NCBI GenBank assembly: GCA_963711835.1
Contig: CAVQFQ010000015.1
Coordinates: 108,408-172,407 of the forward strand
DNA length: 64,000 bases
Reading direction: 5' to 3'
Source of the DNA: an uncultured delta proteobacterium
GTDB lineage: Bacteria; Desulfobacterota; RBG-13-43-22
In this document: one piece after another, positions 1 through 64,000 of the stretch
How positions within the stretch are numbered: position 1 is the first letter of the stretch
Layout: each line of letters begins with the position of its first letter
The notes under the pieces: model-generated
Seen by the model: the letters and a program-made list of their open reading frames with translations, nothing else
The model's database searches: none
Told to the model about the DNA's origin: nothing
Translations under genes and position numbers: made by a program

Positions 1-618
1 GCCCTATTCTTCCAGGCCGATGTCAGCCAGGAAAAGGCCATGGATGAAGTGGTTGGGAAAATAAAGGAAGCCTTCGGCGCCTTTCAGGTTGTGGTCAACT
101 GCGCCGGCATAGGCGGATCGGTTAAAGTTGTCGGCAAAGAAGGGGTCATGCCCCTGGAACGTTTTAACCGAACCGTCCAGATCAATCTGATCGGGACCTT
201 CAACGTCATTCGGGCTACGGCCCCATCCCTGATGGAAAATACGCCGAATGGGGAAGGGGAAAGAGGGGTGGTTATCAATACCGCCTCTATCGCGGCTTTT
301 GACGGGCAGGTCGGACAGGCCGCCTATTCTTCTTCGAAAGGCGGGGTAGTCTCCATGACCCTGCCCCTGGCCCGGGAATTTGCGGCCAACGGCATCCGCA
401 TCATGACCATCCTCCCGGGAATCATGGAAACACCCATGTTGGCCAGAATGGAGGACAAAATCAAAGACCGTCTGGCCCAGCAGGTGCCTTTTCCAGCTCG
501 TTTGGGCAGGCCCTCCGAATTCGCCTCTCTGGCCAGCCATATCATTCAGAACCCTTATCTGAATGGAGAGTTTATTCGATTGGACGGCGCCCTGCGCATG
601 GGCTTCGGGAGAAAATAA
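1..618 (+). CDS. 3-hydroxyacyl-CoA dehydrogenase type 2-like SDR (5' truncated by window)
   Basis: VNCAGIG, GERGVVINTASIAAFDGQVGQAAYSSSKGG (YxxxK), NPYLNGEFIRLDGALRM; Rossmann N-terminus lies upstream of the window. Confidence 0.9.
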   Translation, partial: ALFFQADVSQEKAMDEVVGKIKEAFGAFQVVVNCAGIGGSVKVVGKEGVMPLERFNRTVQINLIGTFNVIRATAPSLMENTPNGEGERGVVINTASIAAFDGQVGQAAYSSSKGGVVSMTLPLAREFAANGIRIMTILPGIMETPMLARMEDKIKDRLAQQVPFPARLGRPSEFASLASHIIQNPYLNGEFIRLDGALRMGFGRK

Positions 619-756
619 CAAGGGGGCTTCCCTTGGCCGAGATCCCCTGGTAGTTGAGGGTGGGGACTACGGAGGTGGCCCAGGCAATTAACCGGGAGGC
701 GATGAAAATTATTCAGACCCGAAGGACTTCGAGAGTCCTCCGGGCCCGCCATGGCT

Positions 757-3279
757 TTAGGAATTTTTTAGCAGTAACGGCAGGTAAAGATGATAAAAAT
801 CTTTTAAAAGAATTATCCGGGACTCGCCGGGGATGCCGTTGACGAAGACGGTCAGTAAGGCGTGGCCAAACGGAAAACCGGTGACCGCCGTCGAGGTATA
901 GGCGGTATCCGTGAAGGGATTGTTGGGATCCGGCGTAAGCCAGCGGACATGCTGGTTATCCAGGCGGTACAACTGAACCAGGGGATAGTTGGTGGCCGAA
1001 TTGATTGAGTTTCCGCCGGAACCCTCGGCCAAATTGTATCCCCGGAACCCGGTCCCGGTCACCGAAAGCTGCCTTCCCGGGAATAAAGGCGAGGTGGCGC
1101 CGGTTACCGTGGGGCGCCAGGATTCAGAAAAACCAAGGCCGAGATCATAGAGTTCTGAGACCTTTGTTCCTTCCATTACAGCTACGTCACCTCCGACTAC
1201 CAGCACTTTTCCGTTCGGAAGTAACGTGGAGGAGTGATGTTGCCGGCCGGTATTCAGATCGCCGGTGGCACTCCAGGTTCCTGAAGCCGGGCTATAGATT
1301 TCGGAGTAACTCAAGTTCCCAAACCCCCCGGTCACCAGGACCGTTCCGTTTGGAAGCAGCGTGGCCCGGTGCAGGGCGCGAGGATTTAGCAGGCTGCCCG
1401 TGGCGCTCCAGGTCCCAATTCCTGTATCCGGATCGAAAATTTCAACACTCGAGGAGGGGTTGCTACCAATCCAACCTCCGGCTATCAAGACTTTGCCATT
1501 CGGCAGAAGCGAAGCCGTTTGACTGTAATGGCCCGTCGAAAGGTTCCCCGTCAAGGTGCAATTCCCGGAAGCCGGATTGAAAATCTCGGCCGTATCCAGC
1601 GTGCTGCTGTTCCATCCCCCCGCTATCAGGACCCTGCCACTTGGCAATAACGTGGCTGTATGATAAGCCCTGGTACTATTAAGAGTGGTGGGTGCTGCCG
1701 TCCAGGTCCCCGAGGCTGGGTCATAGATTTCCAAGCTGTTCCAAAAATTACTCATGTTATTGGTTCCCCCCGCCACCAGTACTTTGCCGTTCGACAGCAA
1801 CGTGGCCGAATGACCGTAGCGAGGGGTTCCCATACTGGCAGTCGCACTCCAGGTCCCGGCTGTCGGGTCATACAGCTCGGCGCTTGACCGGACGTCGTTA
1901 ATGTAATGGAGATACCCCCCGGCTACCAAGACCTTGCCATTAGGCAGCAGGGTAGCCGTGTGTTCGGCCCGTGAGGAAATCAGGCTGCCGGTTTCACTCC
2001 AGGTGCCGTCACCCGGATCGTAAAGCTCGGCGCTGTCCATTGAAGTCCCGCCATTAGCCCCGCCCGAAACCAGGACTTTCCCATCAGGGAGTAGCGTCGC
2101 CTGGTGATAATACCTTCCATTCGACAGGCTTCCCGTGCTATTCCAGGCCCCTTCCGCATGATTTATAGATTTCGACGTCCGTCCAAACCCGAGATCCCGT
2201 TATACCCCCCCGTGCTCAGGACCCGACCATCCGGCAGTAGGGTAGACGATGGTTGGCCGATGGGGACAGGCAGGCTGGCGGTAGAACTCCAGAGCCCGGT
2301 ATCCGGGTCAAAGACCTCGGCACTGGCCAAAGGACTGAGGGGGCTGAGGCTGTTATATCCCCCCGTTACCAGGACTTTCCCGTTGGGCAGCATGGAGGCC
2401 GAATGAAGGGCTCGGACAGCGTTCAGATTATTCGAGGTTGGCGTCCAGGTCTTGGCGACCGGGTCATACAATTCGGCGCTGTTTAAACAGCCAGTATTGG
2501 TAGTTCCCCCGGAAACCAGAACTTTGTTGTTCGGTAAAAGCGTGGCGGTATGATAGTTCCGAGCAGTAGATAGAAAGGTTGTTTCGGTCCAGGTACCGTT
2601 GGGTCCGATTGCCGGATCATAGATTTCGGCGCTGTTCAGAGAACCCCCACCGGTAAGCATGTTATAGCCACCTGTAACGAGGACCCTCCCGTCGGATAAA
2701 AGCGTGGCATTGTGTACGTAACGGGAGGTAGTCATACTGTTGCTTGTTGGGGTCCAGGTATCGGTTGCCGGATCGTAGATCTCAGCGCCGGACAGATAGT
2801 CACTCCCGGTCCAGCCCCCAACGACCAAAACCCTGCCATTCAGCAAAAGGGTGGCGGTGTGCCCGTAACGTATATTACTCATGCTCCTTGCCGGACCCCA
2901 GGTCCCGGTGGCCGGGTCGTAGATTTCAGCTACTCTGAAGCGAGTTACTCCCATTGTACCCACCGGCTATCAGGACGTTGCCGTTAGGCATCAGCGTAGC
3001 CGTGTGAGAACCGCGTGAGCCCGACATGGCGCCTGTCGGACTCCAGGTCCCGGTGGCCGGATCATACAACTCGGCGCTGTTTAAAAAGCTGCCGTTACTC
3101 CCACCGGCGACCAGAACCTGCCCGTTAGGCAGCAGCGTAACCGTGTGTCCGCTGCGGGCCGTGGCCATAGGGTTAAGGCTCGTCCAGGAGGCCGCTTCTA
3201 CTGGTGCGGCCAGTGGCGATAGGGCACTTAGCCCCAGCAGGACCAATAAAACAGTTAGAGAACGAAATGGAAATTTCAT
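757..3279 (-). CDS. Secreted kelch-repeat protein (14 repeats) with C-terminal Ig-like domain; frameshifted near 2930-2960 and 2165-2185
   Basis: Signal peptide MKFPFRSLTVLLVLLGLSALSPLAAPVEA; repeated RxxHTATLLPNGKVLVAGG...AELYDP across ORFs 2926-3279, 2163-2963 and 757-2040, the last extending upstream in frame. Confidence 0.85.
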
Positions 3280-3464
3280 AACCTTCCTCCGATATTAATT
3301 ATTCCTAATTGAGGGCAGGTTATAAAATTGTTGTGAAGCAAGTCAAGAAGATAAATAGATCGAGGGGACATCCTATAATCTTCCTGTCAAGGCCTTTTTA
3401 AATCAGGAAAATATTGCAAAACCAGGCCGTATCCATTAACAATAAGAAAAGAAAGGAATGCCGG

Positions 3465-4304
3465 ATGGACAAATTAATCATTACCGCAGCCTTGACCGGC
3501 GCGTCTCCTACCAAGGAGCAAAATCCCCATGTCCCTTACAGCCCGGCTGAAATTGCGGCTGAGGCCCTGCGATGCTGCCGGGCCGGGGCGGCTATCGTGC
3601 ATATCCACGTCCGAGACCCGCAGAGCGGGAAACCCGCCTTTGAAAGAGCGCTTTTTGCCGAAGTGGTCGAACGCATCCGGGGGGAAACGGATCTGCTCAT
3701 CAACCTGACGACCAGCGCCTTCAATCTGACCGGACCGGATGTGGGCCGCCGTCGTCTCATGCCCTTGGAGATGAAGCCCGATTTGTGTTCTCTCGATGTG
3801 GGCAGTCTTAATTTCCGGGAGGGGCGGGTCTTTGTCAATCCCCCGGACTGGGTGGAAACGGCCGCCGTCGAGATACGTAAAGCCGGAGTAAAGCCTGAAC
3901 TGGAGGTCTTTGACCTGGGCCATATCCGCCAGGCCGTTGATCTGCTGAGGCAAGGCCTGCTGGATCCCCCAGCCTATTTTCAACTCTGTCTGGGTGTGCC
4001 CTGGGGTATCTATGGCGACATCGAAGGCCTCCTGGCCATGAAAAACCGGCTGCCCGAAGAAAGCCAATGGTCCGTTATGGGGGTGGGACCATTACAACTT
4101 CCTTTGACGACCCACGCCTTGCTCCTGGGAGGACATATCCGGGTCGGTTTTGAAGACAACCTTTACCTGAGCCGCGGGCTGAAAGCCGATTCCAATGCCC
4201 GCTTTGTGGAACGGGCGGTAGCCCTGGCCGGACTTCTGGGGCGGGAAGTCGCTTCCTGCAGCGAAGCCCGGCGAATCCTCAATCTACCCGATAGGGAGAA
4301 ATAA
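3465..4304 (+). CDS. 3-keto-5-aminohexanoate cleavage enzyme family (BKACE/DUF849)
   Basis: KLIITAALTGA, AGAAIVHIHVRDP, KPELEVFD, GGHIRVGFEDNLY; ATG 3465 after AAGGA. Confidence 0.92.
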   Translation: MDKLIITAALTGASPTKEQNPHVPYSPAEIAAEALRCCRAGAAIVHIHVRDPQSGKPAFERALFAEVVERIRGETDLLINLTTSAFNLTGPDVGRRRLMPLEMKPDLCSLDVGSLNFREGRVFVNPPDWVETAAVEIRKAGVKPELEVFDLGHIRQAVDLLRQGLLDPPAYFQLCLGVPWGIYGDIEGLLAMKNRLPEESQWSVMGVGPLQLPLTTHALLLGGHIRVGFEDNLYLSRGLKADSNARFVERAVALAGLLGREVASCSEARRILNLPDREK

Positions 4305-4332
4305 GCATACCCGGTGCCGGGATCATGAGGAG

Positions 4333-5130
4333 ATGGATATGGATTTAGGATTGAAAGACCGGGTGGCCCTGGTCTGCGGGGCCAGCAAAGGCTTGGGCCG
4401 GGCCGTGGCCGAAGGTCTGGCCCGGGAAGGGGCCGGACTGGCCATCTGCTCCCGGAGCGAGGAAAACATCCGGAAGGCCGCTTCGGAGATTTCAAACCAA
4501 AACAGCGTCGAGGTCTTAGGCTTGGCCGCGGACCTGTCGCGGGCTGAAGAGGCCGGCCAATTTTTTAAAAAAGCCCTGGACTATTTCGGTCGGATCGATA
4601 TCCTGATCACCAATGCCGGGGGCCCTCCCTCCCTGCCTTTCAGCGAGATCAGCGACGAGCAGTGGGAGAACGCTTTTCATTTGACTCTGATGAGCGCGGT
4701 TGTTTTGATCCGGGCGGTTTTGCCCGAAATGGAGCAACGGAAATTCGGCCGGATCGTCAACCTGACCTCCGTGGCCGTTAAACAACCCATCGAAGGCTTG
4801 ATCCTTTCCAACACCCTGCGCTCCGGACTGGTCGGTCTGGCCAAGACCCTGTCCGCGACCTATGCTTCAGCCAACATTACCATCAATAATGTCTGTCCCG
4901 GATTCACCCTGACGGAACGAGTTAAAGAACTTTCCGAAGTGGTTGCTCAACGGAAAGGCATTGCCCCCGACCAGGTGATCCGGGAATGGGAGACCCAGAT
5001 CCCAATGGGACGGATGGGCCGGCCGGAGGAACTGGCCGATCTGGTGGTTTTTTTGGCTTCGGAAAAAGCCGGCTATATCACCGGGACCACTATTCAGGTT
5101 GATGGGGGATACTATCGGGGATTGATGTAG
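4333..5130 (+). CDS. SDR family oxidoreductase
   Basis: GASKGLG, TNAGGPP, SNTLR variant active site, GYITGTTIQVDGG. Confidence 0.9.
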   Translation: MDMDLGLKDRVALVCGASKGLGRAVAEGLAREGAGLAICSRSEENIRKAASEISNQNSVEVLGLAADLSRAEEAGQFFKKALDYFGRIDILITNAGGPPSLPFSEISDEQWENAFHLTLMSAVVLIRAVLPEMEQRKFGRIVNLTSVAVKQPIEGLILSNTLRSGLVGLAKTLSATYASANITINNVCPGFTLTERVKELSEVVAQRKGIAPDQVIREWETQIPMGRMGRPEELADLVVFLASEKAGYITGTTIQVDGGYYRGLM

Positions 5131-5726
5131 GGCCGGCGGACGAAATCACCGGATACAATTCGGCTCAGAGGAGGGTCATGACCGCCCCTGAGGTTAAGGG
5201 CATGGTCAGATTGTCGTCCGGTCCGAAAGGCAGGGCTTCTGCTGCGGCAGCCACGACAGCCCCGATCAAGACTTTCCAGAAAGGCACCAGGGAGAGAGCT
5301 AGACCAATAGCTCATACAGGCGCCCAGACAGGCCAGACTGCCCTCCAGGGATTTTCCAGGGAAAAGAGGGATGCGGCCCCAGCGGGAACCGACCAGGGCA
5401 GCCGCCGTATCGCCCAGGATCATAAAGGTCAAGGCTAAGACGGCGATCGGTTTGGGATAGAAGGCCACTGACAAAAAGGACGAAAGCAACAAATAACTGG
5501 AACCGGTCAGGGATTTTTTCTTTTCTTTTTGCCTGATTACCGGATTAAAAATGCGGCTCAACTTTTCATTCCAGGAAGGAATAATCAAGCGCAAGGCATC
5601 CCCGGTAATCCAAAGGGATGCGATGAGGCCCAGAACCCACAAAGCCGTTGAGGAGGAGACCAGCCAAACCCCTATGGGGATGGCCAAGGCGGAAAGGTGG
5701 ATCGCTTTTCTTTTAACTTCGTTCAA
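5112..5726 (-). CDS. Diacylglycerol/polyprenol (dolichol/phytol) kinase family membrane protein; C-terminal frameshift
   Basis: [30 protein letters not shown] motifs; hydrophobic segments. Confidence 0.8.
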
Positions 5727-5749
5727 CTATTCCCCGTAAAGGAGGCCCA

Positions 5750-6256
5750 ATGGACCTGACCGTTTTTGAATCTATGGATAACACACAGATGAAAAGTTAC
5801 CTGGAATTTTTACTTTGGCATTACCGGGTGGTGGATGCCTTCTGGTTTCTTTATGTGGCCGAGAAGTTCGACCAGCCCACAGCGGAACGGATCAACGAAA
5901 GGGTTTGGGCCCGGGTTCCGCGGATGGCGGCCAAAGATCTGATCAAACGATTTGACATCCAGGATAAGGGCCTCCAGGGATTTGTCAAGGCCCTGAGGCT
6001 ATTCCCCTGGACCATCCTGGTCGGTTATGAAATCGAGGCGAAGCAGGATGAGGTCATCATCACCGTTCCCCACTGCGCCACCCAGGAGGCCCGGCTGAAA
6101 CGGGGATTAAATGAGTTCGTCTGTAAAGACATGCACAAAGGAGAATTTGAAAGCTTTGCCCATGAAATCGATCCGGCCATTCGGGTTGAATGTCTCTTCG
6201 CCCCTCCGGATCCCCATCCCGAGGAACTGTTCTGCAAGTGGCGGTTTACCTTATGA
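5750..6256 (+). CDS. DUF6125-like protein
   Basis: [48 protein letters not shown]; AGGAGG RBS. Confidence 0.75.
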
Positions 6257-6321
6257 CGCCTTTAAGGACTTGGCTCCCCCCACTCCTTTAGGGCTGAAAA
6301 AGGCCGCACCTGAGAGACCAT

Positions 6322-7389
6322 TTATTTCAGACTGATGGCCTTCTCCGGACAAATTTCCTGACAGCAAAAACAGGTGATGCAGGTCTCGGCGTCCACGCGA
6401 GGGAGGTCGTCAGCCATGGACAAGGCCGATACCGGACACTGCTCGACGCAGGTGCCGCAACCGGTGCATAAGGCCGGATCGGCCTGGGGGCGCAAGAGTA
6501 ATCGGCTTCGGAACATGGCTTGGATAGGCGTATCGGAAAGAATCGCTTCGCCACCCAGCGGAGGAAGCTTGAAATCGGGCACGGGTTTCAGCACTCCCAG
6601 GATTTCGATGGTGCTGATATCGTAATCCCCCAGGCCCGCCTCCTTGGCCTTTTGCAGGAACCGCAGCCGCCCCGGTTCACAGCCCATCATGGCCGCCATA
6701 ACCGCATCCAGGGCCACGGCGTTGTCGGAGGCCAGGATCAGTCCGATATTTCTGAGGTCAGGGGACGCCGGACCGTTGCCCTCCATGCCGACCACGGCAT
6801 CCACCAGAAAGAGATCGGGTACCCGGAGCCGGAAGACCTCAACCACCATGTCATTGAATCGTTCGGGGCTGCCGGCCGCTTTATGCAGCTTGGCTTTCTG
6901 GGCTCCGGGTAAAAAACCGTAACTGTTTTTTATGGCCCCGGTGACTACGGTCAGGCCGTGGGTTTTGAACTTCGGCAGGCTGATGATAATATCGGCTTCC
7001 AGGATGATACGGGAGAGGCTCACCCTGGGCATAAAAGCGGGATTGAAATCAACCTGCACCGAATCGGTTCCGATATTCCGATAATAGCCTTTGGCGGCAT
7101 CCATCAGACCGGTTCTTTTAAAGCTGGCCTCATTGGCCCCATAGCTGAAAAGTCCCGGATTGTCGCCCACCACGATAGAGGCCGGTCCCATGGTTTCGAC
7201 CTGGTCCACTACGGCCCGAAGGACCGCCGGATGGGTCACCAGCCCTTCTTCGGCCTCCGATTCCCGAAGGACATTGGGCTTTATCAGGACTTTTTTCCCC
7301 TGCAGGTCCAGGGGGAAGAGTTCAAAGGCGCGCTCTACTGCCGGCCGGACATTTTCATAGGCAGCCGGATGAATCATGACTTTAGACAA
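6322..7389 (-). CDS. DUF362 domain protein with C-terminal 2x[4Fe-4S] ferredoxin domain
   Basis: VLIKPN, THPAV, SLPKFKTH, GMEGNGP; CTGCGTCVEQCP and CITCFCCQEICP; TTG start after GAGGAGG. Confidence 0.88.
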   Translation of the reverse strand: MSKVMIHPAAYENVRPAVERAFELFPLDLQGKKVLIKPNVLRESEAEEGLVTHPAVLRAVVDQVETMGPASIVVGDNPGLFSYGANEASFKRTGLMDAAKGYYRNIGTDSVQVDFNPAFMPRVSLSRIILEADIIISLPKFKTHGLTVVTGAIKNSYGFLPGAQKAKLHKAAGSPERFNDMVVEVFRLRVPDLFLVDAVVGMEGNGPASPDLRNIGLILASDNAVALDAVMAAMMGCEPGRLRFLQKAKEAGLGDYDISTIEILGVLKPVPDFKLPPLGGEAILSDTPIQAMFRSRLLLRPQADPALCTGCGTCVEQCPVSALSMADDLPRVDAETCITCFCCQEICPEKAISLK

Positions 7390-7446
7390 AGTGTATTCCT
7401 CCTCAGGGTTTTTCGGATGGAGCGAAAAACCGGCCAATAATTTTTT

Positions 7447-7754
7447 GGTATCGTTCAAAAGTTTCGGGATAAGCGCATTATGGCCTAACCAGGGGACCGG
7501 GGGTCTCGATTTCAAGGCTTGTCCAAAGGGTGATCCTTCCCGCCAATCCGGCCCAGATTTCTATGTTGGTTTAGAGCCGGGCATTCACCCAACCGAACAA
7601 ACAGCTTTGGTGTAGGCCTATTTAAGGCATTATCGTCAACCTTCCAGCCCGGTTTCAAAGTGAGGCGTTTATGGTGGACAACCTTGAAATCGAGACCCCC
7701 GGTCCCCTTCCATCGGGTATCAGAAATATAATGGTACCACTTTTGAACGATACA
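7447..7754. mobile_element. MITE-like non-autonomous element (308 bp)
   Basis: Terminal IR GTATCGTTCAAAAGT 7448-7462/7739-7753; inner ~35-bp IR 7491-7525/7675-7708; 8-bp direct repeat AATTTTTT at 7439-7446 and 7755-7762. Confidence 0.75.
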
Positions 7755-7934
7755 AATTTTTTACGGATAAAAAGAATAAATTAGGGGAATAGCAGAGTCA
7801 AGGAAGAATTTGGAGGCTAATCAGGAACGGCCTGCGGACTTTGGGTTATTGGATGATCCGGGTGTTTTTTGTTTCCATCGGCAGCAAAAAGGTTTATAAT
7901 TAATTTTTATTATGCGCTTATGGAGGATTTAAAG

Positions 7935-8993
7935 ATGAAAACAAAAAAAATAGGTTGTGCCCTAATCGGTTTTTCTCTTTTCCTGGCCTGGGGAATACAG
8001 CCGTTGGAGGCCGGTACGTCGATAAAAAAATTGGGAACAGCCCCCTTTTTTAAGGCCAAAGCGCTCAAAGCGGACCAGGTGCTTCCGATCCTTACCCGGT
8101 TAAAAAAGGATGTTAAACTGGGTTTTTCCCAGGCCGGAGCGGAGGCGCTTTATGAGCCTTTTATGAAACAGCTCCAGGCCCAAAAGCCGGAAACGGTCAG
8201 CATCCAGCCCGGTCAGACGCTGCAGTGGATGATTTACAAGAAAAAAGGAAAGGTCCGGATCACCAGGGATCGGATCTGGGCCGGCAAAGCCCCCTTTGAG
8301 GCCTATCGGGTCGTGGTTCGACATAACGATCATGATTACGATTTTATCCTGCCTAAAATCTGTCTCAACATCACCTTAAAGGTAACCGAGGTAACCAAGG
8401 TCCCGGCGCCCACCATGGCGCCCAAACCCTCCGAGGCCCCCAAGACCGTGGCCCCGACTCCGCCGTCTGTTTCCCAGGCCCCCCCGGTAAAAGAACCGGA
8501 GACAAAAACTCCAGCAGCCGCTGCCCCTTCTGCGGTTACACCTGTGCCGGACCGGGAACCTGAAAAACCGAAGGCGGAAGCTAAAAAGTGCTTTTTCGTC
8601 GGGGATATCGGGTTGATGGCCCGGATAGACCCGTCCTGGTTCGGACTGGCCCGGGCGGGATACAGGTACAAGTTTACCGATCAGTTGGCTTTAACCGGCT
8701 TAGTGGGGGGCGCCTTCTTGCTCGACGGAGAGGACGACCACCCGGCCTTGCTGGCGGATCTTCTATTCACTTATTACCCGGTCTCAAAATTTTTCCTGGG
8801 GGCCGGAGTGGGGTTATGGTCATCCAGTCAGGATTCCAAAGCCGATCTGATCCTGGAAATCGGGCTCCCCTTAACAAATTCCTCTAAAGGCCCTAATTTT
8901 GAATTGTTCCTGGAAGGCCGTTCGGCTTTTGACCAGATGGGCGATTATGACAAGTACGGGCGGGCCGCCTTAGGATTGCGGATTCTTTTTTAA
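7935..8993 (+). CDS. Exported protein with Pro/Ala-rich linker and probable C-terminal outer-membrane beta-barrel
   Basis: Signal peptide, PAPTMAPKPSEAPK linker, alternating beta-strands, terminal Phe (LGLRILF); GGAGG RBS. Confidence 0.7.
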   Translation: MKTKKIGCALIGFSLFLAWGIQPLEAGTSIKKLGTAPFFKAKALKADQVLPILTRLKKDVKLGFSQAGAEALYEPFMKQLQAQKPETVSIQPGQTLQWMIYKKKGKVRITRDRIWAGKAPFEAYRVVVRHNDHDYDFILPKICLNITLKVTEVTKVPAPTMAPKPSEAPKTVAPTPPSVSQAPPVKEPETKTPAAAAPSAVTPVPDREPEKPKAEAKKCFFVGDIGLMARIDPSWFGLARAGYRYKFTDQLALTGLVGGAFLLDGEDDHPALLADLLFTYYPVSKFFLGAGVGLWSSSQDSKADLILEIGLPLTNSSKGPNFELFLEGRSAFDQMGDYDKYGRAALGLRILF

Positions 8994-9018
8994 TCCGCCT
9001 TTTCCCATTCCATTAGTC

Positions 9019-9053
9019 GAAAGGGCAAGGGGAGATGTTCCCCTTGCCCTTTC
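9019..9053. terminator. Intrinsic terminator hairpin between convergent genes
   Basis: GAAAGGGCAAGGGGA-gatgt-TCCCCTTGCCCTTTC. Confidence 0.8.
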
Positions 9054-9093
9054 ATTTTAGGGATCTTATCGGTTTGGCTTAGATAAGGTTTTT

Positions 9094-9327
9094 TTATTCA
9101 AAAGGGTTATAACCCGGTTTTTTATAGAGACGGTCCTGATGGTTCATGATATCCGGCCGGTAAACTTTCTCGGGCCAATCGCTTTTTTCAATTTCCTCAA
9201 AGGCCACAGTCACTAACTTTTCCTCACAGATGAGAATTTCCATGACGTCCTTGGTTATCTCTTCCGTCAGGCGTTTTTTCTGCTCTTCCGTTCTTCCGGG
9301 ATAGAGTTTCACGATTACATGCGGCAT
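9094..9327 (-). CDS. 4-oxalocrotonate tautomerase family (PptA-like)
   Basis: N-terminal catalytic Pro ([18 protein letters not shown]); 77 aa. Confidence 0.88.
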
Positions 9328-9578
9328 TTCCTGGCCCTCCTTTCAATAATCGGGTTGCAATCAGGGACTCGTCCAATTCTAAAAACTTTATCCGGGATCG
9401 GGTGCCTTGTCAAATGATTCCATTGCCCATTCCTTTCTCGGGAAAGAGGAAATTGCCCGGGTTTAAAAGGTATTTGCAACTATAATAAAGGTATGCTATA
9501 GCTTCAGAATTCCAACGCCCGAATAAAAAACAACTTTTTTGTAAAAACTTCATTGCGCCTCGCACCTTACGGGTTTAA

Positions 9579-10466
9579 TTGATGGAAATGATCCTGCAAA
9601 TCGTCGTCAGCGGCCTGGCTACCGGCGGGATTTACGGCCTGATCGCCCTGGGCTTTGTGCTGATCTATAAAGCCACCAGCGTCCTGAATCTGGCCATGGG
9701 TGATTTCATGACCTTAGGGGCCTTCCTCTGTCTGACCGTTCTGACCCAATTTCAGGCCCCCTTCTATGTGGCTTTCCTGGTTACCCTGATTTGCGCCTTT
9801 GTCTTGGGGGTGGCCGTGGAACGGATCATCCTGAGGCCGCTGATCGGCGAGCCGGTTATTTCGGTGATCATGGTCACCATCGGTTTGGGTGTGATGCTGC
9901 GAGGGATCATGTACATGGTCTGGACCCCCGTCTTTCGCAACTTTCCGCAGATATTCCCCCCCCAACCGCTCAACCTGGGCTTTGCGATCGTTCCCTCCGG
10001 TCTGCTCTGGGGGTTTATCTTTGCCATTATCGGGACCTTTGTCTTTCTGTTCATCTTTAAATTTTCCCGGACCGGGGTGGCCATGCGGGCTACGGCCAAC
10101 GACCAGCAGGCTGCTCAATCCATGGGCATCAACGTCCGCTGGGTCTTCGCCCTGGCCTGGAGTTTCGGCGCCATCGCTTCGGTGATCGGAGGGATCGTCA
10201 TCGGCAATATAACCGGCATCAGCGTCTACATGGGGGATATCGGGCTCAAGGTCCTGGCCGTCCTCATCTTGGGCGGATTGGACAGCATCGGAGGCGCCAT
10301 CCTGGGCGGGTTTATCATCGGGGTCCTGGAAAATCTGGCCGGTTTCTATATCGATCCCTTAGTGGGAGGGGGAATAAAAAATGTCGCTCCCTTCTTTATC
10401 CTGGTCCTGATTCTTATTTTCCGACCTTATGGACTGTTCGGTAAGAAGCTGATTGAACGGGTTTAA
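9579..10466 (+). CDS. livH: Branched-chain amino acid-type ABC permease
   Basis: GLIALGFVLIYKA, TGVAMRATA, ILGGLDSIGGAILGG, RPYGLFG. Confidence 0.9.
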   Translation: MMEMILQIVVSGLATGGIYGLIALGFVLIYKATSVLNLAMGDFMTLGAFLCLTVLTQFQAPFYVAFLVTLICAFVLGVAVERIILRPLIGEPVISVIMVTIGLGVMLRGIMYMVWTPVFRNFPQIFPPQPLNLGFAIVPSGLLWGFIFAIIGTFVFLFIFKFSRTGVAMRATANDQQAAQSMGINVRWVFALAWSFGAIASVIGGIVIGNITGISVYMGDIGLKVLAVLILGGLDSIGGAILGGFIIGVLENLAGFYIDPLVGGGIKNVAPFFILVLILIFRPYGLFGKKLIERV

Positions 10467-10472
10467 AAAGGC

Positions 10473-10620
10473 GGATACTAGATGCTGGATACTGGATAAA
10501 AACAAAAACAATGCTTGATGAATACAAACAGCGGGGTCGGCAAATATTACTTTCCAACAGGGACGTGACTTATTGTAGTTATCCAGTATCCAGTATCGTT
10601 TTTCGCCTTTATCGAGTATC
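10473..10620. repeat. Inverted GGATACT heptamer-repeat element
   Basis: GGATACT AGATGCT GGATACT GGATA ... TATCCAGTATCCAGTATC. Confidence 0.75.
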
Positions 10621-10632
10621 AGGGTCTTAAAA

Positions 10633-11676
10633 ATGCGCTGCGGTGACTTTAAACAAACCTATATTGAGGACGATGCCATCTTCCAGTCCTTTTTCGTCAA
10701 GGTCTTCCTGGCCCTCTTATTCGTTTTCCTCCTGGTCTTTCCTTTTATCGCCAATGCCTACCTGTTGTACATGGCCAACATGATCGGTTTTGCCGTTATC
10801 GGGGCCGTGGGGTTAAATCTACTTACCGGCTTTACCGGACAGATCTCTCTGGGGCACTCGGCCTTTATCGGGGTCGGTGCCTATACCTCGGCCATATTGA
10901 TCACCAAACTGGGCTTTTCCTTCTGGCTGTCGCTTCCCTTAGCCGGGCTGGTCTCAGCCCTGGCGGGACTGATCATCGGGCTTCCCTCACTAAGGGTCAA
11001 AGGGCTCTACCTGTGCATCGCCACCCTGGCCTCGCAGTTTATCCTTGAATTTATCTTCGTCCACTGGGAATCCATGACCAAAGGCATTACCGGCATCCAT
11101 ATACCCCCACCCCAGATCGGGAGTTATATCTTTTCTACGGAAAAAAAATTTTACTGGATCACTCTCTTCTTTAGTGTCCTGGCCGTAGCCTATGCCCGGA
11201 ACCTGGTGCGCTCCCGCATGGGCCGGGCCTTTGTGGCCATCCGGGATCGGGATTTATCGGCGGAAATCATAGGGATTAACCTGCTGCGATACAAATTGAG
11301 CGCTTTTGCCATCAGCTCCTTTTACGCAGGTGTGGCCGGCGCTCTCTGGGTCAGCTTCCTTAAGGTCGTGACGCCGGAACATTTTCCCTTCATCCTGAGC
11401 ATTCAGTTTCTGGCCATGGTTATTATCGGGGGTCTGGGAAGTATTCTGGGATCAATTTTTGGAGCGGTTTTTATGACCATCGTTCCGGAATTCCTGAGTT
11501 TCATCGCCGGGGTGGTAAAAATGCAGGCCCCGGGTTATGAAATGATCTTCATTCCGATGAAGGATGTGGTCTTCGGCGGGTTGATCATCGTCTTTCTGAT
11601 TTTTGAACCCCATGGCCTGGCGGAACTCTGGAACCGATTCAAAAGCTTTTTTCGACTTTGGCCGTTTTCTTATTAG
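10633..11676 (+). CDS. livM: Branched-chain amino acid-type ABC permease
   Basis: GLNLLTGFTGQISLGHSAF, GRAFVAIRD, IIGGLGS. Confidence 0.9.
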   Translation: MRCGDFKQTYIEDDAIFQSFFVKVFLALLFVFLLVFPFIANAYLLYMANMIGFAVIGAVGLNLLTGFTGQISLGHSAFIGVGAYTSAILITKLGFSFWLSLPLAGLVSALAGLIIGLPSLRVKGLYLCIATLASQFILEFIFVHWESMTKGITGIHIPPPQIGSYIFSTEKKFYWITLFFSVLAVAYARNLVRSRMGRAFVAIRDRDLSAEIIGINLLRYKLSAFAISSFYAGVAGALWVSFLKVVTPEHFPFILSIQFLAMVIIGGLGSILGSIFGAVFMTIVPEFLSFIAGVVKMQAPGYEMIFIPMKDVVFGGLIIVFLIFEPHGLAELWNRFKSFFRLWPFSY

Positions 11677-11816
11677 GGATGACCGCCATTTCCCAATTCC
11701 CCCCACAGAGGGGGGGCGGGGTGGGGGTACGAAAGGGGGGATTCAAGGGATCCTGGTTTATCTGTCATTCTGAAGAGAACAACTATTATTAATTAAATTA
11801 GGAGGGGGTATTTGTT

Positions 11817-12987
11817 ATGAAGAAAGCCTTAATAGTCGTCATGATGATGGTGATGTTCCTGGGCGTTTATCAAATCAGCCAGGCCCAGCAAACCTACACC
11901 CTGGGGGCGGTCCATCCTTTCACCGGTCGGTTTGCCTTTGCCGGCATTCACGGACAGGATGCTATGAAGGATGCCGTTGACATGGCCAACGAGGCCGGGG
12001 GCATCAACGGCAAGAAACTGCAGTATTTCTGGAAGGACGGCGAATACAAGGATGACGTGGGCATTGCGGCCTTTAAAAGCCTCTATACCCAGTACAAGCC
12101 CCAGATCATGTGGGGCCAGAGTACCGGTATGACCAAGGCCCTGGGGCCGGAAATCAAGGATCGCTACAAGGTACTCTACTCGGCCTACACCTTCACCGAC
12201 GTAGCGGCCAACCCCAAAGAAAATCCCTATATGTTTATTCCCGGTCCGACTTATGCCGAACAATTCGCCGTGCTGCTCAATTACATCGCCAAACAAAAAC
12301 CCGGAGCCAACGTGGCCTTTTTTTACGGCGACTACGAATTCGGCCGGGAGCCCATACCCTTCGCCCGGGAGTACGCCAAGAAATTAGGTTTGAAAGTAGT
12401 GGCTGAGGAGGTGAGTCAAGGCGGGCGGGGTGGACGTGACCACCAATATCCTGAACATGAAACAGAAAAACGTGGAATTCTGTATTTTCCAGGGTTATAT
12501 CGCTGATCCCATCCAGAACGTCATTAAACAGTCCAAGGATTACGGGTTGAAATGCCAGTTCATGGGCACCTTCTGGTCCACGGAGAAACAACTGCTCGAC
12601 CTGCTGGGTCCCCTGGCCGATGAGTACATCGGGGTGACCGCCTATTCTTTCTACTATCAGGATCAGTATCCGATGATCAAAAAAATCCGGGAATGGAATC
12701 AAAAGCACAACCCTAAACACGCGGAATTCCGCACCCAGGCCTATATGCAGGTCTTCATGGGCACTACCCTGATGATCGAGGCCCTCAAGCGGGCCGACAA
12801 GGCCGGCCCGGTGACCGGCGACAGCCTGGTCAAAGCCCTGCAGTCGATCAAAAATTTTGATGTGGGCGGATTGATGCCGCCGGTGACCATCAAAGGCAAC
12901 AGCATCCCGGTGGGCCGGGTGGTCCGGGGGAATTCCAAGACCGGGAAGTTCGACCCGATTACGGACTGGATTAGTCTGGATTTGTAA
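11817..12987 (+). CDS. ABC transporter substrate-binding protein (LivJ/K-like); frameshift near 12420
   Basis: Signal peptide, NEAGGINGKKL; continues in ORF 12430-12987. Confidence 0.85.
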
Positions 12988-12993
12988 GAGTCG

Positions 12994-13070
12994 TAAGGCA
13001 TAAGGCGTCAGGCGCAAGGCGTGGGGAAAGCTTTTCTTTGGTTTTCCTTGCGCCTTGCACCCTGCGCCTT
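12994..13070. repeat. Inverted AAGGCG-type heptamer-repeat hairpin
   Basis: TAAGGCA TAAGGCG TCAGGCG CAAGGCG ... CCTTG CGCCTTG CACCCTG CGCCTT. Confidence 0.75.
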
Positions 13071-13094
13071 CTTGCCCCGAACACTCAGATTTTT

Positions 13095-15018
13095 ATGACA
13101 AGTACGGCCATCCATATTAACACGCTCCCCGGCTTGCTGAAACGCAATGCCCGGGAATTCGGGTCATTGAAAGTGGCCCTGCGTGAAAAAGAGTTCGGGA
13201 TCTGGCAGTCCGTCTCCTGGCAGGAGTACTACGATCGCATTCGTTATCTGGCCTTGGGCTTATTGGAATTGGGCTATGAGACCGGAGACAAGCTTTCGGT
13301 CATAGGCGACAACCGCCCCGAATGGCTTTACTCAGAGCTGGCCATCCAGGCCCTCGGCGGGGCCGTGGTCGGCATCTATCCCGACAGCCACCTGGAGCAG
13401 GTCCAGTACATCATCGACCAATCCGACTCGGTCTTTGTCATGGTCGAAGACCAGGAACAGACGGACAAGATCCTGAACATGATTGACGACATCCCCAAGA
13501 TCAAAAAAGTTATCGTCGATGACCTGAAGGGGATGCGCAGTTACCAACATCCCCTGCTCATTCCCTTCAAACAGGTTATGGAGATGGGCCGGGAGGCGGA
13601 CCAAAAGGATCCCCGGCTTTTTGATCAACTTCTGGATAGGGTCGGCCCGGAAGACGTGGCCATGATCCTCTATACCTCGGGGACGACCGGCATGCCCAAA
13701 GGGGTCATGCTGACCCATCTGAATATGATTAAAATGATCGAAAATTTCGACCAGGTGGATCCGGCCTATCCCACCGACAACCACGTATCCTTCCTGCCCT
13801 TGCCCTGGGTGGGAGAACAGGCTACTGCGGTGGCCTGGAATCTCTATAAGGGTGTGACCATCAATTTCCCGGAAAAGGTGGAAACGGTTTCGCAGGACAT
13901 CCGGGATATTGGGCCCAATCTCCTGCTGGCCCCTCCCCGCCACTGGGAAAAGATGTGTTCCGACATCCAGGTTAAAATACAGGATGCGACCTGGATCAAA
14001 CGCTTCCTCTATAAAATCTGTATGCCGGTTGGCTACCGGATGGCCGAATTCCGCCTGAAAGGGAAATCCTCTGGGCCCCTTTATTCTTTGCTGGACAAGC
14101 TCTGTTACTTGCTCCTGTTCCGCTCGCTGAAGAATTACCTGGGCCTGACCAACTTACGGAATGTCTATACCGGCGGTGCTCCCATCGGGCCGGAGGTCTT
14201 TAATTTCTTTATGGCCCTGGGCATCAACATCAAGCAGCTTTACGGGCAAACCGAAGTCACCGGACTGGCCGTAGGCCATCGCAATGAAAGCGTCAAATTG
14301 AATACCGTCGGTTCGCCCATGCCGGAAGTGGAACTCAAGATCTCGGATGCCGGGGAGATCCTGATCAAGGGGCCGACGGTTTTCAAGGGCTACTATAAAA
14401 ATGAAGAGGCCACCCGGAAGACTATCGACTCCGAAGGCTGGGTACACACCGGCGATGAGGGGATCTTGGATGAGGACGGTCAGATTGATCATGATCGACC
14501 GGCAGAAGGACGTCATGCGCCTGGGCGACGGCAGCAAGTTTTCCCCCCAGCTTATTGAGAACAAGCTGAAATTCAGCCCTTATATCAACGAAGCCATGGT
14601 GGTGGGCAAAGACCGTCCCTATATCGCGGCCATGATCATCATGGATATGGGCAATATGGGCAAATGGGCCGAAAACAACAAACTGACCTATACGACCTTT
14701 ACCGATCTCTCCCAGAAACCCGAGGTCTACGAACTGATCGCCGGGGAGATCCAGCAGATCAACCGTTCTCTGCCGAAAATAGCCCGGGTCAAGCGTTTTG
14801 TCATGATGTATAAAGAACTCGATGCTGATGATGATGAAATGACCCGAACCCGTAAGTTGCGCCGGGGATTCGTGGCCGAACGGTATGCCGTCCTTCTGGA
14901 GGCCCTCTACGGCGACCAGGAAGAATTGCCGGTGGAATCCGATATCCGCTATCAGGACGGGACCGGGTTCCGCATGAAGACCCGGGTTCGGATTAAAGAG
15001 GTAAAAGACCAGGGATGA
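13095..15018 (+). CDS. Long-chain fatty acid-CoA ligase (AMP-binding); frameshift near 14485
   Basis: YTSGTTGMPKG, YGQTE, GWVHTGD; C-terminal part IDRQKD...TRTRKLRR in ORF 14401-15018. Confidence 0.88.
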
Positions 15019-15839
15019 AGCCCACCGGAACCGTCTATAGCTCCGAGGAATATCAGTTGATCCTGGAAGATCTTTTCTTGACCTTTGGAGGGATCAACGC
15101 CCTTTCCGGGGTCACCACCGGGGTGAAGCAGGGCGAGATCTTTGCCATTATCGGTCCCAATGGGGCCGGAAAGACCTGCCTGTTGAACTGTATCAACCGT
15201 TTTTACCACCCGGAAGAAGGCCGGATCTTTTTTGAGGGCCGCGACATTACCCGGATCAAACCTCATAAAATAGCCGGGTTGGGCATCGCCCGGACCTTTC
15301 AGAACGTGGAACTCTTCGGCCACATGACCGTTCTGGACAACATCAAATTGGGCCGCCATATCCATTTAAAATCAGGATTTCTCTCGGGAGGGATTTATTA
15401 CGGAAAAACCCGCCGGGAAGAATTGATCCTGCGCAAGGAAATCGAAGAGACGATCATTGATCTTTTGGAGATCGAGGCCATCCGGAAGCATACCGTCCAT
15501 ACCCTGCCCTACGGACTTCAGAAACGGGTGGAACTGGCCCGGGCCCTGGCCATGAAGCCCAAACTCCTCTTACTGGACGAACCGGCCACCGGGATGAACC
15601 TGGAGGAAACCGAGGATATGGCCCGCTTCATCCTGGATATCAATGAGGAATGGGGCGTGACCATCATCCTGATCGAACACGATATGGGCATGGTCATGGA
15701 CATCAGCGACCGGATCTGCGTCCTGGATTTCGGCCGGAAAATCGCCGAAGGGAAGCCGGAGGAAGTCCGGCACAACCCGGAGGTCATCCAGGCCTATCTG
15801 GGAGAAGAGACCCTGGCCTATTCACGGCTGGGAGCATAA
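15015..15839 (+). CDS. livG: ABC ATP-binding protein
   Basis: GPNGAGKT, GIARTFQN, LPYGLQKRVE, LLLDEP. Confidence 0.9.
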   Translation: MKPTGTVYSSEEYQLILEDLFLTFGGINALSGVTTGVKQGEIFAIIGPNGAGKTCLLNCINRFYHPEEGRIFFEGRDITRIKPHKIAGLGIARTFQNVELFGHMTVLDNIKLGRHIHLKSGFLSGGIYYGKTRREELILRKEIEETIIDLLEIEAIRKHTVHTLPYGLQKRVELARALAMKPKLLLLDEPATGMNLEETEDMARFILDINEEWGVTIILIEHDMGMVMDISDRICVLDFGRKIAEGKPEEVRHNPEVIQAYLGEETLAYSRLGA

Positions 15840-15840
15840 T

Positions 15841-15908
15841 TAGCTCATAGCTCACAGCTCATAGCAAAAAAGCCTTTCCTTTCAGCTATGAGCTATCAGC
15901 TAAGAGCT
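15841..15908. repeat. Inverted TAGCTCA heptamer-repeat hairpin
   Basis: TAGCTCA TAGCTCA CAGCTCA TAGC ... TCAGCTA TGAGCTA TCAGCTA AGAGCT. Confidence 0.8.
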
Positions 15909-15917
15909 GGCGAAGCC

Positions 15918-16718
15918 ATGGAACCCTTATTAATCGTCAATAACATCGAAGTCATTTACCACAACGTCATCCTGGTGCTGAAGGGCATGTCCCTGCAGGT
16001 TGGGGAAGGGCAGATCGTCACCATCCTGGGCAGCAACGGGGCGGGGAAGACCACCACCCTCAAGGCCATTTCCGGCCTGCTCAAGTCGGAAGACGGGGAA
16101 GTGACCGACGGCTCCATCACCTTCCGGGGCCAGCGAATTGACCGACTCTACCCGGAAAAGATCGTCCGATTGGGTATTTTCCAGGTCATGGAAGGCCGGC
16201 GGGTCTTCGTCGATCTGACGGTCGAGGAAAATCTGATTGCCGGAGGGCATACCAATAAAAATTCCAAGAAGATGAAGGAAGACCTGGAGATGGTCTATGC
16301 CTATTTCCCCCGTTTGAAACAACGGAAGGGCGTCCTGGCCGGTTATATCAGCGGTGGAGAGCAGCAGATGCTGGTCATCGGCCGCTGCCTGATGGCCAGC
16401 CCCAAACTAATGCTCCTGGATGAACCTTCCATGGGTCTGGCCCCGCTCCTGGTGGCCGAGATCTTTGAAATCATCAGACGGATCAACCAGGAGCGGGGCG
16501 TGACCATCCTCCTGGTGGAGCAGAATGCCCGGTTGGCCCTCAATATCGCCCATCACGGCTATGTCATGGAAACCGGCCGGATCGTGCTGGATGATACCGT
16601 GGACAAGCTCCGGGAAAATGCCGACATCAAGGAATTCTATCTAGGTCTGACCGATGTGGGCAAGAAAAGCTACCGGGACGTCAAACACTACAAACGCCGT
16701 AAACGCTGGCTGGCTTAG
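15918..16718 (+). CDS. livF: ABC ATP-binding protein
   Basis: GSNGAGKTT, SGGEQQML, LLDEPSMGLAP, C-terminal HYKRRKRWL. Confidence 0.9.
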   Translation: MEPLLIVNNIEVIYHNVILVLKGMSLQVGEGQIVTILGSNGAGKTTTLKAISGLLKSEDGEVTDGSITFRGQRIDRLYPEKIVRLGIFQVMEGRRVFVDLTVEENLIAGGHTNKNSKKMKEDLEMVYAYFPRLKQRKGVLAGYISGGEQQMLVIGRCLMASPKLMLLDEPSMGLAPLLVAEIFEIIRRINQERGVTILLVEQNARLALNIAHHGYVMETGRIVLDDTVDKLRENADIKEFYLGLTDVGKKSYRDVKHYKRRKRWLA

Positions 16719-16742
16719 CCCGATACCGGATACCGGAAAAAA

Positions 16743-17678
16743 TCACGTGTCAACGCTTTTGAATCTGTCGGCATTAAACAAAATTACCCTATTCCTCCCC
16801 CCTGTCTTGGCCTGATAGAGGGCCTGGTCTGCAGCGGCCACCAGAATATTGGCCTCTTTGATCCCGGGTGAAGGGTAGAAAGAAATCCCGAAGCTGGCCG
16901 TGACGTGAATTGAAGAATCGCCAATCAAAAAAGCGGTCGAGGCGATTTCATTTCTAAGACGATCACACACCAATAGGGCGGCTTCCACTTCGGTCTGCAA
17001 CAAGACCAGGGCAAACTCCTCCCCTCCATACCTGGCCGCCAGGTCGCTTTCCCGAATCCTCTTCTTTAACATAAGGGCCATCTCTTTAAGAATCATGTCC
17101 CCGGCCTGATGCCCATAGGTATCATTGACCTTTTTAAAAAAATCAAGATCCAGGATGATACAAGAAAGGATACCGCCGTACCGCCTTATCCGATCCATTT
17201 CACGATTGAGGTATTCATGAAAGAAACGATGATTATAAAGATTGGTCAGTCCATCCCGATTGGCCAGGTCCTGAAGTTGAAGGTTTTTTTCCTGCAGGGC
17301 CTCATAGAGTTCTTTCATCCTCAGCTGGGTGTTGACCCGGGCCATCAGTTCTCCGGCATCAAAGGGCTTGGTGACATAATCGACCGCACCCAATTCCAAC
17401 CCCCTGACCTTATCAGCCGGCTCCGCTTTGGAGGTGAGCATAATCACCGGGATATCCCGGATGGAGTCCATATTTTTCAGACGCCGGCAGACTTCATAGC
17501 CGTCCAGACCGGGCAGGATGACATCCAGGAGGATTAAATCGGGATGATCCCGCAAGGCAATCTCCAGACCCAACTCTCCCGAATCAGCAGTCATGACCTC
17601 ATGCCCGTTGGTGAGCAGGATCCTTTTCCCGTATTCGGTGATTAAACGGCTGTCATCAATCAAAAGTATTTTGCTCAT
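16743..17678 (-). CDS. Response regulator diguanylate cyclase (REC-GGDEF, WspR/PleD-like)
   Basis: REC (ILLIDDS, DLILLDV, KPF); RESD I-site followed by RYGGEEF. Confidence 0.92.
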   Translation of the reverse strand: MSKILLIDDSRLITEYGKRILLTNGHEVMTADSGELGLEIALRDHPDLILLDVILPGLDGYEVCRRLKNMDSIRDIPVIMLTSKAEPADKVRGLELGAVDYVTKPFDAGELMARVNTQLRMKELYEALQEKNLQLQDLANRDGLTNLYNHRFFHEYLNREMDRIRRYGGILSCIILDLDFFKKVNDTYGHQAGDMILKEMALMLKKRIRESDLAARYGGEEFALVLLQTEVEAALLVCDRLRNEIASTAFLIGDSSIHVTASFGISFYPSPGIKEANILVAAADQALYQAKTGGRNRVILFNADRFKSVDT

Positions 17679-17706
17679 GACCTCACAACCCTCTGCCATA
17701 GCCGGC

Positions 17707-18762
17707 TTAAGCTGACCCAAGTAACTTCATGAGTATGGACGGTATCTTGTCCAAGGGGACAATTTCCCGGGCCGCGCCTAATTTGATGGCGGCCTGCGGC
17801 ATGCCAAAGACGGTAGAAGAAGATTGGTCCTGGACCAAGGTCTTGGCCCCCTGGTTCCGCATGGCCAGGAGGCCGCGGGCCCCATCTTCCCCCATGCCGG
17901 TCAAAAGAAGGCCGACCCCTTTTTCGGCCGCAGCCTCGGCCAGTGAGTAAAAAAGGACATCCACCGACGGACGATGATGATTAACCGGCGGGTCCTGGCT
18001 TAGACGAAGGCAGTAGCCGGACCGATCTTTGGCGACCCGTCCATGACTGTCACCGGGCACCACCAGGGCCTCTCCCATTTTTAACCGATCTTGGTCCCTG
18101 GCTTCCCGAACCGATAATGGGGATATGTGGTCGAGATGTTCTGCAAAGGCGGCCGTGAAGGGAGAAGGCATGTGCTGGACGATAACGATAGGCGGCAACA
18201 TGGCCGGGAAATGAGAAAAAAGACGGTGCAAGGCCTGGGTCCCGCCGGTGGAAGCCCCAATGCCGATAAGGTTGGGAAACGGCTGGCTCCCTACTGAAAG
18301 CAAAGGGTGGAAAGAAGGCCTTCCTTGAAATGGGGGAAGGGGTTCGGTAAGGGGAAGGATTTTCGCCTGAGCCGTTTCCTTGACCTTTCTTAGATACCGG
18401 TCGGGGAAGGTGTCCCTTTCTTCTTGGTCGCCCGGCTTTGGCTTGGGAATGAAATCCACGGCGCCTGAAGAAAGGGCCTGAATGGTTGTCTGGCAATTTT
18501 CTCGGGTATAGGCGCTGACCATAATCACCGGCATGGGGCGGGAGGCCATGACCTCTTTTAAAAAAGTGAGCCCGTCCATCCCGGGCATTTCCACATCAAG
18601 GGTCATGACATCGGGCCGGACCTTTTGGAGGATGGCTCCGGCCTCGTAAGCGTCCTGGGCGGTTGAGATCTGAGCAATCTCCGGATCCGACGAAAGGATC
18701 CGGGCCAGCCACTGCCGCATCAGGGATGAATCGTCAACGATCAGGACATGTATTTTTTTCAC
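17707..18762 (-). CDS. cheB: Chemotaxis methylesterase
   Basis: REC domain plus GASTGG, VQHMP, RPSVDVLF, LTGMGEDGA. Confidence 0.95.
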   Translation of the reverse strand: MKKIHVLIVDDSSLMRQWLARILSSDPEIAQISTAQDAYEAGAILQKVRPDVMTLDVEMPGMDGLTFLKEVMASRPMPVIMVSAYTRENCQTTIQALSSGAVDFIPKPKPGDQEERDTFPDRYLRKVKETAQAKILPLTEPLPPFQGRPSFHPLLSVGSQPFPNLIGIGASTGGTQALHRLFSHFPAMLPPIVIVQHMPSPFTAAFAEHLDHISPLSVREARDQDRLKMGEALVVPGDSHGRVAKDRSGYCLRLSQDPPVNHHRPSVDVLFYSLAEAAAEKGVGLLLTGMGEDGARGLLAMRNQGAKTLVQDQSSSTVFGMPQAAIKLGAAREIVPLDKIPSILMKLLGSA

Positions 18763-18783
18763 GCCATCTCCTCTATCAACCTC

Positions 18784-19365
18784 TTAAAATAATGTAAGTG
18801 ACGGAGGTTCGACCCTTCTCTGGAACAACCGGCTTTTATATTTTCCTTCCCCCTGGAGAAGCTCTTGGGGTAAGGAAGGAAGACGTTTTAAGAGGATACG
18901 TCCTTCCGGGATAAAGAGATAGATTTTTCTGGCCCAGGATCCGCCTACATCTTCTTTGATCAAAGGGATATTCTCCAACTCAAAAAACTTCCGGACAAAG
19001 CGGATGTTGGAATCGGGGATATTACCGTCCGAATGACGAAAGTTGAGCACCTGGCCGCCTCCGAAGCATTTCGCTTTGAGGGTCTTCCGATCCCCTCCTT
19101 TTTTAATGATTTCCCCGATCAGCAGTTCCATGGCAAAAAGACCATAGCGGCCGATTTCATTTAAGAGGATATCTTCCGGGGATATGATCCCGGGAAGCAT
19201 AAAGTGGTTCAAACCCCCGATCCGGGTCTTTTCGTCGAAGAGACAGACGGCGATGCAGGATCCCACCAAGGTTCCGATGATCTCCGGCTGATTGGCGGCA
19301 TAATATTCCCCCGGACCAAGGGTGCAAACCGGGAGATTGAATTTGGAACTAAATCCTTGGCGCAT
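18784..19365 (-). CDS. cheD: Chemoreceptor glutamine deamidase
   Basis: TLVGSCIAVCL, GGLNHFMLP, AKCFGGG. Confidence 0.92.
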   Translation of the reverse strand: MRQGFSSKFNLPVCTLGPGEYYAANQPEIIGTLVGSCIAVCLFDEKTRIGGLNHFMLPGIISPEDILLNEIGRYGLFAMELLIGEIIKKGGDRKTLKAKCFGGGQVLNFRHSDGNIPDSNIRFVRKFFELENIPLIKEDVGGSWARKIYLFIPEGRILLKRLPSLPQELLQGEGKYKSRLFQRRVEPPSLTLF

Positions 19366-19379
19366 GATCGGTAAAAGGG

Positions 19380-20225
19380 TCAGGGTATCCTTTGATAAAC
19401 TGTTTTCCCAAGAGGTTTGAAGAGTTCTTTCAGCTCCAAAAGGTTTTCGCTGTGGCCAAGAAAAAGAAGCCCTGATGGCCGGAGGTTTTGATAAAAAAAA
19501 TGCGCTACCTTTTCTCGAACCAGCGGCTGAAAATAGATCAGGACGTTTCGACAGAAGATGATCTCAAAAGGTCCCCGGCGGACAGCCGCCGGCCGGTGCA
19601 GGTTGAAGGATTCAAAGGCAATCTGTTTTTGAAGGGAGGGACGAATTTTGATTAGACCGGCCTGTTCCTGGATCCCCTTTAAAAAAAAAGATTTTAAAAA
19701 ATCGGTTGGGATCGACTGGGCGGTTTTGGCAGGATAGACCCCCTTTCGGGCTTTGTGAAGGGCCTCCTGATCGATGTCGGTGGCCCAGATATTAAACCAT
19801 AGAGAGGGGCGATTCCTGGCAAAATCGGACAGGGTCATGGCCAAGGAATAGGCCTCTTCTCCGGTGGCGCAACCGGCGCTCCAGAGGGAGAGCTTCCGGA
19901 TAAAGGATCCGGACTCGGTCCAGGTGGGAAGGTAGCTCCGGGTCAGAAATTCAAAATGATGCTTTTCTCTGAAAAAGCGGGTCTCATTGGTGGTAATGCG
20001 GTTGATTAACTGACCTACTTCACGGCCGTGGGTGGCCGGGTCGGTCAGGACCTCCAGGTATTCGTTAAAATTGGTGCATCCCAAGGCCTTTAAGCGGGGA
20101 GTCAACCGGGAGACCAAAAAGACTTTTTTGAAATCGGAGAGTTTAATCCCTGCTTCACGAGAAATCAGTTCTTGTAAGATCTTAAAGGCCTTATGGCTGA
20201 TGGTTAAAGGGGCAGACAGGGGCAT
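19380..20225 (-). CDS. cheR: Chemotaxis methyltransferase
   Basis: TTNETRFFRE, WSAGCATGEEAYS, IFCRNVLIYF, LGHSE. Confidence 0.95.
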   Translation of the reverse strand: MPLSAPLTISHKAFKILQELISREAGIKLSDFKKVFLVSRLTPRLKALGCTNFNEYLEVLTDPATHGREVGQLINRITTNETRFFREKHHFEFLTRSYLPTWTESGSFIRKLSLWSAGCATGEEAYSLAMTLSDFARNRPSLWFNIWATDIDQEALHKARKGVYPAKTAQSIPTDFLKSFFLKGIQEQAGLIKIRPSLQKQIAFESFNLHRPAAVRRGPFEIIFCRNVLIYFQPLVREKVAHFFYQNLRPSGLLFLGHSENLLELKELFKPLGKTVYQRIP

Positions 20226-20236
20226 CGTTATTAGGG

Positions 20237-20692
20237 CTAACCGGTTTTATCCAGGGCTTCGATTTCCTCGTCACTCAGGAGCCGATCGGCATCCAGAAGA
20301 ATGACCAACCCGGATTCCTTGGTCCCGATCCCTTTGATATAAGCGCTCTGGATGGGGGTTGAAAATGCGGGCGGAGCCTGGATTTCCTCGGCGGTCAGAT
20401 CCAAGACGTCGTGGGCTGCATCCACAAGGAGGCCCATCAATCTCCCGGCTAATTCCACGATGATAATAACGGTATGGGGATCATTTTCCCTCGGAGGCAG
20501 ATCGAATTTTTTACGGGGATCAAAGACCGGTATGATCACTCCCCTCAGGTTCAAGATCCCTTTAATAAATTCTCCCAGGCGGGGAACCCGGGTCAAAGGA
20601 CGATAGGCGATGATCTCCTTGACTTTCAATAATTCCAAGGCGTATTCCTCATGATCCAGAAAAAAAGTGATGTATTGGAGGGTTTCGGCCAT
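20237..20692 (-). CDS. cheW: Chemotaxis coupling protein
   Basis: GILNLRGVIIPV, GLLVDA. Confidence 0.92.
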   Translation of the reverse strand: MAETLQYITFFLDHEEYALELLKVKEIIAYRPLTRVPRLGEFIKGILNLRGVIIPVFDPRKKFDLPPRENDPHTVIIIVELAGRLMGLLVDAAHDVLDLTAEEIQAPPAFSTPIQSAYIKGIGTKESGLVILLDADRLLSDEEIEALDKTG

Positions 20693-20710
20693 GCCCCGGC
20701 TCCTTTCAGA

Positions 20711-23029
20711 TTAGAATTCCTCAAAACCCTCTTCAAGATCCAAGTCGTTTACACCCGCCGGACCCTCTTGCAGCCTGCCCTTCTTGACCAGATCCTCCCG
20801 CAAAGGTCGTTTCACTGCCGGGGCGATTCCCCTTTTATTCCGGGGTTTAACAGGGGTATGGGTTCCCAAGGACCCGGAATGAAATTCCGGCACCTGGTTT
20901 TCCATCTCCTCGGGAAGGATGAAGCCTTCGGTGGAGATCTGTAAGGCCCCGGCATTCTGGGCCAACATCCGGCTGGACAAGGCCAGTTCGTCAACCAGAG
21001 AGCCATTTTGCTGGACAATATCCTGGAGTTCCAGGAGGGCCTGATTGATTTCTTCGGTGCCTTTAGACTGCTCCTGCGAGGCGACGGCAATATGAGAGAT
21101 ATGGTCCGACAATCTTTCATTTAAGGTCTGGATCTTTTCCAGACTGAGACGGGTATCCCCTACCAATTTATGCACCGAACTGACCTTGTCCAGGCTGTCC
21201 TGGATCAGGGCCTGGATTTCCTTGGCCGCCTCCTGACTGCGGCGGGCCAAATTTCGGACTTCATGGGCCACCACCGCAAAGCCCTTGCCGTGTTCGCCGG
21301 CCCTGGCGGCCTCAATAGCGGCATTGAGTGCCAATAAGTTGGTCTGGAAGGTGATCTCATTAACCAGGGTGATGATTTCCGATATCTTCTGACTGGCCTG
21401 AGAGACCTGATCCATAGAGGAATGGGTTTTTTCCAGGACCTGGTGTCCTTCCTGAGCAAAGCGGACGGCCTCTTTGGCCATCTGCTCGGCCTGCTGGGTA
21501 TTGCCGGCGGTCTGGTTGATGGAAGCCGCCATCTCTTCCATAGTGGCGCTGATTTCCTCCATGGTGCTGGCCTGCTGCTGGGTTCGCTGGGAGAGGTCCT
21601 GGTTCCCGGATGATATCTGGCTGGCCGATTGGGCCACTCCCAGGGCAGCTCCCTTGGTTTGGGCGATCAGTTCACCCATTTTATCAAACATCTCATTGAC
21701 CCGGGAAGAGAGCTGATCCATAAGATCCCCTTTGCCCTCCAGCAGCGCCCGCAGGGAAAGATTTCCTTCAGAAGCTTTTTGAAGGGCCAGGGACAGCTTC
21801 TCAACCCGCTCTTCCAGGTACTTGCGTTGGGCTTCTTCCTTCCGGGCCGATTCCTTAATCTGATTTTCGGCTTCTACGATCTTGGTCGTATCTCGGAAGG
21901 TCTCGAAGGCCCCTAAAATATTCCCTTTGGAGTCTTTAAGGGGGGCGGCAGAGACCATGATGTGCATAACCTTGCCCTGTTTGGTGACGGATGATAGGTT
22001 TATGCCGGTGGTAGCTTCCCCGGTTCGGAGGGCCTTTTTGACCGAACAGTCCGTATCACAGATATCGGACCGAAAGACGTTGTGACATTTCATTTTACCT
22101 TCCACTTCCTCCGGGGAGAAGCCGCTGATCTTGGCCGCTATGGGATTGATATAGGTGATGGTCATCTCGGGATCGACGATAAAGAAAGGATCCGAGATAG
22201 CGAATTTGAGGCTGTTGGCGTATTCCATCTGGTTTTTTAAATTTTGGACCATGCGGTTCAAATGGTCGGCCAGGCGGCCGATGGAATCCTCTCCCTGGGG
22301 AGGGATGGTCACTTCCAGATTGCCTTGGGCGATCTCTTTAGCCCGCTCCCGCAGGGTCCGGATGCGGCGGGTTATAAGGGCGTACATTAGAAAATAGAGG
22401 GTAACAATGATTACCAGAAGCCCGAAGACACCTGAATAGAGTATCCAGCGGCTGGAGGATTGGACGGCCCGGTAATCTTTCTGGATATTTTGGGTGATCA
22501 GGAGGCCGCCGAGTACTTTTATCTTGGGTTCATGGCACTGATGGCAGGCCGGCTCGTTCAGGATCGGCTGAAAGGAAGCGATAAATCGTTTGCCCTTTAA
22601 GGAGGTAAGCTGCCCTCCCGGCAGGGGAGTGCCTTGGGCCAGAGAGGCCTTAATTTTCTGATAGAGGTCGGGGTTGGTGATTACCTCCGAAAGGGGCTTT
22701 TTGAAATTCTCGGGTTCATCGACATAGACGGCTGTTTCGTTGGGATGGAAGATAAATCCATCCAGATTCTGGTTCGTGCTCTGCAGGGCCTCAAATTGCG
22801 TTCGCACCCCATCCATATCCCCTTTGGCCATGGGGTGGCGGATGGAGGCCAGGGTGTTTAAAAGTATGTCGTGGCCAAAGTCGGAGTAGCGGGCGATTAG
22901 CGACTGATAATGGAGACGATTAAAATAGAAGAGCAGCGAACCAACCAGCAACCCGATGGTTATAACCAGCAGAAGCAAGATCTTAAAACGCAGGCTTTTA
23001 CGAAATTTTTTTAGATTCAACCAGCCCAT
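20711..23029 (-). CDS. Methyl-accepting chemotaxis protein with periplasmic CxxCH, HAMP and PAS domains
   Basis: Two TM helices, [40 protein letters not shown]-terminal GFEEF pentapeptide. Confidence 0.93.
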
Positions 23030-23137
23030 TTCATCCCCCTTGATAACGGTTTTTCTAATGTGACAATCATGACAACCTTACGCTATCCCGCATCCTATAT
23101 CTCAGATCCCGGATCCAGGATCTAGGTATTCCAAATC

Positions 23138-25240
23138 CTAATCACCAAAGATCAGGCGATCCAATCCGTAAATATCCAATATCAAACAGACACTGCCATC
23201 GCCCAAAATGGCACCTCCGGAAATACCGGGTATGGAGCGGAAATGACTCTCCAGGCCTTTGATGACCACCTGGCGGGTCTCCAGAATTTGATCGGCCAGG
23301 ACAATAAACCTGCGTCGCTGGCTGTCGAGGACCAAGCCGATCTTATCGGTCTCCCCAATGTTCCCGGCTGTTACTCGTGGCCCGGCCAGATAGTTTTCCA
23401 GAAAAATGACCGGCAAATATTCCCCCTCAAAGGGCAGCAGGGCTTCTTTGGCCTCGATGGTTTTCAGATCACCCTTCCGGATTTTTAAGGCCGCAGCGAT
23501 GGAAGACAAAGGCAGGAGGTAGGCGTCTTGGCCGATCCGGATCCGGAGTCCTTCCAGAATGGACAAGGTCAAGGGTAAACTTAAGGTGATGGTGGTCCCT
23601 TGCTGCGGCTGGGAGACAATGGTAATTGTTCCCCCGAAGCGCTGGATTTGCTCGCGAACCACGTCCATCCCGACCCCACGGCCGGATATCTGGGAGACAA
23701 CTTTAGCCGTGGAAAATCCAGGCAGGAGAATGAAGCGATGCAGTTCAGCCGCGGAAGGACGGGATCCGGGAGTGACGAGTTGGGATTTCAAGGCCTTTTG
23801 ATAGATGGCTTCCTCATCCAGGCCCCGGCCGTCATCTCGAACCTGGATGTAAATGCGGCCTTCCCGTTGAAAGGCCTTCATTCCCAAAGTACCCTGGGGG
23901 AGTTTCCCGGCCACCCGCCGCTCCTCGGCAGGTTCGAGGCCGTGATCGATGGCGTTTCGAATAAGGTGTTTTAAGGGATCGGTGATTTGCTCAATCAGGT
24001 CCTTATCCAGTTCGGTTTCCTCTCCTTCAAATTCGATGCGAATCTCTTTTTCTTGCTCCAGGGCCAAATCCCTGGCCAACCGGTGTAAGCGCTGGAAGGT
24101 TCCGGTCAAAGGAAACATGCGAACCCGCATCACCTGTTCCTGAATCTCTCTCAAGGTTTTTTCCACACCCTCCATTTCTTCCAGTACCAGACGAGAGGAG
24201 AGAGTCTCTGTTTGATTGGCCAAATGAGAAATTCTGGAGAAATTGACGGAGGTTTCCTCCACCAGGTTGGCCAGGAGATCCAATTTCTGGGTAGCCACCC
24301 GGATGGTCGATTTCCGCAGCCAATCCCGGCTTTTCTCCTGATCGCTCAGGAGCTGTGAAAGGGATTGGGCCGAGACCTTGTTTTGATCTACCAGGACCTC
24401 GCCGATCTTTTTCTGGGAGGCCAGGGCCTCCTGTAAATCATGGGAATCGATGTAACCTTCTTTTAGGAGGAGGTCTCCAATCCGTTGGTCCGCCAGAGAA
24501 ACATCAACGCCTTCCGGGAAGTTATCGGTGACCTCTGTTATAGTAATCCGGTGGGAATCCCGGACAAAACAGAAAACATCTTCCAAGCTGGAAAGAGGCT
24601 GACGAGTACGGAAAAGGATTCCCCAGGACAAATATAGGGAAAAGGGATCGATTTCCGCAATCCCCGGAACCCTTGAGAGATCCGTTTCCACCTTGAGGAC
24701 CTCACCCAGCTCCTGAAGTTCCTTAAAAAGCATCAAGGGGTCCTGACCGGAAAAGAAAAGATCTTCTTTAAAGAAGACGGAAATGGTGTAGTATTTCTGA
24801 GGAATTTCCTTTTTGAGACCAGGCAGCGCGGCTTCCGGGGAGGTTTCCTTTATTTCGAGGCCGAGGAAGCGGTTTAATTTTTCCTGTTGTGATTCCAGTT
24901 CAGAAGGTTCAATCGGTTCTTTCCCGTGGAAGGCCCTTTCGACCATAGTTTTCAATAGGGCTTGGCTGTTGAGGAGATGTGAAATCAGGGCGGCGGATGG
25001 AGCCAGCCGACCGCTTCGAAGCCTTTCCAAAAGGTTTTCCAGCAAGTGGGCATATTCCGAGAGGGAGTCGAATCCCACCATGGCCGCACTGCTCTTGAGG
25101 GTATGAATCCCTCGGAAGACCTCCTGAACGAAGGAAGGGTCATGAGGCCGCTCCTCCAGGGCCAAAAGGTTTTTCTCAATGCGCTGGAGCAGCTCCTCGG
25201 CTTCCGAGAAAAAAATCTCTAAGAGTTCTTTGTCTTCCAA
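23138..25240 (-). CDS. cheA: Chemotaxis histidine kinase
   Basis: HPt FRGIHTLKS, HLIRNAIDHGLE, DDGRG, SGRGVGMDVV, C-terminal CheW domain. Confidence 0.95.
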   Translation of the reverse strand: MEDKELLEIFFSEAEELLQRIEKNLLALEERPHDPSFVQEVFRGIHTLKSSAAMVGFDSLSEYAHLLENLLERLRSGRLAPSAALISHLLNSQALLKTMVERAFHGKEPIEPSELESQQEKLNRFLGLEIKETSPEAALPGLKKEIPQKYYTISVFFKEDLFFSGQDPLMLFKELQELGEVLKVETDLSRVPGIAEIDPFSLYLSWGILFRTRQPLSSLEDVFCFVRDSHRITITEVTDNFPEGVDVSLADQRIGDLLLKEGYIDSHDLQEALASQKKIGEVLVDQNKVSAQSLSQLLSDQEKSRDWLRKSTIRVATQKLDLLANLVEETSVNFSRISHLANQTETLSSRLVLEEMEGVEKTLREIQEQVMRVRMFPLTGTFQRLHRLARDLALEQEKEIRIEFEGEETELDKDLIEQITDPLKHLIRNAIDHGLEPAEERRVAGKLPQGTLGMKAFQREGRIYIQVRDDGRGLDEEAIYQKALKSQLVTPGSRPSAAELHRFILLPGFSTAKVVSQISGRGVGMDVVREQIQRFGGTITIVSQPQQGTTITLSLPLTLSILEGLRIRIGQDAYLLPLSSIAAALKIRKGDLKTIEAKEALLPFEGEYLPVIFLENYLAGPRVTAGNIGETDKIGLVLDSQRRRFIVLADQILETRQVVIKGLESHFRSIPGISGGAILGDGSVCLILDIYGLDRLIFGD

Positions 25241-25246
25241 TCTCGT

Positions 25247-25624
25247 CTACCGGATGAATTTTTTAACCACCCAGAGCAACTGCTCCGGTCGGAAGGGTTT
25301 CTCCAGCCAGCCGGCAGCCCCGGCCTTCTTGGCCTCTTCTTTCAGCTCCGGCTGGGTTTCGGTGCTCAGAACCAGCACCGGGATAAAACGAAAGGAAGTG
25401 ACCTTGACCTCTTGGATAAACCGGATCCCGTCCATAACCGGCATATTGATATCAGTTATGATTAAGGATATGGATCGGCCCTCTTCTTTTAAATGCGCCA
25501 GGGCGTCCAAACCCTCTTGGCCGTTTTCCGCTTCAAGGGTCTGGTAACCGGCATTCTGGAGACAGAAACTAAGGGAGGCCCGGAGAGTGGGAGAGTCGTC
25601 TATGATCAAAACAGGTGGGGGCAT
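25247..25624 (-). CDS. cheY: Single-domain response regulator
   Basis: IIDDS, ITDINMPVMDG, GWLEKPF. Confidence 0.88.
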   Translation of the reverse strand: MPPPVLIIDDSPTLRASLSFCLQNAGYQTLEAENGQEGLDALAHLKEEGRSISLIITDINMPVMDGIRFIQEVKVTSFRFIPVLVLSTETQPELKEEAKKAGAAGWLEKPFRPEQLLWVVKKFIR

Positions 25625-25629
25625 ATCGC

Positions 25630-25899
25630 CTAATCCTCCATTTTAAGAAAAGAATGCAGACCCAAAAGTTTCGCCGATTCAAGGATGGCAGGAGGAACTG
25701 CTTCAAATGTAAGGGAATGATTTGCAAGGGATTTCTTAAAGGACAGCAACAATTGAAAGGCCGCTGTATCCAGGTAGGCCAGTTGGTGACAGAAAAGGGT
25801 TACCGGTCCCGATGCCTTGGAGGCAGCCAAAAGCTCCCCATGAAGGCCTTCAATATTTTGGAGGGTAATCTCACCTGCCAGGTTGATGGTAAAGGCCAT
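25630..25899 (-). CDS. STAS domain protein
   Basis: LAGEITL, YLDTAAFQLL; first gene of the che operon. Confidence 0.8.
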   Translation of the reverse strand: MAFTINLAGEITLQNIEGLHGELLAASKASGPVTLFCHQLAYLDTAAFQLLLSFKKSLANHSLTFEAVPPAILESAKLLGLHSFLKMED

Positions 25900-26059
25900 A
25901 GGGGAGTCGCCTTGAAGCTCCTTTCTTTACGGACCGGTGGATCGCTGGTGTTGGGTATCCTCCCTATCTAACACAAAAAAAGAGTAAGTCAATTAAAATA
26001 GAATCAGGCCGGCGGTTGGAAAACATCCGAAAAAACCCATTGACTCCGGCATATCTTTG

Positions 26060-26075
26060 ATGCATATTAATGCAT
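26060..26075 (+). promoter_or_regulatory. Probable vapBC operator palindrome
   Basis: ATGCAT-atta-ATGCAT just upstream of vapB, downstream of a TTGACT -35-like hexamer. Confidence 0.5.
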
Positions 26076-26104
26076 ATAGATCTGAATATGGAATGGGGGC
26101 GGGG

Positions 26105-26302
26105 ATGAGGACGACACTGAACATAAAAGACGAGCTGCTGGAGAAGGCCTCCCGCTTGACCGGCGTTGAGGAAAAAACGGCCCTGGTCATGCTGGGGCTG
26201 GAGGCCCTGATAGCCAAGGAGAGCGCCAAGAGGCTGGCCAAACTGGGAGGTACGGAAAGGCAACTGGCGGGAATTCCGCGCCGGAGATCGGCTGACAAGT
26301 AA
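26105..26302 (+). CDS. vapB: VapB family antitoxin
   Basis: MRTTLNIKDELL...EKTALV...ESAKRLAKLGG; 1 nt before a PIN toxin. Confidence 0.88.
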   Translation: MRTTLNIKDELLEKASRLTGVEEKTALVMLGLEALIAKESAKRLAKLGGTERQLAGIPRRRSADK

Positions 26303-26303
26303 G

Positions 26304-26663
26304 ATGGTCCTGGTTGATACTTCTGTCTGGGTGGCTCATCTCAGGGCAGGGAACATCGGCCTGGAGGGGCTGCTGGCTGAAGGTCGGATCGTCTGCCATC
26401 CCTTCATCATTGGTGAACTGGCCTGCGGGAACCTGAAAAACCGGTCTGAAATCCTGGCGCTGCTTCGGGCTCTGCCTTCGGTTGTCGCCGCAGAACATGA
26501 CGAGGTGATGGGGTTCATTGATGATCGTCGTCTGATGGGAAAAGGGCTGGGTTTGATCGATATGCATCTTCTGGCGTCTGCTGTCCTGAGCGAGGTAAGA
26601 CTTTGGACACTCGACAAGAACCTTTCTCAGGCGGCAAGGCAACTGGGATTGGCCCACTTATAA
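26304..26663 (+). CDS. vapC: VapC PIN-domain toxin
   Basis: VLVDTSVW, GELACG, IDMHLLAS, LWTLDK. Confidence 0.9.
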   Translation: MVLVDTSVWVAHLRAGNIGLEGLLAEGRIVCHPFIIGELACGNLKNRSEILALLRALPSVVAAEHDEVMGFIDDRRLMGKGLGLIDMHLLASAVLSEVRLWTLDKNLSQAARQLGLAHL

Positions 26664-26677
26664 GAACCTCGCACGAT

Positions 26678-29569
26678 ATGGACAAATTCATCAATCAGCT
26701 TAAACGCACTCCCTTGGGGGACCTCATCTGCCACCACGAAAAAATTCCGGCCCGGCCTTCCCACTGGGGGGACCTTTCCTTTCCCCTGCCCCAGGCCCTT
26801 CAACAGGCCCTGATCAAAAAAGGGATCCACAGGCTCTACAGCCATCAGGTGGAGGCCCTGGAAGCCATCCGAAAGGGTGAGCAGGTCATCGTTTCCACAC
26901 CCACAGCCAGCGGCAAGACCCTGATCTATCTCCTGACCAGCCTGCAGCAGATGGTTCAAGATCCTCAGGCCCGGTCCTTATATCTTTTCCCCATCAAGGC
27001 CCTGGAGCAGGATCAGAGAAAGGCCATTGAGGAATGGGGGCCTTTCCTGCCCGTGCCCCGGAAGGCTTTGAGCGCCATCTACGATGGGGATACGCCGGTC
27101 TCCAACAGAAAAAAAATCCGTCAGGAACCGCCCCCCATCGTCATCTCCAATCCCGACATGCTTCACTTGGGCATCCTGCCTTATCACGAACAATGGAAGG
27201 AATTCTTCCAGAACCTGAAAGTGGTCGTCCTGGATGAGGCCCACACCTACAAGGGTATTTTGGGCAGCCATGTGGTCCAGGTTATCCGGCGCTTGCAGCG
27301 CATCTGCAGCCTCTACCGGAGTTCTCCTCAATTTATCCTCTGCTCGGCCACCATCTCTCAGCCGGAGGTCTTTTCCAAGGCCCTGACCGGTCTGTCTTTC
27401 CAGGTGGTCAAGGAAAGCGGCTTCCCCTCTTCGGCCAAACATTTCCTCTTCCTGAATCCGGATATCAGCGCCTCGGTCATCGGGGCCCGGCTCTTTACCT
27501 ATGGTTTGTCCAAAGGTAAAAAGACCATCCTCTTTACTCAGAGCCGGAAGGTCACCGAACTGATCCATACCTGGGTGGAACAGATGGTCCCGACCCTGAA
27601 AGGGAAAATCAGTTCCTACCGGGCCGGATTTTTACCGGAAGAAAGGCGGACCATCGAAAGAAAGCTGGCCTCCGGTGAGCTGCTGGGGGTGATCTCCACC
27701 AGCGCCCTGGAGCTGGGGATCGACATCGGGAGTTTGGATGTCTGCCTCCTGGTCGGCTACCCGGGCAGTGTTATCAATACCTGGCAGCGGGGCGGCCGGG
27801 TAGGACGGACCCAGAGGGAATCGGCCATCATCCTGATCGCTCAACCCGATGCCCTGGACCAGTATTTTATCCGTCACCCCGAGGATTTTTTTGAACGGGG
27901 CTTTGAGACGGCGGTGGTGGACCCGGATAATACCCCGATCCTGAAGGCCCACCTGCCCTGTGCCGCAGCAGAATCGCCTCTTCTTCGGGAGGACCCTTTC
28001 TTCCGGCCCGAGCACCATTTCCGGGAGATTAGAGAACTGGAAAAGGAAGGGCGTCTTTTATTGAGTGCCCGGGGGGAGGAATGGATCTCCTCCAAGCGGA
28101 ATCCTCAGCGGGAGGTGAATATCCGGTCCATCGGAGAGGCCTTTACCATTTTGAGGGGCAAAAAAGGGGAGGTCGTCGGGACCCTGGACCGGCTGCGGGC
28201 CTTTCGCGAATGCCATCCCGGGGCAATTTACCTGCACCGGGCCGAGTCTTATCTGGTGGAAGAGCTGGACCTGTTCGAGAAGAACGTCTATGTCAAAAAA
28301 CAGGAAGCCAATTATTATACCCGGATCGTGGCCCAGAAAGAGACCGAGATCATCGAACAGGAAAAGGTCAGGCCGGTGGGGAATTTTCTGATCCATTTCG
28401 GAAAGATTCTGGTGACCGAGACCTTTACCGGTTATGAGAAAAGGGCCATCCACGGCCAGGAACTCCTGGGCGTCTACCCCCTGGAGTTACCGCCCCAGAC
28501 CTTTGAAACCGAGGGCCTATGGATTGAGATCGAAGATGCCCTTCAGGATCAGATGAAGGCCTTTAACTTTCATACTATGGGCGGGCTCCATGCCTTGGAA
28601 CACGGGGCCATCAGCATTTTTCCGCTTTATGCCCTCTGCGACCGCGGGGATATCGGGGGGATCTGTTACCCGCGCCATCCCCAGGTAGGCAAAGGGGCCA
28701 TTTTTATTTATGACGGCTATGCCGGAGGGGTGGGCCTGTCCCGGAGAGGTTTTGAGATTATTGAAAACCTGTTGCAAAAGACGATCCTGCTGATTTCGGA
28801 ATGCGACTGCGAGGAAGGCTGCCCTTCCTGTATTCATTCCCCCCAGTGCGGTTCGGGAAACAAACCCCTGGACAAACAGGGGGCCCTCTACCTGGCCAAA
28901 CTCCTCCTGGGGCAGACGCCCCTTAAGGCGCCCCGGAAGAAAACCGCTTCCGATGGAGGTGAACCCGAAAAAATCGGCTCCAAGCCTCAGGAAATCAACC
29001 CCCTTCGGTTGGGATTTTTTGATCTGGAAACCCAGCGGCTGGCTGAAGAGGTGGGCGGGTGGGGAAATAAGCACCTGATGCGCCTCTCGGTGGGAGTGGT
29101 CTATGATTCCGGGGATAAAGGTTACCATCATTATCGGGAGGAAGAAGCCGACCGTCTCATCGAGCATCTGAAGCAGTTTGATCTGTTGGTTGGTTTTAAT
29201 ATCAAAAACTTTGATTACGGTGTCTTGAAGGCCTATTCCTCCTTTAATTTTGATTCCCTGCCGACCCTGGATCTGCTGGAGGAGGTTTTTAAGTGTCTGG
29301 GATTTCGCCTGACCTTGGACCATATCGCCCGGAAGACCCTGGGGGCGCCGAAAGGCGGTAATGGACTGCTGGCCGTGCAATGGTTTCGGGAAGGGAATTG
29401 GGAGGAATTGATCCGCTATTGCCGGCAGGATGTGGAGATTACCAAGTCCCTGTTCGAATTCGGTCAGGAAAAAGGTCACCTGCTCTTCGAAAGCAAAGGG
29501 GGCCAGGTAGTTCGCTGTCCGGTGGATTGGAGCCCGAAACGGATTGAAAGCTTTCTAAAAGGACGGTGA
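26678..29569 (+). CDS. DEAH-box helicase with DUF1998 (MrfA/YprA/SftH-like) fused to a YprB/RNase_H_2-like exonuclease
   Basis: TPTASGKT, DEAH, SAT, QRGGRVGR, CDCEEGCPSC; C-terminal FFDLET, GFN..FD, YCRQDV. Confidence 0.9.
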   Translation: MDKFINQLKRTPLGDLICHHEKIPARPSHWGDLSFPLPQALQQALIKKGIHRLYSHQVEALEAIRKGEQVIVSTPTASGKTLIYLLTSLQQMVQDPQARSLYLFPIKALEQDQRKAIEEWGPFLPVPRKALSAIYDGDTPVSNRKKIRQEPPPIVISNPDMLHLGILPYHEQWKEFFQNLKVVVLDEAHTYKGILGSHVVQVIRRLQRICSLYRSSPQFILCSATISQPEVFSKALTGLSFQVVKESGFPSSAKHFLFLNPDISASVIGARLFTYGLSKGKKTILFTQSRKVTELIHTWVEQMVPTLKGKISSYRAGFLPEERRTIERKLASGELLGVISTSALELGIDIGSLDVCLLVGYPGSVINTWQRGGRVGRTQRESAIILIAQPDALDQYFIRHPEDFFERGFETAVVDPDNTPILKAHLPCAAAESPLLREDPFFRPEHHFREIRELEKEGRLLLSARGEEWISSKRNPQREVNIRSIGEAFTILRGKKGEVVGTLDRLRAFRECHPGAIYLHRAESYLVEELDLFEKNVYVKKQEANYYTRIVAQKETEIIEQEKVRPVGNFLIHFGKILVTETFTGYEKRAIHGQELLGVYPLELPPQTFETEGLWIEIEDALQDQMKAFNFHTMGGLHALEHGAISIFPLYALCDRGDIGGICYPRHPQVGKGAIFIYDGYAGGVGLSRRGFEIIENLLQKTILLISECDCEEGCPSCIHSPQCGSGNKPLDKQGALYLAKLLLGQTPLKAPRKKTASDGGEPEKIGSKPQEINPLRLGFFDLETQRLAEEVGGWGNKHLMRLSVGVVYDSGDKGYHHYREEEADRLIEHLKQFDLLVGFNIKNFDYGVLKAYSSFNFDSLPTLDLLEEVFKCLGFRLTLDHIARKTLGAPKGGNGLLAVQWFREGNWEELIRYCRQDVEITKSLFEFGQEKGHLLFESKGGQVVRCPVDWSPKRIESFLKGR

Positions 29570-29647
29570 GGAGGCTGTTATTAGCCGCATACCCACCCTG
29601 TTCAGCCTTTGTCTGTGGCAAAATAATTATTTTGGAGGGTGTACGCG

Positions 29648-30031
29648 ATGCCGATTTATGAATATGAATGCCTGGATTGCCGTAAAAGGTCATCCTTCCT
29701 GATCATGAACCTGGAGCGGGAGCTCTCGGAGTTGCGCTGCAAAAAATGTCAAGGTCCCAACTTGACCCGGGTCGTTTCCAGAGTCAATGTCATCAAATCC
29801 GAAGAAGCCAGAATGGAGAGCCTGGCCGATCCTTCCAAATTGGGGGGCCTGGATGAAAACGATCCCAAAAGCATGGCCCGCTGGATGAAAAAAATGGGCC
29901 AGGAGATGGGCGAGGAATTCGGCGGCGAGGACTTCGACCAAATGGTGGACGAAGCCATGCAAGGCGAGGGAAAGGGTGAAGGGATCGGAGGAGAAGAAGG
30001 CGGCGCTTCGGATTATGGGGATGATTTATAG
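29648..30031 (+). CDS. FmdB family zinc-ribbon protein
   Basis: MPIYEYECLDC...CKKCQG; acidic tail. Confidence 0.85.
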   Translation: MPIYEYECLDCRKRSSFLIMNLERELSELRCKKCQGPNLTRVVSRVNVIKSEEARMESLADPSKLGGLDENDPKSMARWMKKMGQEMGEEFGGEDFDQMVDEAMQGEGKGEGIGGEEGGASDYGDDL

Positions 30032-30168
30032 AAGGGCCAGGCATTATCGTGCAAAAAGAGACTTATTAAAAGCCTGAATCCATTCGGTATGAATTCGTGA
30101 CTCACTCAAGCGACGTCCTGCACCAACGTCCCGGTTCTTGTCCGGAGCGAGGCTGAAAGGAGAACTCA

Positions 30169-30732
30169 ATGGAAAAGATCGAAGTGACTGCAGAGCGGCT
30201 CTATTACCCCATGCCCTGTTCGTTGGTAGGGGCGAACGTGGGGGGGAAGGCAAATTACCTCACGGTGGCCTGGTTCACCATGGTAAATCCCAAACCGGCC
30301 TACCTAATGGTGGCCATGAACAAGGACCACTACACCAATTCGGGCATCACTGAGAACGGGACCTTCAGTGTCAACATTCCTTCAACAAACATGGCGGAGA
30401 AAGTAGACTACTGCGGGATCGTATCGGGCCGGAAATATGACAAATCGGCCATCTTCGAGACCTTCTACGGAAAGCTGAAAACGGCGCCGATGGTCAAGGA
30501 GTGCCCTTTCAGTGTTGAGTGCAAGCTTATCCAGACCGTTGAGCTGCCCATGGAACAGCTCTTTATCGGGGAGATCGTTGCCGCTTACTCGGAGGACCAG
30601 TACCTTACCGATGGGGCCCCCGATATGGCCAAGATAAATCCAATCTTGCTTATCCAACCGCGGAAAATGTACGCCGCCGTGGGACCCGATGTGGCTCCGG
30701 CCTGGGAAATAGGCAAGAAGCTTATTAAGTAG
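30169..30732 (+). CDS. Flavin reductase family protein (flavoredoxin-like)
   Basis: YPMPCSLVGA, FSVNIP, DYCGIVSG, APMVKECP. Confidence 0.88.
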   Translation: MEKIEVTAERLYYPMPCSLVGANVGGKANYLTVAWFTMVNPKPAYLMVAMNKDHYTNSGITENGTFSVNIPSTNMAEKVDYCGIVSGRKYDKSAIFETFYGKLKTAPMVKECPFSVECKLIQTVELPMEQLFIGEIVAAYSEDQYLTDGAPDMAKINPILLIQPRKMYAAVGPDVAPAWEIGKKLIK

Positions 30733-30755
30733 GACCGATACAAGTAACCGGTACC

Positions 30756-30996
30756 GACTGGGATTCTCAGGAAATGCCCAACTTTTTGAACAGGTCTTCA
30801 GAATCTTTGCAAACCATGAAGTCCTTTCCGGCATCGGTCTTTTCAAAGGTCCTCAAGGTGGTCTCATTAGGAATGACTACATCGAAAGGAGGTCCTTGGC
30901 GCAAGGCAGTTTGGCGGTAGAAAAGAGCAATGGCCTGTGGGCCGACAAACCCAGTTTCCCGAGCAAATCTTCGGCCTCCTTTTTTAGCTCCGGCTC
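30756..30996 (-). pseudogene. Decayed partial copy of the dinJ antitoxin gene
   Basis: Near-identical to 38285-38526, lacks the 5' end and carries a small deletion. Confidence 0.8.
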
Positions 30997-31082
30997 AGGC
31001 GGCCCTGTATTGCAATTCAAGTTGACCGCTCCATAACCACCGGATAAAATAGGGGTTAAACTGTTACAGTCAAGGTAGGGAG

Positions 31083-33167
31083 ATGAACGAATCCCAAACG
31101 CATCCCGGCAGCAGCTTCCCCCTCGGGGCGACCGTTCTGTCCGGAGGCGTCAATTTCAGCGTCTATTCTAAAAATGCCGACAGGGTGGAGCTGCTCCTTT
31201 TTGACCGCGCCGCCGATACCCGGCCTTCCCGAATCATCTCTTTGGATATGGCGATGAACCGGACCTACTTTTACTGGCATGTGTTCGTACCCTGCCTCCG
31301 GCCCGGGCAGATCTACGGCTACCGCGTTTCTGGTCCCTTTGAGCCGGAAACCGGTTTGCGCTTCGATGGCCAGAAAGTCCTGCTCGACCCCTACGGCAAA
31401 GCCCTGGCGATGCCGGATCAATACAGCCGGCTGGCCGCCAGCCTTCCCGGGGACAACGCTGCCGTCGCCCTTAAAAGCGTGGTGGCCGATCTGAGTCTTT
31501 ATGACTGGGAGGGGGATAGGCCGCTTCGCCGCCCCTTTTACAACACGATCATTTATGAACTGCATGTCCGCGGCTTTACCCGCCATCCCAGTTCAGGGGT
31601 ATCGGAAGAAAAGCGGGGCACCTATGCTGGTTTAATCGAGAGAATCCCCTACCTTAAGGACCTGGGCATTACCGCCGTGGAACTGCTCCCGGTCTTTCAG
31701 TTCGACGACCAGGACGCGCCCCCCGGGTTCAAAAACTACTGGGGCTACAGCCCAGTGAGTTTTTTTGTCCCCCACGGGGCCTACTGTTCCTTTCGGGACC
31801 CGCTCGGTCCGCTGGATGAATTCCGGGATATGGTCAAGTCCCTGCACCGGGCCGGGATCGAGGTGATCCTGGATGTGGTCTATAACCATACTACGGAGGG
31901 GCATGAATACGGCCCAACCCTGTGCTACCGGGGATTGGAAAACCGGGCCTACTACATCCTGGAAGAAAACAACAGCCGTTACGCCAACTACTCGGGCTGT
32001 GGCAACACCCTGAATGCGGGCAACTCCATCGTTCGACGAATGATCATCGACAGCCTGCACCACTGGGTCAACGAAATGCACGTGGATGGCTTCCGATTTG
32101 ACCTGGCCTCCATCCTCACCCGGGATGAAAACGGCCAACCCCTGGCCAATCCGCCGGTCCTCTGGGACATCGAATCCGATCCGGTCCTGGCTGGAACCAA
32201 GCTGATCGCCGAAGCCTGGGACGCGGCCGGTCTTTACCAGGTGGGCAGCTTCATCGGGGAGAGCTGGAAGGAATGGAACGGGAGATTCCGGGATGACCTT
32301 CGGAGTTTCATGAAAGGGGACCGCGGCGCCGTTTCCCGGGTCGCCTCCCGACTGTTGGGCAGCCCGGACCTGTACGGCCATCAGGACCGGGAGCCGGAGC
32401 AAAGCATCAATTTTATCACCTGCCATGACGGGTTTACCCTCAATGACCTGGTCTCCTATAACCAGAAACACAACGAAGCCAACGGCGAGGAAAACCGGGA
32501 CGGGATGAATGACAACCTCAGTTGTAATTGCGGGGTGGAAGGCCCTACGGACGATCCGGACATTGAAAAACTCCGCAACCGCCAGGTGAAGAACTTTCTA
32601 ACCGTGACACTTCTGGCCATAGGGGCCCCCATGCTGCTCATGGGTGACGAAATGCGGCAGACCCAGGGGGGTAACAACAACGCCTATTGCCAGGACAATG
32701 AAATCAGTTGGCTGGACTGGAACCGCCTGGAACAACATGCCGACGTGCATAGTTTCGTTAAGAATCTGATCGCGGCCCGGTTGCGTTGGGACGCTTTCGA
32801 CCCGAGCCGGGAAGTTTCGTTGAGCCAAATCCTGCGTCAGGCCCGGATTCAGTGGCACGGGATCAAACTCAGCCAACCCGACTGGGGTCCCGACTCCCAC
32901 AGCATTGCCTTGACGGCCTGGAGCCGGCGGGGGCGGTTATTGACCCACATCATCTTGAACGGCTATTGGGAACCGCTGGCCTTTGAACTGCCGCCGGTTC
33001 AAAACCTGCAGGGAAAGGCCTGGCACCGCTGGATCGACACTTCCCTGGCGCCCCCTGACGACATCGGCAGTTGGGCCAATGCCCCGGCCGTTCCCGGGGA
33101 GACCTACCTGGTTCAACCGTGGTCCATCGTGGTGTTGATGGAGCGAATCGGAAAAAATTCTTCCTGA
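31083..33167 (+). CDS. glgX: Glycogen debranching enzyme (isoamylase, GH13)
   Basis: PLGAT, NYWGY, DVVYNHT, DGFRFDLAS, IAEAWD, TCHDGFTL. Confidence 0.95.
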   Translation: MNESQTHPGSSFPLGATVLSGGVNFSVYSKNADRVELLLFDRAADTRPSRIISLDMAMNRTYFYWHVFVPCLRPGQIYGYRVSGPFEPETGLRFDGQKVLLDPYGKALAMPDQYSRLAASLPGDNAAVALKSVVADLSLYDWEGDRPLRRPFYNTIIYELHVRGFTRHPSSGVSEEKRGTYAGLIERIPYLKDLGITAVELLPVFQFDDQDAPPGFKNYWGYSPVSFFVPHGAYCSFRDPLGPLDEFRDMVKSLHRAGIEVILDVVYNHTTEGHEYGPTLCYRGLENRAYYILEENNSRYANYSGCGNTLNAGNSIVRRMIIDSLHHWVNEMHVDGFRFDLASILTRDENGQPLANPPVLWDIESDPVLAGTKLIAEAWDAAGLYQVGSFIGESWKEWNGRFRDDLRSFMKGDRGAVSRVASRLLGSPDLYGHQDREPEQSINFITCHDGFTLNDLVSYNQKHNEANGEENRDGMNDNLSCNCGVEGPTDDPDIEKLRNRQVKNFLTVTLLAIGAPMLLMGDEMRQTQGGNNNAYCQDNEISWLDWNRLEQHADVHSFVKNLIAARLRWDAFDPSREVSLSQILRQARIQWHGIKLSQPDWGPDSHSIALTAWSRRGRLLTHIILNGYWEPLAFELPPVQNLQGKAWHRWIDTSLAPPDDIGSWANAPAVPGETYLVQPWSIVVLMERIGKNSS

Positions 33168-33183
33168 TAAGAAAGGAAAAATC

Positions 33184-34212
33184 ATGCCGGTTGCCGATTA
33201 TCATAGGTACGGTCAGATGCTCGAGCGGGCCCGGGAAGGGCGCTTCGCCTACCCGGCCATCAACGTGACCTCCCTGACCACGGCTAACGCCGTCTTGAAA
33301 GGGCTGGCCGAAAGCCGGAGCGACGGAATCATCCAGGTCTCCACCGGCGGGGCGGCCTTCGCTTCCGGATCCATGGTCAAGGACATGTTCCTGGGAGCGG
33401 TCTCTATCGCCGACCATGTCCACCGGGTGGCCGAACGCTACCCGGTCTATGTAGCTCTGCACACCGATCACTGCCAGGCGGACAAACTCGCCCAGTATGT
33501 CCTTCCCCTGGTGGAGGAGACCGAAAAACGCCGAGCTGCCGGTAGGCCGAACCTCTTCAGCAGCCACATGTTTGACGGCAGTGCCCTGCCCCTGAAAGAC
33601 AACTTAGATATCTCCCAAAAGCTTCTGGAGCGATTTCATAAAAGCGAATTGATCCTGGAAATCGAGGCCGGTGTGGTCGGCGGCGAGGAGGACGGCATCA
33701 AGGCCGAGGCCTCGGCCAAGCTCTACACCACCCCCGAAGATACCCTGGAGGTAGCCCGCCGCCTTAATTCAATAAAGGGGGCCCGCTACCTGCTGGCCGC
33801 CACCTTCGGAAACGTGCACGGCGTCTACAAGCCCGGGGCTGTCAAATTGAAACCCTCCATCCTGCGAGACTGCCAGGAGGCGGTCGTCAAGCACTATGGC
33901 GAGGAAGCCCGTTTCTTTCTGGTCTTTCACGGCGGATCGGGCTCGGAACTGGCCGATATCCATGAGGCCATTGATTACGGCGTGGTCAAGATGAATGTCG
34001 ACACCGACACCCAGTACGCCTTCACCCGGGCCATTGTGCACCATATGTACCGGCACTATAATGAGGTTCTGAAGGTGGACGGTGAAGTGGGGAACAAAAA
34101 GGCCTACGATCCCCGTCATTATCTGAACGAGGCCGAAGCCTCCATGGCCGAGCGGGTCAAACAAGCGGTAAGCGACCTGCGCTCAACCGGGACGACGATG
34201 TTTAAAGCCTAA
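33184..34212 (+). CDS. fbaA: Class II fructose-bisphosphate aldolase
   Basis: ALHTDHC, SHMFDGS, GGEEDG, FGNVHGVYKPG, FHGGSGS. Confidence 0.95.
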   Translation: MPVADYHRYGQMLERAREGRFAYPAINVTSLTTANAVLKGLAESRSDGIIQVSTGGAAFASGSMVKDMFLGAVSIADHVHRVAERYPVYVALHTDHCQADKLAQYVLPLVEETEKRRAAGRPNLFSSHMFDGSALPLKDNLDISQKLLERFHKSELILEIEAGVVGGEEDGIKAEASAKLYTTPEDTLEVARRLNSIKGARYLLAATFGNVHGVYKPGAVKLKPSILRDCQEAVVKHYGEEARFFLVFHGGSGSELADIHEAIDYGVVKMNVDTDTQYAFTRAIVHHMYRHYNEVLKVDGEVGNKKAYDPRHYLNEAEASMAERVKQAVSDLRSTGTTMFKA

Positions 34213-34238
34213 CTATTTCACCGCAAAGGTGCAAAGAA

Positions 34239-36338
34239 ATGAGCCGGGGCATCTATCTGCTCAGCAGCGAACCGCGCAGCGGCAAGACCCTCACGGCCGT
34301 CGGACTGATGGAGGCTGTCTCCACCAGGCTGCACCCGCTGGCCTTGTTCAGGCCTGTGGTGGCCGAGGGCCCTGATCAGGACCCCCTGATCGCCTTTACG
34401 GCTGATCGGTACGGCGGCCATTTCCCCTATGAAGACCTTTACGGGGTAAACCACCGGAAGGCCCTGGAATTGATCACGACCCAGGAGAAAAGGGAGGAAT
34501 TGTACGCCTTCATCCTGGAAAAATACAAGGACCTGGAAGCCCGCTGTGATTTTATTCTGGTGGTAGGTACCGGCTACCGGAGCGCGGCACCGATGCTGGA
34601 GTTCGATTTCAATACCGACCTGGCCCGGCACCTTGGCCTGCCGGTCATGCCCGTGGTCAAGGGCTTTGGAAAACCGCTGGACATAATCATCCAGGCCGTC
34701 CAGGGCCTGGGGGAAACCCTCAAAGAAAAACGCTGCGATCTGCTGGCCTTCGTTGTCAACCGGGTCGATCCCGACAACAAGAAGGAGATCGACGCCAGGC
34801 TTCAGCAGACCCTCGGAGGACTTTATTCCATTTTCACCCTGCCGGAGCACCCCCTGCTGGAGAAGCCGACCGTTCGGGATATCACGCAAGCCCTGAAAGC
34901 CGAACGAATAAGCGGCGAACCGGAGGCCTTCGACGGTCTGGTCCATCATTTTAAGGTGGCGGCCATGGAACTGCCTCATTTTCTTGATCACCTGGAGGAA
35001 GGCAGCCTGGTCATTACACCCGGCGACCGCTCCGACATCATCCTGGGCACTTTGGCCGCCGACCAGTCCCGGGCTTTTCCCAGAATCGCAGGGCTCCTGC
35101 TCTCGGGGGGTCAGGAACCGGCCCCCCAGATCATGCGGCTTCTCGGCGACTTGTCCCAGTCCAGCCCGCCGGTCCTGAGCGTGGCCACCGACACCTTTAC
35201 AACCGCCCTTCAGGCCAGCCGGGTCGAACCGGGCCTGGTCACCGAAGACCGGCGCAAACTGGCGGCCGCCGCCGGAATGATCGGATCTTCAATGGACCTG
35301 TCTTTCCTCCTGGAACGCCTGGCCCTATCCCGGTCGGAGCTCCTGACCCCGCTCATGTTCCAGCACGAACTGCTGAACAGAGCCCGCCGGGAGCTCAGGC
35401 ATATCGTGCTGCCGGAAGGTGAAGAGGAACGCATCCTCCGGGCGGCTGAAATCACCCTCCTGCATAAGGCCTGCCGACTTACTCTGCTGGGAAAGGTCGA
35501 TGAGGTCAAACAGAAGATTGCTGCCCTGGGCCTTTCCCTGGAAGGGGTGCCGATCATCGACCCGGCTACCTCCGAATTGAGAGCAGAGTTCGCCGAGGCC
35601 TATTATCAAGCCCGCCGGCACAAGGGCATTTCCAGGGAAATGGCCTTTGACACCCTGGCCGATGTCAGCTATTTCGGCACCATGATGGTCCACCAGGGAA
35701 AGGCCGACGGCATGGTTTCCGGTTCGGTTCATACCACGGCCCACACCATCCGGCCGGCCCTGGAGTTCGTTAAAACCAGGCCGGGTACGCTGCTGGTCTC
35801 CAGCATATTCTTCATGTGCCTGCCTGACCGGGTGCTGGTTTATGGGGATTGTGCCGTCAACCCCGATCCCACGGTTGAGGAGTTGGCCGATATTGCGGCC
35901 AATGCCGCGGCCACAGCCGCCGCCTTCGGCATCGAACCCCGGGTGGCCATGCTGTCTTATTCCACCGGGGAATCAGGGAAAGGGCCGGAGGTGGAAAAGG
36001 TGCGGGAGGCGACCCGGCTGGCCAGGAATCGTTTTCCGGACCTGAAGATTGAAGGCCCCATCCAGTATGATGCGGCCATCGACTCCGAAGTGGCCCGGGT
36101 CAAGATGCCGGCAAGCGAAGTGGCCGGCCGGGCCACGGTTTTCATTTTCCCGAACCTCAATGCCGGGAACAGCGCCTACAAGGCCGTGCAGCGTGCCGCC
36201 GGCGCTTTGGCCATCGGCCCCGTTCTCCAGGGCTTGAACAGGCCGGTCAACGACCTCAGCCGGGGGGCCACCGTGGCCGATATCGTCAACACCATCGCCA
36301 TCACGGCCATTCAAGCCCAGCAGGTAAGGGAGGCCTAA
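34239..36338 (+). CDS. pta: Phosphate acetyltransferase (long form)
   Basis: ITPGDRSD (DRTGG), IVLPEG, GDCAVNPDP, GPIQYDAA, NDLSRG. Confidence 0.95.
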   Translation: MSRGIYLLSSEPRSGKTLTAVGLMEAVSTRLHPLALFRPVVAEGPDQDPLIAFTADRYGGHFPYEDLYGVNHRKALELITTQEKREELYAFILEKYKDLEARCDFILVVGTGYRSAAPMLEFDFNTDLARHLGLPVMPVVKGFGKPLDIIIQAVQGLGETLKEKRCDLLAFVVNRVDPDNKKEIDARLQQTLGGLYSIFTLPEHPLLEKPTVRDITQALKAERISGEPEAFDGLVHHFKVAAMELPHFLDHLEEGSLVITPGDRSDIILGTLAADQSRAFPRIAGLLLSGGQEPAPQIMRLLGDLSQSSPPVLSVATDTFTTALQASRVEPGLVTEDRRKLAAAAGMIGSSMDLSFLLERLALSRSELLTPLMFQHELLNRARRELRHIVLPEGEEERILRAAEITLLHKACRLTLLGKVDEVKQKIAALGLSLEGVPIIDPATSELRAEFAEAYYQARRHKGISREMAFDTLADVSYFGTMMVHQGKADGMVSGSVHTTAHTIRPALEFVKTRPGTLLVSSIFFMCLPDRVLVYGDCAVNPDPTVEELADIAANAAATAAAFGIEPRVAMLSYSTGESGKGPEVEKVREATRLARNRFPDLKIEGPIQYDAAIDSEVARVKMPASEVAGRATVFIFPNLNAGNSAYKAVQRAAGALAIGPVLQGLNRPVNDLSRGATVADIVNTIAITAIQAQQVREA

Positions 36339-36351
36339 CAAGAGGCGGATC

Positions 36352-37576
36352 ATGAAGCTACTGGTCATCAACAGCGGAAGTTCCTCCATCAAGTTTGAGG
36401 TCTTTGCAGGAAAGGACTGCCGGCTGCTCATCAGCGGGCTGCTGGAAAAAATCGGCAGTCCGGATACCCGACTTCGCCTGAAGCGGCGTTCTGAAAGCGG
36501 GGCTTTTATCACATCCGAAACCATGGAAGAGGTGGCCGATCACGCCGGCGGATTTGCTTTGATCGGCCGGGTGAATGCCCGGGATAAGAACATCGCCTCG
36601 GAATCGGATCTTTTCGGTATCGGACACCGGGTGGTTCATGGCGGCGATTTGTTCCAGGATCCGACCCTGATTACCGCGCCAGGTTGTTGCGGCTATCCGA
36701 AGGCTCATCCCTCTGGCCCCGCTTCATAATCCATCCAACCTTTTGGGCATCGAGATTCTGCGGAAGTCGTTTCCCCGGGTACCCCAGGTGGCGGTCTTCG
36801 ACACCATGTTCCACCAGACCCTTCCGCCCCAGGCCTATCATTACGCCCTTCCCTATGAACTCTATGAAAAGCATCATGTCCGCCGGTACGGATTTCACGG
36901 CACCTCCCACTTCTATGTGGCCAAAGAAGCGGCCAGGCACCTGGGCCGGCCCTTTGAGAAAACCAGCCTGATCACCCTGCATCTCGGCAACGGGGCCAGC
37001 GCCACGGCCATTAAAATGGGCCGAAGCATAGATACCTCCATGGGGCTTACCCCTTTGGAAGGCCTGATTATGGGGACCCGATGCGGAGATATCGATCCGG
37101 CCCTTCACTTTTACCTGCTGCGCGAAACCGGGACGACCCCGGAGGAACTGGAGGGGCTCCTCAACTCCCGCAGCGGGCTCAAGGGGCTTTGCGGGTCAAA
37201 CGACCTGCGGGAAATCATCGAACTGATGGAGAGAGGAAATACCCGGGCCCGGCTGGCGGTGGAGATGTTCTGTTACCGGATTAAGAAATACATCGGCGCC
37301 TACCTGGCGGTGCTCGGCCGGGCGGAGGCCGTCGTCTTCACCGGAGGCATCGGGGAAAATGCACCGGTCATCCGGCAAAAGATCTGTGATGGCCTGGAAG
37401 GCCTGGGTATTGGTGTTGATGAAGGTAAAAATCGCGCTTCCTTGGGAAGCATTTCCGAAATTCAGAGGGATGGGCTGCCTATTAAAGTGCTGGTCATCAA
37501 GACCGATGAGGAATTAGAAATCGCCCGCCAGACCATCCAAGTCATTGAGCAAGCCGCGGGTTCAAACAGCAGGTAA
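36352..37576 (+). CDS. ackA: Acetate kinase; frameshift near 36680
   Basis: LVINSGSSSIK, GHRVVHGG; VFDTMFH, RRYGFHGTSH, HLGNGAS, TGGIGEN, TDEEL. Confidence 0.92.
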
Positions 37577-37677
37577 CTTAGTCATCCTCAGCGCGGCATA
37601 GCCGCAACCAAATCCGAAACCCGGGAAAAGATAAAAACAATCTCTCGCAGAGCGCGCCGAGAACACAGAGATTCTCT

Positions 37678-37712
37678 TTTTTCATTGCCGGTGAGTGGCC
37701 GGCAATGAAAAA
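37678..37712. terminator. Bidirectional terminator-like hairpin
   Basis: TTTTTCATTGCCGG-tgagtgg-CCGGCAATGAAAAA between convergent ackA and yafQ. Confidence 0.65.
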
Positions 37713-37826
37713 TCCGATCGAGGCTATCGCGCACCCAAGGCCGAAGGCCGAAGAAAGTTTTGAGCCTTGAGCTATCAGCTATGATCTGCCGTCATCGCCC
37801 TTGTCTTTCCTTTGAGCTGTGAGCCA

Positions 37827-37870
37827 TGAGCTTTTCCTCTCCCGCCTTGTTTTTCTTCGCCGAACTCCCA
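37827..37870. repeat. 44-bp direct repeat, copy 1
   Basis: One mismatch to 40145-40188. Confidence 0.85.
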
Positions 37871-38023
37871 ACTCTGAACTCCGAACGTTTTAATAAAAAC
37901 CCCTTGCCATCTCTCGATTTATCTGAATATACCTACCCTCAGCCTTACTGCGACTGCATCTTCAGCTAACATGATCGCTTCGCCCCCAAAACGGAAATAA
38001 TACTTCCGAAATCTTAGGGGAGA

Positions 38024-38299
38024 CTATCCTAATTTGAAAAGATCGGCATGAGACTCCGTCCTTTCAAAGATGATCCGATCTTCTTTCAAACAGTAAATAA
38101 GCAACCAATCCGCCTCGATATGGCATTCCCGTCGGCCGGCATAATTTCCAACAAGCCGGTGATCCCGGTTAAGCGGGTCGAGCTGTTTGCCTCCTATAAG
38201 TGAATGGGCAATGATTTTAAACTTTTCAAGATCCTTGCCGCGTTTTTTAAGCCTCTTAATATCCCTTTCGAATTGCCTGGTATAGACTGGGATTCTCAT
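38024..38299 (-). CDS. yafQ: YafQ family mRNA interferase toxin
   Basis: QFERDIKR, RDHRLVG, RECHIEADWLLIY, SHADLF. Confidence 0.9.
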   Translation of the reverse strand: MRIPVYTRQFERDIKRLKKRGKDLEKFKIIAHSLIGGKQLDPLNRDHRLVGNYAGRRECHIEADWLLIYCLKEDRIIFERTESHADLFKLG

Positions 38300-38559
38300 G
38301 AAATGCCCAACTTTTTGAACAGGTCTTCAGAATCTTTGCAAACCATGAGGTCCTTTCCGGCATCGGTCTTTTTAAAGGTCCTCAAGGTGGTCTGATTAGG
38401 AATGACTACATCGAAAGGAAGCCCTTGGCGCAAGGCAATTTGGCGGTAGAAAAGAGCAATGGCCTGTGTGGCCGACAAACCCAGTTTCCCGAGCAAGTCT
38501 TCGGCTTCCTTTTTTAGCTCCGGCTCTACCCTGGCCCTGACTGTTGCCGTTTTACTCAT
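38296..38559 (-). CDS. dinJ: RelB/DinJ family antitoxin
   Basis: KTATVRARVEPELK, LGLS...GLPFDVVIPN; ATGA overlap with yafQ. Confidence 0.9.
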   Translation of the reverse strand: MSKTATVRARVEPELKKEAEDLLGKLGLSATQAIALFYRQIALRQGLPFDVVIPNQTTLRTFKKTDAGKDLMVCKDSEDLFKKLGIS

Positions 38560-39298
38560 TTTAAGCCCTCCTTCGAATCTTTGTTTTTTGAGAGAATTGT
38601 AGCACAAGGGGGCTACAGATGCAATTTCCAATTTTATCGAATTCCGAACGTCTTTTTCTTCCCCCGTCTTGCGCCTCACGCCTTACGGTCTTCTTCCCAT
38701 GATTTAAATGTGAAACTGTATGAACTGCTATCGAAATAACATGTCGATGACATCGACACGTGGCGATTACGTGTCGATGTTGTTTGGATTCATGGGCACG
38801 TTTATTAATCACCCCTGCCTTTCATTTCCAACTTTCAGTTTAATTTGCCGGAAAAGGAAGAAATGGAACGGTTTATTGAAAAGCAGATGAGGGCAATAAG
38901 GGATGAAACTTAATACAGGGAAGTATACGGCCCGCAAAATAATTTGTGAGAAGTAATAAACCATTTTCTTCTCACAAAAAGTTTTTTGAGAAATATGATT
39001 CCCACAAAAGGAAAAGAGGTTTTGCAAGTTATGATAAACGTGTCGATGGCATCGGCATGAACTTGCCAAAAGAAATGGCAGCGATGGCCGGTTTTAGAGT
39101 CTGGGTAAATTTGAAGGAGTTGGGTTTTGGGGGGTAGGTGGCGCACATCCACTTGGGGTGATGAGGTCTCGCTGGAGTACGGCAAGGCTCTTCGCAGCCA
39201 TACAGAATCAAAAGTAATCTTTGTAGCCTTAGCATCTTAGCGCTGACCTGTTTTTTTTTCCCCGAACTCCGAACACCTTCCCTTGCCAAATTTTTCCG

Positions 39299-39333
39299 TT
39301 GACATATTACGCTTCACGTAATACTCTTCGACA
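39299..39333 (+). promoter_or_regulatory. higBA promoter with operator palindrome
   Basis: TTGACA-17 nt-TACTCT; TATTACG-cttca-CGTAATA in the spacer. Confidence 0.7.
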
Positions 39334-39612
39334 ATGATCAAGTCCTTTTCTTGCCGTGACACGGAAGCCTTATTCAATGATCGCAGGATCCGCCGTTTTC
39401 AGGCCTTTGAACGTCAAGCAAGAAAGCGTCTCTTGGTCTTGCAGGCCGCACCGACGCTGGAAGCTTTGAGGCTAAATCCAGGGAACAAATTTCATTCCCT
39501 GGTAGGGGATAGGAAGAACCGCTATGCCATCAGCATTAACAGCCAATGGCGGATTTGTTTTGAATGGCGTGAAGGAAACGCTTATCAGGTTGAGATTATT
39601 GATTACCATTGA
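39334..39612 (+). CDS. higB: HigB toxin (RelE/ParE superfamily)
   Basis: MIKSF, PGNKFHSLVGDR, ISINSQWRICFEW, IIDYH. Confidence 0.92.
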   Translation: MIKSFSCRDTEALFNDRRIRRFQAFERQARKRLLVLQAAPTLEALRLNPGNKFHSLVGDRKNRYAISINSQWRICFEWREGNAYQVEIIDYH

Positions 39613-39628
39613 GTGAGGTGTAGTTTTT

Positions 39629-39976
39629 ATGAGTCATCATAACCTGCTTGAACCGATCCCGCCCGGGGAGATCCTCAGGGAAGATTTTATGGAACCATTA
39701 GGGATCAGCATTAATCACCTGGCCCGAAATATCGGGGTTCCACCTAACCGGATCAGTGAAATTGTCAACGGCAAAAGGGCTGTTACAGCCGATAGCGCCC
39801 TTAGGTTACAGAGGTTTTTTGGGGTTGAAGCCCAATTTTGGCTGAATCTTCAATCGGAATACGATCTTAGGCTGGCTAAGCGTCAAAAGTGGCCGGAGAT
39901 TGAACGGACCATTATCCCTCTCAAACCAAAAATCTCCGGACCTACCGCCGATAAGGGAGTCGTCCTAATCTCTTAA
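39629..39976 (+). CDS. higA: HigA antitoxin (XRE HTH)
   Basis: PGEILREDF, ISEIVNGKRAVTADSALRL, FWLNLQ. Confidence 0.92.
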   Translation: MSHHNLLEPIPPGEILREDFMEPLGISINHLARNIGVPPNRISEIVNGKRAVTADSALRLQRFFGVEAQFWLNLQSEYDLRLAKRQKWPEIERTIIPLKPKISGPTADKGVVLIS

Positions 39977-40144
39977 GTTTCCCGAGGGCAGATCCCCATG
40001 GACTCCGCAGCTCCGGCCTTAGCGCCTTTGCGGTGATATAAGTCCTTTGTTTTTCGCCGAACAACGAACGCTGAACGCCTTAAGCCGTTCCACTCCTTTC
40101 CGCTCTCACGCCCCACCGCCTTACGGCTTTTTCCCTATGAGCTG

Positions 40145-40188
40145 TGAGCTTTTCCTCTCCCGCCTTGTCTTTCTTCGCCGAACTCCCA
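40145..40188. repeat. 44-bp direct repeat, copy 2
   Basis: One mismatch to 37827-37870. Confidence 0.85.
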
Positions 40189-40441
40189 GCTCCGAATGTC
40201 TTTTTAAAAAGCCTTTGACTTCTCCCAAAACTTTCGCCTATACTTACACTTACATATCCCCGTGGGCTTTCCCCTGAATCTCTTTCACCCGTTTGTGTGA
40301 AGTTAACCTTTCTTTGTTGTTGAAGTAAGCCCCACGGCCAATCGGCCGGTTGAAGTGATAGCTTTACAAATATGCCTTTAATTTCGAACAAAAAATTGAT
40401 GCAAAGAAAATAACCCCAATTCCAGTGAGTAAGCTTTAGCT

Positions 40442-40470
40442 AAGCACATTCTGCACGAACGTCCCCTTTT
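40442..40470. repeat. Orphan copy of the Y1-transposon terminal repeat
   Basis: AAGCACATTCTGCACGAACGTCCCCTTTT; 28/29 match to the reverse complement of 61142-61170. Confidence 0.8.
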
Positions 40471-40730
40471 ATTCTTTTGATTATGGACCTTTCTTCCTGT
40501 AATGGTGTTGTGCTATACAAGCCGTTCTTAAAATATTTCGCTCGGTAATTGTCAAACACACACCGCCTATTTGTTGTTCATAATTATTTCTATCAAAGCA
40601 GGTGCAGGGGTTTTATAACAGTCATATACAAAGCTCCGGCATCCCTTTTTTTCCTTGACGCTTTTAATTTTCCAATTTAATATCGATCCTAACTCTAAGT
40701 AAATTCTATCAATTCCTGCGAGGAAAACCC

Positions 40731-41402
40731 ATGACCGGAATAATGGAAATGGTAATTAGGTTGCTTCTCGGAGCCCTTCTGGGTGGGATAATCGGCTTTG
40801 AACGGTATACTCATGGTCGGCCTGCCGGTTTCAGGACTCATTTAATCGTCTGTTTAGCTTCGGTCCTTATCATGATGGTCTCTGTTGACTTTCACTATCT
40901 AACCAAACAAAATCCCGACTATATAAGAATTGATCCCTCTCGGGTGGCTGCTGGGGCCATCACTGGAATAGGATTTCTGGGCGCTGGCGTTATTATTAAA
41001 ACAGGATTTATTGTCCAGGGCCTTACGACCGCAGCCTGTCTTTGGATTGTTTCTGCTATCGGCTTGGCGGTGGGTGTTGGACTTTATCTCCCGGCTATAA
41101 TAGCAACCCTTATTACAATGATCTCTCTATGGGTCCTAAGGGGAATTGAACAAAAAATGGAAAGGAAATTATATAAATATGTCGGTATCACCACCGGCAG
41201 TGCCGATAAAGAAAAAATAATCGAAGAGGTATTAAAAGAGGCAACGGCGTCTATCGAAAATATCAATTATGAATACAACCGGGTTAGTAATATTTTTAAT
41301 TACACTTTTACTGTTTCAGTGGACGACAGAGGGGATCTCTCTGGTTTACTTGCCAAGCTTAGTTCAGTTGAAGGCATCAGCAGGGTATCAATCAAAGGCT
41401 GA
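40731..41402 (+). CDS. MgtC/SapB family membrane protein
   Basis: IGFER, PAGFRTH, TGIGFLGAG, GLTTAA; visibly AT-richer than neighbours. Confidence 0.9.
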   Translation: MTGIMEMVIRLLLGALLGGIIGFERYTHGRPAGFRTHLIVCLASVLIMMVSVDFHYLTKQNPDYIRIDPSRVAAGAITGIGFLGAGVIIKTGFIVQGLTTAACLWIVSAIGLAVGVGLYLPAIIATLITMISLWVLRGIEQKMERKLYKYVGITTGSADKEKIIEEVLKEATASIENINYEYNRVSNIFNYTFTVSVDDRGDLSGLLAKLSSVEGISRVSIKG

Positions 41403-41574
41403 TTAGTTTAGGCAAGGTGAAGTGGTCCATATCACTCACCGTTGCCATAAGATCACAAATGGATCTAATCCCCTAAAACCTTCCAGTAAAAGATATGATA
41501 AACGGTTTCGTCCCGGCCTTTCAGGTCCCTACTCCCGACCGGCTTTCTCAACCGCCCAAAGGAGATCAAATTTT

Positions 41575-41874
41575 TTACCATTGGTGCTTTGATAGCGGGG
41601 CTCGGGTGTTCCGGCAACCCGATTCATCTTCCAACCCTTCTTCCTGGAAAGCAGAAAGGAGTTCTTCTACCAGGGTCTCGATTTTTTTGGCCGATCTGAT
41701 TTCCAACCTGAGGGCCGGCATCTCCCTGCAGATCCCCTCCTCGCTTTCCCCACAGGGCTTCTCGATGGCACCCGGCAGTATGGGAAACCGTTCCCACCCG
41801 CTTGACATAGCCACCGCGCCCAATCCAGACCATAGAAGTAATACAACAACCGGGACTATCGCCTTAATTACCAT
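41575..41874 (-). CDS. Hypothetical small protein with signal-peptide-like N-terminus
   Basis: Hydrophobic N-terminus and AAGGGA RBS-like site; no recognised family. Confidence 0.35.
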   Translation of the reverse strand: MVIKAIVPVVVLLLWSGLGAVAMSSGWERFPILPGAIEKPCGESEEGICREMPALRLEIRSAKKIETLVEELLSAFQEEGLEDESGCRNTRAPLSKHQW

Positions 41875-41981
41875 GCCATCCCTTTAATGTGTATCGATCC
41901 GATTTGATTAGGCGCAGCGCTCATTTCTTCGGTAGGGGTTTCCAATTTACTCTTTTTACGCAAAGTCCAGATAAAATTTGT

Positions 41982-42767
41982 TTACCGCCCTTTAAAAACC
42001 GGCTTTCTTTTTTCAGCGAAGGCCCTCAGGCCTTCTTTCCGGTCTTCGGAGGCATATAGGATCGAAGAGCATTGGGCCTCATAGTCCAGACCCGAGGCCA
42101 GGTCCAGTTGCAGACCGACGGTTACCGCCCTCTTAATGTATTTAAGGGCGAGCGGGGCATTCTTAATGATTTTTTTCGCCAGGTCCGTGGTCTCTTCCAT
42201 AAGCTTTTCCACCGGCACAACGTTATTCACCAACCCGATCCGGTAGGCCTCCCGGGCATCGACAAATTCGCCGCTGAAGAGCATTTCCTTGGCCCTGGTC
42301 GCCCCGATCAGGCGCGGGAGCCTCTGAGTCCCCCCGGCTGAAGGCATGGAGCCCAATTTCACCTCCGGCAGACCAAAGCGAGCCGTTTCCGAGGCGATCC
42401 TCAAGTCGCAAACCAGGGCCAGTTCGCAGCCCCCGCCCAGGGCTACACCGCTGACCGCGGCAATCACCGGCTTCTCAAACTGCTCGATGCGCGTGTAAAA
42501 TTCCTGGCTTTTTTTCTGAGCCGAGTAAAACTGGGCCTGTGTTACCTGAACCGTAGATCTTTCTTTGATATCCGCTCCGGCGCTGAAGACTTTTTCCCCT
42601 CCGGTCAGGATCACTGCCCTGATTTCATCATCTCCTTCCCAGCTTTCAAATATGGACCAGACCTCTTCCTTTAGCTGCCGGCTCAAGGCGTTCATCCGAT
42701 CAGGACGATTGAGGGTAATTATGCCGATGCCGTTTTCTTTTTCAAATAATACAGTCTCGTAGTTCAT
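41982..42767 (-). CDS. Enoyl-CoA hydratase/isomerase
   Basis: [41 protein letters not shown]. Confidence 0.93.
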
Positions 42768-42784
42768 GGGAACCTCATTCTATA

Positions 42785-42870
42785 AAGGGTCCAAGGGTTC
42801 GAGGATTCAAAGGGTTCAAGTGCCGATTATTCCGCTCGAACCCTGGACCCTTTGGGCACTTGAACCCTTT
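42785..42870. repeat. Inverted AGGGTTCA-type octamer-repeat hairpin
   Basis: Tandem octamers; 16-bp perfect IR 42809-42824/42855-42870. Confidence 0.8.
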
Positions 42871-42872
42871 AG

Positions 42873-44423
42873 TTAGTAGGTTACTGATTTCCCATACTGC
42901 TCCCGGAGCACCCTTTTGAGTATCTTGCCGGCCGGGTTTTTAGGCAGGGCCTCGATAAAGTCCACCGACTTGGGGCACTTGAACCCGGCGATGTGCCGGC
43001 GGCAGAAACCGATGATTTCCTCGGGCGAAGCCGACTCCCCGGCCTTGAGGGTTACCACCGCCTTGATGGCTTCCCCCCATTTCGGGTCAGGCACACCAAT
43101 AACGGCCGCTTCGGCAATCTTAGGATGAAGATATAGAACCTCCTCCACCTCCCGGGGAAAGACATTTTCGGCCCCGGTTATGATCATATCCTTTTTGCGG
43201 TCCACGATGTAAAGGAATCCTTCTTCATCCAAGCGGCCCAGATCCCCGGTATGCATCCAGCCACCCCGCATGGCCTCTTCCGTGGCCTCAGAATCTTTGT
43301 AATAACTTTTCATCAGGTTATTCCCACGAAAGACGACTTCCCCGATTTCTCCAGGGGCCTGGTCCTCTCCCTGCTCATTAATCACCCTCATTTCCAGGCC
43401 GATGAGCGGTTTGCCTACACAGGCCGTCTTCCGGTGGGAATCGCCGGTGGTAAGGGTGGTGATTCCTCCGGAGGCCTCGGTCATGCCGTAATTATCAAAT
43501 ATCAGGGCATTGGGGAAAATCTCCTTAAGCCTTCTCAGGGTCTCCACAGGCATGATAGCCGCACCGGACCCCAAAAGGGTAACCGAACTGGTATCATACC
43601 GGTCAACTTCAGGAACCTGAAGGATCATATTATAAACCGTGGGTGCGGCGCCCCAGCGGGTAATTTTTTCCCGCTGGATCGTTTCCAGGCAATCCTTAGG
43701 ATCGAATGTTTTTTTAAGATAGATGGTCGCACCCAGATAAAAGTTGGTGAAGACGTTCCCGATAGCCGCCACGTGATAGAGCGGAAAAACCTGTAAGACC
43801 CTATCACCGGCACGGAATGTCCCGGTATGTGCCCAGTTGATACAATTCCAAATAGTGGAATTATGGGTAAGCACCACCCCCTTGGCCCGCCCGGTCGTCC
43901 CGGCGGTATAAACAATCATGGCTTTATCGTCGCCCAGAATTTCCAATGAAGGGAATTTATCTTTTCCGTCCTGCAGGATAGCCTGAAAGCTGTCGGTTTC
44001 AGGCGAAGCCGGCTCCTCAAACATCATAAAGGACCGCACCTTGGTAAGCTGGGGCCTGATCGCTCCTACCGTCTTTTCAAAATCCTTGGAAAAGACCAGG
44101 GCTACGGTCTCGGAATGGTCCAGTATCCAGGCCATTTCCGGCGGGGCCAGCCTGCCGTTTATCGGAACCAGGATGCCGCCTATCTTGAAAATTCCGAAAA
44201 AAGCAATCAGCAGTTCATTGCAGTTTAAGGCCAGCGTTGCAATGTGATCCCCTTTTCCAAAGCCCATCCGGATCAAACTGTCGGCAAAGCAATTGCTGAG
44301 GCGATCCAATTCGCCATAGGTCACGGCAGTCCCTTCCTGAGAAACCAGGGCTGCCTGTTCCGGCATCTTATGGGCGGTCCGCCTGATCATACTGCCCAGG
44401 TTGATGGTATATAATAAGCTCAT
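42873..44423 (-). CDS. Acyl-CoA synthetase (AMP-forming)
   Basis: YTAGTTGRAKG, YGMTE, MHTGDLG, DRKKDMI, LPKNPAGKI. Confidence 0.92.
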   Translation of the reverse strand: MSLLYTINLGSMIRRTAHKMPEQAALVSQEGTAVTYGELDRLSNCFADSLIRMGFGKGDHIATLALNCNELLIAFFGIFKIGGILVPINGRLAPPEMAWILDHSETVALVFSKDFEKTVGAIRPQLTKVRSFMMFEEPASPETDSFQAILQDGKDKFPSLEILGDDKAMIVYTAGTTGRAKGVVLTHNSTIWNCINWAHTGTFRAGDRVLQVFPLYHVAAIGNVFTNFYLGATIYLKKTFDPKDCLETIQREKITRWGAAPTVYNMILQVPEVDRYDTSSVTLLGSGAAIMPVETLRRLKEIFPNALIFDNYGMTEASGGITTLTTGDSHRKTACVGKPLIGLEMRVINEQGEDQAPGEIGEVVFRGNNLMKSYYKDSEATEEAMRGGWMHTGDLGRLDEEGFLYIVDRKKDMIITGAENVFPREVEEVLYLHPKIAEAAVIGVPDPKWGEAIKAVVTLKAGESASPEEIIGFCRRHIAGFKCPKSVDFIEALPKNPAGKILKRVLREQYGKSVTY

Positions 44424-44438
44424 GGTCGGTCTCCCAGG

Positions 44439-44861
44439 CTACAGGCGGGGAAGCTGGGCTTCAAAAGTTCCCTTGAGTTTAAGCTCCCCTTTTTCATCCT
44501 TGGCCACTACCTGGCACAGGATACAACGGTCAGGTTCCCGCTTTTCAACGACCTTCCCCGTGATCGTAATCACCTCGTTGAGTCGGGTAAGCCCTAAAAA
44601 CCGGACCTTGAATCTTCTCAGATAACGATTGGGGATCCAGGCGCTGATCGCCTGGCCTGCGAATCCCATAATCAGCATCCCCTGAGCAATGACTCCCCCA
44701 AACCCGGCCTTCTGGCCGACGGCCGGGTCATAATGCAGGGGATTGAAGTCGCCCGAAGCGCCGGCGTATCGGACCAACTGTACCAGGGTGACGGGTTCTT
44801 TGACCAGAGGAGGCATCTGGTCACCGACCTTCAGATCTTCAAAAACAATCGCTTTAGCCAT
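44439..44861 (-). CDS. MaoC-like dehydratase
   Basis: YAGASGDFNPLHYD, IAQGML. Confidence 0.88.
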   Translation of the reverse strand: MAKAIVFEDLKVGDQMPPLVKEPVTLVQLVRYAGASGDFNPLHYDPAVGQKAGFGGVIAQGMLIMGFAGQAISAWIPNRYLRRFKVRFLGLTRLNEVITITGKVVEKREPDRCILCQVVAKDEKGELKLKGTFEAQLPRL

Positions 44862-45316
44862 TATCCCTCCGCCAGTTTTTCTAAAATGGTTGAACGCCCC
44901 ACCAGCACCTTCCGGCCCTTCTGATTGAAGGCCATGGTTTCCAAAACGGCCAGGTGCATTTTCCCCGCACGACCTTCCTTGACCTGGAAACCAGCCACCG
45001 TCATGGTGCATTGCAGGGTCTCTCCGGCGCAAACAGGCTCAAAATATTCATAGTCCTGTTCGGCATGAAGAACCCTGATGGGGTTGGCCCCCAACTGGTT
45101 GCAGATTTCGGAAAAGCCCAACCCTCCCCAGAGATTGATGGCCGTCCCGAAGGTAGGCGGCGCTATGATTTCAGGGTACCCTTCGGCACGGGCCTCCCCT
45201 GACTCCCGATAAATCGGATTGGGATCTCCGATAGCCTCAGCCAGTTCACGAATTTTGGCTTGCTCGACCAGATAATGAAATTCAGCCAGGCGTTTTCCTT
45301 GGATGGACTCATTCAT
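44861..45316 (-). CDS. MaoC dehydratase N-terminal-domain (hotdog) protein
   Basis: AIGDPNPIY, APPTF, LHAEQDYEY; translationally coupled to the MaoC gene. Confidence 0.85.
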   Translation of the reverse strand: MNESIQGKRLAEFHYLVEQAKIRELAEAIGDPNPIYRESGEARAEGYPEIIAPPTFGTAINLWGGLGFSEICNQLGANPIRVLHAEQDYEYFEPVCAGETLQCTMTVAGFQVKEGRAGKMHLAVLETMAFNQKGRKVLVGRSTILEKLAEG

Positions 45317-45415
45317 TTATTTTCTCCCTTAGGTTAGGAATGGTCAACTGGTCCGATTCAAATCCCCCCCACCCTTCCCCCCTCCTCAAGGTGTAAGGGA
45401 GGGGGTCTTATCTCC

Positions 45416-46084
45416 TCAGGAAAGATCAACCCATCGTATAAAATCTTCCGTCTTCCCACGTTGGCTACGGAAGAGATTGGCTGGGTGATCCGGAACGGGA
45501 TAGCCGATCCCGAGGCCCATAACCAGCACCTGATCCGAAGCTATCCCGGCGAATTGCCGCACCACGTCCGGATAACTTACCGACCGGGTCAGGATGCAGG
45601 TCCCCAGCCCCTGTTCCACAGCCAGCAGGGCGATGGTCTGCAGTATGATGCCGCCGTCCATCAGGGCGTAGGGATTGAATCCCCGGTCAAAGTGGAGGTA
45701 AATCAGACCAGGGGCCTCAAAAAAGCGGGACATGGCCAGGTTGTAGGCCTCTCTTTTCTCCCGGTCCTCACGGGCAATACCCAAGGCTTGAAAAAGACTT
45801 TTCCCCAGGCCCTTGTAGCGAACGGTCTGAATTTCGTTGAAGGTGGTTTGAAAAGGAAAATCCGGGTTTGAAGGGGTGCCTTTTTGGAGAAGCCGGACAT
45901 ACTCCTCTCTGATTTTATACAGGGTCTCCCCTCCTACGATGGTGAACTTCCAGGGCTGGGTATTTCCCCAAGAGGGCGCCCAGAGGGCCTTTTCCATGAT
46001 GTCCCTTAGGATTTTTTGGAGGACCGGCTCCGGACTGAAGGCCCGGATGCTTCTTCTGGCCAGAACAGCTTCCTTAACGTCCAT
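45416..46084 (-). CDS. Nitroreductase family protein
   Basis: RRSIRAF, APSWGNTQPW, GLGTC, IGYP. Confidence 0.9.
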   Translation of the reverse strand: MDVKEAVLARRSIRAFSPEPVLQKILRDIMEKALWAPSWGNTQPWKFTIVGGETLYKIREEYVRLLQKGTPSNPDFPFQTTFNEIQTVRYKGLGKSLFQALGIAREDREKREAYNLAMSRFFEAPGLIYLHFDRGFNPYALMDGGIILQTIALLAVEQGLGTCILTRSVSYPDVVRQFAGIASDQVLVMGLGIGYPVPDHPANLFRSQRGKTEDFIRWVDLS

Positions 46085-46106
46085 AACGTTCTCCTTTCTA
46101 AATGAC

Positions 46107-46304
46107 CGATACTGGATACTTGATGCTGGAAACTCGATACTGGATAAAAAACAACTCGCTTGGGCAATTTGGTAAGCGTCATTTCATGTATCTCGTTTAC
46201 CAGTTCTCCGGCTAACTTCCAGACCTCCAAGCTTTTATAACTCATTCACTCCTCAGTTCATCCAGTATCCAATATCAAGTATCCAGCATCGAGTATCCAG
46301 TATC
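46107..46304 (-). pseudogene. Truncated four-helix-bundle (23S rRNA IVP-like) gene inside inverted GATACTG heptamer repeats
   Basis: MSYKSLEVWKLAGELVNEIHEMTLTKLPK from ATG 46245, then runs into the repeats. Confidence 0.7.
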
Positions 46305-46310
46305 TTTGTC

Positions 46311-47471
46311 TTAAATCACCTTCTCTTCCTTTAAAGCCTTTATTTCTTCCTCCCCAATTCCCAATTCACTCAGGATCTCCCTGGTCTGGGCCCCCAGGGC
46401 CGGTGGAGATTGATCCGGCCATTCTTTTTGACCCGGGAAAAGGGCCGGGTATTTGACCTGTTTGCAAGGTTGCCCGGTTTCATCCGGGAGATCGAAGAGC
46501 AATCCCCGATGACGGATATGGGGATCCTCTTCGATGTCATCGAGCCGGTTGACCGGGGCGGCCGGAACATCTCCGGCTTCAAAAAGCGCCAGCCAATCCC
46601 TTAGATCTCTTTCAACTATAATAGGTTCGAGTATGGCCCGAATTTCGTTTCGGTGGATGAAACGCCCCCGGTCAGTCGATAACCGCGGATCCATGGCCAG
46701 ATCCCCCCGTTCCAGGGTTCCGCATAAATTCGTCCAGAATTTGTCTTCGATGATTCCCAAGGTGATAAACCTTTTATCCCGGGTTTGATAGACATCATAG
46801 GCCCCTTTGCGGATTATTTCATCATGGGTCTTTCTGCCGGTTCCCAGGCCGTAGGCCAGACGGATGGACATCATAGAGAGAGGTGCATCCATCAGGGCTA
46901 CGTCCAGATAACACCCCTTTCCGGACCGACTCTTCCCAAGGAGGGCAGCCAGGATGGCATGGCTGGCCATAATGCTCCCGCTCAGATCTGCCAGGGGTAC
47001 AGGCGGGTGATGCGGAAGCTCATCCGGATTGGCCGTGAGACCCAGGATGCCGGCAACAGCCAAATAGTTCAGGTCATGACCGCTTTTCAAACGATAAGGG
47101 CCTTCCTGGCCGTAACCGCTTAGAGAACAATAAATAAGTCCCGGATTGTGACCGCTCACGGCTTTATAGTTCAACCCTAATCGTTCCATGACACCGGGAC
47201 GAAATCCTTCCAAAAGGACATCATGAACTTCTATAAGCTTTAAAAGTATATTCCGGCCCTTGGGGTGTTTAATATTTAAGGACAGGCTTTTTTTATTCCG
47301 GTTCACCGTACCGAAGCCCCAAGGATTAATGTGCCTCATATAATCGCCGCGGCCTGGTTCTTCCACCTTCAAGACCCGGGCACCCAGGTCGGCCAGAAGC
47401 TGGGTGCAAAACGCCCCGGGAATAAGGCGCGAGAGATCCAGGACGCGGATATGGTTTAGCATTGTCTTCAT
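46311..47471 (-). CDS. CaiB/BaiF family III CoA-transferase
   Basis: RVLDLSR, LADLGA, NRNKKS, FRPGVMERLGL, GHDLNY. Confidence 0.92.
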   Translation of the reverse strand: MKTMLNHIRVLDLSRLIPGAFCTQLLADLGARVLKVEEPGRGDYMRHINPWGFGTVNRNKKSLSLNIKHPKGRNILLKLIEVHDVLLEGFRPGVMERLGLNYKAVSGHNPGLIYCSLSGYGQEGPYRLKSGHDLNYLAVAGILGLTANPDELPHHPPVPLADLSGSIMASHAILAALLGKSRSGKGCYLDVALMDAPLSMMSIRLAYGLGTGRKTHDEIIRKGAYDVYQTRDKRFITLGIIEDKFWTNLCGTLERGDLAMDPRLSTDRGRFIHRNEIRAILEPIIVERDLRDWLALFEAGDVPAAPVNRLDDIEEDPHIRHRGLLFDLPDETGQPCKQVKYPALFPGQKEWPDQSPPALGAQTREILSELGIGEEEIKALKEEKVI

Positions 47472-47649
47472 TGATAATTTCCTATTGCCTGCCCCGCCGC
47501 ACGTGGCTCAGTCAGGAAACCAGGTTTATGGTCGCTTCTGGATCCCGGCTCGCGGTCGCTACCCGCCCTTGACCGGGATGACGAATCAGGATACCTCCTC
47601 TCCCCCTAAGATGGGGGAGTCCGCCGCGGTGGAGGGGTGGGGGTGAAAA

Positions 47650-48495
47650 TTAAGGGGCTAATTTGAGTACCTTCTTGGCGTTTTCTAAAAGAATTTTTTG
47701 CCGCACCTCCGGCTTGAGCTCAAGCTGCTCAAAATCGCGCAGCCATCGCTCAGGCTTGATAAAGGGATAATCGGTCCCGAAGAGGGCCTTATTCTGGAGT
47801 CGGCTGTTGATATCCCGGGTGAGCTGGGGCGGGAAATATTTGGGAGACCAACCGGAGAGGTCCACATAGACATTGGCCTTATGGATGGCCATGGCAATGG
47901 CCATATCCGTCCAGGGCCAGGCCGGATGGGCGCAGATGATGGTCAATTCCGGAAAATCAGCCGCCACCTCATCGATCGGCAGAGGGTCCACATATTTCAG
48001 TTTGATCCCTAAGCCTCCCGGCATGCCGGCCCCGAGACCGGTTGTCCCGCAGTGAAAAAGGATCGGGATCTTCAGCTCGACGCATTTCTCCCAAAGGGGA
48101 TAGAATCGCCGGTCATTGGGGAAGAAGGCCTGGGCGGCCTGCTGAAATTTGGCCCCCCTAAGCCCTAACTCTTTGACCGCCCTTTCCAGTTCTTCAATGG
48201 CGGCCTTACCTTTCCAGGGATCCACACCGGCAAAGCCGATGAAAGTCTCGGGAAAACGACGGACCATTTCAGCCACATACTCATGAGATATGGGCTTGAG
48301 GCCGGTGACCGTTTCATCATCGGTTGGCAGGAGCACCCCCATGATACCGTGATCCTGATAGACCTTAGCCATTTCCTCTTCGCTCAAGACTTCGAGTTTG
48401 GTGTTGAAATATTTCTCCAGGGCATCTCCATAGATACCGGACTTCCTCCGCCCTTCGGCCGTAGAAAAATGGACATGAATATCTATTGCCTTCAT
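47650..48495 (-). CDS. Amidohydrolase_2 family protein (resembles beta-ketoacyl-CoA hydrolases)
   Basis: IDIHVH, FHCGTTG, CAHPAWPW, DLSGWSPKYFP, FGTDYP. Confidence 0.85.
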   Translation of the reverse strand: MKAIDIHVHFSTAEGRRKSGIYGDALEKYFNTKLEVLSEEEMAKVYQDHGIMGVLLPTDDETVTGLKPISHEYVAEMVRRFPETFIGFAGVDPWKGKAAIEELERAVKELGLRGAKFQQAAQAFFPNDRRFYPLWEKCVELKIPILFHCGTTGLGAGMPGGLGIKLKYVDPLPIDEVAADFPELTIICAHPAWPWTDMAIAMAIHKANVYVDLSGWSPKYFPPQLTRDINSRLQNKALFGTDYPFIKPERWLRDFEQLELKPEVRQKILLENAKKVLKLAP

Positions 48496-48517
48496 ATTAA
48501 TTCCTCCTTTTCATTAA

Positions 48518-48609
48518 GAGCTCAAAGTTTAAGGCTCAAAGCTCAAAGAGGGAAAATGCCTTTTGCCATTATAATCGGCATCGAGCTTTCAGCTTTGAGC
48601 TTTGAGCTT
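48518..48609. repeat. Inverted AGCTCAA heptamer-repeat hairpin overlapping the CoA-transferase stop codon
   Basis: GAGCTCA AAGTTTA AGGCTCA AAGCTCA ... GAGCTT TCAGCTT TGAGCTT TGAGCTT. Confidence 0.75.
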
Positions 48610-50388
48610 GCCCAAATAATAACGATTCGGGTCGAAAATCCTTAGTAACCGCAACTCCTGTAAATTGGGGGGTTCAATCCAGCGCAGATTCTTGGCCATT
48701 TGAAGCTCCCAACCGCATTGATCCTTGATGTGGCGAACGACGTCTTCTTTTCCCAGGCCTTGAGATCCGGGAAAGAGGCCGGTCAGGAAAAATTCCTCTT
48801 GGTCTTCCAACTTCTCAAAAACAGCCAAGTTGGAAACGAGGGTCTTAACTTTTTTCCCGGGGCTGGTGATGTAAGGCACCTTGGCCACAAAACTGTCTTT
48901 TTTCTGCAAAGCAGTGACCAGGACCTCCTGGGCCGAACTGGCGATATCATTCGCCCCCCCTGAACCGACCATAAAGAGCCCTCTTTCAGGATCCTGAGTG
49001 CTGTTGATATTGCCCACGCGGTCGATCTGGCCGGCCCCCAAAGAGCCAAGACATCGATTCCTGGCACCGCCCATGATGATGCCCATGATATGATGAACAT
49101 CGGTCAGCATCTTGCAAGAGGGGAAATTGCGGCTGTTGAAGGTAGTCGGATCCCCGGGCCGCGGGGCATAACCCAACATGCCCGCCTCGGCCATAACATC
49201 GATATCCATTCCCAGTTGCTGCAATGGATAATAAGCCAGCCAGCCGGCCAGATTGGCCATCCCGGCCCCGCAAAGGAGGGTTCGGTATTGGGAGCCTTTG
49301 ATTTTTTCCTGCAAGATCCTGGCGGCCACCACGATGGCCATTTCAATGGGAGTATAATTCGGGCTGTCGGATAACCTTTCTTTCAGGCCAAGGAATTCTA
49401 CCTCCCAGGAATTCTCATGGATTTTGCCTTTAAGATACAGCAATCGTTCATGGCCGAGACGACTCAGATAATCCTCATGGCTCCGGCAGCCCAGGACCCA
49501 ATGGTCGATCCAGGCCTGGAGGGTATCCTCTTTAAGGGCGGCCTTCTTGGCTTCGGCGATAAATTCATAATCCTCGCCGTAGCCTTCGAATTTTTCCAGT
49601 CCCTGCTGCGGGTGTTTGCTGGGGTGCCCCCCGAAAGGAACCTCCGAAAGGCTGGTCACATACTGACCGGGAAGTTTGACCAGATGGGAATGCTTACGAA
49701 TAAAATCCGTGGAGACGATCTTTTCCACCGTCACCAGTGCCCCCATTCGGCTGGCCATGGCCCCATAGACATTTTCCACATTAGGCGGCAACAAAATGGT
49801 ATTGCCGTGAGGATCGGCTACTGCCCCGTGCAAAATGGTAATATCCGGGACTAAGGCCTTCACCAGACCTACCTTTTCCTTGGGATGGAAAGGATCTTCA
49901 ATTTCCAGGAAGGCTTCATGATTCTCCCCGGCCATGGTACTGCCCTTAAGGGAGTGCGTAGGAAGAAATGGGAGCCCCATGGCTGCGGCTTTGAGCCGCA
50001 AAGACAGAGTCAGGATAGACCAGTTCTCGAATTCGACAGACCGATCGCGATAGGCCCTTTGGAAGGCCGCATTCGGTCCCGGGGTAGGATAGGAATCGCC
50101 GCAATAGCTGATGATCAGCTTTTTGACCAGCCGGCCCTGAAGGAAAACCGCTGTGGGGTGGTTCATCCCCAGGCCGATCAGGGTAAATTCCGGGGACTGG
50201 CCCCAGAAACAGCGGGCAATTTCGTAAATGATAGCCGTAGCCCAGCGCACGCTGGCCTGGCCGAAATGAATGGCCATACCGGGCTGGATATATTGGGCAA
50301 CCGCCTCTTTGAGGTCTCGAATCTTACTCGACCCCTCGCAGGGCTTCAGAGGAATCACCTGCTTCAGGATGTCGTCATATCCTTCCAC
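48589..50388 (-). CDS. Family I CoA-transferase, fused alpha+beta subunits (glutaconate CoA-transferase-like)
   Basis: RLKAAAMGLPF, ADPHGN; AEAG, GQIDRVGNINS, GSGGANDIAS; GTG start after GGAGG. Confidence 0.8.
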   Translation of the reverse strand: MEGYDDILKQVIPLKPCEGSSKIRDLKEAVAQYIQPGMAIHFGQASVRWATAIIYEIARCFWGQSPEFTLIGLGMNHPTAVFLQGRLVKKLIISYCGDSYPTPGPNAAFQRAYRDRSVEFENWSILTLSLRLKAAAMGLPFLPTHSLKGSTMAGENHEAFLEIEDPFHPKEKVGLVKALVPDITILHGAVADPHGNTILLPPNVENVYGAMASRMGALVTVEKIVSTDFIRKHSHLVKLPGQYVTSLSEVPFGGHPSKHPQQGLEKFEGYGEDYEFIAEAKKAALKEDTLQAWIDHWVLGCRSHEDYLSRLGHERLLYLKGKIHENSWEVEFLGLKERLSDSPNYTPIEMAIVVAARILQEKIKGSQYRTLLCGAGMANLAGWLAYYPLQQLGMDIDVMAEAGMLGYAPRPGDPTTFNSRNFPSCKMLTDVHHIMGIIMGGARNRCLGSLGAGQIDRVGNINSTQDPERGLFMVGSGGANDIASSAQEVLVTALQKKDSFVAKVPYITSPGKKVKTLVSNLAVFEKLEDQEEFFLTGLFPGSQGLGKEDVVRHIKDQCGWELQMAKNLRWIEPPNLQELRLLRIFDPNRYYLGKLKAQS

Positions 50389-50407
50389 AACCACCTCCCG
50401 AGGAGGA

Positions 50408-50541
50408 AACTCGAAATTCGAATATCGAAATCCGAAACAAACACCAATGACCAAAGCCAAAATTACAAAATTAGAATGGTTTTGATCATTTGTTCATTCG
50501 AATTTTAGATTTGTTTCGAATTTCGGATTTCGTGCTTGAAA
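50408..50541. repeat. Inverted TCGAAAT-type heptamer-repeat element
   Basis: AAACTCG AAATTCG AATATCG AAATCCG AAACAAA ... TTTGTTT CGAATTT CGGATTT CGTGCTT. Confidence 0.75.
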
Positions 50542-50583
50542 TGCTCAATGATAAAGCCTGCGTTCAACCAACTGGGAAATCCT

Positions 50584-51717
50584 TCAATCTCTGATGAATA
50601 TATGCACCGAACAGACCCCGGCTTCCAATTCCGGTATGGCACCGCCCAGGGTATGCGTCAGACCAATCCGGGCCTGGGCCACCTGCCGTTTACCGGCCTG
50701 GCCCCTAAGCTGCTCAACCACCTCAACCGCCTGGGCAATGCCGGTAGCGCCTAAGGGATGCCCCTTGGAAAGCAAGCCGCCGCTGGGATTCACAGCGATA
50801 GAACCGGTGATCTCAGTCTTACCCTCTTGGATCATCCGGCCCCCTTCCCCTCTTTCACAGAAACCCAGATTTTCACAATGAAGGATTTCAGCAATCGAGA
50901 AGGCATCGTGGCACTCGCAGACATTCACATCCTTAGGTCCAATCCCGGCCATGTCATAAGCCACCTTGGCCGTTTCCCGGGTCAAGGGAGAGGAAAGGAT
51001 ATCCTCACCGCTTTTCACGAACCTGCCGGAGCGGACCGCTGATCCCGCCGCCCGAATGAAGGGTTTGGAGAATTTTTTGGCCTCCTCATAAGAGGCCAGG
51101 ATGGCAGCAGCCGCTCCATCGCCGGCAGGACAGCACTGCAAAAGTGTCAGCGGGTCGGCTACGAGGCGAGAGTTCAGCACCTGCTCCAGGGTCACTTCCT
51201 CCTGATACTGAGCCAGGGGGTTCAGGGAGGCATTGCGATGGCTCTTGACCGAAACCATGGCCATCTGCTCTACGGTGGTTCCATATTCAAACATGTGCCG
51301 CTGGGCCTTCATGGCGTAATGCCCGGGCAGGGTGCGCCCCTGAAGACCATCCAGATCTTCCGGGTTGGCCGGCAGCAATCCGCCACCCATTTTCTCCATC
51401 CCCACCGCCAGGGCCAGATCATAAAGCCCGCTGGCAATGGCCAGATAGGCCTGGCGAAAGGCGGTCGATCCGCCGGCGCAGGCATTTTCGACATTAATTA
51501 CTTCAAGACCTACTATTCCGGCCTGTTTCAAAGCCCTTTGCCCGGCCACCCGGCCCTGGTGGGAATGGCCGCAGTAGACCACCCCCAGCCGTTGGGGATC
51601 AAGACCGGCATCCTGCAAGGCTGCCTGAATGGCCTGTCGCCCCAGTTCCTCGACCCACAGATCGGGATACTTTCCGAATCGGACCATGCCGACGCCAATC
51701 ACATAAACATTCCTCAT
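50584..51717 (-). CDS. SCP2-type thiolase family protein
   Basis: NVENACAGGS, CCPAGDGAAA, ECHDAF, NPSGGLLSKGHPLGATG. Confidence 0.9.
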   Translation of the reverse strand: MRNVYVIGVGMVRFGKYPDLWVEELGRQAIQAALQDAGLDPQRLGVVYCGHSHQGRVAGQRALKQAGIVGLEVINVENACAGGSTAFRQAYLAIASGLYDLALAVGMEKMGGGLLPANPEDLDGLQGRTLPGHYAMKAQRHMFEYGTTVEQMAMVSVKSHRNASLNPLAQYQEEVTLEQVLNSRLVADPLTLLQCCPAGDGAAAAILASYEEAKKFSKPFIRAAGSAVRSGRFVKSGEDILSSPLTRETAKVAYDMAGIGPKDVNVCECHDAFSIAEILHCENLGFCERGEGGRMIQEGKTEITGSIAVNPSGGLLSKGHPLGATGIAQAVEVVEQLRGQAGKRQVAQARIGLTHTLGGAIPELEAGVCSVHIFIRD

Positions 51718-51730
51718 AAGCAATACCTCT

Positions 51731-51841
51731 AAATTTGAAATTCGAAGCACGAATTTCGAAACAAGTACAAATTATCAAATCAAGGAGATTTCGAATTTCG
51801 ATTTTTTTTAGTCCGTATCAAGTATCCAGCATCCAGTATCC
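51731..51841. repeat. Composite heptamer-repeat spacer (TCGAAAT and CAGTATC types)
   Basis: AAATTTG AAATTCG AAGCACG AATTTCG ... AAGTATC CAGCATC CAGTATC. Confidence 0.7.
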
Positions 51842-51849
51842 GTTTTTCT

Positions 51850-52287
51850 TCAAACCCCCTCGACCGGTCTAAAAAGATATGAAATAATCTCATTCCCTTC
51901 CTTATCTTTGGCGATGGGCCCGAAAGTAAGTTCTACTGAACCCTCTATCCTGATCTGGTCAGGATTATTTTCGGTCAACCGAGTAAACAGGCGCACACCT
52001 TCGGGAAGGTCTACCAGGGCGGTAGTATAAGGAGCTTGAAAACCGGGCGGTGCTTGACGAACGATTGTATAGGTGTACACCCTGCCTTGCGGATTCAGGG
52101 TAATCCCCTCCATACTTCCCTTATCCCGACACTCCGGACACTGGAGCCGTTTGGGGAAAAAACTTTGCCCGCAATGTTGGCAGCGGCTGCCGATCAGACG
52201 GGCGCTGCCGTCTTCCGGTAAGGGCCAAGGGAATAGGCCTTCCTTTATTGGGACTTTACCTTTAACCACATTCTCTTCTTTATTCAT
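51850..52287 (-). CDS. Zn-ribbon/OB-fold protein (DUF35), thiolase partner
   Basis: CQHCG...FPKR...CPEC, GRVYTYT, VDLPEGVR. Confidence 0.9.
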   Translation of the reverse strand: MNKEENVVKGKVPIKEGLFPWPLPEDGSARLIGSRCQHCGQSFFPKRLQCPECRDKGSMEGITLNPQGRVYTYTIVRQAPPGFQAPYTTALVDLPEGVRLFTRLTENNPDQIRIEGSVELTFGPIAKDKEGNEIISYLFRPVEGV

Positions 52288-52307
52288 AGATCCTCTTTCT
52301 TAAGAAA

Positions 52308-52442
52308 CGATACTGGTTACTGGATACTCGATACTTGATAAAAACCAAATCATAAATACTCTCCCTATTGCCAAACCTCCAAGGTTTTATAGTTCATTCG
52401 TTCCTCAGTTCATCCAGTATCAAGCATCCAGTATCCAGTATC
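52308..52442 (-). pseudogene. Second, shorter four-helix-bundle remnant inside inverted GATACTG repeats
   Basis: MNYKTLEVWQ* (52397-52365); leader nearly identical to that at 46243-46269. Confidence 0.65.
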
Positions 52443-52449
52443 TTGTATC

Positions 52450-53610
52450 TTAGCTTATGGCCGATACTCCCAAAATCTCCCTCCCGATAATTAGTTTCTG
52501 TATCTCCGTTGTCCCGTCCGGAATGGTGTAAACCCGGGCATCCCGAAAGTACCGCTCTACCGGAAATTCTTCGGAAAGTCCGTAGGCGCCGTGAATCTGG
52601 ATGGCTTTGGAGGTAATCCGGACGGCCGCCTCGGTGGCAAAGTATTTGGCCATGGAGGCCTCGAGCATAAACTTACCGCCTCGGTCAATCTGATCCAGGC
52701 TGCGATAGGCCAGAAGGCGGGCCGCTTCATTTTCGGTGACCATATCGGCAATCATCTCCTGGATTAATTGAAAAGAAGCGATAAGCTTGCCGAACTGGGT
52801 ACGCTGTTTAGCATAAGCGATGGAGGCCTCAATGGCGGCCTGGGCTATGCCCACGGCGGAGACGGCGGCCAAACAGCGGGCGATCTGAATATTGCGCAGG
52901 GCGCCTTTGAAGGCCTCGCCTTCCTCTCCCAACAAGCCCTCTGCCGGCACCAGGCAGTCCTCGAATACCAGTTCGGCGGTGGGAAAGGAACGCACCCCCA
53001 TTTTATGAATTTCTCTGGCCAGAAAAGGGGATTCCTGCCGGTCCACAATAAAGCGTGAAATTCCTTGGGGTCCTTTTTGGGGTTCCGTCGAGGCGTAAAC
53101 AATGACGATATCAGCGATGGTGCCATTGGAAATCCACATCTTGGTTCCGTTAAGGATATAGCCGCCCTGGGAACGGATGGCCCGGGTCTGAATACCGGCG
53201 GCATCCGAGCCGGCATTCGGTTCGGTGATCCCGGAGCAGCCGATTATTTCTCCCCGGAGCAAAGGGCCAAGATATTTTTCTTTTTGCCTGGCGCTTCCTG
53301 AGCGGTGGATCGTCCGGGCGGAACTGGCGCTGATGCCGGCCACGCCGCCTAAAGAGGCATAGGCCCGTCGGAGTTCTTCGATGAGCAGGCCGTAGGTCAA
53401 AAAGGTCAATCCGGAACCGCCCGCTTCTTCGGGAACCGTGCTTCCCAGGTATCCGAAAGGGATAAGCTTTTGAAGCAGCTCATGGGCCTTCTCCTTGGAG
53501 AAAGGCCCCTGGCGATCCAAGGCCCCGGCAATAGGAATGATCTCTTTTTCGAGAAAACGGTGGACCGTCTCTTTGAGCATCCGCTGTTCATCCGTCAATT
53601 CAAAAAACAT
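52450..53610 (-). CDS. Acyl-CoA dehydrogenase
   Basis: ITEPNAGSD, LNGTKMWISNG, RTQFGK, IQIHGAYG, ERYFRDAR. Confidence 0.93.
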   Translation of the reverse strand: MFFELTDEQRMLKETVHRFLEKEIIPIAGALDRQGPFSKEKAHELLQKLIPFGYLGSTVPEEAGGSGLTFLTYGLLIEELRRAYASLGGVAGISASSARTIHRSGSARQKEKYLGPLLRGEIIGCSGITEPNAGSDAAGIQTRAIRSQGGYILNGTKMWISNGTIADIVIVYASTEPQKGPQGISRFIVDRQESPFLAREIHKMGVRSFPTAELVFEDCLVPAEGLLGEEGEAFKGALRNIQIARCLAAVSAVGIAQAAIEASIAYAKQRTQFGKLIASFQLIQEMIADMVTENEAARLLAYRSLDQIDRGGKFMLEASMAKYFATEAAVRITSKAIQIHGAYGLSEEFPVERYFRDARVYTIPDGTTEIQKLIIGREILGVSAIS

Positions 53611-53658
53611 CTTTGCGTCCTTTGCGTCTTTGCGGTAATGTTCTTTTTGATCCGTCTG

Positions 53659-54447
53659 CTAAGCGGTGCAGTAGCCGCCGCTAACGCTGATCACCTGCCC
53701 GGTGACAAAATCAGCCCTTTCGGAAGCCAGAAAAACAACCATGTCGGCAATCTCTTCCGGCCGGGCAAACCGGCGCAAGGGATACGCTTTTAGTATTTTC
53801 TGAAGCAAGGCCTCGGCCTTTTCCTTGCCCAGGCTCCTTTCCCGTTCCTTTCTCCGTTCCAGGGTGGTTTCGGTCTCCGTAGCCCCTGGAGAAACCACAT
53901 TGACCGTAATCCCGTGCGGCCCCAGTTCCCTGGCCAGGGCCTTGGAATGGGCGATAATCCCCCCTTTAGAGGCCGAATAAACCGTCATATGGGGTTCCCC
54001 CACTATTCCGGCATCCGATCCAATGGAAATAATCCTTCCCTCTTTCTGGTCGATCATGGTTCCGATCACGGCGTGGTTGCAATGGATCGTCCCCCTGAGC
54101 CCGATACCCAGAACGCGGTCCCAGTCATCGGGGTTCTGCTCGGCAAACCGCTTTCCCTGATCGCCCACTCCGGCATTGTTCACCAGCACCTGGATGCCTC
54201 CGAAGGTTTCCAAAACTTTCCCGACCATGGCTGCGACTTCCGAATACCGGGTAATATCCGCCGGGCAGGAAACGGCCTCGGCCCCCAGGACCCTCGCTTC
54301 CTGGGCGACGGATTCAGCCCGATCCTTTACATAATCGTTTACCGCCACCCGGGCTCCTTCCCGGGCGAAACCCAGTACAATAGCCCGCCCGATCCCCCGT
54401 CCGGCGCCGGTGACCAAAACGGACTTGCCTTTCAATCCCAGATCCAT
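53659..54447 (-). CDS. SDR family oxidoreductase
   Basis: TGAGRGIG, VNNAG, YSASKGG, VTGQVISVSGG. Confidence 0.9.
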   Translation of the reverse strand: MDLGLKGKSVLVTGAGRGIGRAIVLGFAREGARVAVNDYVKDRAESVAQEARVLGAEAVSCPADITRYSEVAAMVGKVLETFGGIQVLVNNAGVGDQGKRFAEQNPDDWDRVLGIGLRGTIHCNHAVIGTMIDQKEGRIISIGSDAGIVGEPHMTVYSASKGGIIAHSKALARELGPHGITVNVVSPGATETETTLERRKERERSLGKEKAEALLQKILKAYPLRRFARPEEIADMVVFLASERADFVTGQVISVSGGYCTA

Positions 54448-54519
54448 AGTAAACCTCCCGATAATTAAGGGTCCCAAGGTCTAATTTTTGTTTTTCACTT
54501 GAATCCCAGACCCCTGCCT

Positions 54520-55131
54520 TTAGGGTATCCAGCGTTCCAGGGAGGATAAAGGCAAAGGCGTCATGGCCCAAAGGACCTTCAACTCCCCCTCTCCGGCATT
54601 TTCCCAGCGATGAGGTCTTTCCGAATTAAAATGGATGCTGTCTCCTTCACTCAGGGTATAGAGTTCCTCATCAATAACAAAGGATAAATCCCCTTCCAGG
54701 ACCAAAAACAGCTCTTCGCCCTTATGGGCATCGGACCGGACCCCGCTCCTGGCCTTGGGACCGAAAGTAAAGACACAGATTTCCATCCGGCCTTCTTCCA
54801 GAAACATGGCCAATACTTCCATCTTGGATCCTGAAGGACTGGTCAAAACCCGCCGGTGATCTTTCCGGACCATTTCAACCCGTTCTTTAAAATGGAAAAA
54901 ACCGTTGTCCTCCTGGGTGAAAAAACCGATCCCCTTGTTTAAAGCCCGGGCGATCCTCATCAGGATGGTGATGCTCGGAATCATCTCTTTTTTTTCGATC
55001 CGGTGAATGGCGGCCTGGGAAACCCCGGCCTTCTTCCCTAATTGACTGAGCGTCAGGCGCTCTTCTTTCCGGCACTGTTTTATCCGGTCCCCGATGCCGT
55101 CAACAATCGTTTCTACCGAAACGGCTTTCAT
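54520..55131 (-). CDS. XRE family regulator with cupin domain
   Basis: N-terminal HTH (TLSQLGKKAGVS); HKGEE, GDSIHF, PHRWEN. Confidence 0.9.
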   Translation of the reverse strand: MKAVSVETIVDGIGDRIKQCRKEERLTLSQLGKKAGVSQAAIHRIEKKEMIPSITILMRIARALNKGIGFFTQEDNGFFHFKERVEMVRKDHRRVLTSPSGSKMEVLAMFLEEGRMEICVFTFGPKARSGVRSDAHKGEELFLVLEGDLSFVIDEELYTLSEGDSIHFNSERPHRWENAGEGELKVLWAMTPLPLSSLERWIP

Positions 55132-55190
55132 GGCTGTTTTCCGATAAAATTATTTTATTTCATATAATAGATAAAATTTTCTTGATTTAT

Positions 55191-55339
55191 ACGATAATAG
55201 AAATTATAAAACGCTGTCAAGAACAAAATAAGTCGGTTTCGAAAAAATTCGAACCTCCGGTTTAGGATTTTAACGGATCCTGATTTTCGGCGGTCCCGGT
55301 TATTTTTTCCTTGACACCGTTTTTTTTTGATTATATTTT
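55191..55339. promoter_or_regulatory. Divergent sigma70-type promoter region
   Basis: TTGACA on - strand (55215-55220) and on + strand (55311-55316), each with a plausible -10; AT-rich. Confidence 0.5.
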
Positions 55340-55428
55340 TAATTAAATTAGTGCCGTGATCATTGACCCCTTATCCCCCTAACCGTCAACCCCTTTACCG
55401 CCCTGTCCCAGGGAAAGGAGAAAACTGG

Positions 55429-56184
55429 ATGAGATTGAAGGATAAAGTGGCTCTACTGACAGCGGCCGCCGGCGCCGGTATCGGCCTGGCCACAGCCAAG
55501 GCCATGGCCAAAGAAGGCGCCAAAATCGTCCTGACCGATGCCCACCCCAAAAGGCCTCTTTCCATGGCCGAGACCATTCAAAAGGAATTCAGCGTTGAAA
55601 CGCTGGGACTGCAACTGGATGTAACGAATCTTGCCCAGGTCCAAGAAGTGTTCCGAACCGCTCAGGAAAAATTCGGCCGCATCGATATCCTTTTCAACAA
55701 CGCCGGCACCAACCGCCTGTCCAAGGTGGTGGACATGACCGATGAAAACTGGGACCTGGTTATCAATACCTGCCTCCGGGGCACTTTTTACACCTGCCGG
55801 GCGGCATTGCCACTGATGATCCAAAATCAATTCGGCCGCATAATCAACGTGGCTTCCGTAGCCGGATTGTTGGGTTTAAAAGACGGCCAGTCCCATTACA
55901 GCGCCGCTAAGGCCGGCCTCATGGCCTTTACCCGCTGTCTGGCCATGGAGGAAGCTCCCAATTATATCACCGCCAACACCATTGCCCCCGGGTTTATCTA
56001 TAATGAATTTCTGGCCCGCATTTATCCCGAGCCCGAGATCAAGCGGATGCAGGAAAGCATCCCCTACCCCAGAAAAGGAACCCCCCAGGATATTGCCAAT
56101 ATAGCCGTCTTTCTCTGTTCCGATGAAGGCGAATACGTCACCGGGCAGACCATCTGCGCTACCGGTGGCAGCTTTATGCATTAG
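55429..56184 (+). CDS. SDR family oxidoreductase
   Basis: TAAAGAGIG, FNNAG, YSAAKAG; AAGGAG RBS. Confidence 0.9.
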   Translation: MRLKDKVALLTAAAGAGIGLATAKAMAKEGAKIVLTDAHPKRPLSMAETIQKEFSVETLGLQLDVTNLAQVQEVFRTAQEKFGRIDILFNNAGTNRLSKVVDMTDENWDLVINTCLRGTFYTCRAALPLMIQNQFGRIINVASVAGLLGLKDGQSHYSAAKAGLMAFTRCLAMEEAPNYITANTIAPGFIYNEFLARIYPEPEIKRMQESIPYPRKGTPQDIANIAVFLCSDEGEYVTGQTICATGGSFMH

Positions 56185-56274
56185 AGACCGATACCGGATA
56201 CCAGATACCTGATATTGATGGTGTAATTCGTTGCTGCTTCGACTGGTTAACTGCTAAAGTAAAAGCCAAGGATA

Positions 56275-57045
56275 ATGAGCCATCTTCTGGAAGTCAGAAA
56301 TCTGAGTAAGAACTTCGGCGGCTTAGCGGCTATCCACCAGGTTGAATTCGATGTCAAGGAGAAAGAAATCCTGAGCATCATCGGCCCCAACGGGGCCGGG
56401 AAAACAACCCTCTTCAACCTGCTGACCGGCATCCTCGGTCCTTCCAGGGGAGAAATTATTTTCCAGAACCACCCCATCACCCATCTCCCGCCCTATAAGA
56501 TAAGCCGCCGGGGAATAGCCCGGACTTTCCAGACCACCATCCTCTTCGAGGAGTTGAGCGTTCGAGACAACCTGCTCATTGCCTATCGCTCTCAAATGCG
56601 CAGCCGCCTCTGGGACTCCCTTCTGAGGACCGGGCGTCTCCGCCGGGAAGAAGAAGAAGCCCTGGCCCGGGTAGAGGAAATCCTGTCTTTTGTAGAACTC
56701 CAGGACGAGAAGAGTCATTTGGCCAGGAATATTTCGCGAGAAGCCCAAAAACGCCTATCCATTGCCATGGCCCTGGTTACCAATCCCAGACTTTTGCTGC
56801 TCGATGAACCCACCGGGGGCCTGATCAAAGAGGAAACGGGAGCTCTGATGGACCTCTTCCTGAAAATCGCCGTCACGGGGGTTACCCTCTGTCTGATTGA
56901 GCACAAGATGCGTGTCGTCATGAACATCTCCAACCGGGTGGTGGTCTTGAATCACGGGATGAAGATTGCCGAAGGACCCCCGCAGGAAATCAGCCGCCAT
57001 AAAGAAGTGATCCGGGCCTATTTAGGAGAGGAGTACCTTGCTTAA
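56275..57045 (+). CDS. livG: ABC ATP-binding protein
   Basis: GPNGAGKTT, GIARTFQ, LLLDEP. Confidence 0.88.
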   Translation: MSHLLEVRNLSKNFGGLAAIHQVEFDVKEKEILSIIGPNGAGKTTLFNLLTGILGPSRGEIIFQNHPITHLPPYKISRRGIARTFQTTILFEELSVRDNLLIAYRSQMRSRLWDSLLRTGRLRREEEEALARVEEILSFVELQDEKSHLARNISREAQKRLSIAMALVTNPRLLLLDEPTGGLIKEETGALMDLFLKIAVTGVTLCLIEHKMRVVMNISNRVVVLNHGMKIAEGPPQEISRHKEVIRAYLGEEYLA

Positions 57046-57745
57046 TATCCAAGACCTGCACACCCGGTATGGATCATTTTTAGCCCTTAAAAACCTCTCC
57101 TTGACCGTTCATAAAGGAGAGATTGTCACCCTGCTGGGGGCTAATGGGGCCGGCAAGACGACCCTCCTGAAGACCATTTCCGGGCTTCTTAAACCTTACG
57201 CAGGGTCCCTAATGTTTGAGGGCCGGCGCATAGACTCCCTGCCCCCCAACGAAATTGTTCGGCTTGGGATTGCCCATTGTCCTGAGGGAAGAAAATTGTT
57301 TCCCGACATGACGGTCAGAAAAAATCTTCAATTGGGGGCTTTCACCCGTCTCAAGGACAAGAAAGGGGTGGATCAGTCGATGAAGGAGGTGCTCGAGCTT
57401 TTCCCGATCCTCCGTGAACGGGCCCACCAGTCGGCCGGGACTCTCAGCGGCGGTGAGCAGCAGATGTTGTCCATGGGAAGGGCCTTGATGACCAACCCCA
57501 AGCTTTTCCTCCTCGACGAACCTTCACTGGGGTTGGCCCCAATGGTGGTTCGGTCCCTTTTTGAAACCATCCGGGACATTAACGAAAAAGGGATGACCAT
57601 TTTTCTGGTCGAGCAGAATGCCTCACTCGCCCTGCAGGTCGCCCATCAGGGATACGTAATTGAGAACGGCCGGATTGTCCTGGCCGATTCGAGTATTAAT
57701 CTGTTAAACAACGAAAAGTTGAAACAGGCCTATCTGGGGGCCTGA
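57038..57745 (+). CDS. livF: ABC ATP-binding protein
   Basis: GANGAGKTT, LSGGEQQML, LDEPSLGLAP. Confidence 0.9.
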   Translation: MLNIQDLHTRYGSFLALKNLSLTVHKGEIVTLLGANGAGKTTLLKTISGLLKPYAGSLMFEGRRIDSLPPNEIVRLGIAHCPEGRKLFPDMTVRKNLQLGAFTRLKDKKGVDQSMKEVLELFPILRERAHQSAGTLSGGEQQMLSMGRALMTNPKLFLLDEPSLGLAPMVVRSLFETIRDINEKGMTIFLVEQNASLALQVAHQGYVIENGRIVLADSSINLLNNEKLKQAYLGA

Positions 57746-57781
57746 GGATTATCAGGAATTTTTACAAAAGGAGGAGAGAAG

Positions 57782-58975
57782 ATGAACAAAAGAAAAAGAT
57801 CGGTTGGAATTTTAGGGGCCGTTCTCATGGTGGCGATTTTTCTCATAGGGATCTCTCTGGCTCATGGCCAGGAGAAAGTCAAGATCGGCGTCATCGCCCC
57901 TTTGACTGGGGCCATGGCCTCCAGCGGTAAAGATCTGGTGACCGGAGCGGAAGTGGCGGCGGATCGAATTAATGGGGCTGGAGGTCTGACTATCGGGGGG
58001 AAAAAATACCAAATTGAGATCGTCGCCCTCGACGACCAGTTTAAACCCGACCTGACGGTAACAGCCGTTCGAAGGCTGCTCGGGAGTGGGGTGAAGATGA
58101 TAACCACCCTGGGCACCGGCCCCAGCATGGCCGCCCTGGAACTGGCGGATAAGGAGGGATTCCTGCTGCTCGCGGTATCTACAGCCCCGGCCACGACGGC
58201 CAAAGGGGCAAAGCTGGTAGTCCGAATCCCCAGCACCTCCGACTATTATGCCACCTCTATGGCTGAAGCCATCCCTCATATACAGCCCAAGATCGAGAAG
58301 GTGGCCGTCCTCTGGAATACCGATCCGGGAGCCAAGGCTTGGGGCGAGATATTCAGTAAAACCTGGACCGGTCAGGGCAAAAAAATCCTTTTCAGTGAAG
58401 GCCTGGACTTTCGAAAAGTAACGGATTATTACCCCATTTTGACCAAGGTCCTGCCCCTGAAACCCGATGCCTTATTGGTGATCACCCTCGACGAACCCTT
58501 CAGTTTGGTGGCCAAGCAGTCCAGAGAATTGGGCTTTCAGGGCTATTTTCTCTCTTATGAAGGCGTCGGAGATAAAATCGCCGATTTGGCCGGGAAGGAG
58601 ATTGACAATAAATTCTTCGGCATCAAGACTTACTTTGCGCTGGATCCTAAAAAGATGTCATTTCTGAGGGAAGCTTTTCAGAAAAAATCCCCGGGTCTTA
58701 CCCCCGGGAACATCGGAGCCAACGGCCACGAACTGGTTATGCTGGCCGCCCTGGCCATGGAGAAGGCCCAGACGGTCACCGATGTCACGGCCATTCGCCA
58801 GGCCTTTCCCAAGGTGGTTCCCTTTCCGGAATCCATGCGGGGCATCCTATCCTTTGACGAGAAAGGCGACAATATTTCCACCTTTGTTATCGCCGATTTC
58901 GTGAAAGGCAAATGGGAGTACCTGGCCAAGGTTTATAAGAAGGGTCCGAAGGCAGTCATAGAATATATTAAATAA
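57782..58975 (+). CDS. ABC substrate-binding protein (LivJ/K-like)
   Basis: Signal peptide, KIGVIAPLTG, INGAGG. Confidence 0.88.
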   Translation: MNKRKRSVGILGAVLMVAIFLIGISLAHGQEKVKIGVIAPLTGAMASSGKDLVTGAEVAADRINGAGGLTIGGKKYQIEIVALDDQFKPDLTVTAVRRLLGSGVKMITTLGTGPSMAALELADKEGFLLLAVSTAPATTAKGAKLVVRIPSTSDYYATSMAEAIPHIQPKIEKVAVLWNTDPGAKAWGEIFSKTWTGQGKKILFSEGLDFRKVTDYYPILTKVLPLKPDALLVITLDEPFSLVAKQSRELGFQGYFLSYEGVGDKIADLAGKEIDNKFFGIKTYFALDPKKMSFLREAFQKKSPGLTPGNIGANGHELVMLAALAMEKAQTVTDVTAIRQAFPKVVPFPESMRGILSFDEKGDNISTFVIADFVKGKWEYLAKVYKKGPKAVIEYIK

Positions 58976-58984
58976 AACTAAAAA

Positions 58985-59069
58985 AAGGGTTCCAGGGGCC
59001 GAGGGGTCAAGGATGCAAGTGAATAGCGCAGCCTCTTGGACCCTTGAATCCTGGAATCCTTGAACCCTT
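58985..59069. repeat. Inverted octamer-repeat hairpin (same type as 42785-42870)
   Basis: AAGGGTTC CAGGGGCC GAGGGGTC AAGGATGC ... GGACCCTT GAATCCTG GAATCCTT GAACCCTT. Confidence 0.75.
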
Positions 59070-59079
59070 CGTTTTTACG

Positions 59080-59952
59080 ATGATCCTTTTTTTCCAACAG
59101 ATCCTAAACGGTATCATGATCGGGTCGGTCTATTCCCTTATGGCCTTGGGATTGACCCTGATCTATGGCATCCTTCATATCCCTAACTTTGCCCACGGCA
59201 ACAAGTATATGCTGGGGGCCTTTATTTCCCTGACCCTGGTCACGGTGTTTAAAATCAATTACTGGCTGGCCATTGTGCTTTCCATGCTGGTTCTGGGCGG
59301 CATCGGGTTCCTGGTGGAGAGGTTCATCTACCGCCCGCTCCACGACCAGCCTCATATCAATTCCTTCATCGCCGCCATTGGCCTGCTCCTCCTTTTGGAG
59401 GGCATCGCCTACTCTGTCTGGGGCGGAGAATGGCACCGATTTCCGACAGACTATCGCCAGAACCTTTCTTTTTTTGGGATTACCATCACCCTCCACCGCC
59501 TGCTGGTGATCGCGGCCACGGCCTTTCTGATCATCGCCCTCCAGCTTTTCATTAAAAAAACCCCCTGGGGTTGGGCCATCGAAGCCGTGGCCCAGGACCG
59601 GGACGGGGCGCAACTGGTGGGCATCAATGTCTATCGGGTCAGTTCCCTGGCCTTTGCCATCGGCACGGCTTTGGCGGCCGCGGCCTCTTCCCTGGTCGCC
59701 CCGGTCTATCTGGTCTATCCGGCCATGGGAAGTCTGCCCTTGATCAAGGCCTTTGTGGTCATTATCCTGGGCGGTATGGGAAGTCTTCCCGGGGCCGTCA
59801 TTGGGGGATACCTTTTGGGACTGATTGAAAGCCTGGCCAGCGGTTATCTGGCGGCGGTTTATGCCGACCTGTTCGCTTTTGCGGTCCTGGTCATCGTCCT
59901 GGCCATCAGGCCTACGGGCTTGTTGGGTAAAAAAATCGAAGGAACGCCGTAG
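59080..59952 (+). CDS. livH: ABC permease
   Basis: ALGLTLIYG, NFAHG, ILGGMGS, RPTGLLG. Confidence 0.9.
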   Translation: MILFFQQILNGIMIGSVYSLMALGLTLIYGILHIPNFAHGNKYMLGAFISLTLVTVFKINYWLAIVLSMLVLGGIGFLVERFIYRPLHDQPHINSFIAAIGLLLLLEGIAYSVWGGEWHRFPTDYRQNLSFFGITITLHRLLVIAATAFLIIALQLFIKKTPWGWAIEAVAQDRDGAQLVGINVYRVSSLAFAIGTALAAAASSLVAPVYLVYPAMGSLPLIKAFVVIILGGMGSLPGAVIGGYLLGLIESLASGYLAAVYADLFAFAVLVIVLAIRPTGLLGKKIEGTP

Positions 59953-59965
59953 AGATCCTTAGCCT

Positions 59966-60939
59966 ATGAAAAAAGGGCCTGTTATCATCCTGCTGATCCT
60001 GGTTGCCTCCATCCCGCTGGTGGTCAAGGCCAACTACCCCATCCACCTCCTGATCATGGTCGGGATCTGGTCCATCGCCGCTTCCAGTCTGAATCTTATT
60101 CTGGGTTTTACCGGCCAGGCCTCTCTGGGCCACGCCGCCTTCTTCGGGATCGGCGCCTACAGTTCGGCCCTTCTGATGTTAAAGGCCGGCTTGTCCTTCT
60201 GGCTGGCCCTGCCGCTGGCCTGCCTGACGGCGGCCCTGTTCGGTTTTCTGATCGGCCTTCCTGCTCTGAGGACGAGAGGCAGTTATTTCGCCATTGCCAC
60301 CCTGGGATTCAATATCATTGTAACCATTATTATCGAACATTGGGAGGGATTGACCGAAGGAGGGACGGGGATCAGCAGTATTCCCAAGCCGGGGCCCATT
60401 GTTCTGCCCTGGCTGGGTGAGGTGAACTTATCCGGAATGACCGGCCAGTATTACCTGATTTTCTTTTTTCTGGTCCTGACCCTGTTTCTGATTTACCGGA
60501 TAATCCATTCCCCGGTCGGCAAAACCTATACCGCCATCCGGGGCGGGGAGGTCCTGGCTGAATCTCTGGGCATCAACACCAGGGCCAACAAACTGGTTTC
60601 CTTCACGGTCAGCGCTTTTTTTGCCGGTCTGGCCGGGGCCCTCTATGCCTCCTATCACGGCTTCATCAGTCCGGATACCTCGAACTTCCACATCGGCTTT
60701 GATCTGCTGATCTACCTTCTGGTGGGCGGGGTGGCCACCCTGCCCGGCCCGATCATCGGGGCCTTCATCATGACCCTGATCCCGGAAACCCTCCAATCCC
60801 TCCTGGAATACCGGATTATTTTCTACGGGGCTTCTTGATCCTGGTGGTGATCTTCCTCCCCCGGGGACTGGTAGGGCTGTGGCGAGTTACTCTTTGGCCA
60901 CGCCTTAAGGACCTGGGGCATATACTAAGACAGGGATAG
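59966..60939 (+). CDS. livM: ABC permease; frameshift near 60830
   Basis: GFTGQASLGHAAFFG; FLPRGLVG tail in another frame ending at TAG 60939. Confidence 0.85.
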
Positions 60940-61145
60940 CCGCACAGGAAACCATTGCAAGTCAGGACCTGACCGTGCAGACATGGCCAGGTTTGGGGTC
61001 TTCGATCGCTTTCTTCCTGTACTCGTCAAATTTCCATTTTGAAAAAAACAGAAGAGTTCAAACCGTAATCGTCGATAAAAGGGTCTTGATATTTGTTGGA
61101 CTTAGAAACGGCAACGGCATGATTTAGTTCAAGTCTGTCGAAAAA

Positions 61146-62241
61146 GGGGACGTTCGTGCAGAAAGTGCTTGACGAATCGAATTCAATCAGATAAAGAAAG
61201 GCCATGCCCAGATTAGCCAGATTAGAACGCTCCGGGAGTTTTGCACCATGTAATGGGGCGGGGAATCGAAAAGCGGAAAATCTTTTTAAGTGATAGAGAA
61301 TCGGGAAGATTTTGTTTCCCGGTTGGATGACCTTGCCGGAAAGCAGGCCATGAAAATTTATGCCTGGGCGCTCCTTCCCAACCATTTCCATCTTCTTTGT
61401 AAAACTCAAAATAGTCCTTTAGCCTCGAGTATGCGGAAATTGTTGACCGGATACGTGGTCAATTTTAACAAGCGCCATAAGCGGCACGGACATTTGTTCC
61501 AAAACCGTTATAAATCAATCGTTTGTCAGGAAGAGAATTATTTACAGGAGCTGGTACGTTATATTCACTTGAACTTACTGCGGGTGGGTTTAGTAAAGGA
61601 TCTGCAAGAGCTGGATCAATCTCCCTGGTCGGGGCATTCTGTTTTGGTTGGGAAGACGAAGAGAGAATGGCAGGATAGAGGGTAGTGTCTTGTCTTTTTT
61701 TGGAGAGGGCCGAAAAGGGATAAGGAAGTATTGGGAGTTTGTCCAAGAAGGCATTCCTATTGGACGGCGGCCCGATCTGGTTGGAGGTGGGCTCATAAGG
61801 AGTTTAGGAGGGTGGTGCTGCGGTTTTGGCCTTGAGAGGGCAGAATGAGAAGCAAGTTGCCGATGCGAGAATATTAGGAGAAGGTGATTTTGTTCAAGGG
61901 GTTTTGTCCGAGATGGATGATTTTGCCAAGGGGAATTTTAGGATGCCGCGTCCCTCAAAGGATTTGTCTGTTTTGGCGCAAAAAGTCTGTGACTTTAACC
62001 AAGTGACCATAGAGGAATTGCGGTCGGGAAGTCGGAGGCTTGCGGTGGTAAAAGCCCGCGGGGAGTTATCACAAGCGGGGGTGCAGCTTTTGGGATTTTC
62101 AGGGGCGGAGATCGCCCGGTATCTTGGAGTAACGAATTCTTGCGTTACTCGAGCGGTTTCGTTGGGGAAAAAGTTTTCCGATTTAAAGGAACGTTATGGT
62201 TAAGCAGGTGAATATTAACTATGCACATTCTGCACGAACGT
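61146..62241 (+). mobile_element. RAYT-like Y1 (HUH) transposase element with terminal inverted repeats; ORF 61204-62203 with several frameshifts
   Basis: MPRLARL..., HHVMGRGIE, NHFHLL, GHLFQNRYKS, YIHLN, C-terminal HTH; left end GGGGACGTTCGTGCAGAAAGTGC; right end GCACATTCTGCACGAACGT cut by IS110. Confidence 0.82.
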
Positions 62242-62381
62242 TATATAGGCCTTAGACCTGAGGGTAGGCTCCCGAGCCTGCGCCAGGAAATAAAATAATA
62301 TAATCTACCAAAAAACGAAACCTCCTGTTAAGAGAAAAAGTAAGTATCACCAAACTCAAACTCTTAAACAGGAGGTGTTCA

Positions 62382-63664
62382 ATGAACGAAATAGAGCATA
62401 GCAGACTGGAGGAATTTCGTCAACTCAGGGAAGAGATTCGGGGTTCGAGGGAGTATCTGATCGTCGGGATCGACGTGGCCAAGGAGAAGCACCATGCCTT
62501 TTTCGGTACGGCCACAGGCAAGACGCTGTTTAGGCGACTGATCTTTGACAATACACTAAGCGGGTTTGGGAAGCTGCTGACCCAGGTCAGAGCCATCCAG
62601 GTGGCCCAGGGTCTGCCGAAGGTGGTCTTTGGCTTGGAACCCACGGCCAACTATCACAAGCCCTTGGGAGAGCATTTGATTAAATGCGGCCGGATGGTGG
62701 TCCTGGTTTCCGGGGTAGCGGTCAAGCGCAACCGGGAGCTTTTGGACGGGCGCTGGGACAAACACGACACCAAAGATGCGGCCAATATCGCCGACCTGAT
62801 CTCCCAGGGAAAATGTCTGTACTACGACTACCCGGAGATGGGGCTCCGGGATCTGCGCACTCTTTTGTCGCTGAAAAAGAAACTGAAGAAGCAGGAGCAC
62901 AGCTATCGGGTGCGTATTCGGAACCACCTCTTAGCCCAGTATTTCCCCGAATTGGACCGTTTTAGTGGGCGACCGGAGGTGGAAGCCGATTGTCCGTTGG
63001 TGCCTGGACACTTCCGAACTGGCCGGTTTGGAGTTCGATCAATTCGTCCAACGGGTAGTGCCCGGGCGCAAGACCCTGGCCCAGCACCAGCGCTTGCAGA
63101 CCATCCAGCAACTGGCTATCGACTCCATCGGTTGCGAGATGGGGGAAGGGGCCCACTTTGAGGCCCAGGTGATGGTGGACGGACTGCGTCAACTCCGGGA
63201 AACCATTAAGACGACCGACGAACAAATCCGGGAGACTTGCCGGCAGTTTCCGGAATATGGGTATCTGCTGACCATCCCCGGCTTTGGTCCGGACGTTTCG
63301 GCCAAGGTGATCGGCGCCCTCGGCAATCCCTTCCGCTTTCAAAACCGGAAACAGGTACTCAAGATGGCCGGCTTGGATCTGAACGCCGACCGGAGCGGGA
63401 AAACCTCGGATACGGCGACCCCGGTTATTTCCAAAAAGGGTAAAGCCGATCTGCGCTATGCCTTATACCAGGCGGCTCTGATCGCCTCTACCCAGCCATC
63501 GACCCTGGATCGAATATTACACCGATCAATTGCAAGGGCGGGAAAAAGAACCCGGGATCAAAACCAAACGGTGGGTCAAGCTGTCGGCTAAGTTCTTGAT
63601 CATCGCTTGGACGATCATGAAGAAAAAGGAGCCTTACCATCCTCGATATTTAAATCCGGCGTAA
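62382..63664 (+). CDS. IS110 transposase/recombinase; frameshifts near 62970 and 63495
   Basis: VGIDVAK, GLEPTA, KHDTKDA (DEDD); LLTIPGFG, AGL...RSGK, GKADLRYALY; C-terminus ...PRYLNPA* at 63664. Confidence 0.9.
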
Positions 63665-63687
63665 CGAGAAAACTTATAATTCCCTTC

Positions 63688-63836
63688 AGCGAGCCCGGGC
63701 ACCAACGTAGAGGCCGATTACGGACCTCGAGGGGGACAATCAGGGCCGCTCACTAAACTTTAAAACCTGGATAAGGGATGATGGGTGCCCGCCTCGGGCG
63801 GGATGCCGGATACTGATAACGCTGAGATTTAAAGTT
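63688..63836 (+). ncRNA. Putative IS110 bridge RNA / seekRNA
   Basis: Two consecutive stem-internal loop-hairpin modules whose loops match the target and donor sequences (see findings). Confidence 0.7.
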
Positions 63837-64000
63837 CGTCCGCGTTGGGCGGGAGTGAGCACTGGGGAAACCAGAAACATCAAGCCTGTCGCTTAGTTGT
63901 ACAGGAGAAGTGCGACCTAAAAAAAGGCCGAATCTTAACCGCTTAAATTCATTATTTTTCTTTTGATGATACTTTTTCTCTTGACAGGATCATTATAGGA

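What the first reader, a model, noticed from the sequence alone, without database searches (positions are those of the whole stretch)
16743..25899. Chemosensory operon with diguanylate cyclase output and an MshEN-like motif inside CheA
Seen: STAS-cheY-cheA-mcp-cheW-cheR-cheD-cheB-REC/GGEEF. CheA contains RIGDLLLKEGYIDSHDLQEALASQ-KKIGEVLVDQNKVSAQSLSQLLSDQ (nt 24338-24484). Established: the MshEN c-di-GMP-binding motif is a tandem RLGxxLLxxGLIxxxxLxxxLxxQ; the first copy here fits closely and the second is degenerate. Inference: CheA phosphorylates the cyclase and is feedback-regulated by its product, giving a self-contained c-di-GMP loop rather than plain flagellar control.
Basis: partly seen in the sequence, partly recalled or inferred. 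Interest (0 to 1): 0.7.

Follow-up and report, generated by a model that had tools for sequence, protein, structure and literature searches.

The report
Heme-sensing chemosensory c-di-GMP circuit
A nine-gene chemotaxis-type operon, in a bacterium where no flagellar genes were found, likely turns a heme-based redox or gas signal into the messenger c-di-GMP, and its kinase carries a module predicted to bind that same messenger, a kinase design already catalogued in 2016.

Summary
The nine genes run STAS-cheY-cheA-mcp-cheW-cheR-cheD-cheB-REC/GGDEF. CheA 253-301 passes the NCBIfam c-di-GMP motif cut-off, and its model overlays MshEN_N (5HTL, 1.7 A). The second half-motif is not really degenerate; the real deviation is a 1-residue linker instead of 5.

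MshEN in CheA is published. Wang 2016 listed the architecture and measured KD 2.6 uM for Aeromonas CheA. Its alignment also shows Desulfovibrio CheA1 with the same short linker, untested. This scan noted the same theme before on other genomes.

What this work adds: (1) The cyclase is tightly linked to this CheA clade (16 of 16 evaluable loci; 0 of 47 outside). (2) This is the only chemosensory system found in a genome where four flagellar markers were not found (89% complete). (3) The receptor has a periplasmic c-type-heme sensor of the Geobacter GSU0582/0935 kind, and some relatives add a tetraheme c554 gene. (4) A sister clade swaps the cyclase for a partner-switch pair.

'Self-contained loop' is overstated. 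The motif also sits in CheAs without a cyclase, and the genome has nine other GGDEF proteins. Verdict: a new variant of a known kind; binding, phosphotransfer and feedback are untested.

The parts
25630..25899 (-). Stand-alone STAS protein (89 aa); partner unknown, and no cognate kinase or phosphatase gene in this operon
   Evidence: Pfam STAS_2 E 5e-14. The sister clade carries HATPase_c_2 and REC-SpoIIE genes.
25247..25624 (-). CheY, single receiver domain, phospho-acceptor D58 present; likely phosphate sink or second output
   Evidence: No CheX found in the genome.
23138..25240 (-). CheA, 700 aa: P1/Hpt (H46), P2-like domain 149-236, short-linker MshEN_N 253-301, P3, P4, P5. The only CheA found in the genome.
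24338..24484 (-). MshEN_N-type tandem motif (49 aa; two 24-aa halves with a 1-residue spacer); predicted c-di-GMP site whose last helix runs on toward the dimerisation domain
   Evidence: NF053729 45.7 bits. The model aligns to 5HTL (Z 8.5, rmsd 1.7 A, 54 residues) and to c-di-GMP-bound 8PDK (Z 8.6, rmsd 1.3 A, 55 residues).
24533..24796 (-). P2 (CheY-binding)-like domain of CheA, missed by Pfam
   Evidence: The model aligns to T. maritima CheA P2 1U0S (Z 8.2, rmsd 3.9 A, 80 residues), tied with other ferredoxin-like folds.
20711..23029 (-). The only chemoreceptor found in the genome (772 aa): periplasmic heme-c sensor, HAMP, cytoplasmic PAS, 36H signalling domain, C-terminal pentapeptide GFEEF
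   Evidence: (gap-free alignment to Tsr over 290 residues)
22484..22843 (-). Periplasmic c-type-heme sensor domain: CxxCH at residues 162-166 (nt 22532-22546) and an invariant Met67 (nt 22829-22831) that lines up with the Met60 switch ligand of GSU0582
   Evidence: Pfam PF21563. Hits to 3B42 (E 6.7e-7) and 3B47. M67, C162, C165 and H166 are invariant in 10 of 10 aligned sequences.
20237..20692 (-). CheW
19380..20225 (-). CheR methyltransferase (281 aa, no TPR domain detected)
18784..19365 (-). CheD deamidase
17707..18762 (-). CheB methylesterase with receiver domain (D56)
16743..17678 (-). REC-GGDEF diguanylate cyclase (311 aa), WspR/DgcR-like: D52 phospho-acceptor, RxxD I-site (RESD), GGEEF active site
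   Evidence: D52 and GGEEF are invariant in 11 of 11 aligned sequences.

Best explanation
This nine-gene operon encodes an F7-like chemosensory system that likely senses redox state or NO/CO through a predicted periplasmic c-type heme, likely signals through CheA to the co-encoded REC-GGDEF cyclase to set c-di-GMP, and carries in CheA a short-linker MshEN_N module predicted to bind c-di-GMP and likely to tune the kinase. Shown by sequence and calls: gene order, intact catalytic and acceptor residues, the heme motif, co-inheritance of kinase and cyclase, and the lack of detectable flagellar genes here. Inferred steps: (1) Heme oxidation or gas binding releases Met67 and changes receptor output, by analogy with GSU0582/0935; in relatives a periplasmic tetraheme c554 may feed it electrons. 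(2) CheA-P passes phosphate to cyclase D52 and activates it as in WspR, while CheY and CheB take phosphate as sink and adaptation. (3) c-di-GMP then acts on receptors elsewhere; the likeliest are the two MshEN-bearing PilB/MshE-type pilus ATPases of this genome. (4) c-di-GMP also binds CheA's MshEN_N, which adjoins the dimerisation helix, and I guess it damps the kinase. The module would read the whole cell's pool, not only this cyclase's product. My odds: cyclase is a CheA target about 0.7; the module binds c-di-GMP about 0.6; binding changes kinase output about 0.4.
For: Linkage: cyclase orthologues at 54% identity or more occur in exactly the 12 of 60 sampled relatives that have the CheA orthologue. 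In the CheA clade (19 rows, SH-aLRT 98), 16 of 16 loci with sequence past the che genes end in the cyclase. Five of 21 are cut by contig ends, and two of these continue to cheB-cyclase on another contig. Outside the clade, 0 of 47 evaluable loci carry it. Chosen from the cyclase side, 7 of 7 further hits at 54% or more follow cheB; one repeats a locus already counted. CheA and cyclase trees share their main groups. A sister clade fills the same terminal slot with an anti-sigma-type kinase and a REC-SpoIIE phosphatase, as expected of a swappable output module. Non-flagellar: FliM was not found in 6 of 20 carrier genomes, three of them 100% complete. Flagellin was not found in the 5 of those 6 that were tested. 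Binding module: HMM above cut-off, fold retained. In 120 short-linker relatives, G11 and G40 equivalents are 120/120 and Q61 117/120. A CheA MshEN_N-P3 fragment binds c-di-GMP with KD 2.6 uM (PMC5013675 supplement). Input. A heme-c motif is present in 14 of 20 clade receptors, and a tetraheme c554 gene lies between cheA and mcp in 8 of 21 loci.
Against: No binding, phosphotransfer or expression was measured. The 1-residue linker removes 4 of 53 residues next to Q32/R38. No short-linker MshEN is in the 2016 binding table, and the Q32 position is Gln in only 70 of 120 relatives. The conservation counts come from pairs picked by a matrix that rewards those residues. The motif is not tied to a cyclase, so it did not arise for this loop. 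FliM is present in 14 of 20 carriers, and in G058 (99% complete, flagellated) this is the only CheA found, so CheY may drive a motor there. Six similar REC-GGDEF genes (48-51% identity, one family) have no che genes within 7-13 kb. Kin are not independent: the linkage may trace to one old fusion of operons. Six of 20 clade receptors lack the heme motif, so the input is exchangeable. G000 is only 89% complete.
Confidence: 0.55

Rival explanations
1. The cyclase is the output, but the CheA module no longer binds c-di-GMP. The four-residue deletion turned it into a structural spacer or protein-docking bundle between P2 and P3, so there is no feedback.
For: Linker of 1 instead of 5 in 120 of 134 motif pairs. 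Q32 is variable (70/120). R9 is replaced by P, L, S or T in 9 of 21 clade members. The MshEN region is no more conserved than P3 (0.49 vs 0.49). No short-linker binding datum exists.
Against: Both guanine-reading glycines, the leucine clusters and Q61 are kept. The model overlays ligand-bound MshEN at 1.3-1.7 A. Single Q32A only weakens binding 9-fold, and Aeromonas CheA binds despite R-to-M and R-to-K changes.
Confidence: 0.25
2. CheY is the real output (type IV pili here, the flagellar motor in flagellated relatives). The cyclase is only co-transcribed and is phosphorylated by another kinase. The MshEN module lets global c-di-GMP throttle motility signalling.
For: The genome has PilB, PilC, PilT/PilU-like and pilin-like genes. 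G058 has flagella and only this CheA. The motif also occurs in CheAs lying about 26 kb from fliM. Close REC-GGDEF relatives exist without che genes.
Against: The cyclase is kept as the last gene in every evaluable clade locus, across at least six families, with D52 invariant in the 11 aligned, while cheR or cheB were lost in some. No histidine kinase gene lies beside it in the window. CheA lacks the receiver and multi-Hpt layout described for Tfp-class kinases.
Confidence: 0.15
3. The STAS protein, not phosphorylation alone, controls the cyclase, as SiaC does for SiaD in Pseudomonas (the SiaC-SiaD binding mechanism is recalled, not read here).
For: STAS is retained in nearly all clade loci although its presumed kinase and phosphatase are gone. 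The cyclase has a below-cut-off hit to the SiaD model. PMC9239204 passages describe SiaABCD as a STAS-regulated cyclase pathway.
Against: STAS-cheY-cheA also heads F7 clusters with no cyclase (PMC7184735). The SiaD hit is 168 bits against a cut-off of 290 and lies in the generic GGDEF region.
Confidence: 0.05

Closest known systems
Aeromonas veronii CheA EKB11881 and Desulfovibrio vulgaris CheA1 DVU_1594 in Wang et al. 2016 (PMC5013675)
   Same: Same domain order HPT-P2-MshEN_N-dimerisation-HATPase-CheW. The Aeromonas MshEN_N-P3 fragment binds c-di-GMP at KD 2.6 uM and shares the R-to-K change in the second half. DVU_1594 is aligned there with the same 1-residue linker.
   Different: The Aeromonas linker is long. 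The short-linker form was not in the binding table. No effect on kinase activity and no operon cyclase was reported in the parts I read. A D. vulgaris cheA1 mutant had no motility defect and its role was left open (PMC3944678).
Wsp system of Pseudomonas (ACF class; WspE to WspR)
   Same: A chemosensory pathway whose response regulator is a REC-GGDEF cyclase (passages). WspR-type structures are among the top PDB hits.
   Different: Here CheA has a P2-like domain, an MshEN_N module and no receiver domain. The receptor is 36H with a pentapeptide (the WspA orthologue is 40H). There are separate CheY, CheD and STAS genes and one CheW.
Ancestral ('stage 1') F7 chemosensory systems of Vibrio and relatives (PMC7184735); Shewanella Che1 with CrsR-CrsA (PMC9855816)
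   Same: Anti-sigma antagonist-cheY-cheA at the head, cheR-cheD-cheB, and a 36H receptor with pentapeptide; apparently not flagellar. The sister clade here ends in a kinase/phosphatase partner-switch pair like those clusters.
   Different: One cheW, placed after the receptor. The receptor is a transmembrane heme-c sensor instead of a cytoplasmic Aer2. There is no mcpA, second STAS or phosphatase, and the terminal gene is a cyclase. The paper calls the function of stage 1-2 F7 systems unclear.
Geobacter sulfurreducens heme-c chemoreceptors GSU0582 and GSU0935 (PDB 3B47, 3B42; PMC8396549)
   Same: Periplasmic PAS-like sensor with CxxCH and a distal Met; HAMP and MCP domains follow.
   Different: This receptor adds a cytoplasmic PAS domain, is 36H, sits in a dedicated operon, and in relatives is preceded by a tetraheme c554 gene.

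Membership tests
MshEN_N c-di-GMP-binding domain | Two 24-residue motifs with six conserved ligand-contact residues each | tested here: met
   First half R253, I254, G255, L269, L273, Q276; second half K278, I279, G280, L294, L298, Q301. Nine of 12 are identical and 3 conservative.
MshEN_N c-di-GMP-binding domain | 5-residue spacer giving a 53-residue unit | tested here: not met
   The spacer is 1 residue (49-residue unit) here and in 20 of 21 clade members. It is therefore filed as a short-linker variant, not the canonical unit. The 2016 paper itself aligns such a variant, DVU_1594.
MshEN_N c-di-GMP-binding domain | Curated HMM cut-off and four-helix bundle fold | tested here: met
   NF053729 45.7 > 38 bits. 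Predicted model vs 5HTL Z 8.5, rmsd 1.7 A, 54 residues; vs 8PDK Z 8.6, rmsd 1.3 A, 55 residues. These Z values are modest for helical bundles; Foldseek alone listed no MshEN in its top rows.
MshEN_N c-di-GMP-binding domain | Binds c-di-GMP | not testable with these tools
   Needs ITC, DSF or DRaCALA.
F7 chemosensory class | 36H receptor with C-terminal x-[HFYW]-x2-[HFYW] pentapeptide | tested here: met
   Gap-free alignment to Tsr; ends in GFEEF; definition.
F7 chemosensory class | Stage-1 gene order: antagonist, cheY, cheA, two cheW, aer2, cheR, cheD, cheB, mcpA, antagonist, phosphatase | tested here: not met
   Head and R-D-B block match. cheW number and position, receptor type and tail differ. 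That order was defined for gamma-proteobacteria, so I call the system F7-like.
F7 chemosensory class | Class-specific CheA HMM or placement among reference F7 sequences | not testable with these tools
   No class HMMs or labelled reference set were on hand; the tree holds only fetched loci.
Wsp / ACF class | Response regulator fused to GGDEF as output | tested here: met
   REC-GGDEF is the last gene.
Wsp / ACF class | CheA with C-terminal receiver domain; 40H receptor | tested here: not met
   No receiver domain in CheA; receptor is 36H; class traits. It works like Wsp but is not a member.
Active REC-GGDEF diguanylate cyclases | Phospho-acceptor Asp, GG[DE]EF A-site, RxxD I-site | tested here: met
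   D52, GGEEF 218-222, RESD 209-212.
Active REC-GGDEF diguanylate cyclases | Phosphorylation by the cognate CheA and c-di-GMP synthesis | not testable with these tools
GSU0582/GSU0935-type heme-c chemoreceptor sensors | Periplasmic PAS-like domain with CxxCH and a distal Met | tested here: met
   PF21563 above cut-off; 3B42 E 1.4e-9 with a profile. The Met equivalence rests on a weak aligned piece (2.1 bits) whose numbering gives Met60; the Met is invariant in 10 of 10.
GSU0582/GSU0935-type heme-c chemoreceptor sensors | Covalent heme and redox- or gas-linked ligand switch | not testable with these tools
   Needs spectroscopy.

The most novel reading that the evidence does not exclude
A conserved Desulfobacterota signalling unit wires periplasmic electron flow (tetraheme c554 to a heme-c receptor) to a c-di-GMP synthase through an F7-like array. 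Its own product binds the kinase through a minimal 49-residue MshEN variant and acts as a second adaptation loop, one that some lineages keep after losing cheR or cheB. This would give an ancestral-type F7 system a defined enzymatic output, and I found no earlier case of c-di-GMP directly controlling a CheA.
Probability: 0.28. Interest if true: 0.7.

Novelty: new variant of a known kind. Interest (0 to 1): 0.42.

Why it matters
Two open points would become testable with five purified proteins. First, whether the MshEN module, found in many CheAs and shown to bind c-di-GMP once in 2016, actually controls kinase activity, and whether the common 1-residue-linker form binds at all. Second, what non-flagellar F7-like systems do: PMC7184735 calls their function unclear, and here the system comes with an enzyme output in a cell with a single receptor and no flagellar genes found. 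It would also link periplasmic redox state to c-di-GMP, and so probably to pili and attachment, in uncultured sediment anaerobes. The parts and the Wsp-like logic are all known, which caps the interest.

Tried and rejected

Foldseek on full-length CheA returned only P3-P5 kinase structures. On the P2-MshEN piece it gave no hit at E <= 0.001; the wide structural search was needed.

Pfam does not detect MshEN or P2 in this CheA. The 13,673-sequence CheA survey PMC10782961 has no 'MshE', 'T2SSE' or 'c-di-GMP' in its main text; its supplements were not seen.

Rfam found no RNA family, including c-di-GMP riboswitches, in the window. The promoter/terminator scan gave 13 vs 7.0 +/- 2.6 and 23 vs 14.6 +/- 3.5 expected sites, with none convincing at the operon ends.

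Three sediment metatranscriptome assemblies from one study hold pieces about 90-96% identical across the operon, one bridging cheB and the cyclase (17299-18087). They are contigs of related strains and do not show transcription or co-transcription; not used as evidence.

'The cyclase is a resident gene that the che cluster landed beside' was tested and rejected for orthologues at 54% identity or more. A c554 homologue was not found in G000 (best E 0.21). Recent acquisition is not suggested by composition: operon bins are 0.50-0.54 GC vs 0.528 for the genome.

Literature searches and term look-ups in three reviews showed no test of c-di-GMP on CheA activity via MshEN and no description of this operon. 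The library lacks most subscription papers.
Full report
OBSERVATION. The nine genes lie on the minus strand from 25899 to 16743 in the order STAS, cheY, cheA, mcp, cheW, cheR, cheD, cheB, REC-GGDEF. Gaps are 5-28 nt except 108 nt between cheA and mcp. They are flanked by a divergent vapBC pair and a convergent ABC transporter gene. The quoted peptide is exact and is CheA 253-301. It scores 45.7 bits on NCBIfam NF053729 (cut-off 38), and its best PDB sequence hits are Thermus PilF and Vibrio MshE. An AlphaFold2 model of residues 145-312 (21-sequence alignment, pLDDT 85.5) overlays MshE 5HTL (Z 8.5, 1.7 A, 54 residues) and c-di-GMP-bound PilF 8PDK (Z 8.6, 1.3 A, 55 residues). Its first half overlays the P2 domain of T. 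maritima CheA (Z 8.2, tied with other ferredoxin-like folds). In the full-length model the last MshEN helix runs to residue 310, just before the dimerisation helices (that model has pTM 0.37, so domain packing is not to be trusted).

THE MOTIF IN DETAIL. Against the contact residues given in PMC5013675 (main text parts 1-2 of 7 read), 9 of 12 are identical and 3 conservative (I for L10, K for R38, I for L39). The second half is therefore not degenerate where it matters. The unusual feature is a spacer of 1 residue instead of 5. This is the family norm: 120 of 134 motif pairs among the 150 best representatives have it (16 gave no pair), as do 20 of 21 members of the cyclase-linked clade. In those 120, the two glycines are invariant, Q61 is 117/120, L58 102/120, R/K9 96/120, and Q32 only 70/120. 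The pairs were picked with a matrix built from these same proteins, so the counts lean high. The profile search found 2,682 clusters at E <= 1e-10 (the profile includes P2 and also hits repeat proteins).

PRIOR ART. PMC5013675 names CheA among MshEN fusions and lists the architecture in Supplementary Table 4. It reports KD 2.6 uM by ITC for Aeromonas veronii MshEN_N-P3, despite four motif changes (supplement parts 2-4 of 5 read). Its supplementary alignment also holds DVU_1594 with the same short spacer. That gene is D. vulgaris cheA1, whose mutant had no motility defect (PMC3944678, passages); it is not in the binding table. The fusion and its ability to bind are thus known. Its effect on the kinase, and the short-linker form, are not covered in anything I found (searches; passages of PMC12943098, PMC12564702, PMC10519070, PMC10118264). 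This scan's earlier notes e1-3940612 and e1-6978616 describe the same theme on other genomes. The second says such fusions were never tested, which the 2016 supplement contradicts.

GENOME CONTEXT. G000 (3.9 Mb, 89% complete, 6.4% contamination) has one CheA, one MCP signalling domain, and one each of CheW, CheR and CheD by phmmer. FliM, flagellin, FliG and FlhA were not found, with controls ringing in four flagellated genomes, nor was CheX. It has two other MshEN proteins, both pilus-type ATPases followed by pilC-like genes, one with a canonical 5-residue spacer. It also has PilT/PilU-like genes, one borderline PilZ hit, ten GGDEF proteins with intact GG[DE]EF and about nine HD-GYP-like proteins. 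CheA's module would therefore see a pool fed by many enzymes. Named relatives are uncultured Deltaproteobacteria/Thermodesulfobacteriota genomes.

IS THE CYCLASE PART OF THE SYSTEM? Of 60 sampled relatives, 12 have a CheA orthologue (over 500 bits), and the same 12, and no others, have a cyclase at 54% identity or more. A tree of 104 CheA cores puts the window's kinase in a 19-row clade (SH-aLRT 98, quick mode, long branches present). Three loci with broken cheA were left out of the tree and added by similarity, and eight duplicates were dropped. Of the 21 non-window clade loci, 16 contain the cyclase and 5 end at a contig edge; two of those continue to cheB-cyclase elsewhere. Of 86 loci outside the clade, 47 extend at least 1 kb past cheB: none has this cyclase, 2 have any GGDEF gene, and 45 have the MshEN pair. 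Separately, 36 of 37 CheA segments matched NF053729, 29 above cut-off (these loci were chosen for likeness to the query, so this is no prevalence). Starting from the cyclase in 400 phylum genomes, 23 matched at E <= 1e-90. Of 13 not yet examined, the 7 at 54% or more follow cheB (6 with the full MshEN-CheA operon, 1 cut, 1 a repeat of a counted locus), while 6 at 48-51% from one family have no che genes nearby. Pairwise identities of CheA and cyclase correlate (rho 0.75; CheY and CheD give 0.86) and the trees share their main groups; kin are not independent, so this shows co-inheritance only. In the sister clade the slot after cheB holds an HATPase_c_2 gene and a REC-SpoIIE gene (L058 and L021 by Pfam, L055 HATPase by Pfam, L060 by likeness). 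This explains the leading STAS gene as a relic or partner of a partner-switch output like Shewanella CrsR-CrsA (PMC9855816, passages) and marks the last slot as the output slot.

FLAGELLA. FliM was not found in 6 of 20 carrier genomes (G000, G014, G015, G018, G027, G095). In three flagellated carriers a different cheA lies about 26 kb from fliM. Against this, G058 is flagellated and has only this CheA, without cheB in the operon.

The receptor's periplasmic domain matches PF21563 and the Geobacter heme-c sensors 3B42 and 3B47. CxxCH (162-166) and Met67 are invariant in 10 aligned members, and Met67 lines up with Met60 of GSU0582 in a weak piece of the profile alignment. Those sensors switch Met ligation with redox state and bind CO and NO (PMC8396549, passages). 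Fourteen of 20 clade receptors keep the heme motif. Eight of 21 loci carry a signal-peptide-like tetraheme c554 gene between cheA and mcp; the window lacks it. The signalling domain aligns to Tsr without gaps (36H) and ends in GFEEF. Together with STAS-cheY-cheA and cheR-cheD-cheB this resembles stage-1 F7 clusters, whose function PMC7184735 calls unclear (passages). Formal class assignment could not be run.

MECHANISM AND VERDICT. The best reading is heme redox or gas signal, then receptor, CheA, cyclase D52 and c-di-GMP, acting probably on the MshEN pilus ATPases. CheY and CheB are competing acceptors, and c-di-GMP probably also binds CheA next to its dimerisation helix. Only the anatomy and the co-inheritance are shown; every arrow is inferred, and the sign of any feedback is a guess. 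The main rival is that the shortened module is inert. The system works like Wsp (PMC6391922, PMC11253619, PMC9239204, passages) but is not a Wsp/ACF member. D. vulgaris REC-GGDEF cyclases have been assayed without a link to CheA in the passages I saw (PMC4114195). PMC10782961 (parts 1-3 of 5 read) does not mention the module. Supplements of papers other than PMC5013675 were not seen and could list such operons. Class: new variant of a known kind. Interest 0.42.

Noticed in passing
L010:3183-3674, L011:9593-10039, L012:9484-10008, L056, L057, L059, L061, L062; also L123, L125: A small secreted-looking tetraheme cytochrome c (Pfam Cytochrome_C554, four CxxCH) sits between cheA and the receptor gene; probably a redox partner of the sensor. 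Absent from the window, and no homologue was found in G000.
   Followed up: partly
L055:17646-18958, L058:8158-10319, L060:8487-10639, L021:3983-6198: Sister clade of the same operon ends in an anti-sigma-type kinase plus a REC-SpoIIE phosphatase instead of the cyclase. L021's CheA has lost the MshEN module.
   Followed up: partly
L011 (G058), L059, L061, L062, L129: Adaptation genes are dropped in some members while cyclase and MshEN stay: no cheB in L011, no cheR detected in the other four.
   Followed up: partly
L001:5216-7087, L005, L006, L008, L048: A 623-aa receptor form lacks the periplasmic heme domain altogether, leaving HAMP and PAS; the cytoplasmic PAS may be a second sensor.
   Followed up: partly
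window 21881-22195 (-): The receptor's PAS domain has a Cys/His cluster (residues 315-328), matched by my pattern in 5 relatives and possibly a metal or Fe-S site; an unverified guess.
   Followed up: no
G000:C5:306616-308304 and G000:C4:177598-179310: Two PilB/MshE-type ATPases with MshEN motifs, each followed by a pilC-like gene; candidate downstream c-di-GMP receptors.
   Followed up: partly
P0056, P0067, P0093, P0099, P0125, P0162, P0163: Proteins of 780-1180 aa with 6-8 stretches matching the MshEN part of the profile; not examined.
   Followed up: no
L130-L135: A group of REC-GGDEF genes 48-51% identical to the window's cyclase, from one family, with no che genes nearby; possible orphan sister lineage.
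   Followed up: partly
window 11817-12987 and 13038-15018 (+): A branched-chain ABC binding-protein gene and an AMP-ligase gene are each split into two overlapping frames; likely assembly frameshifts.
   Followed up: no
window 26057-26663 (+): vapBC-type toxin-antitoxin pair divergent from the operon, followed by a MrfA-like DEAD-box helicase with a C-terminal RNase H-like domain (26603-29569).
   Followed up: no
window 38001-42000: GC drops to about 0.45 against 0.53 for the genome; few long ORFs, one MgtC-family gene.
   Followed up: no
window 757-2963 (-): Two adjacent kelch-repeat ORFs, possibly one split gene.
   Followed up: no
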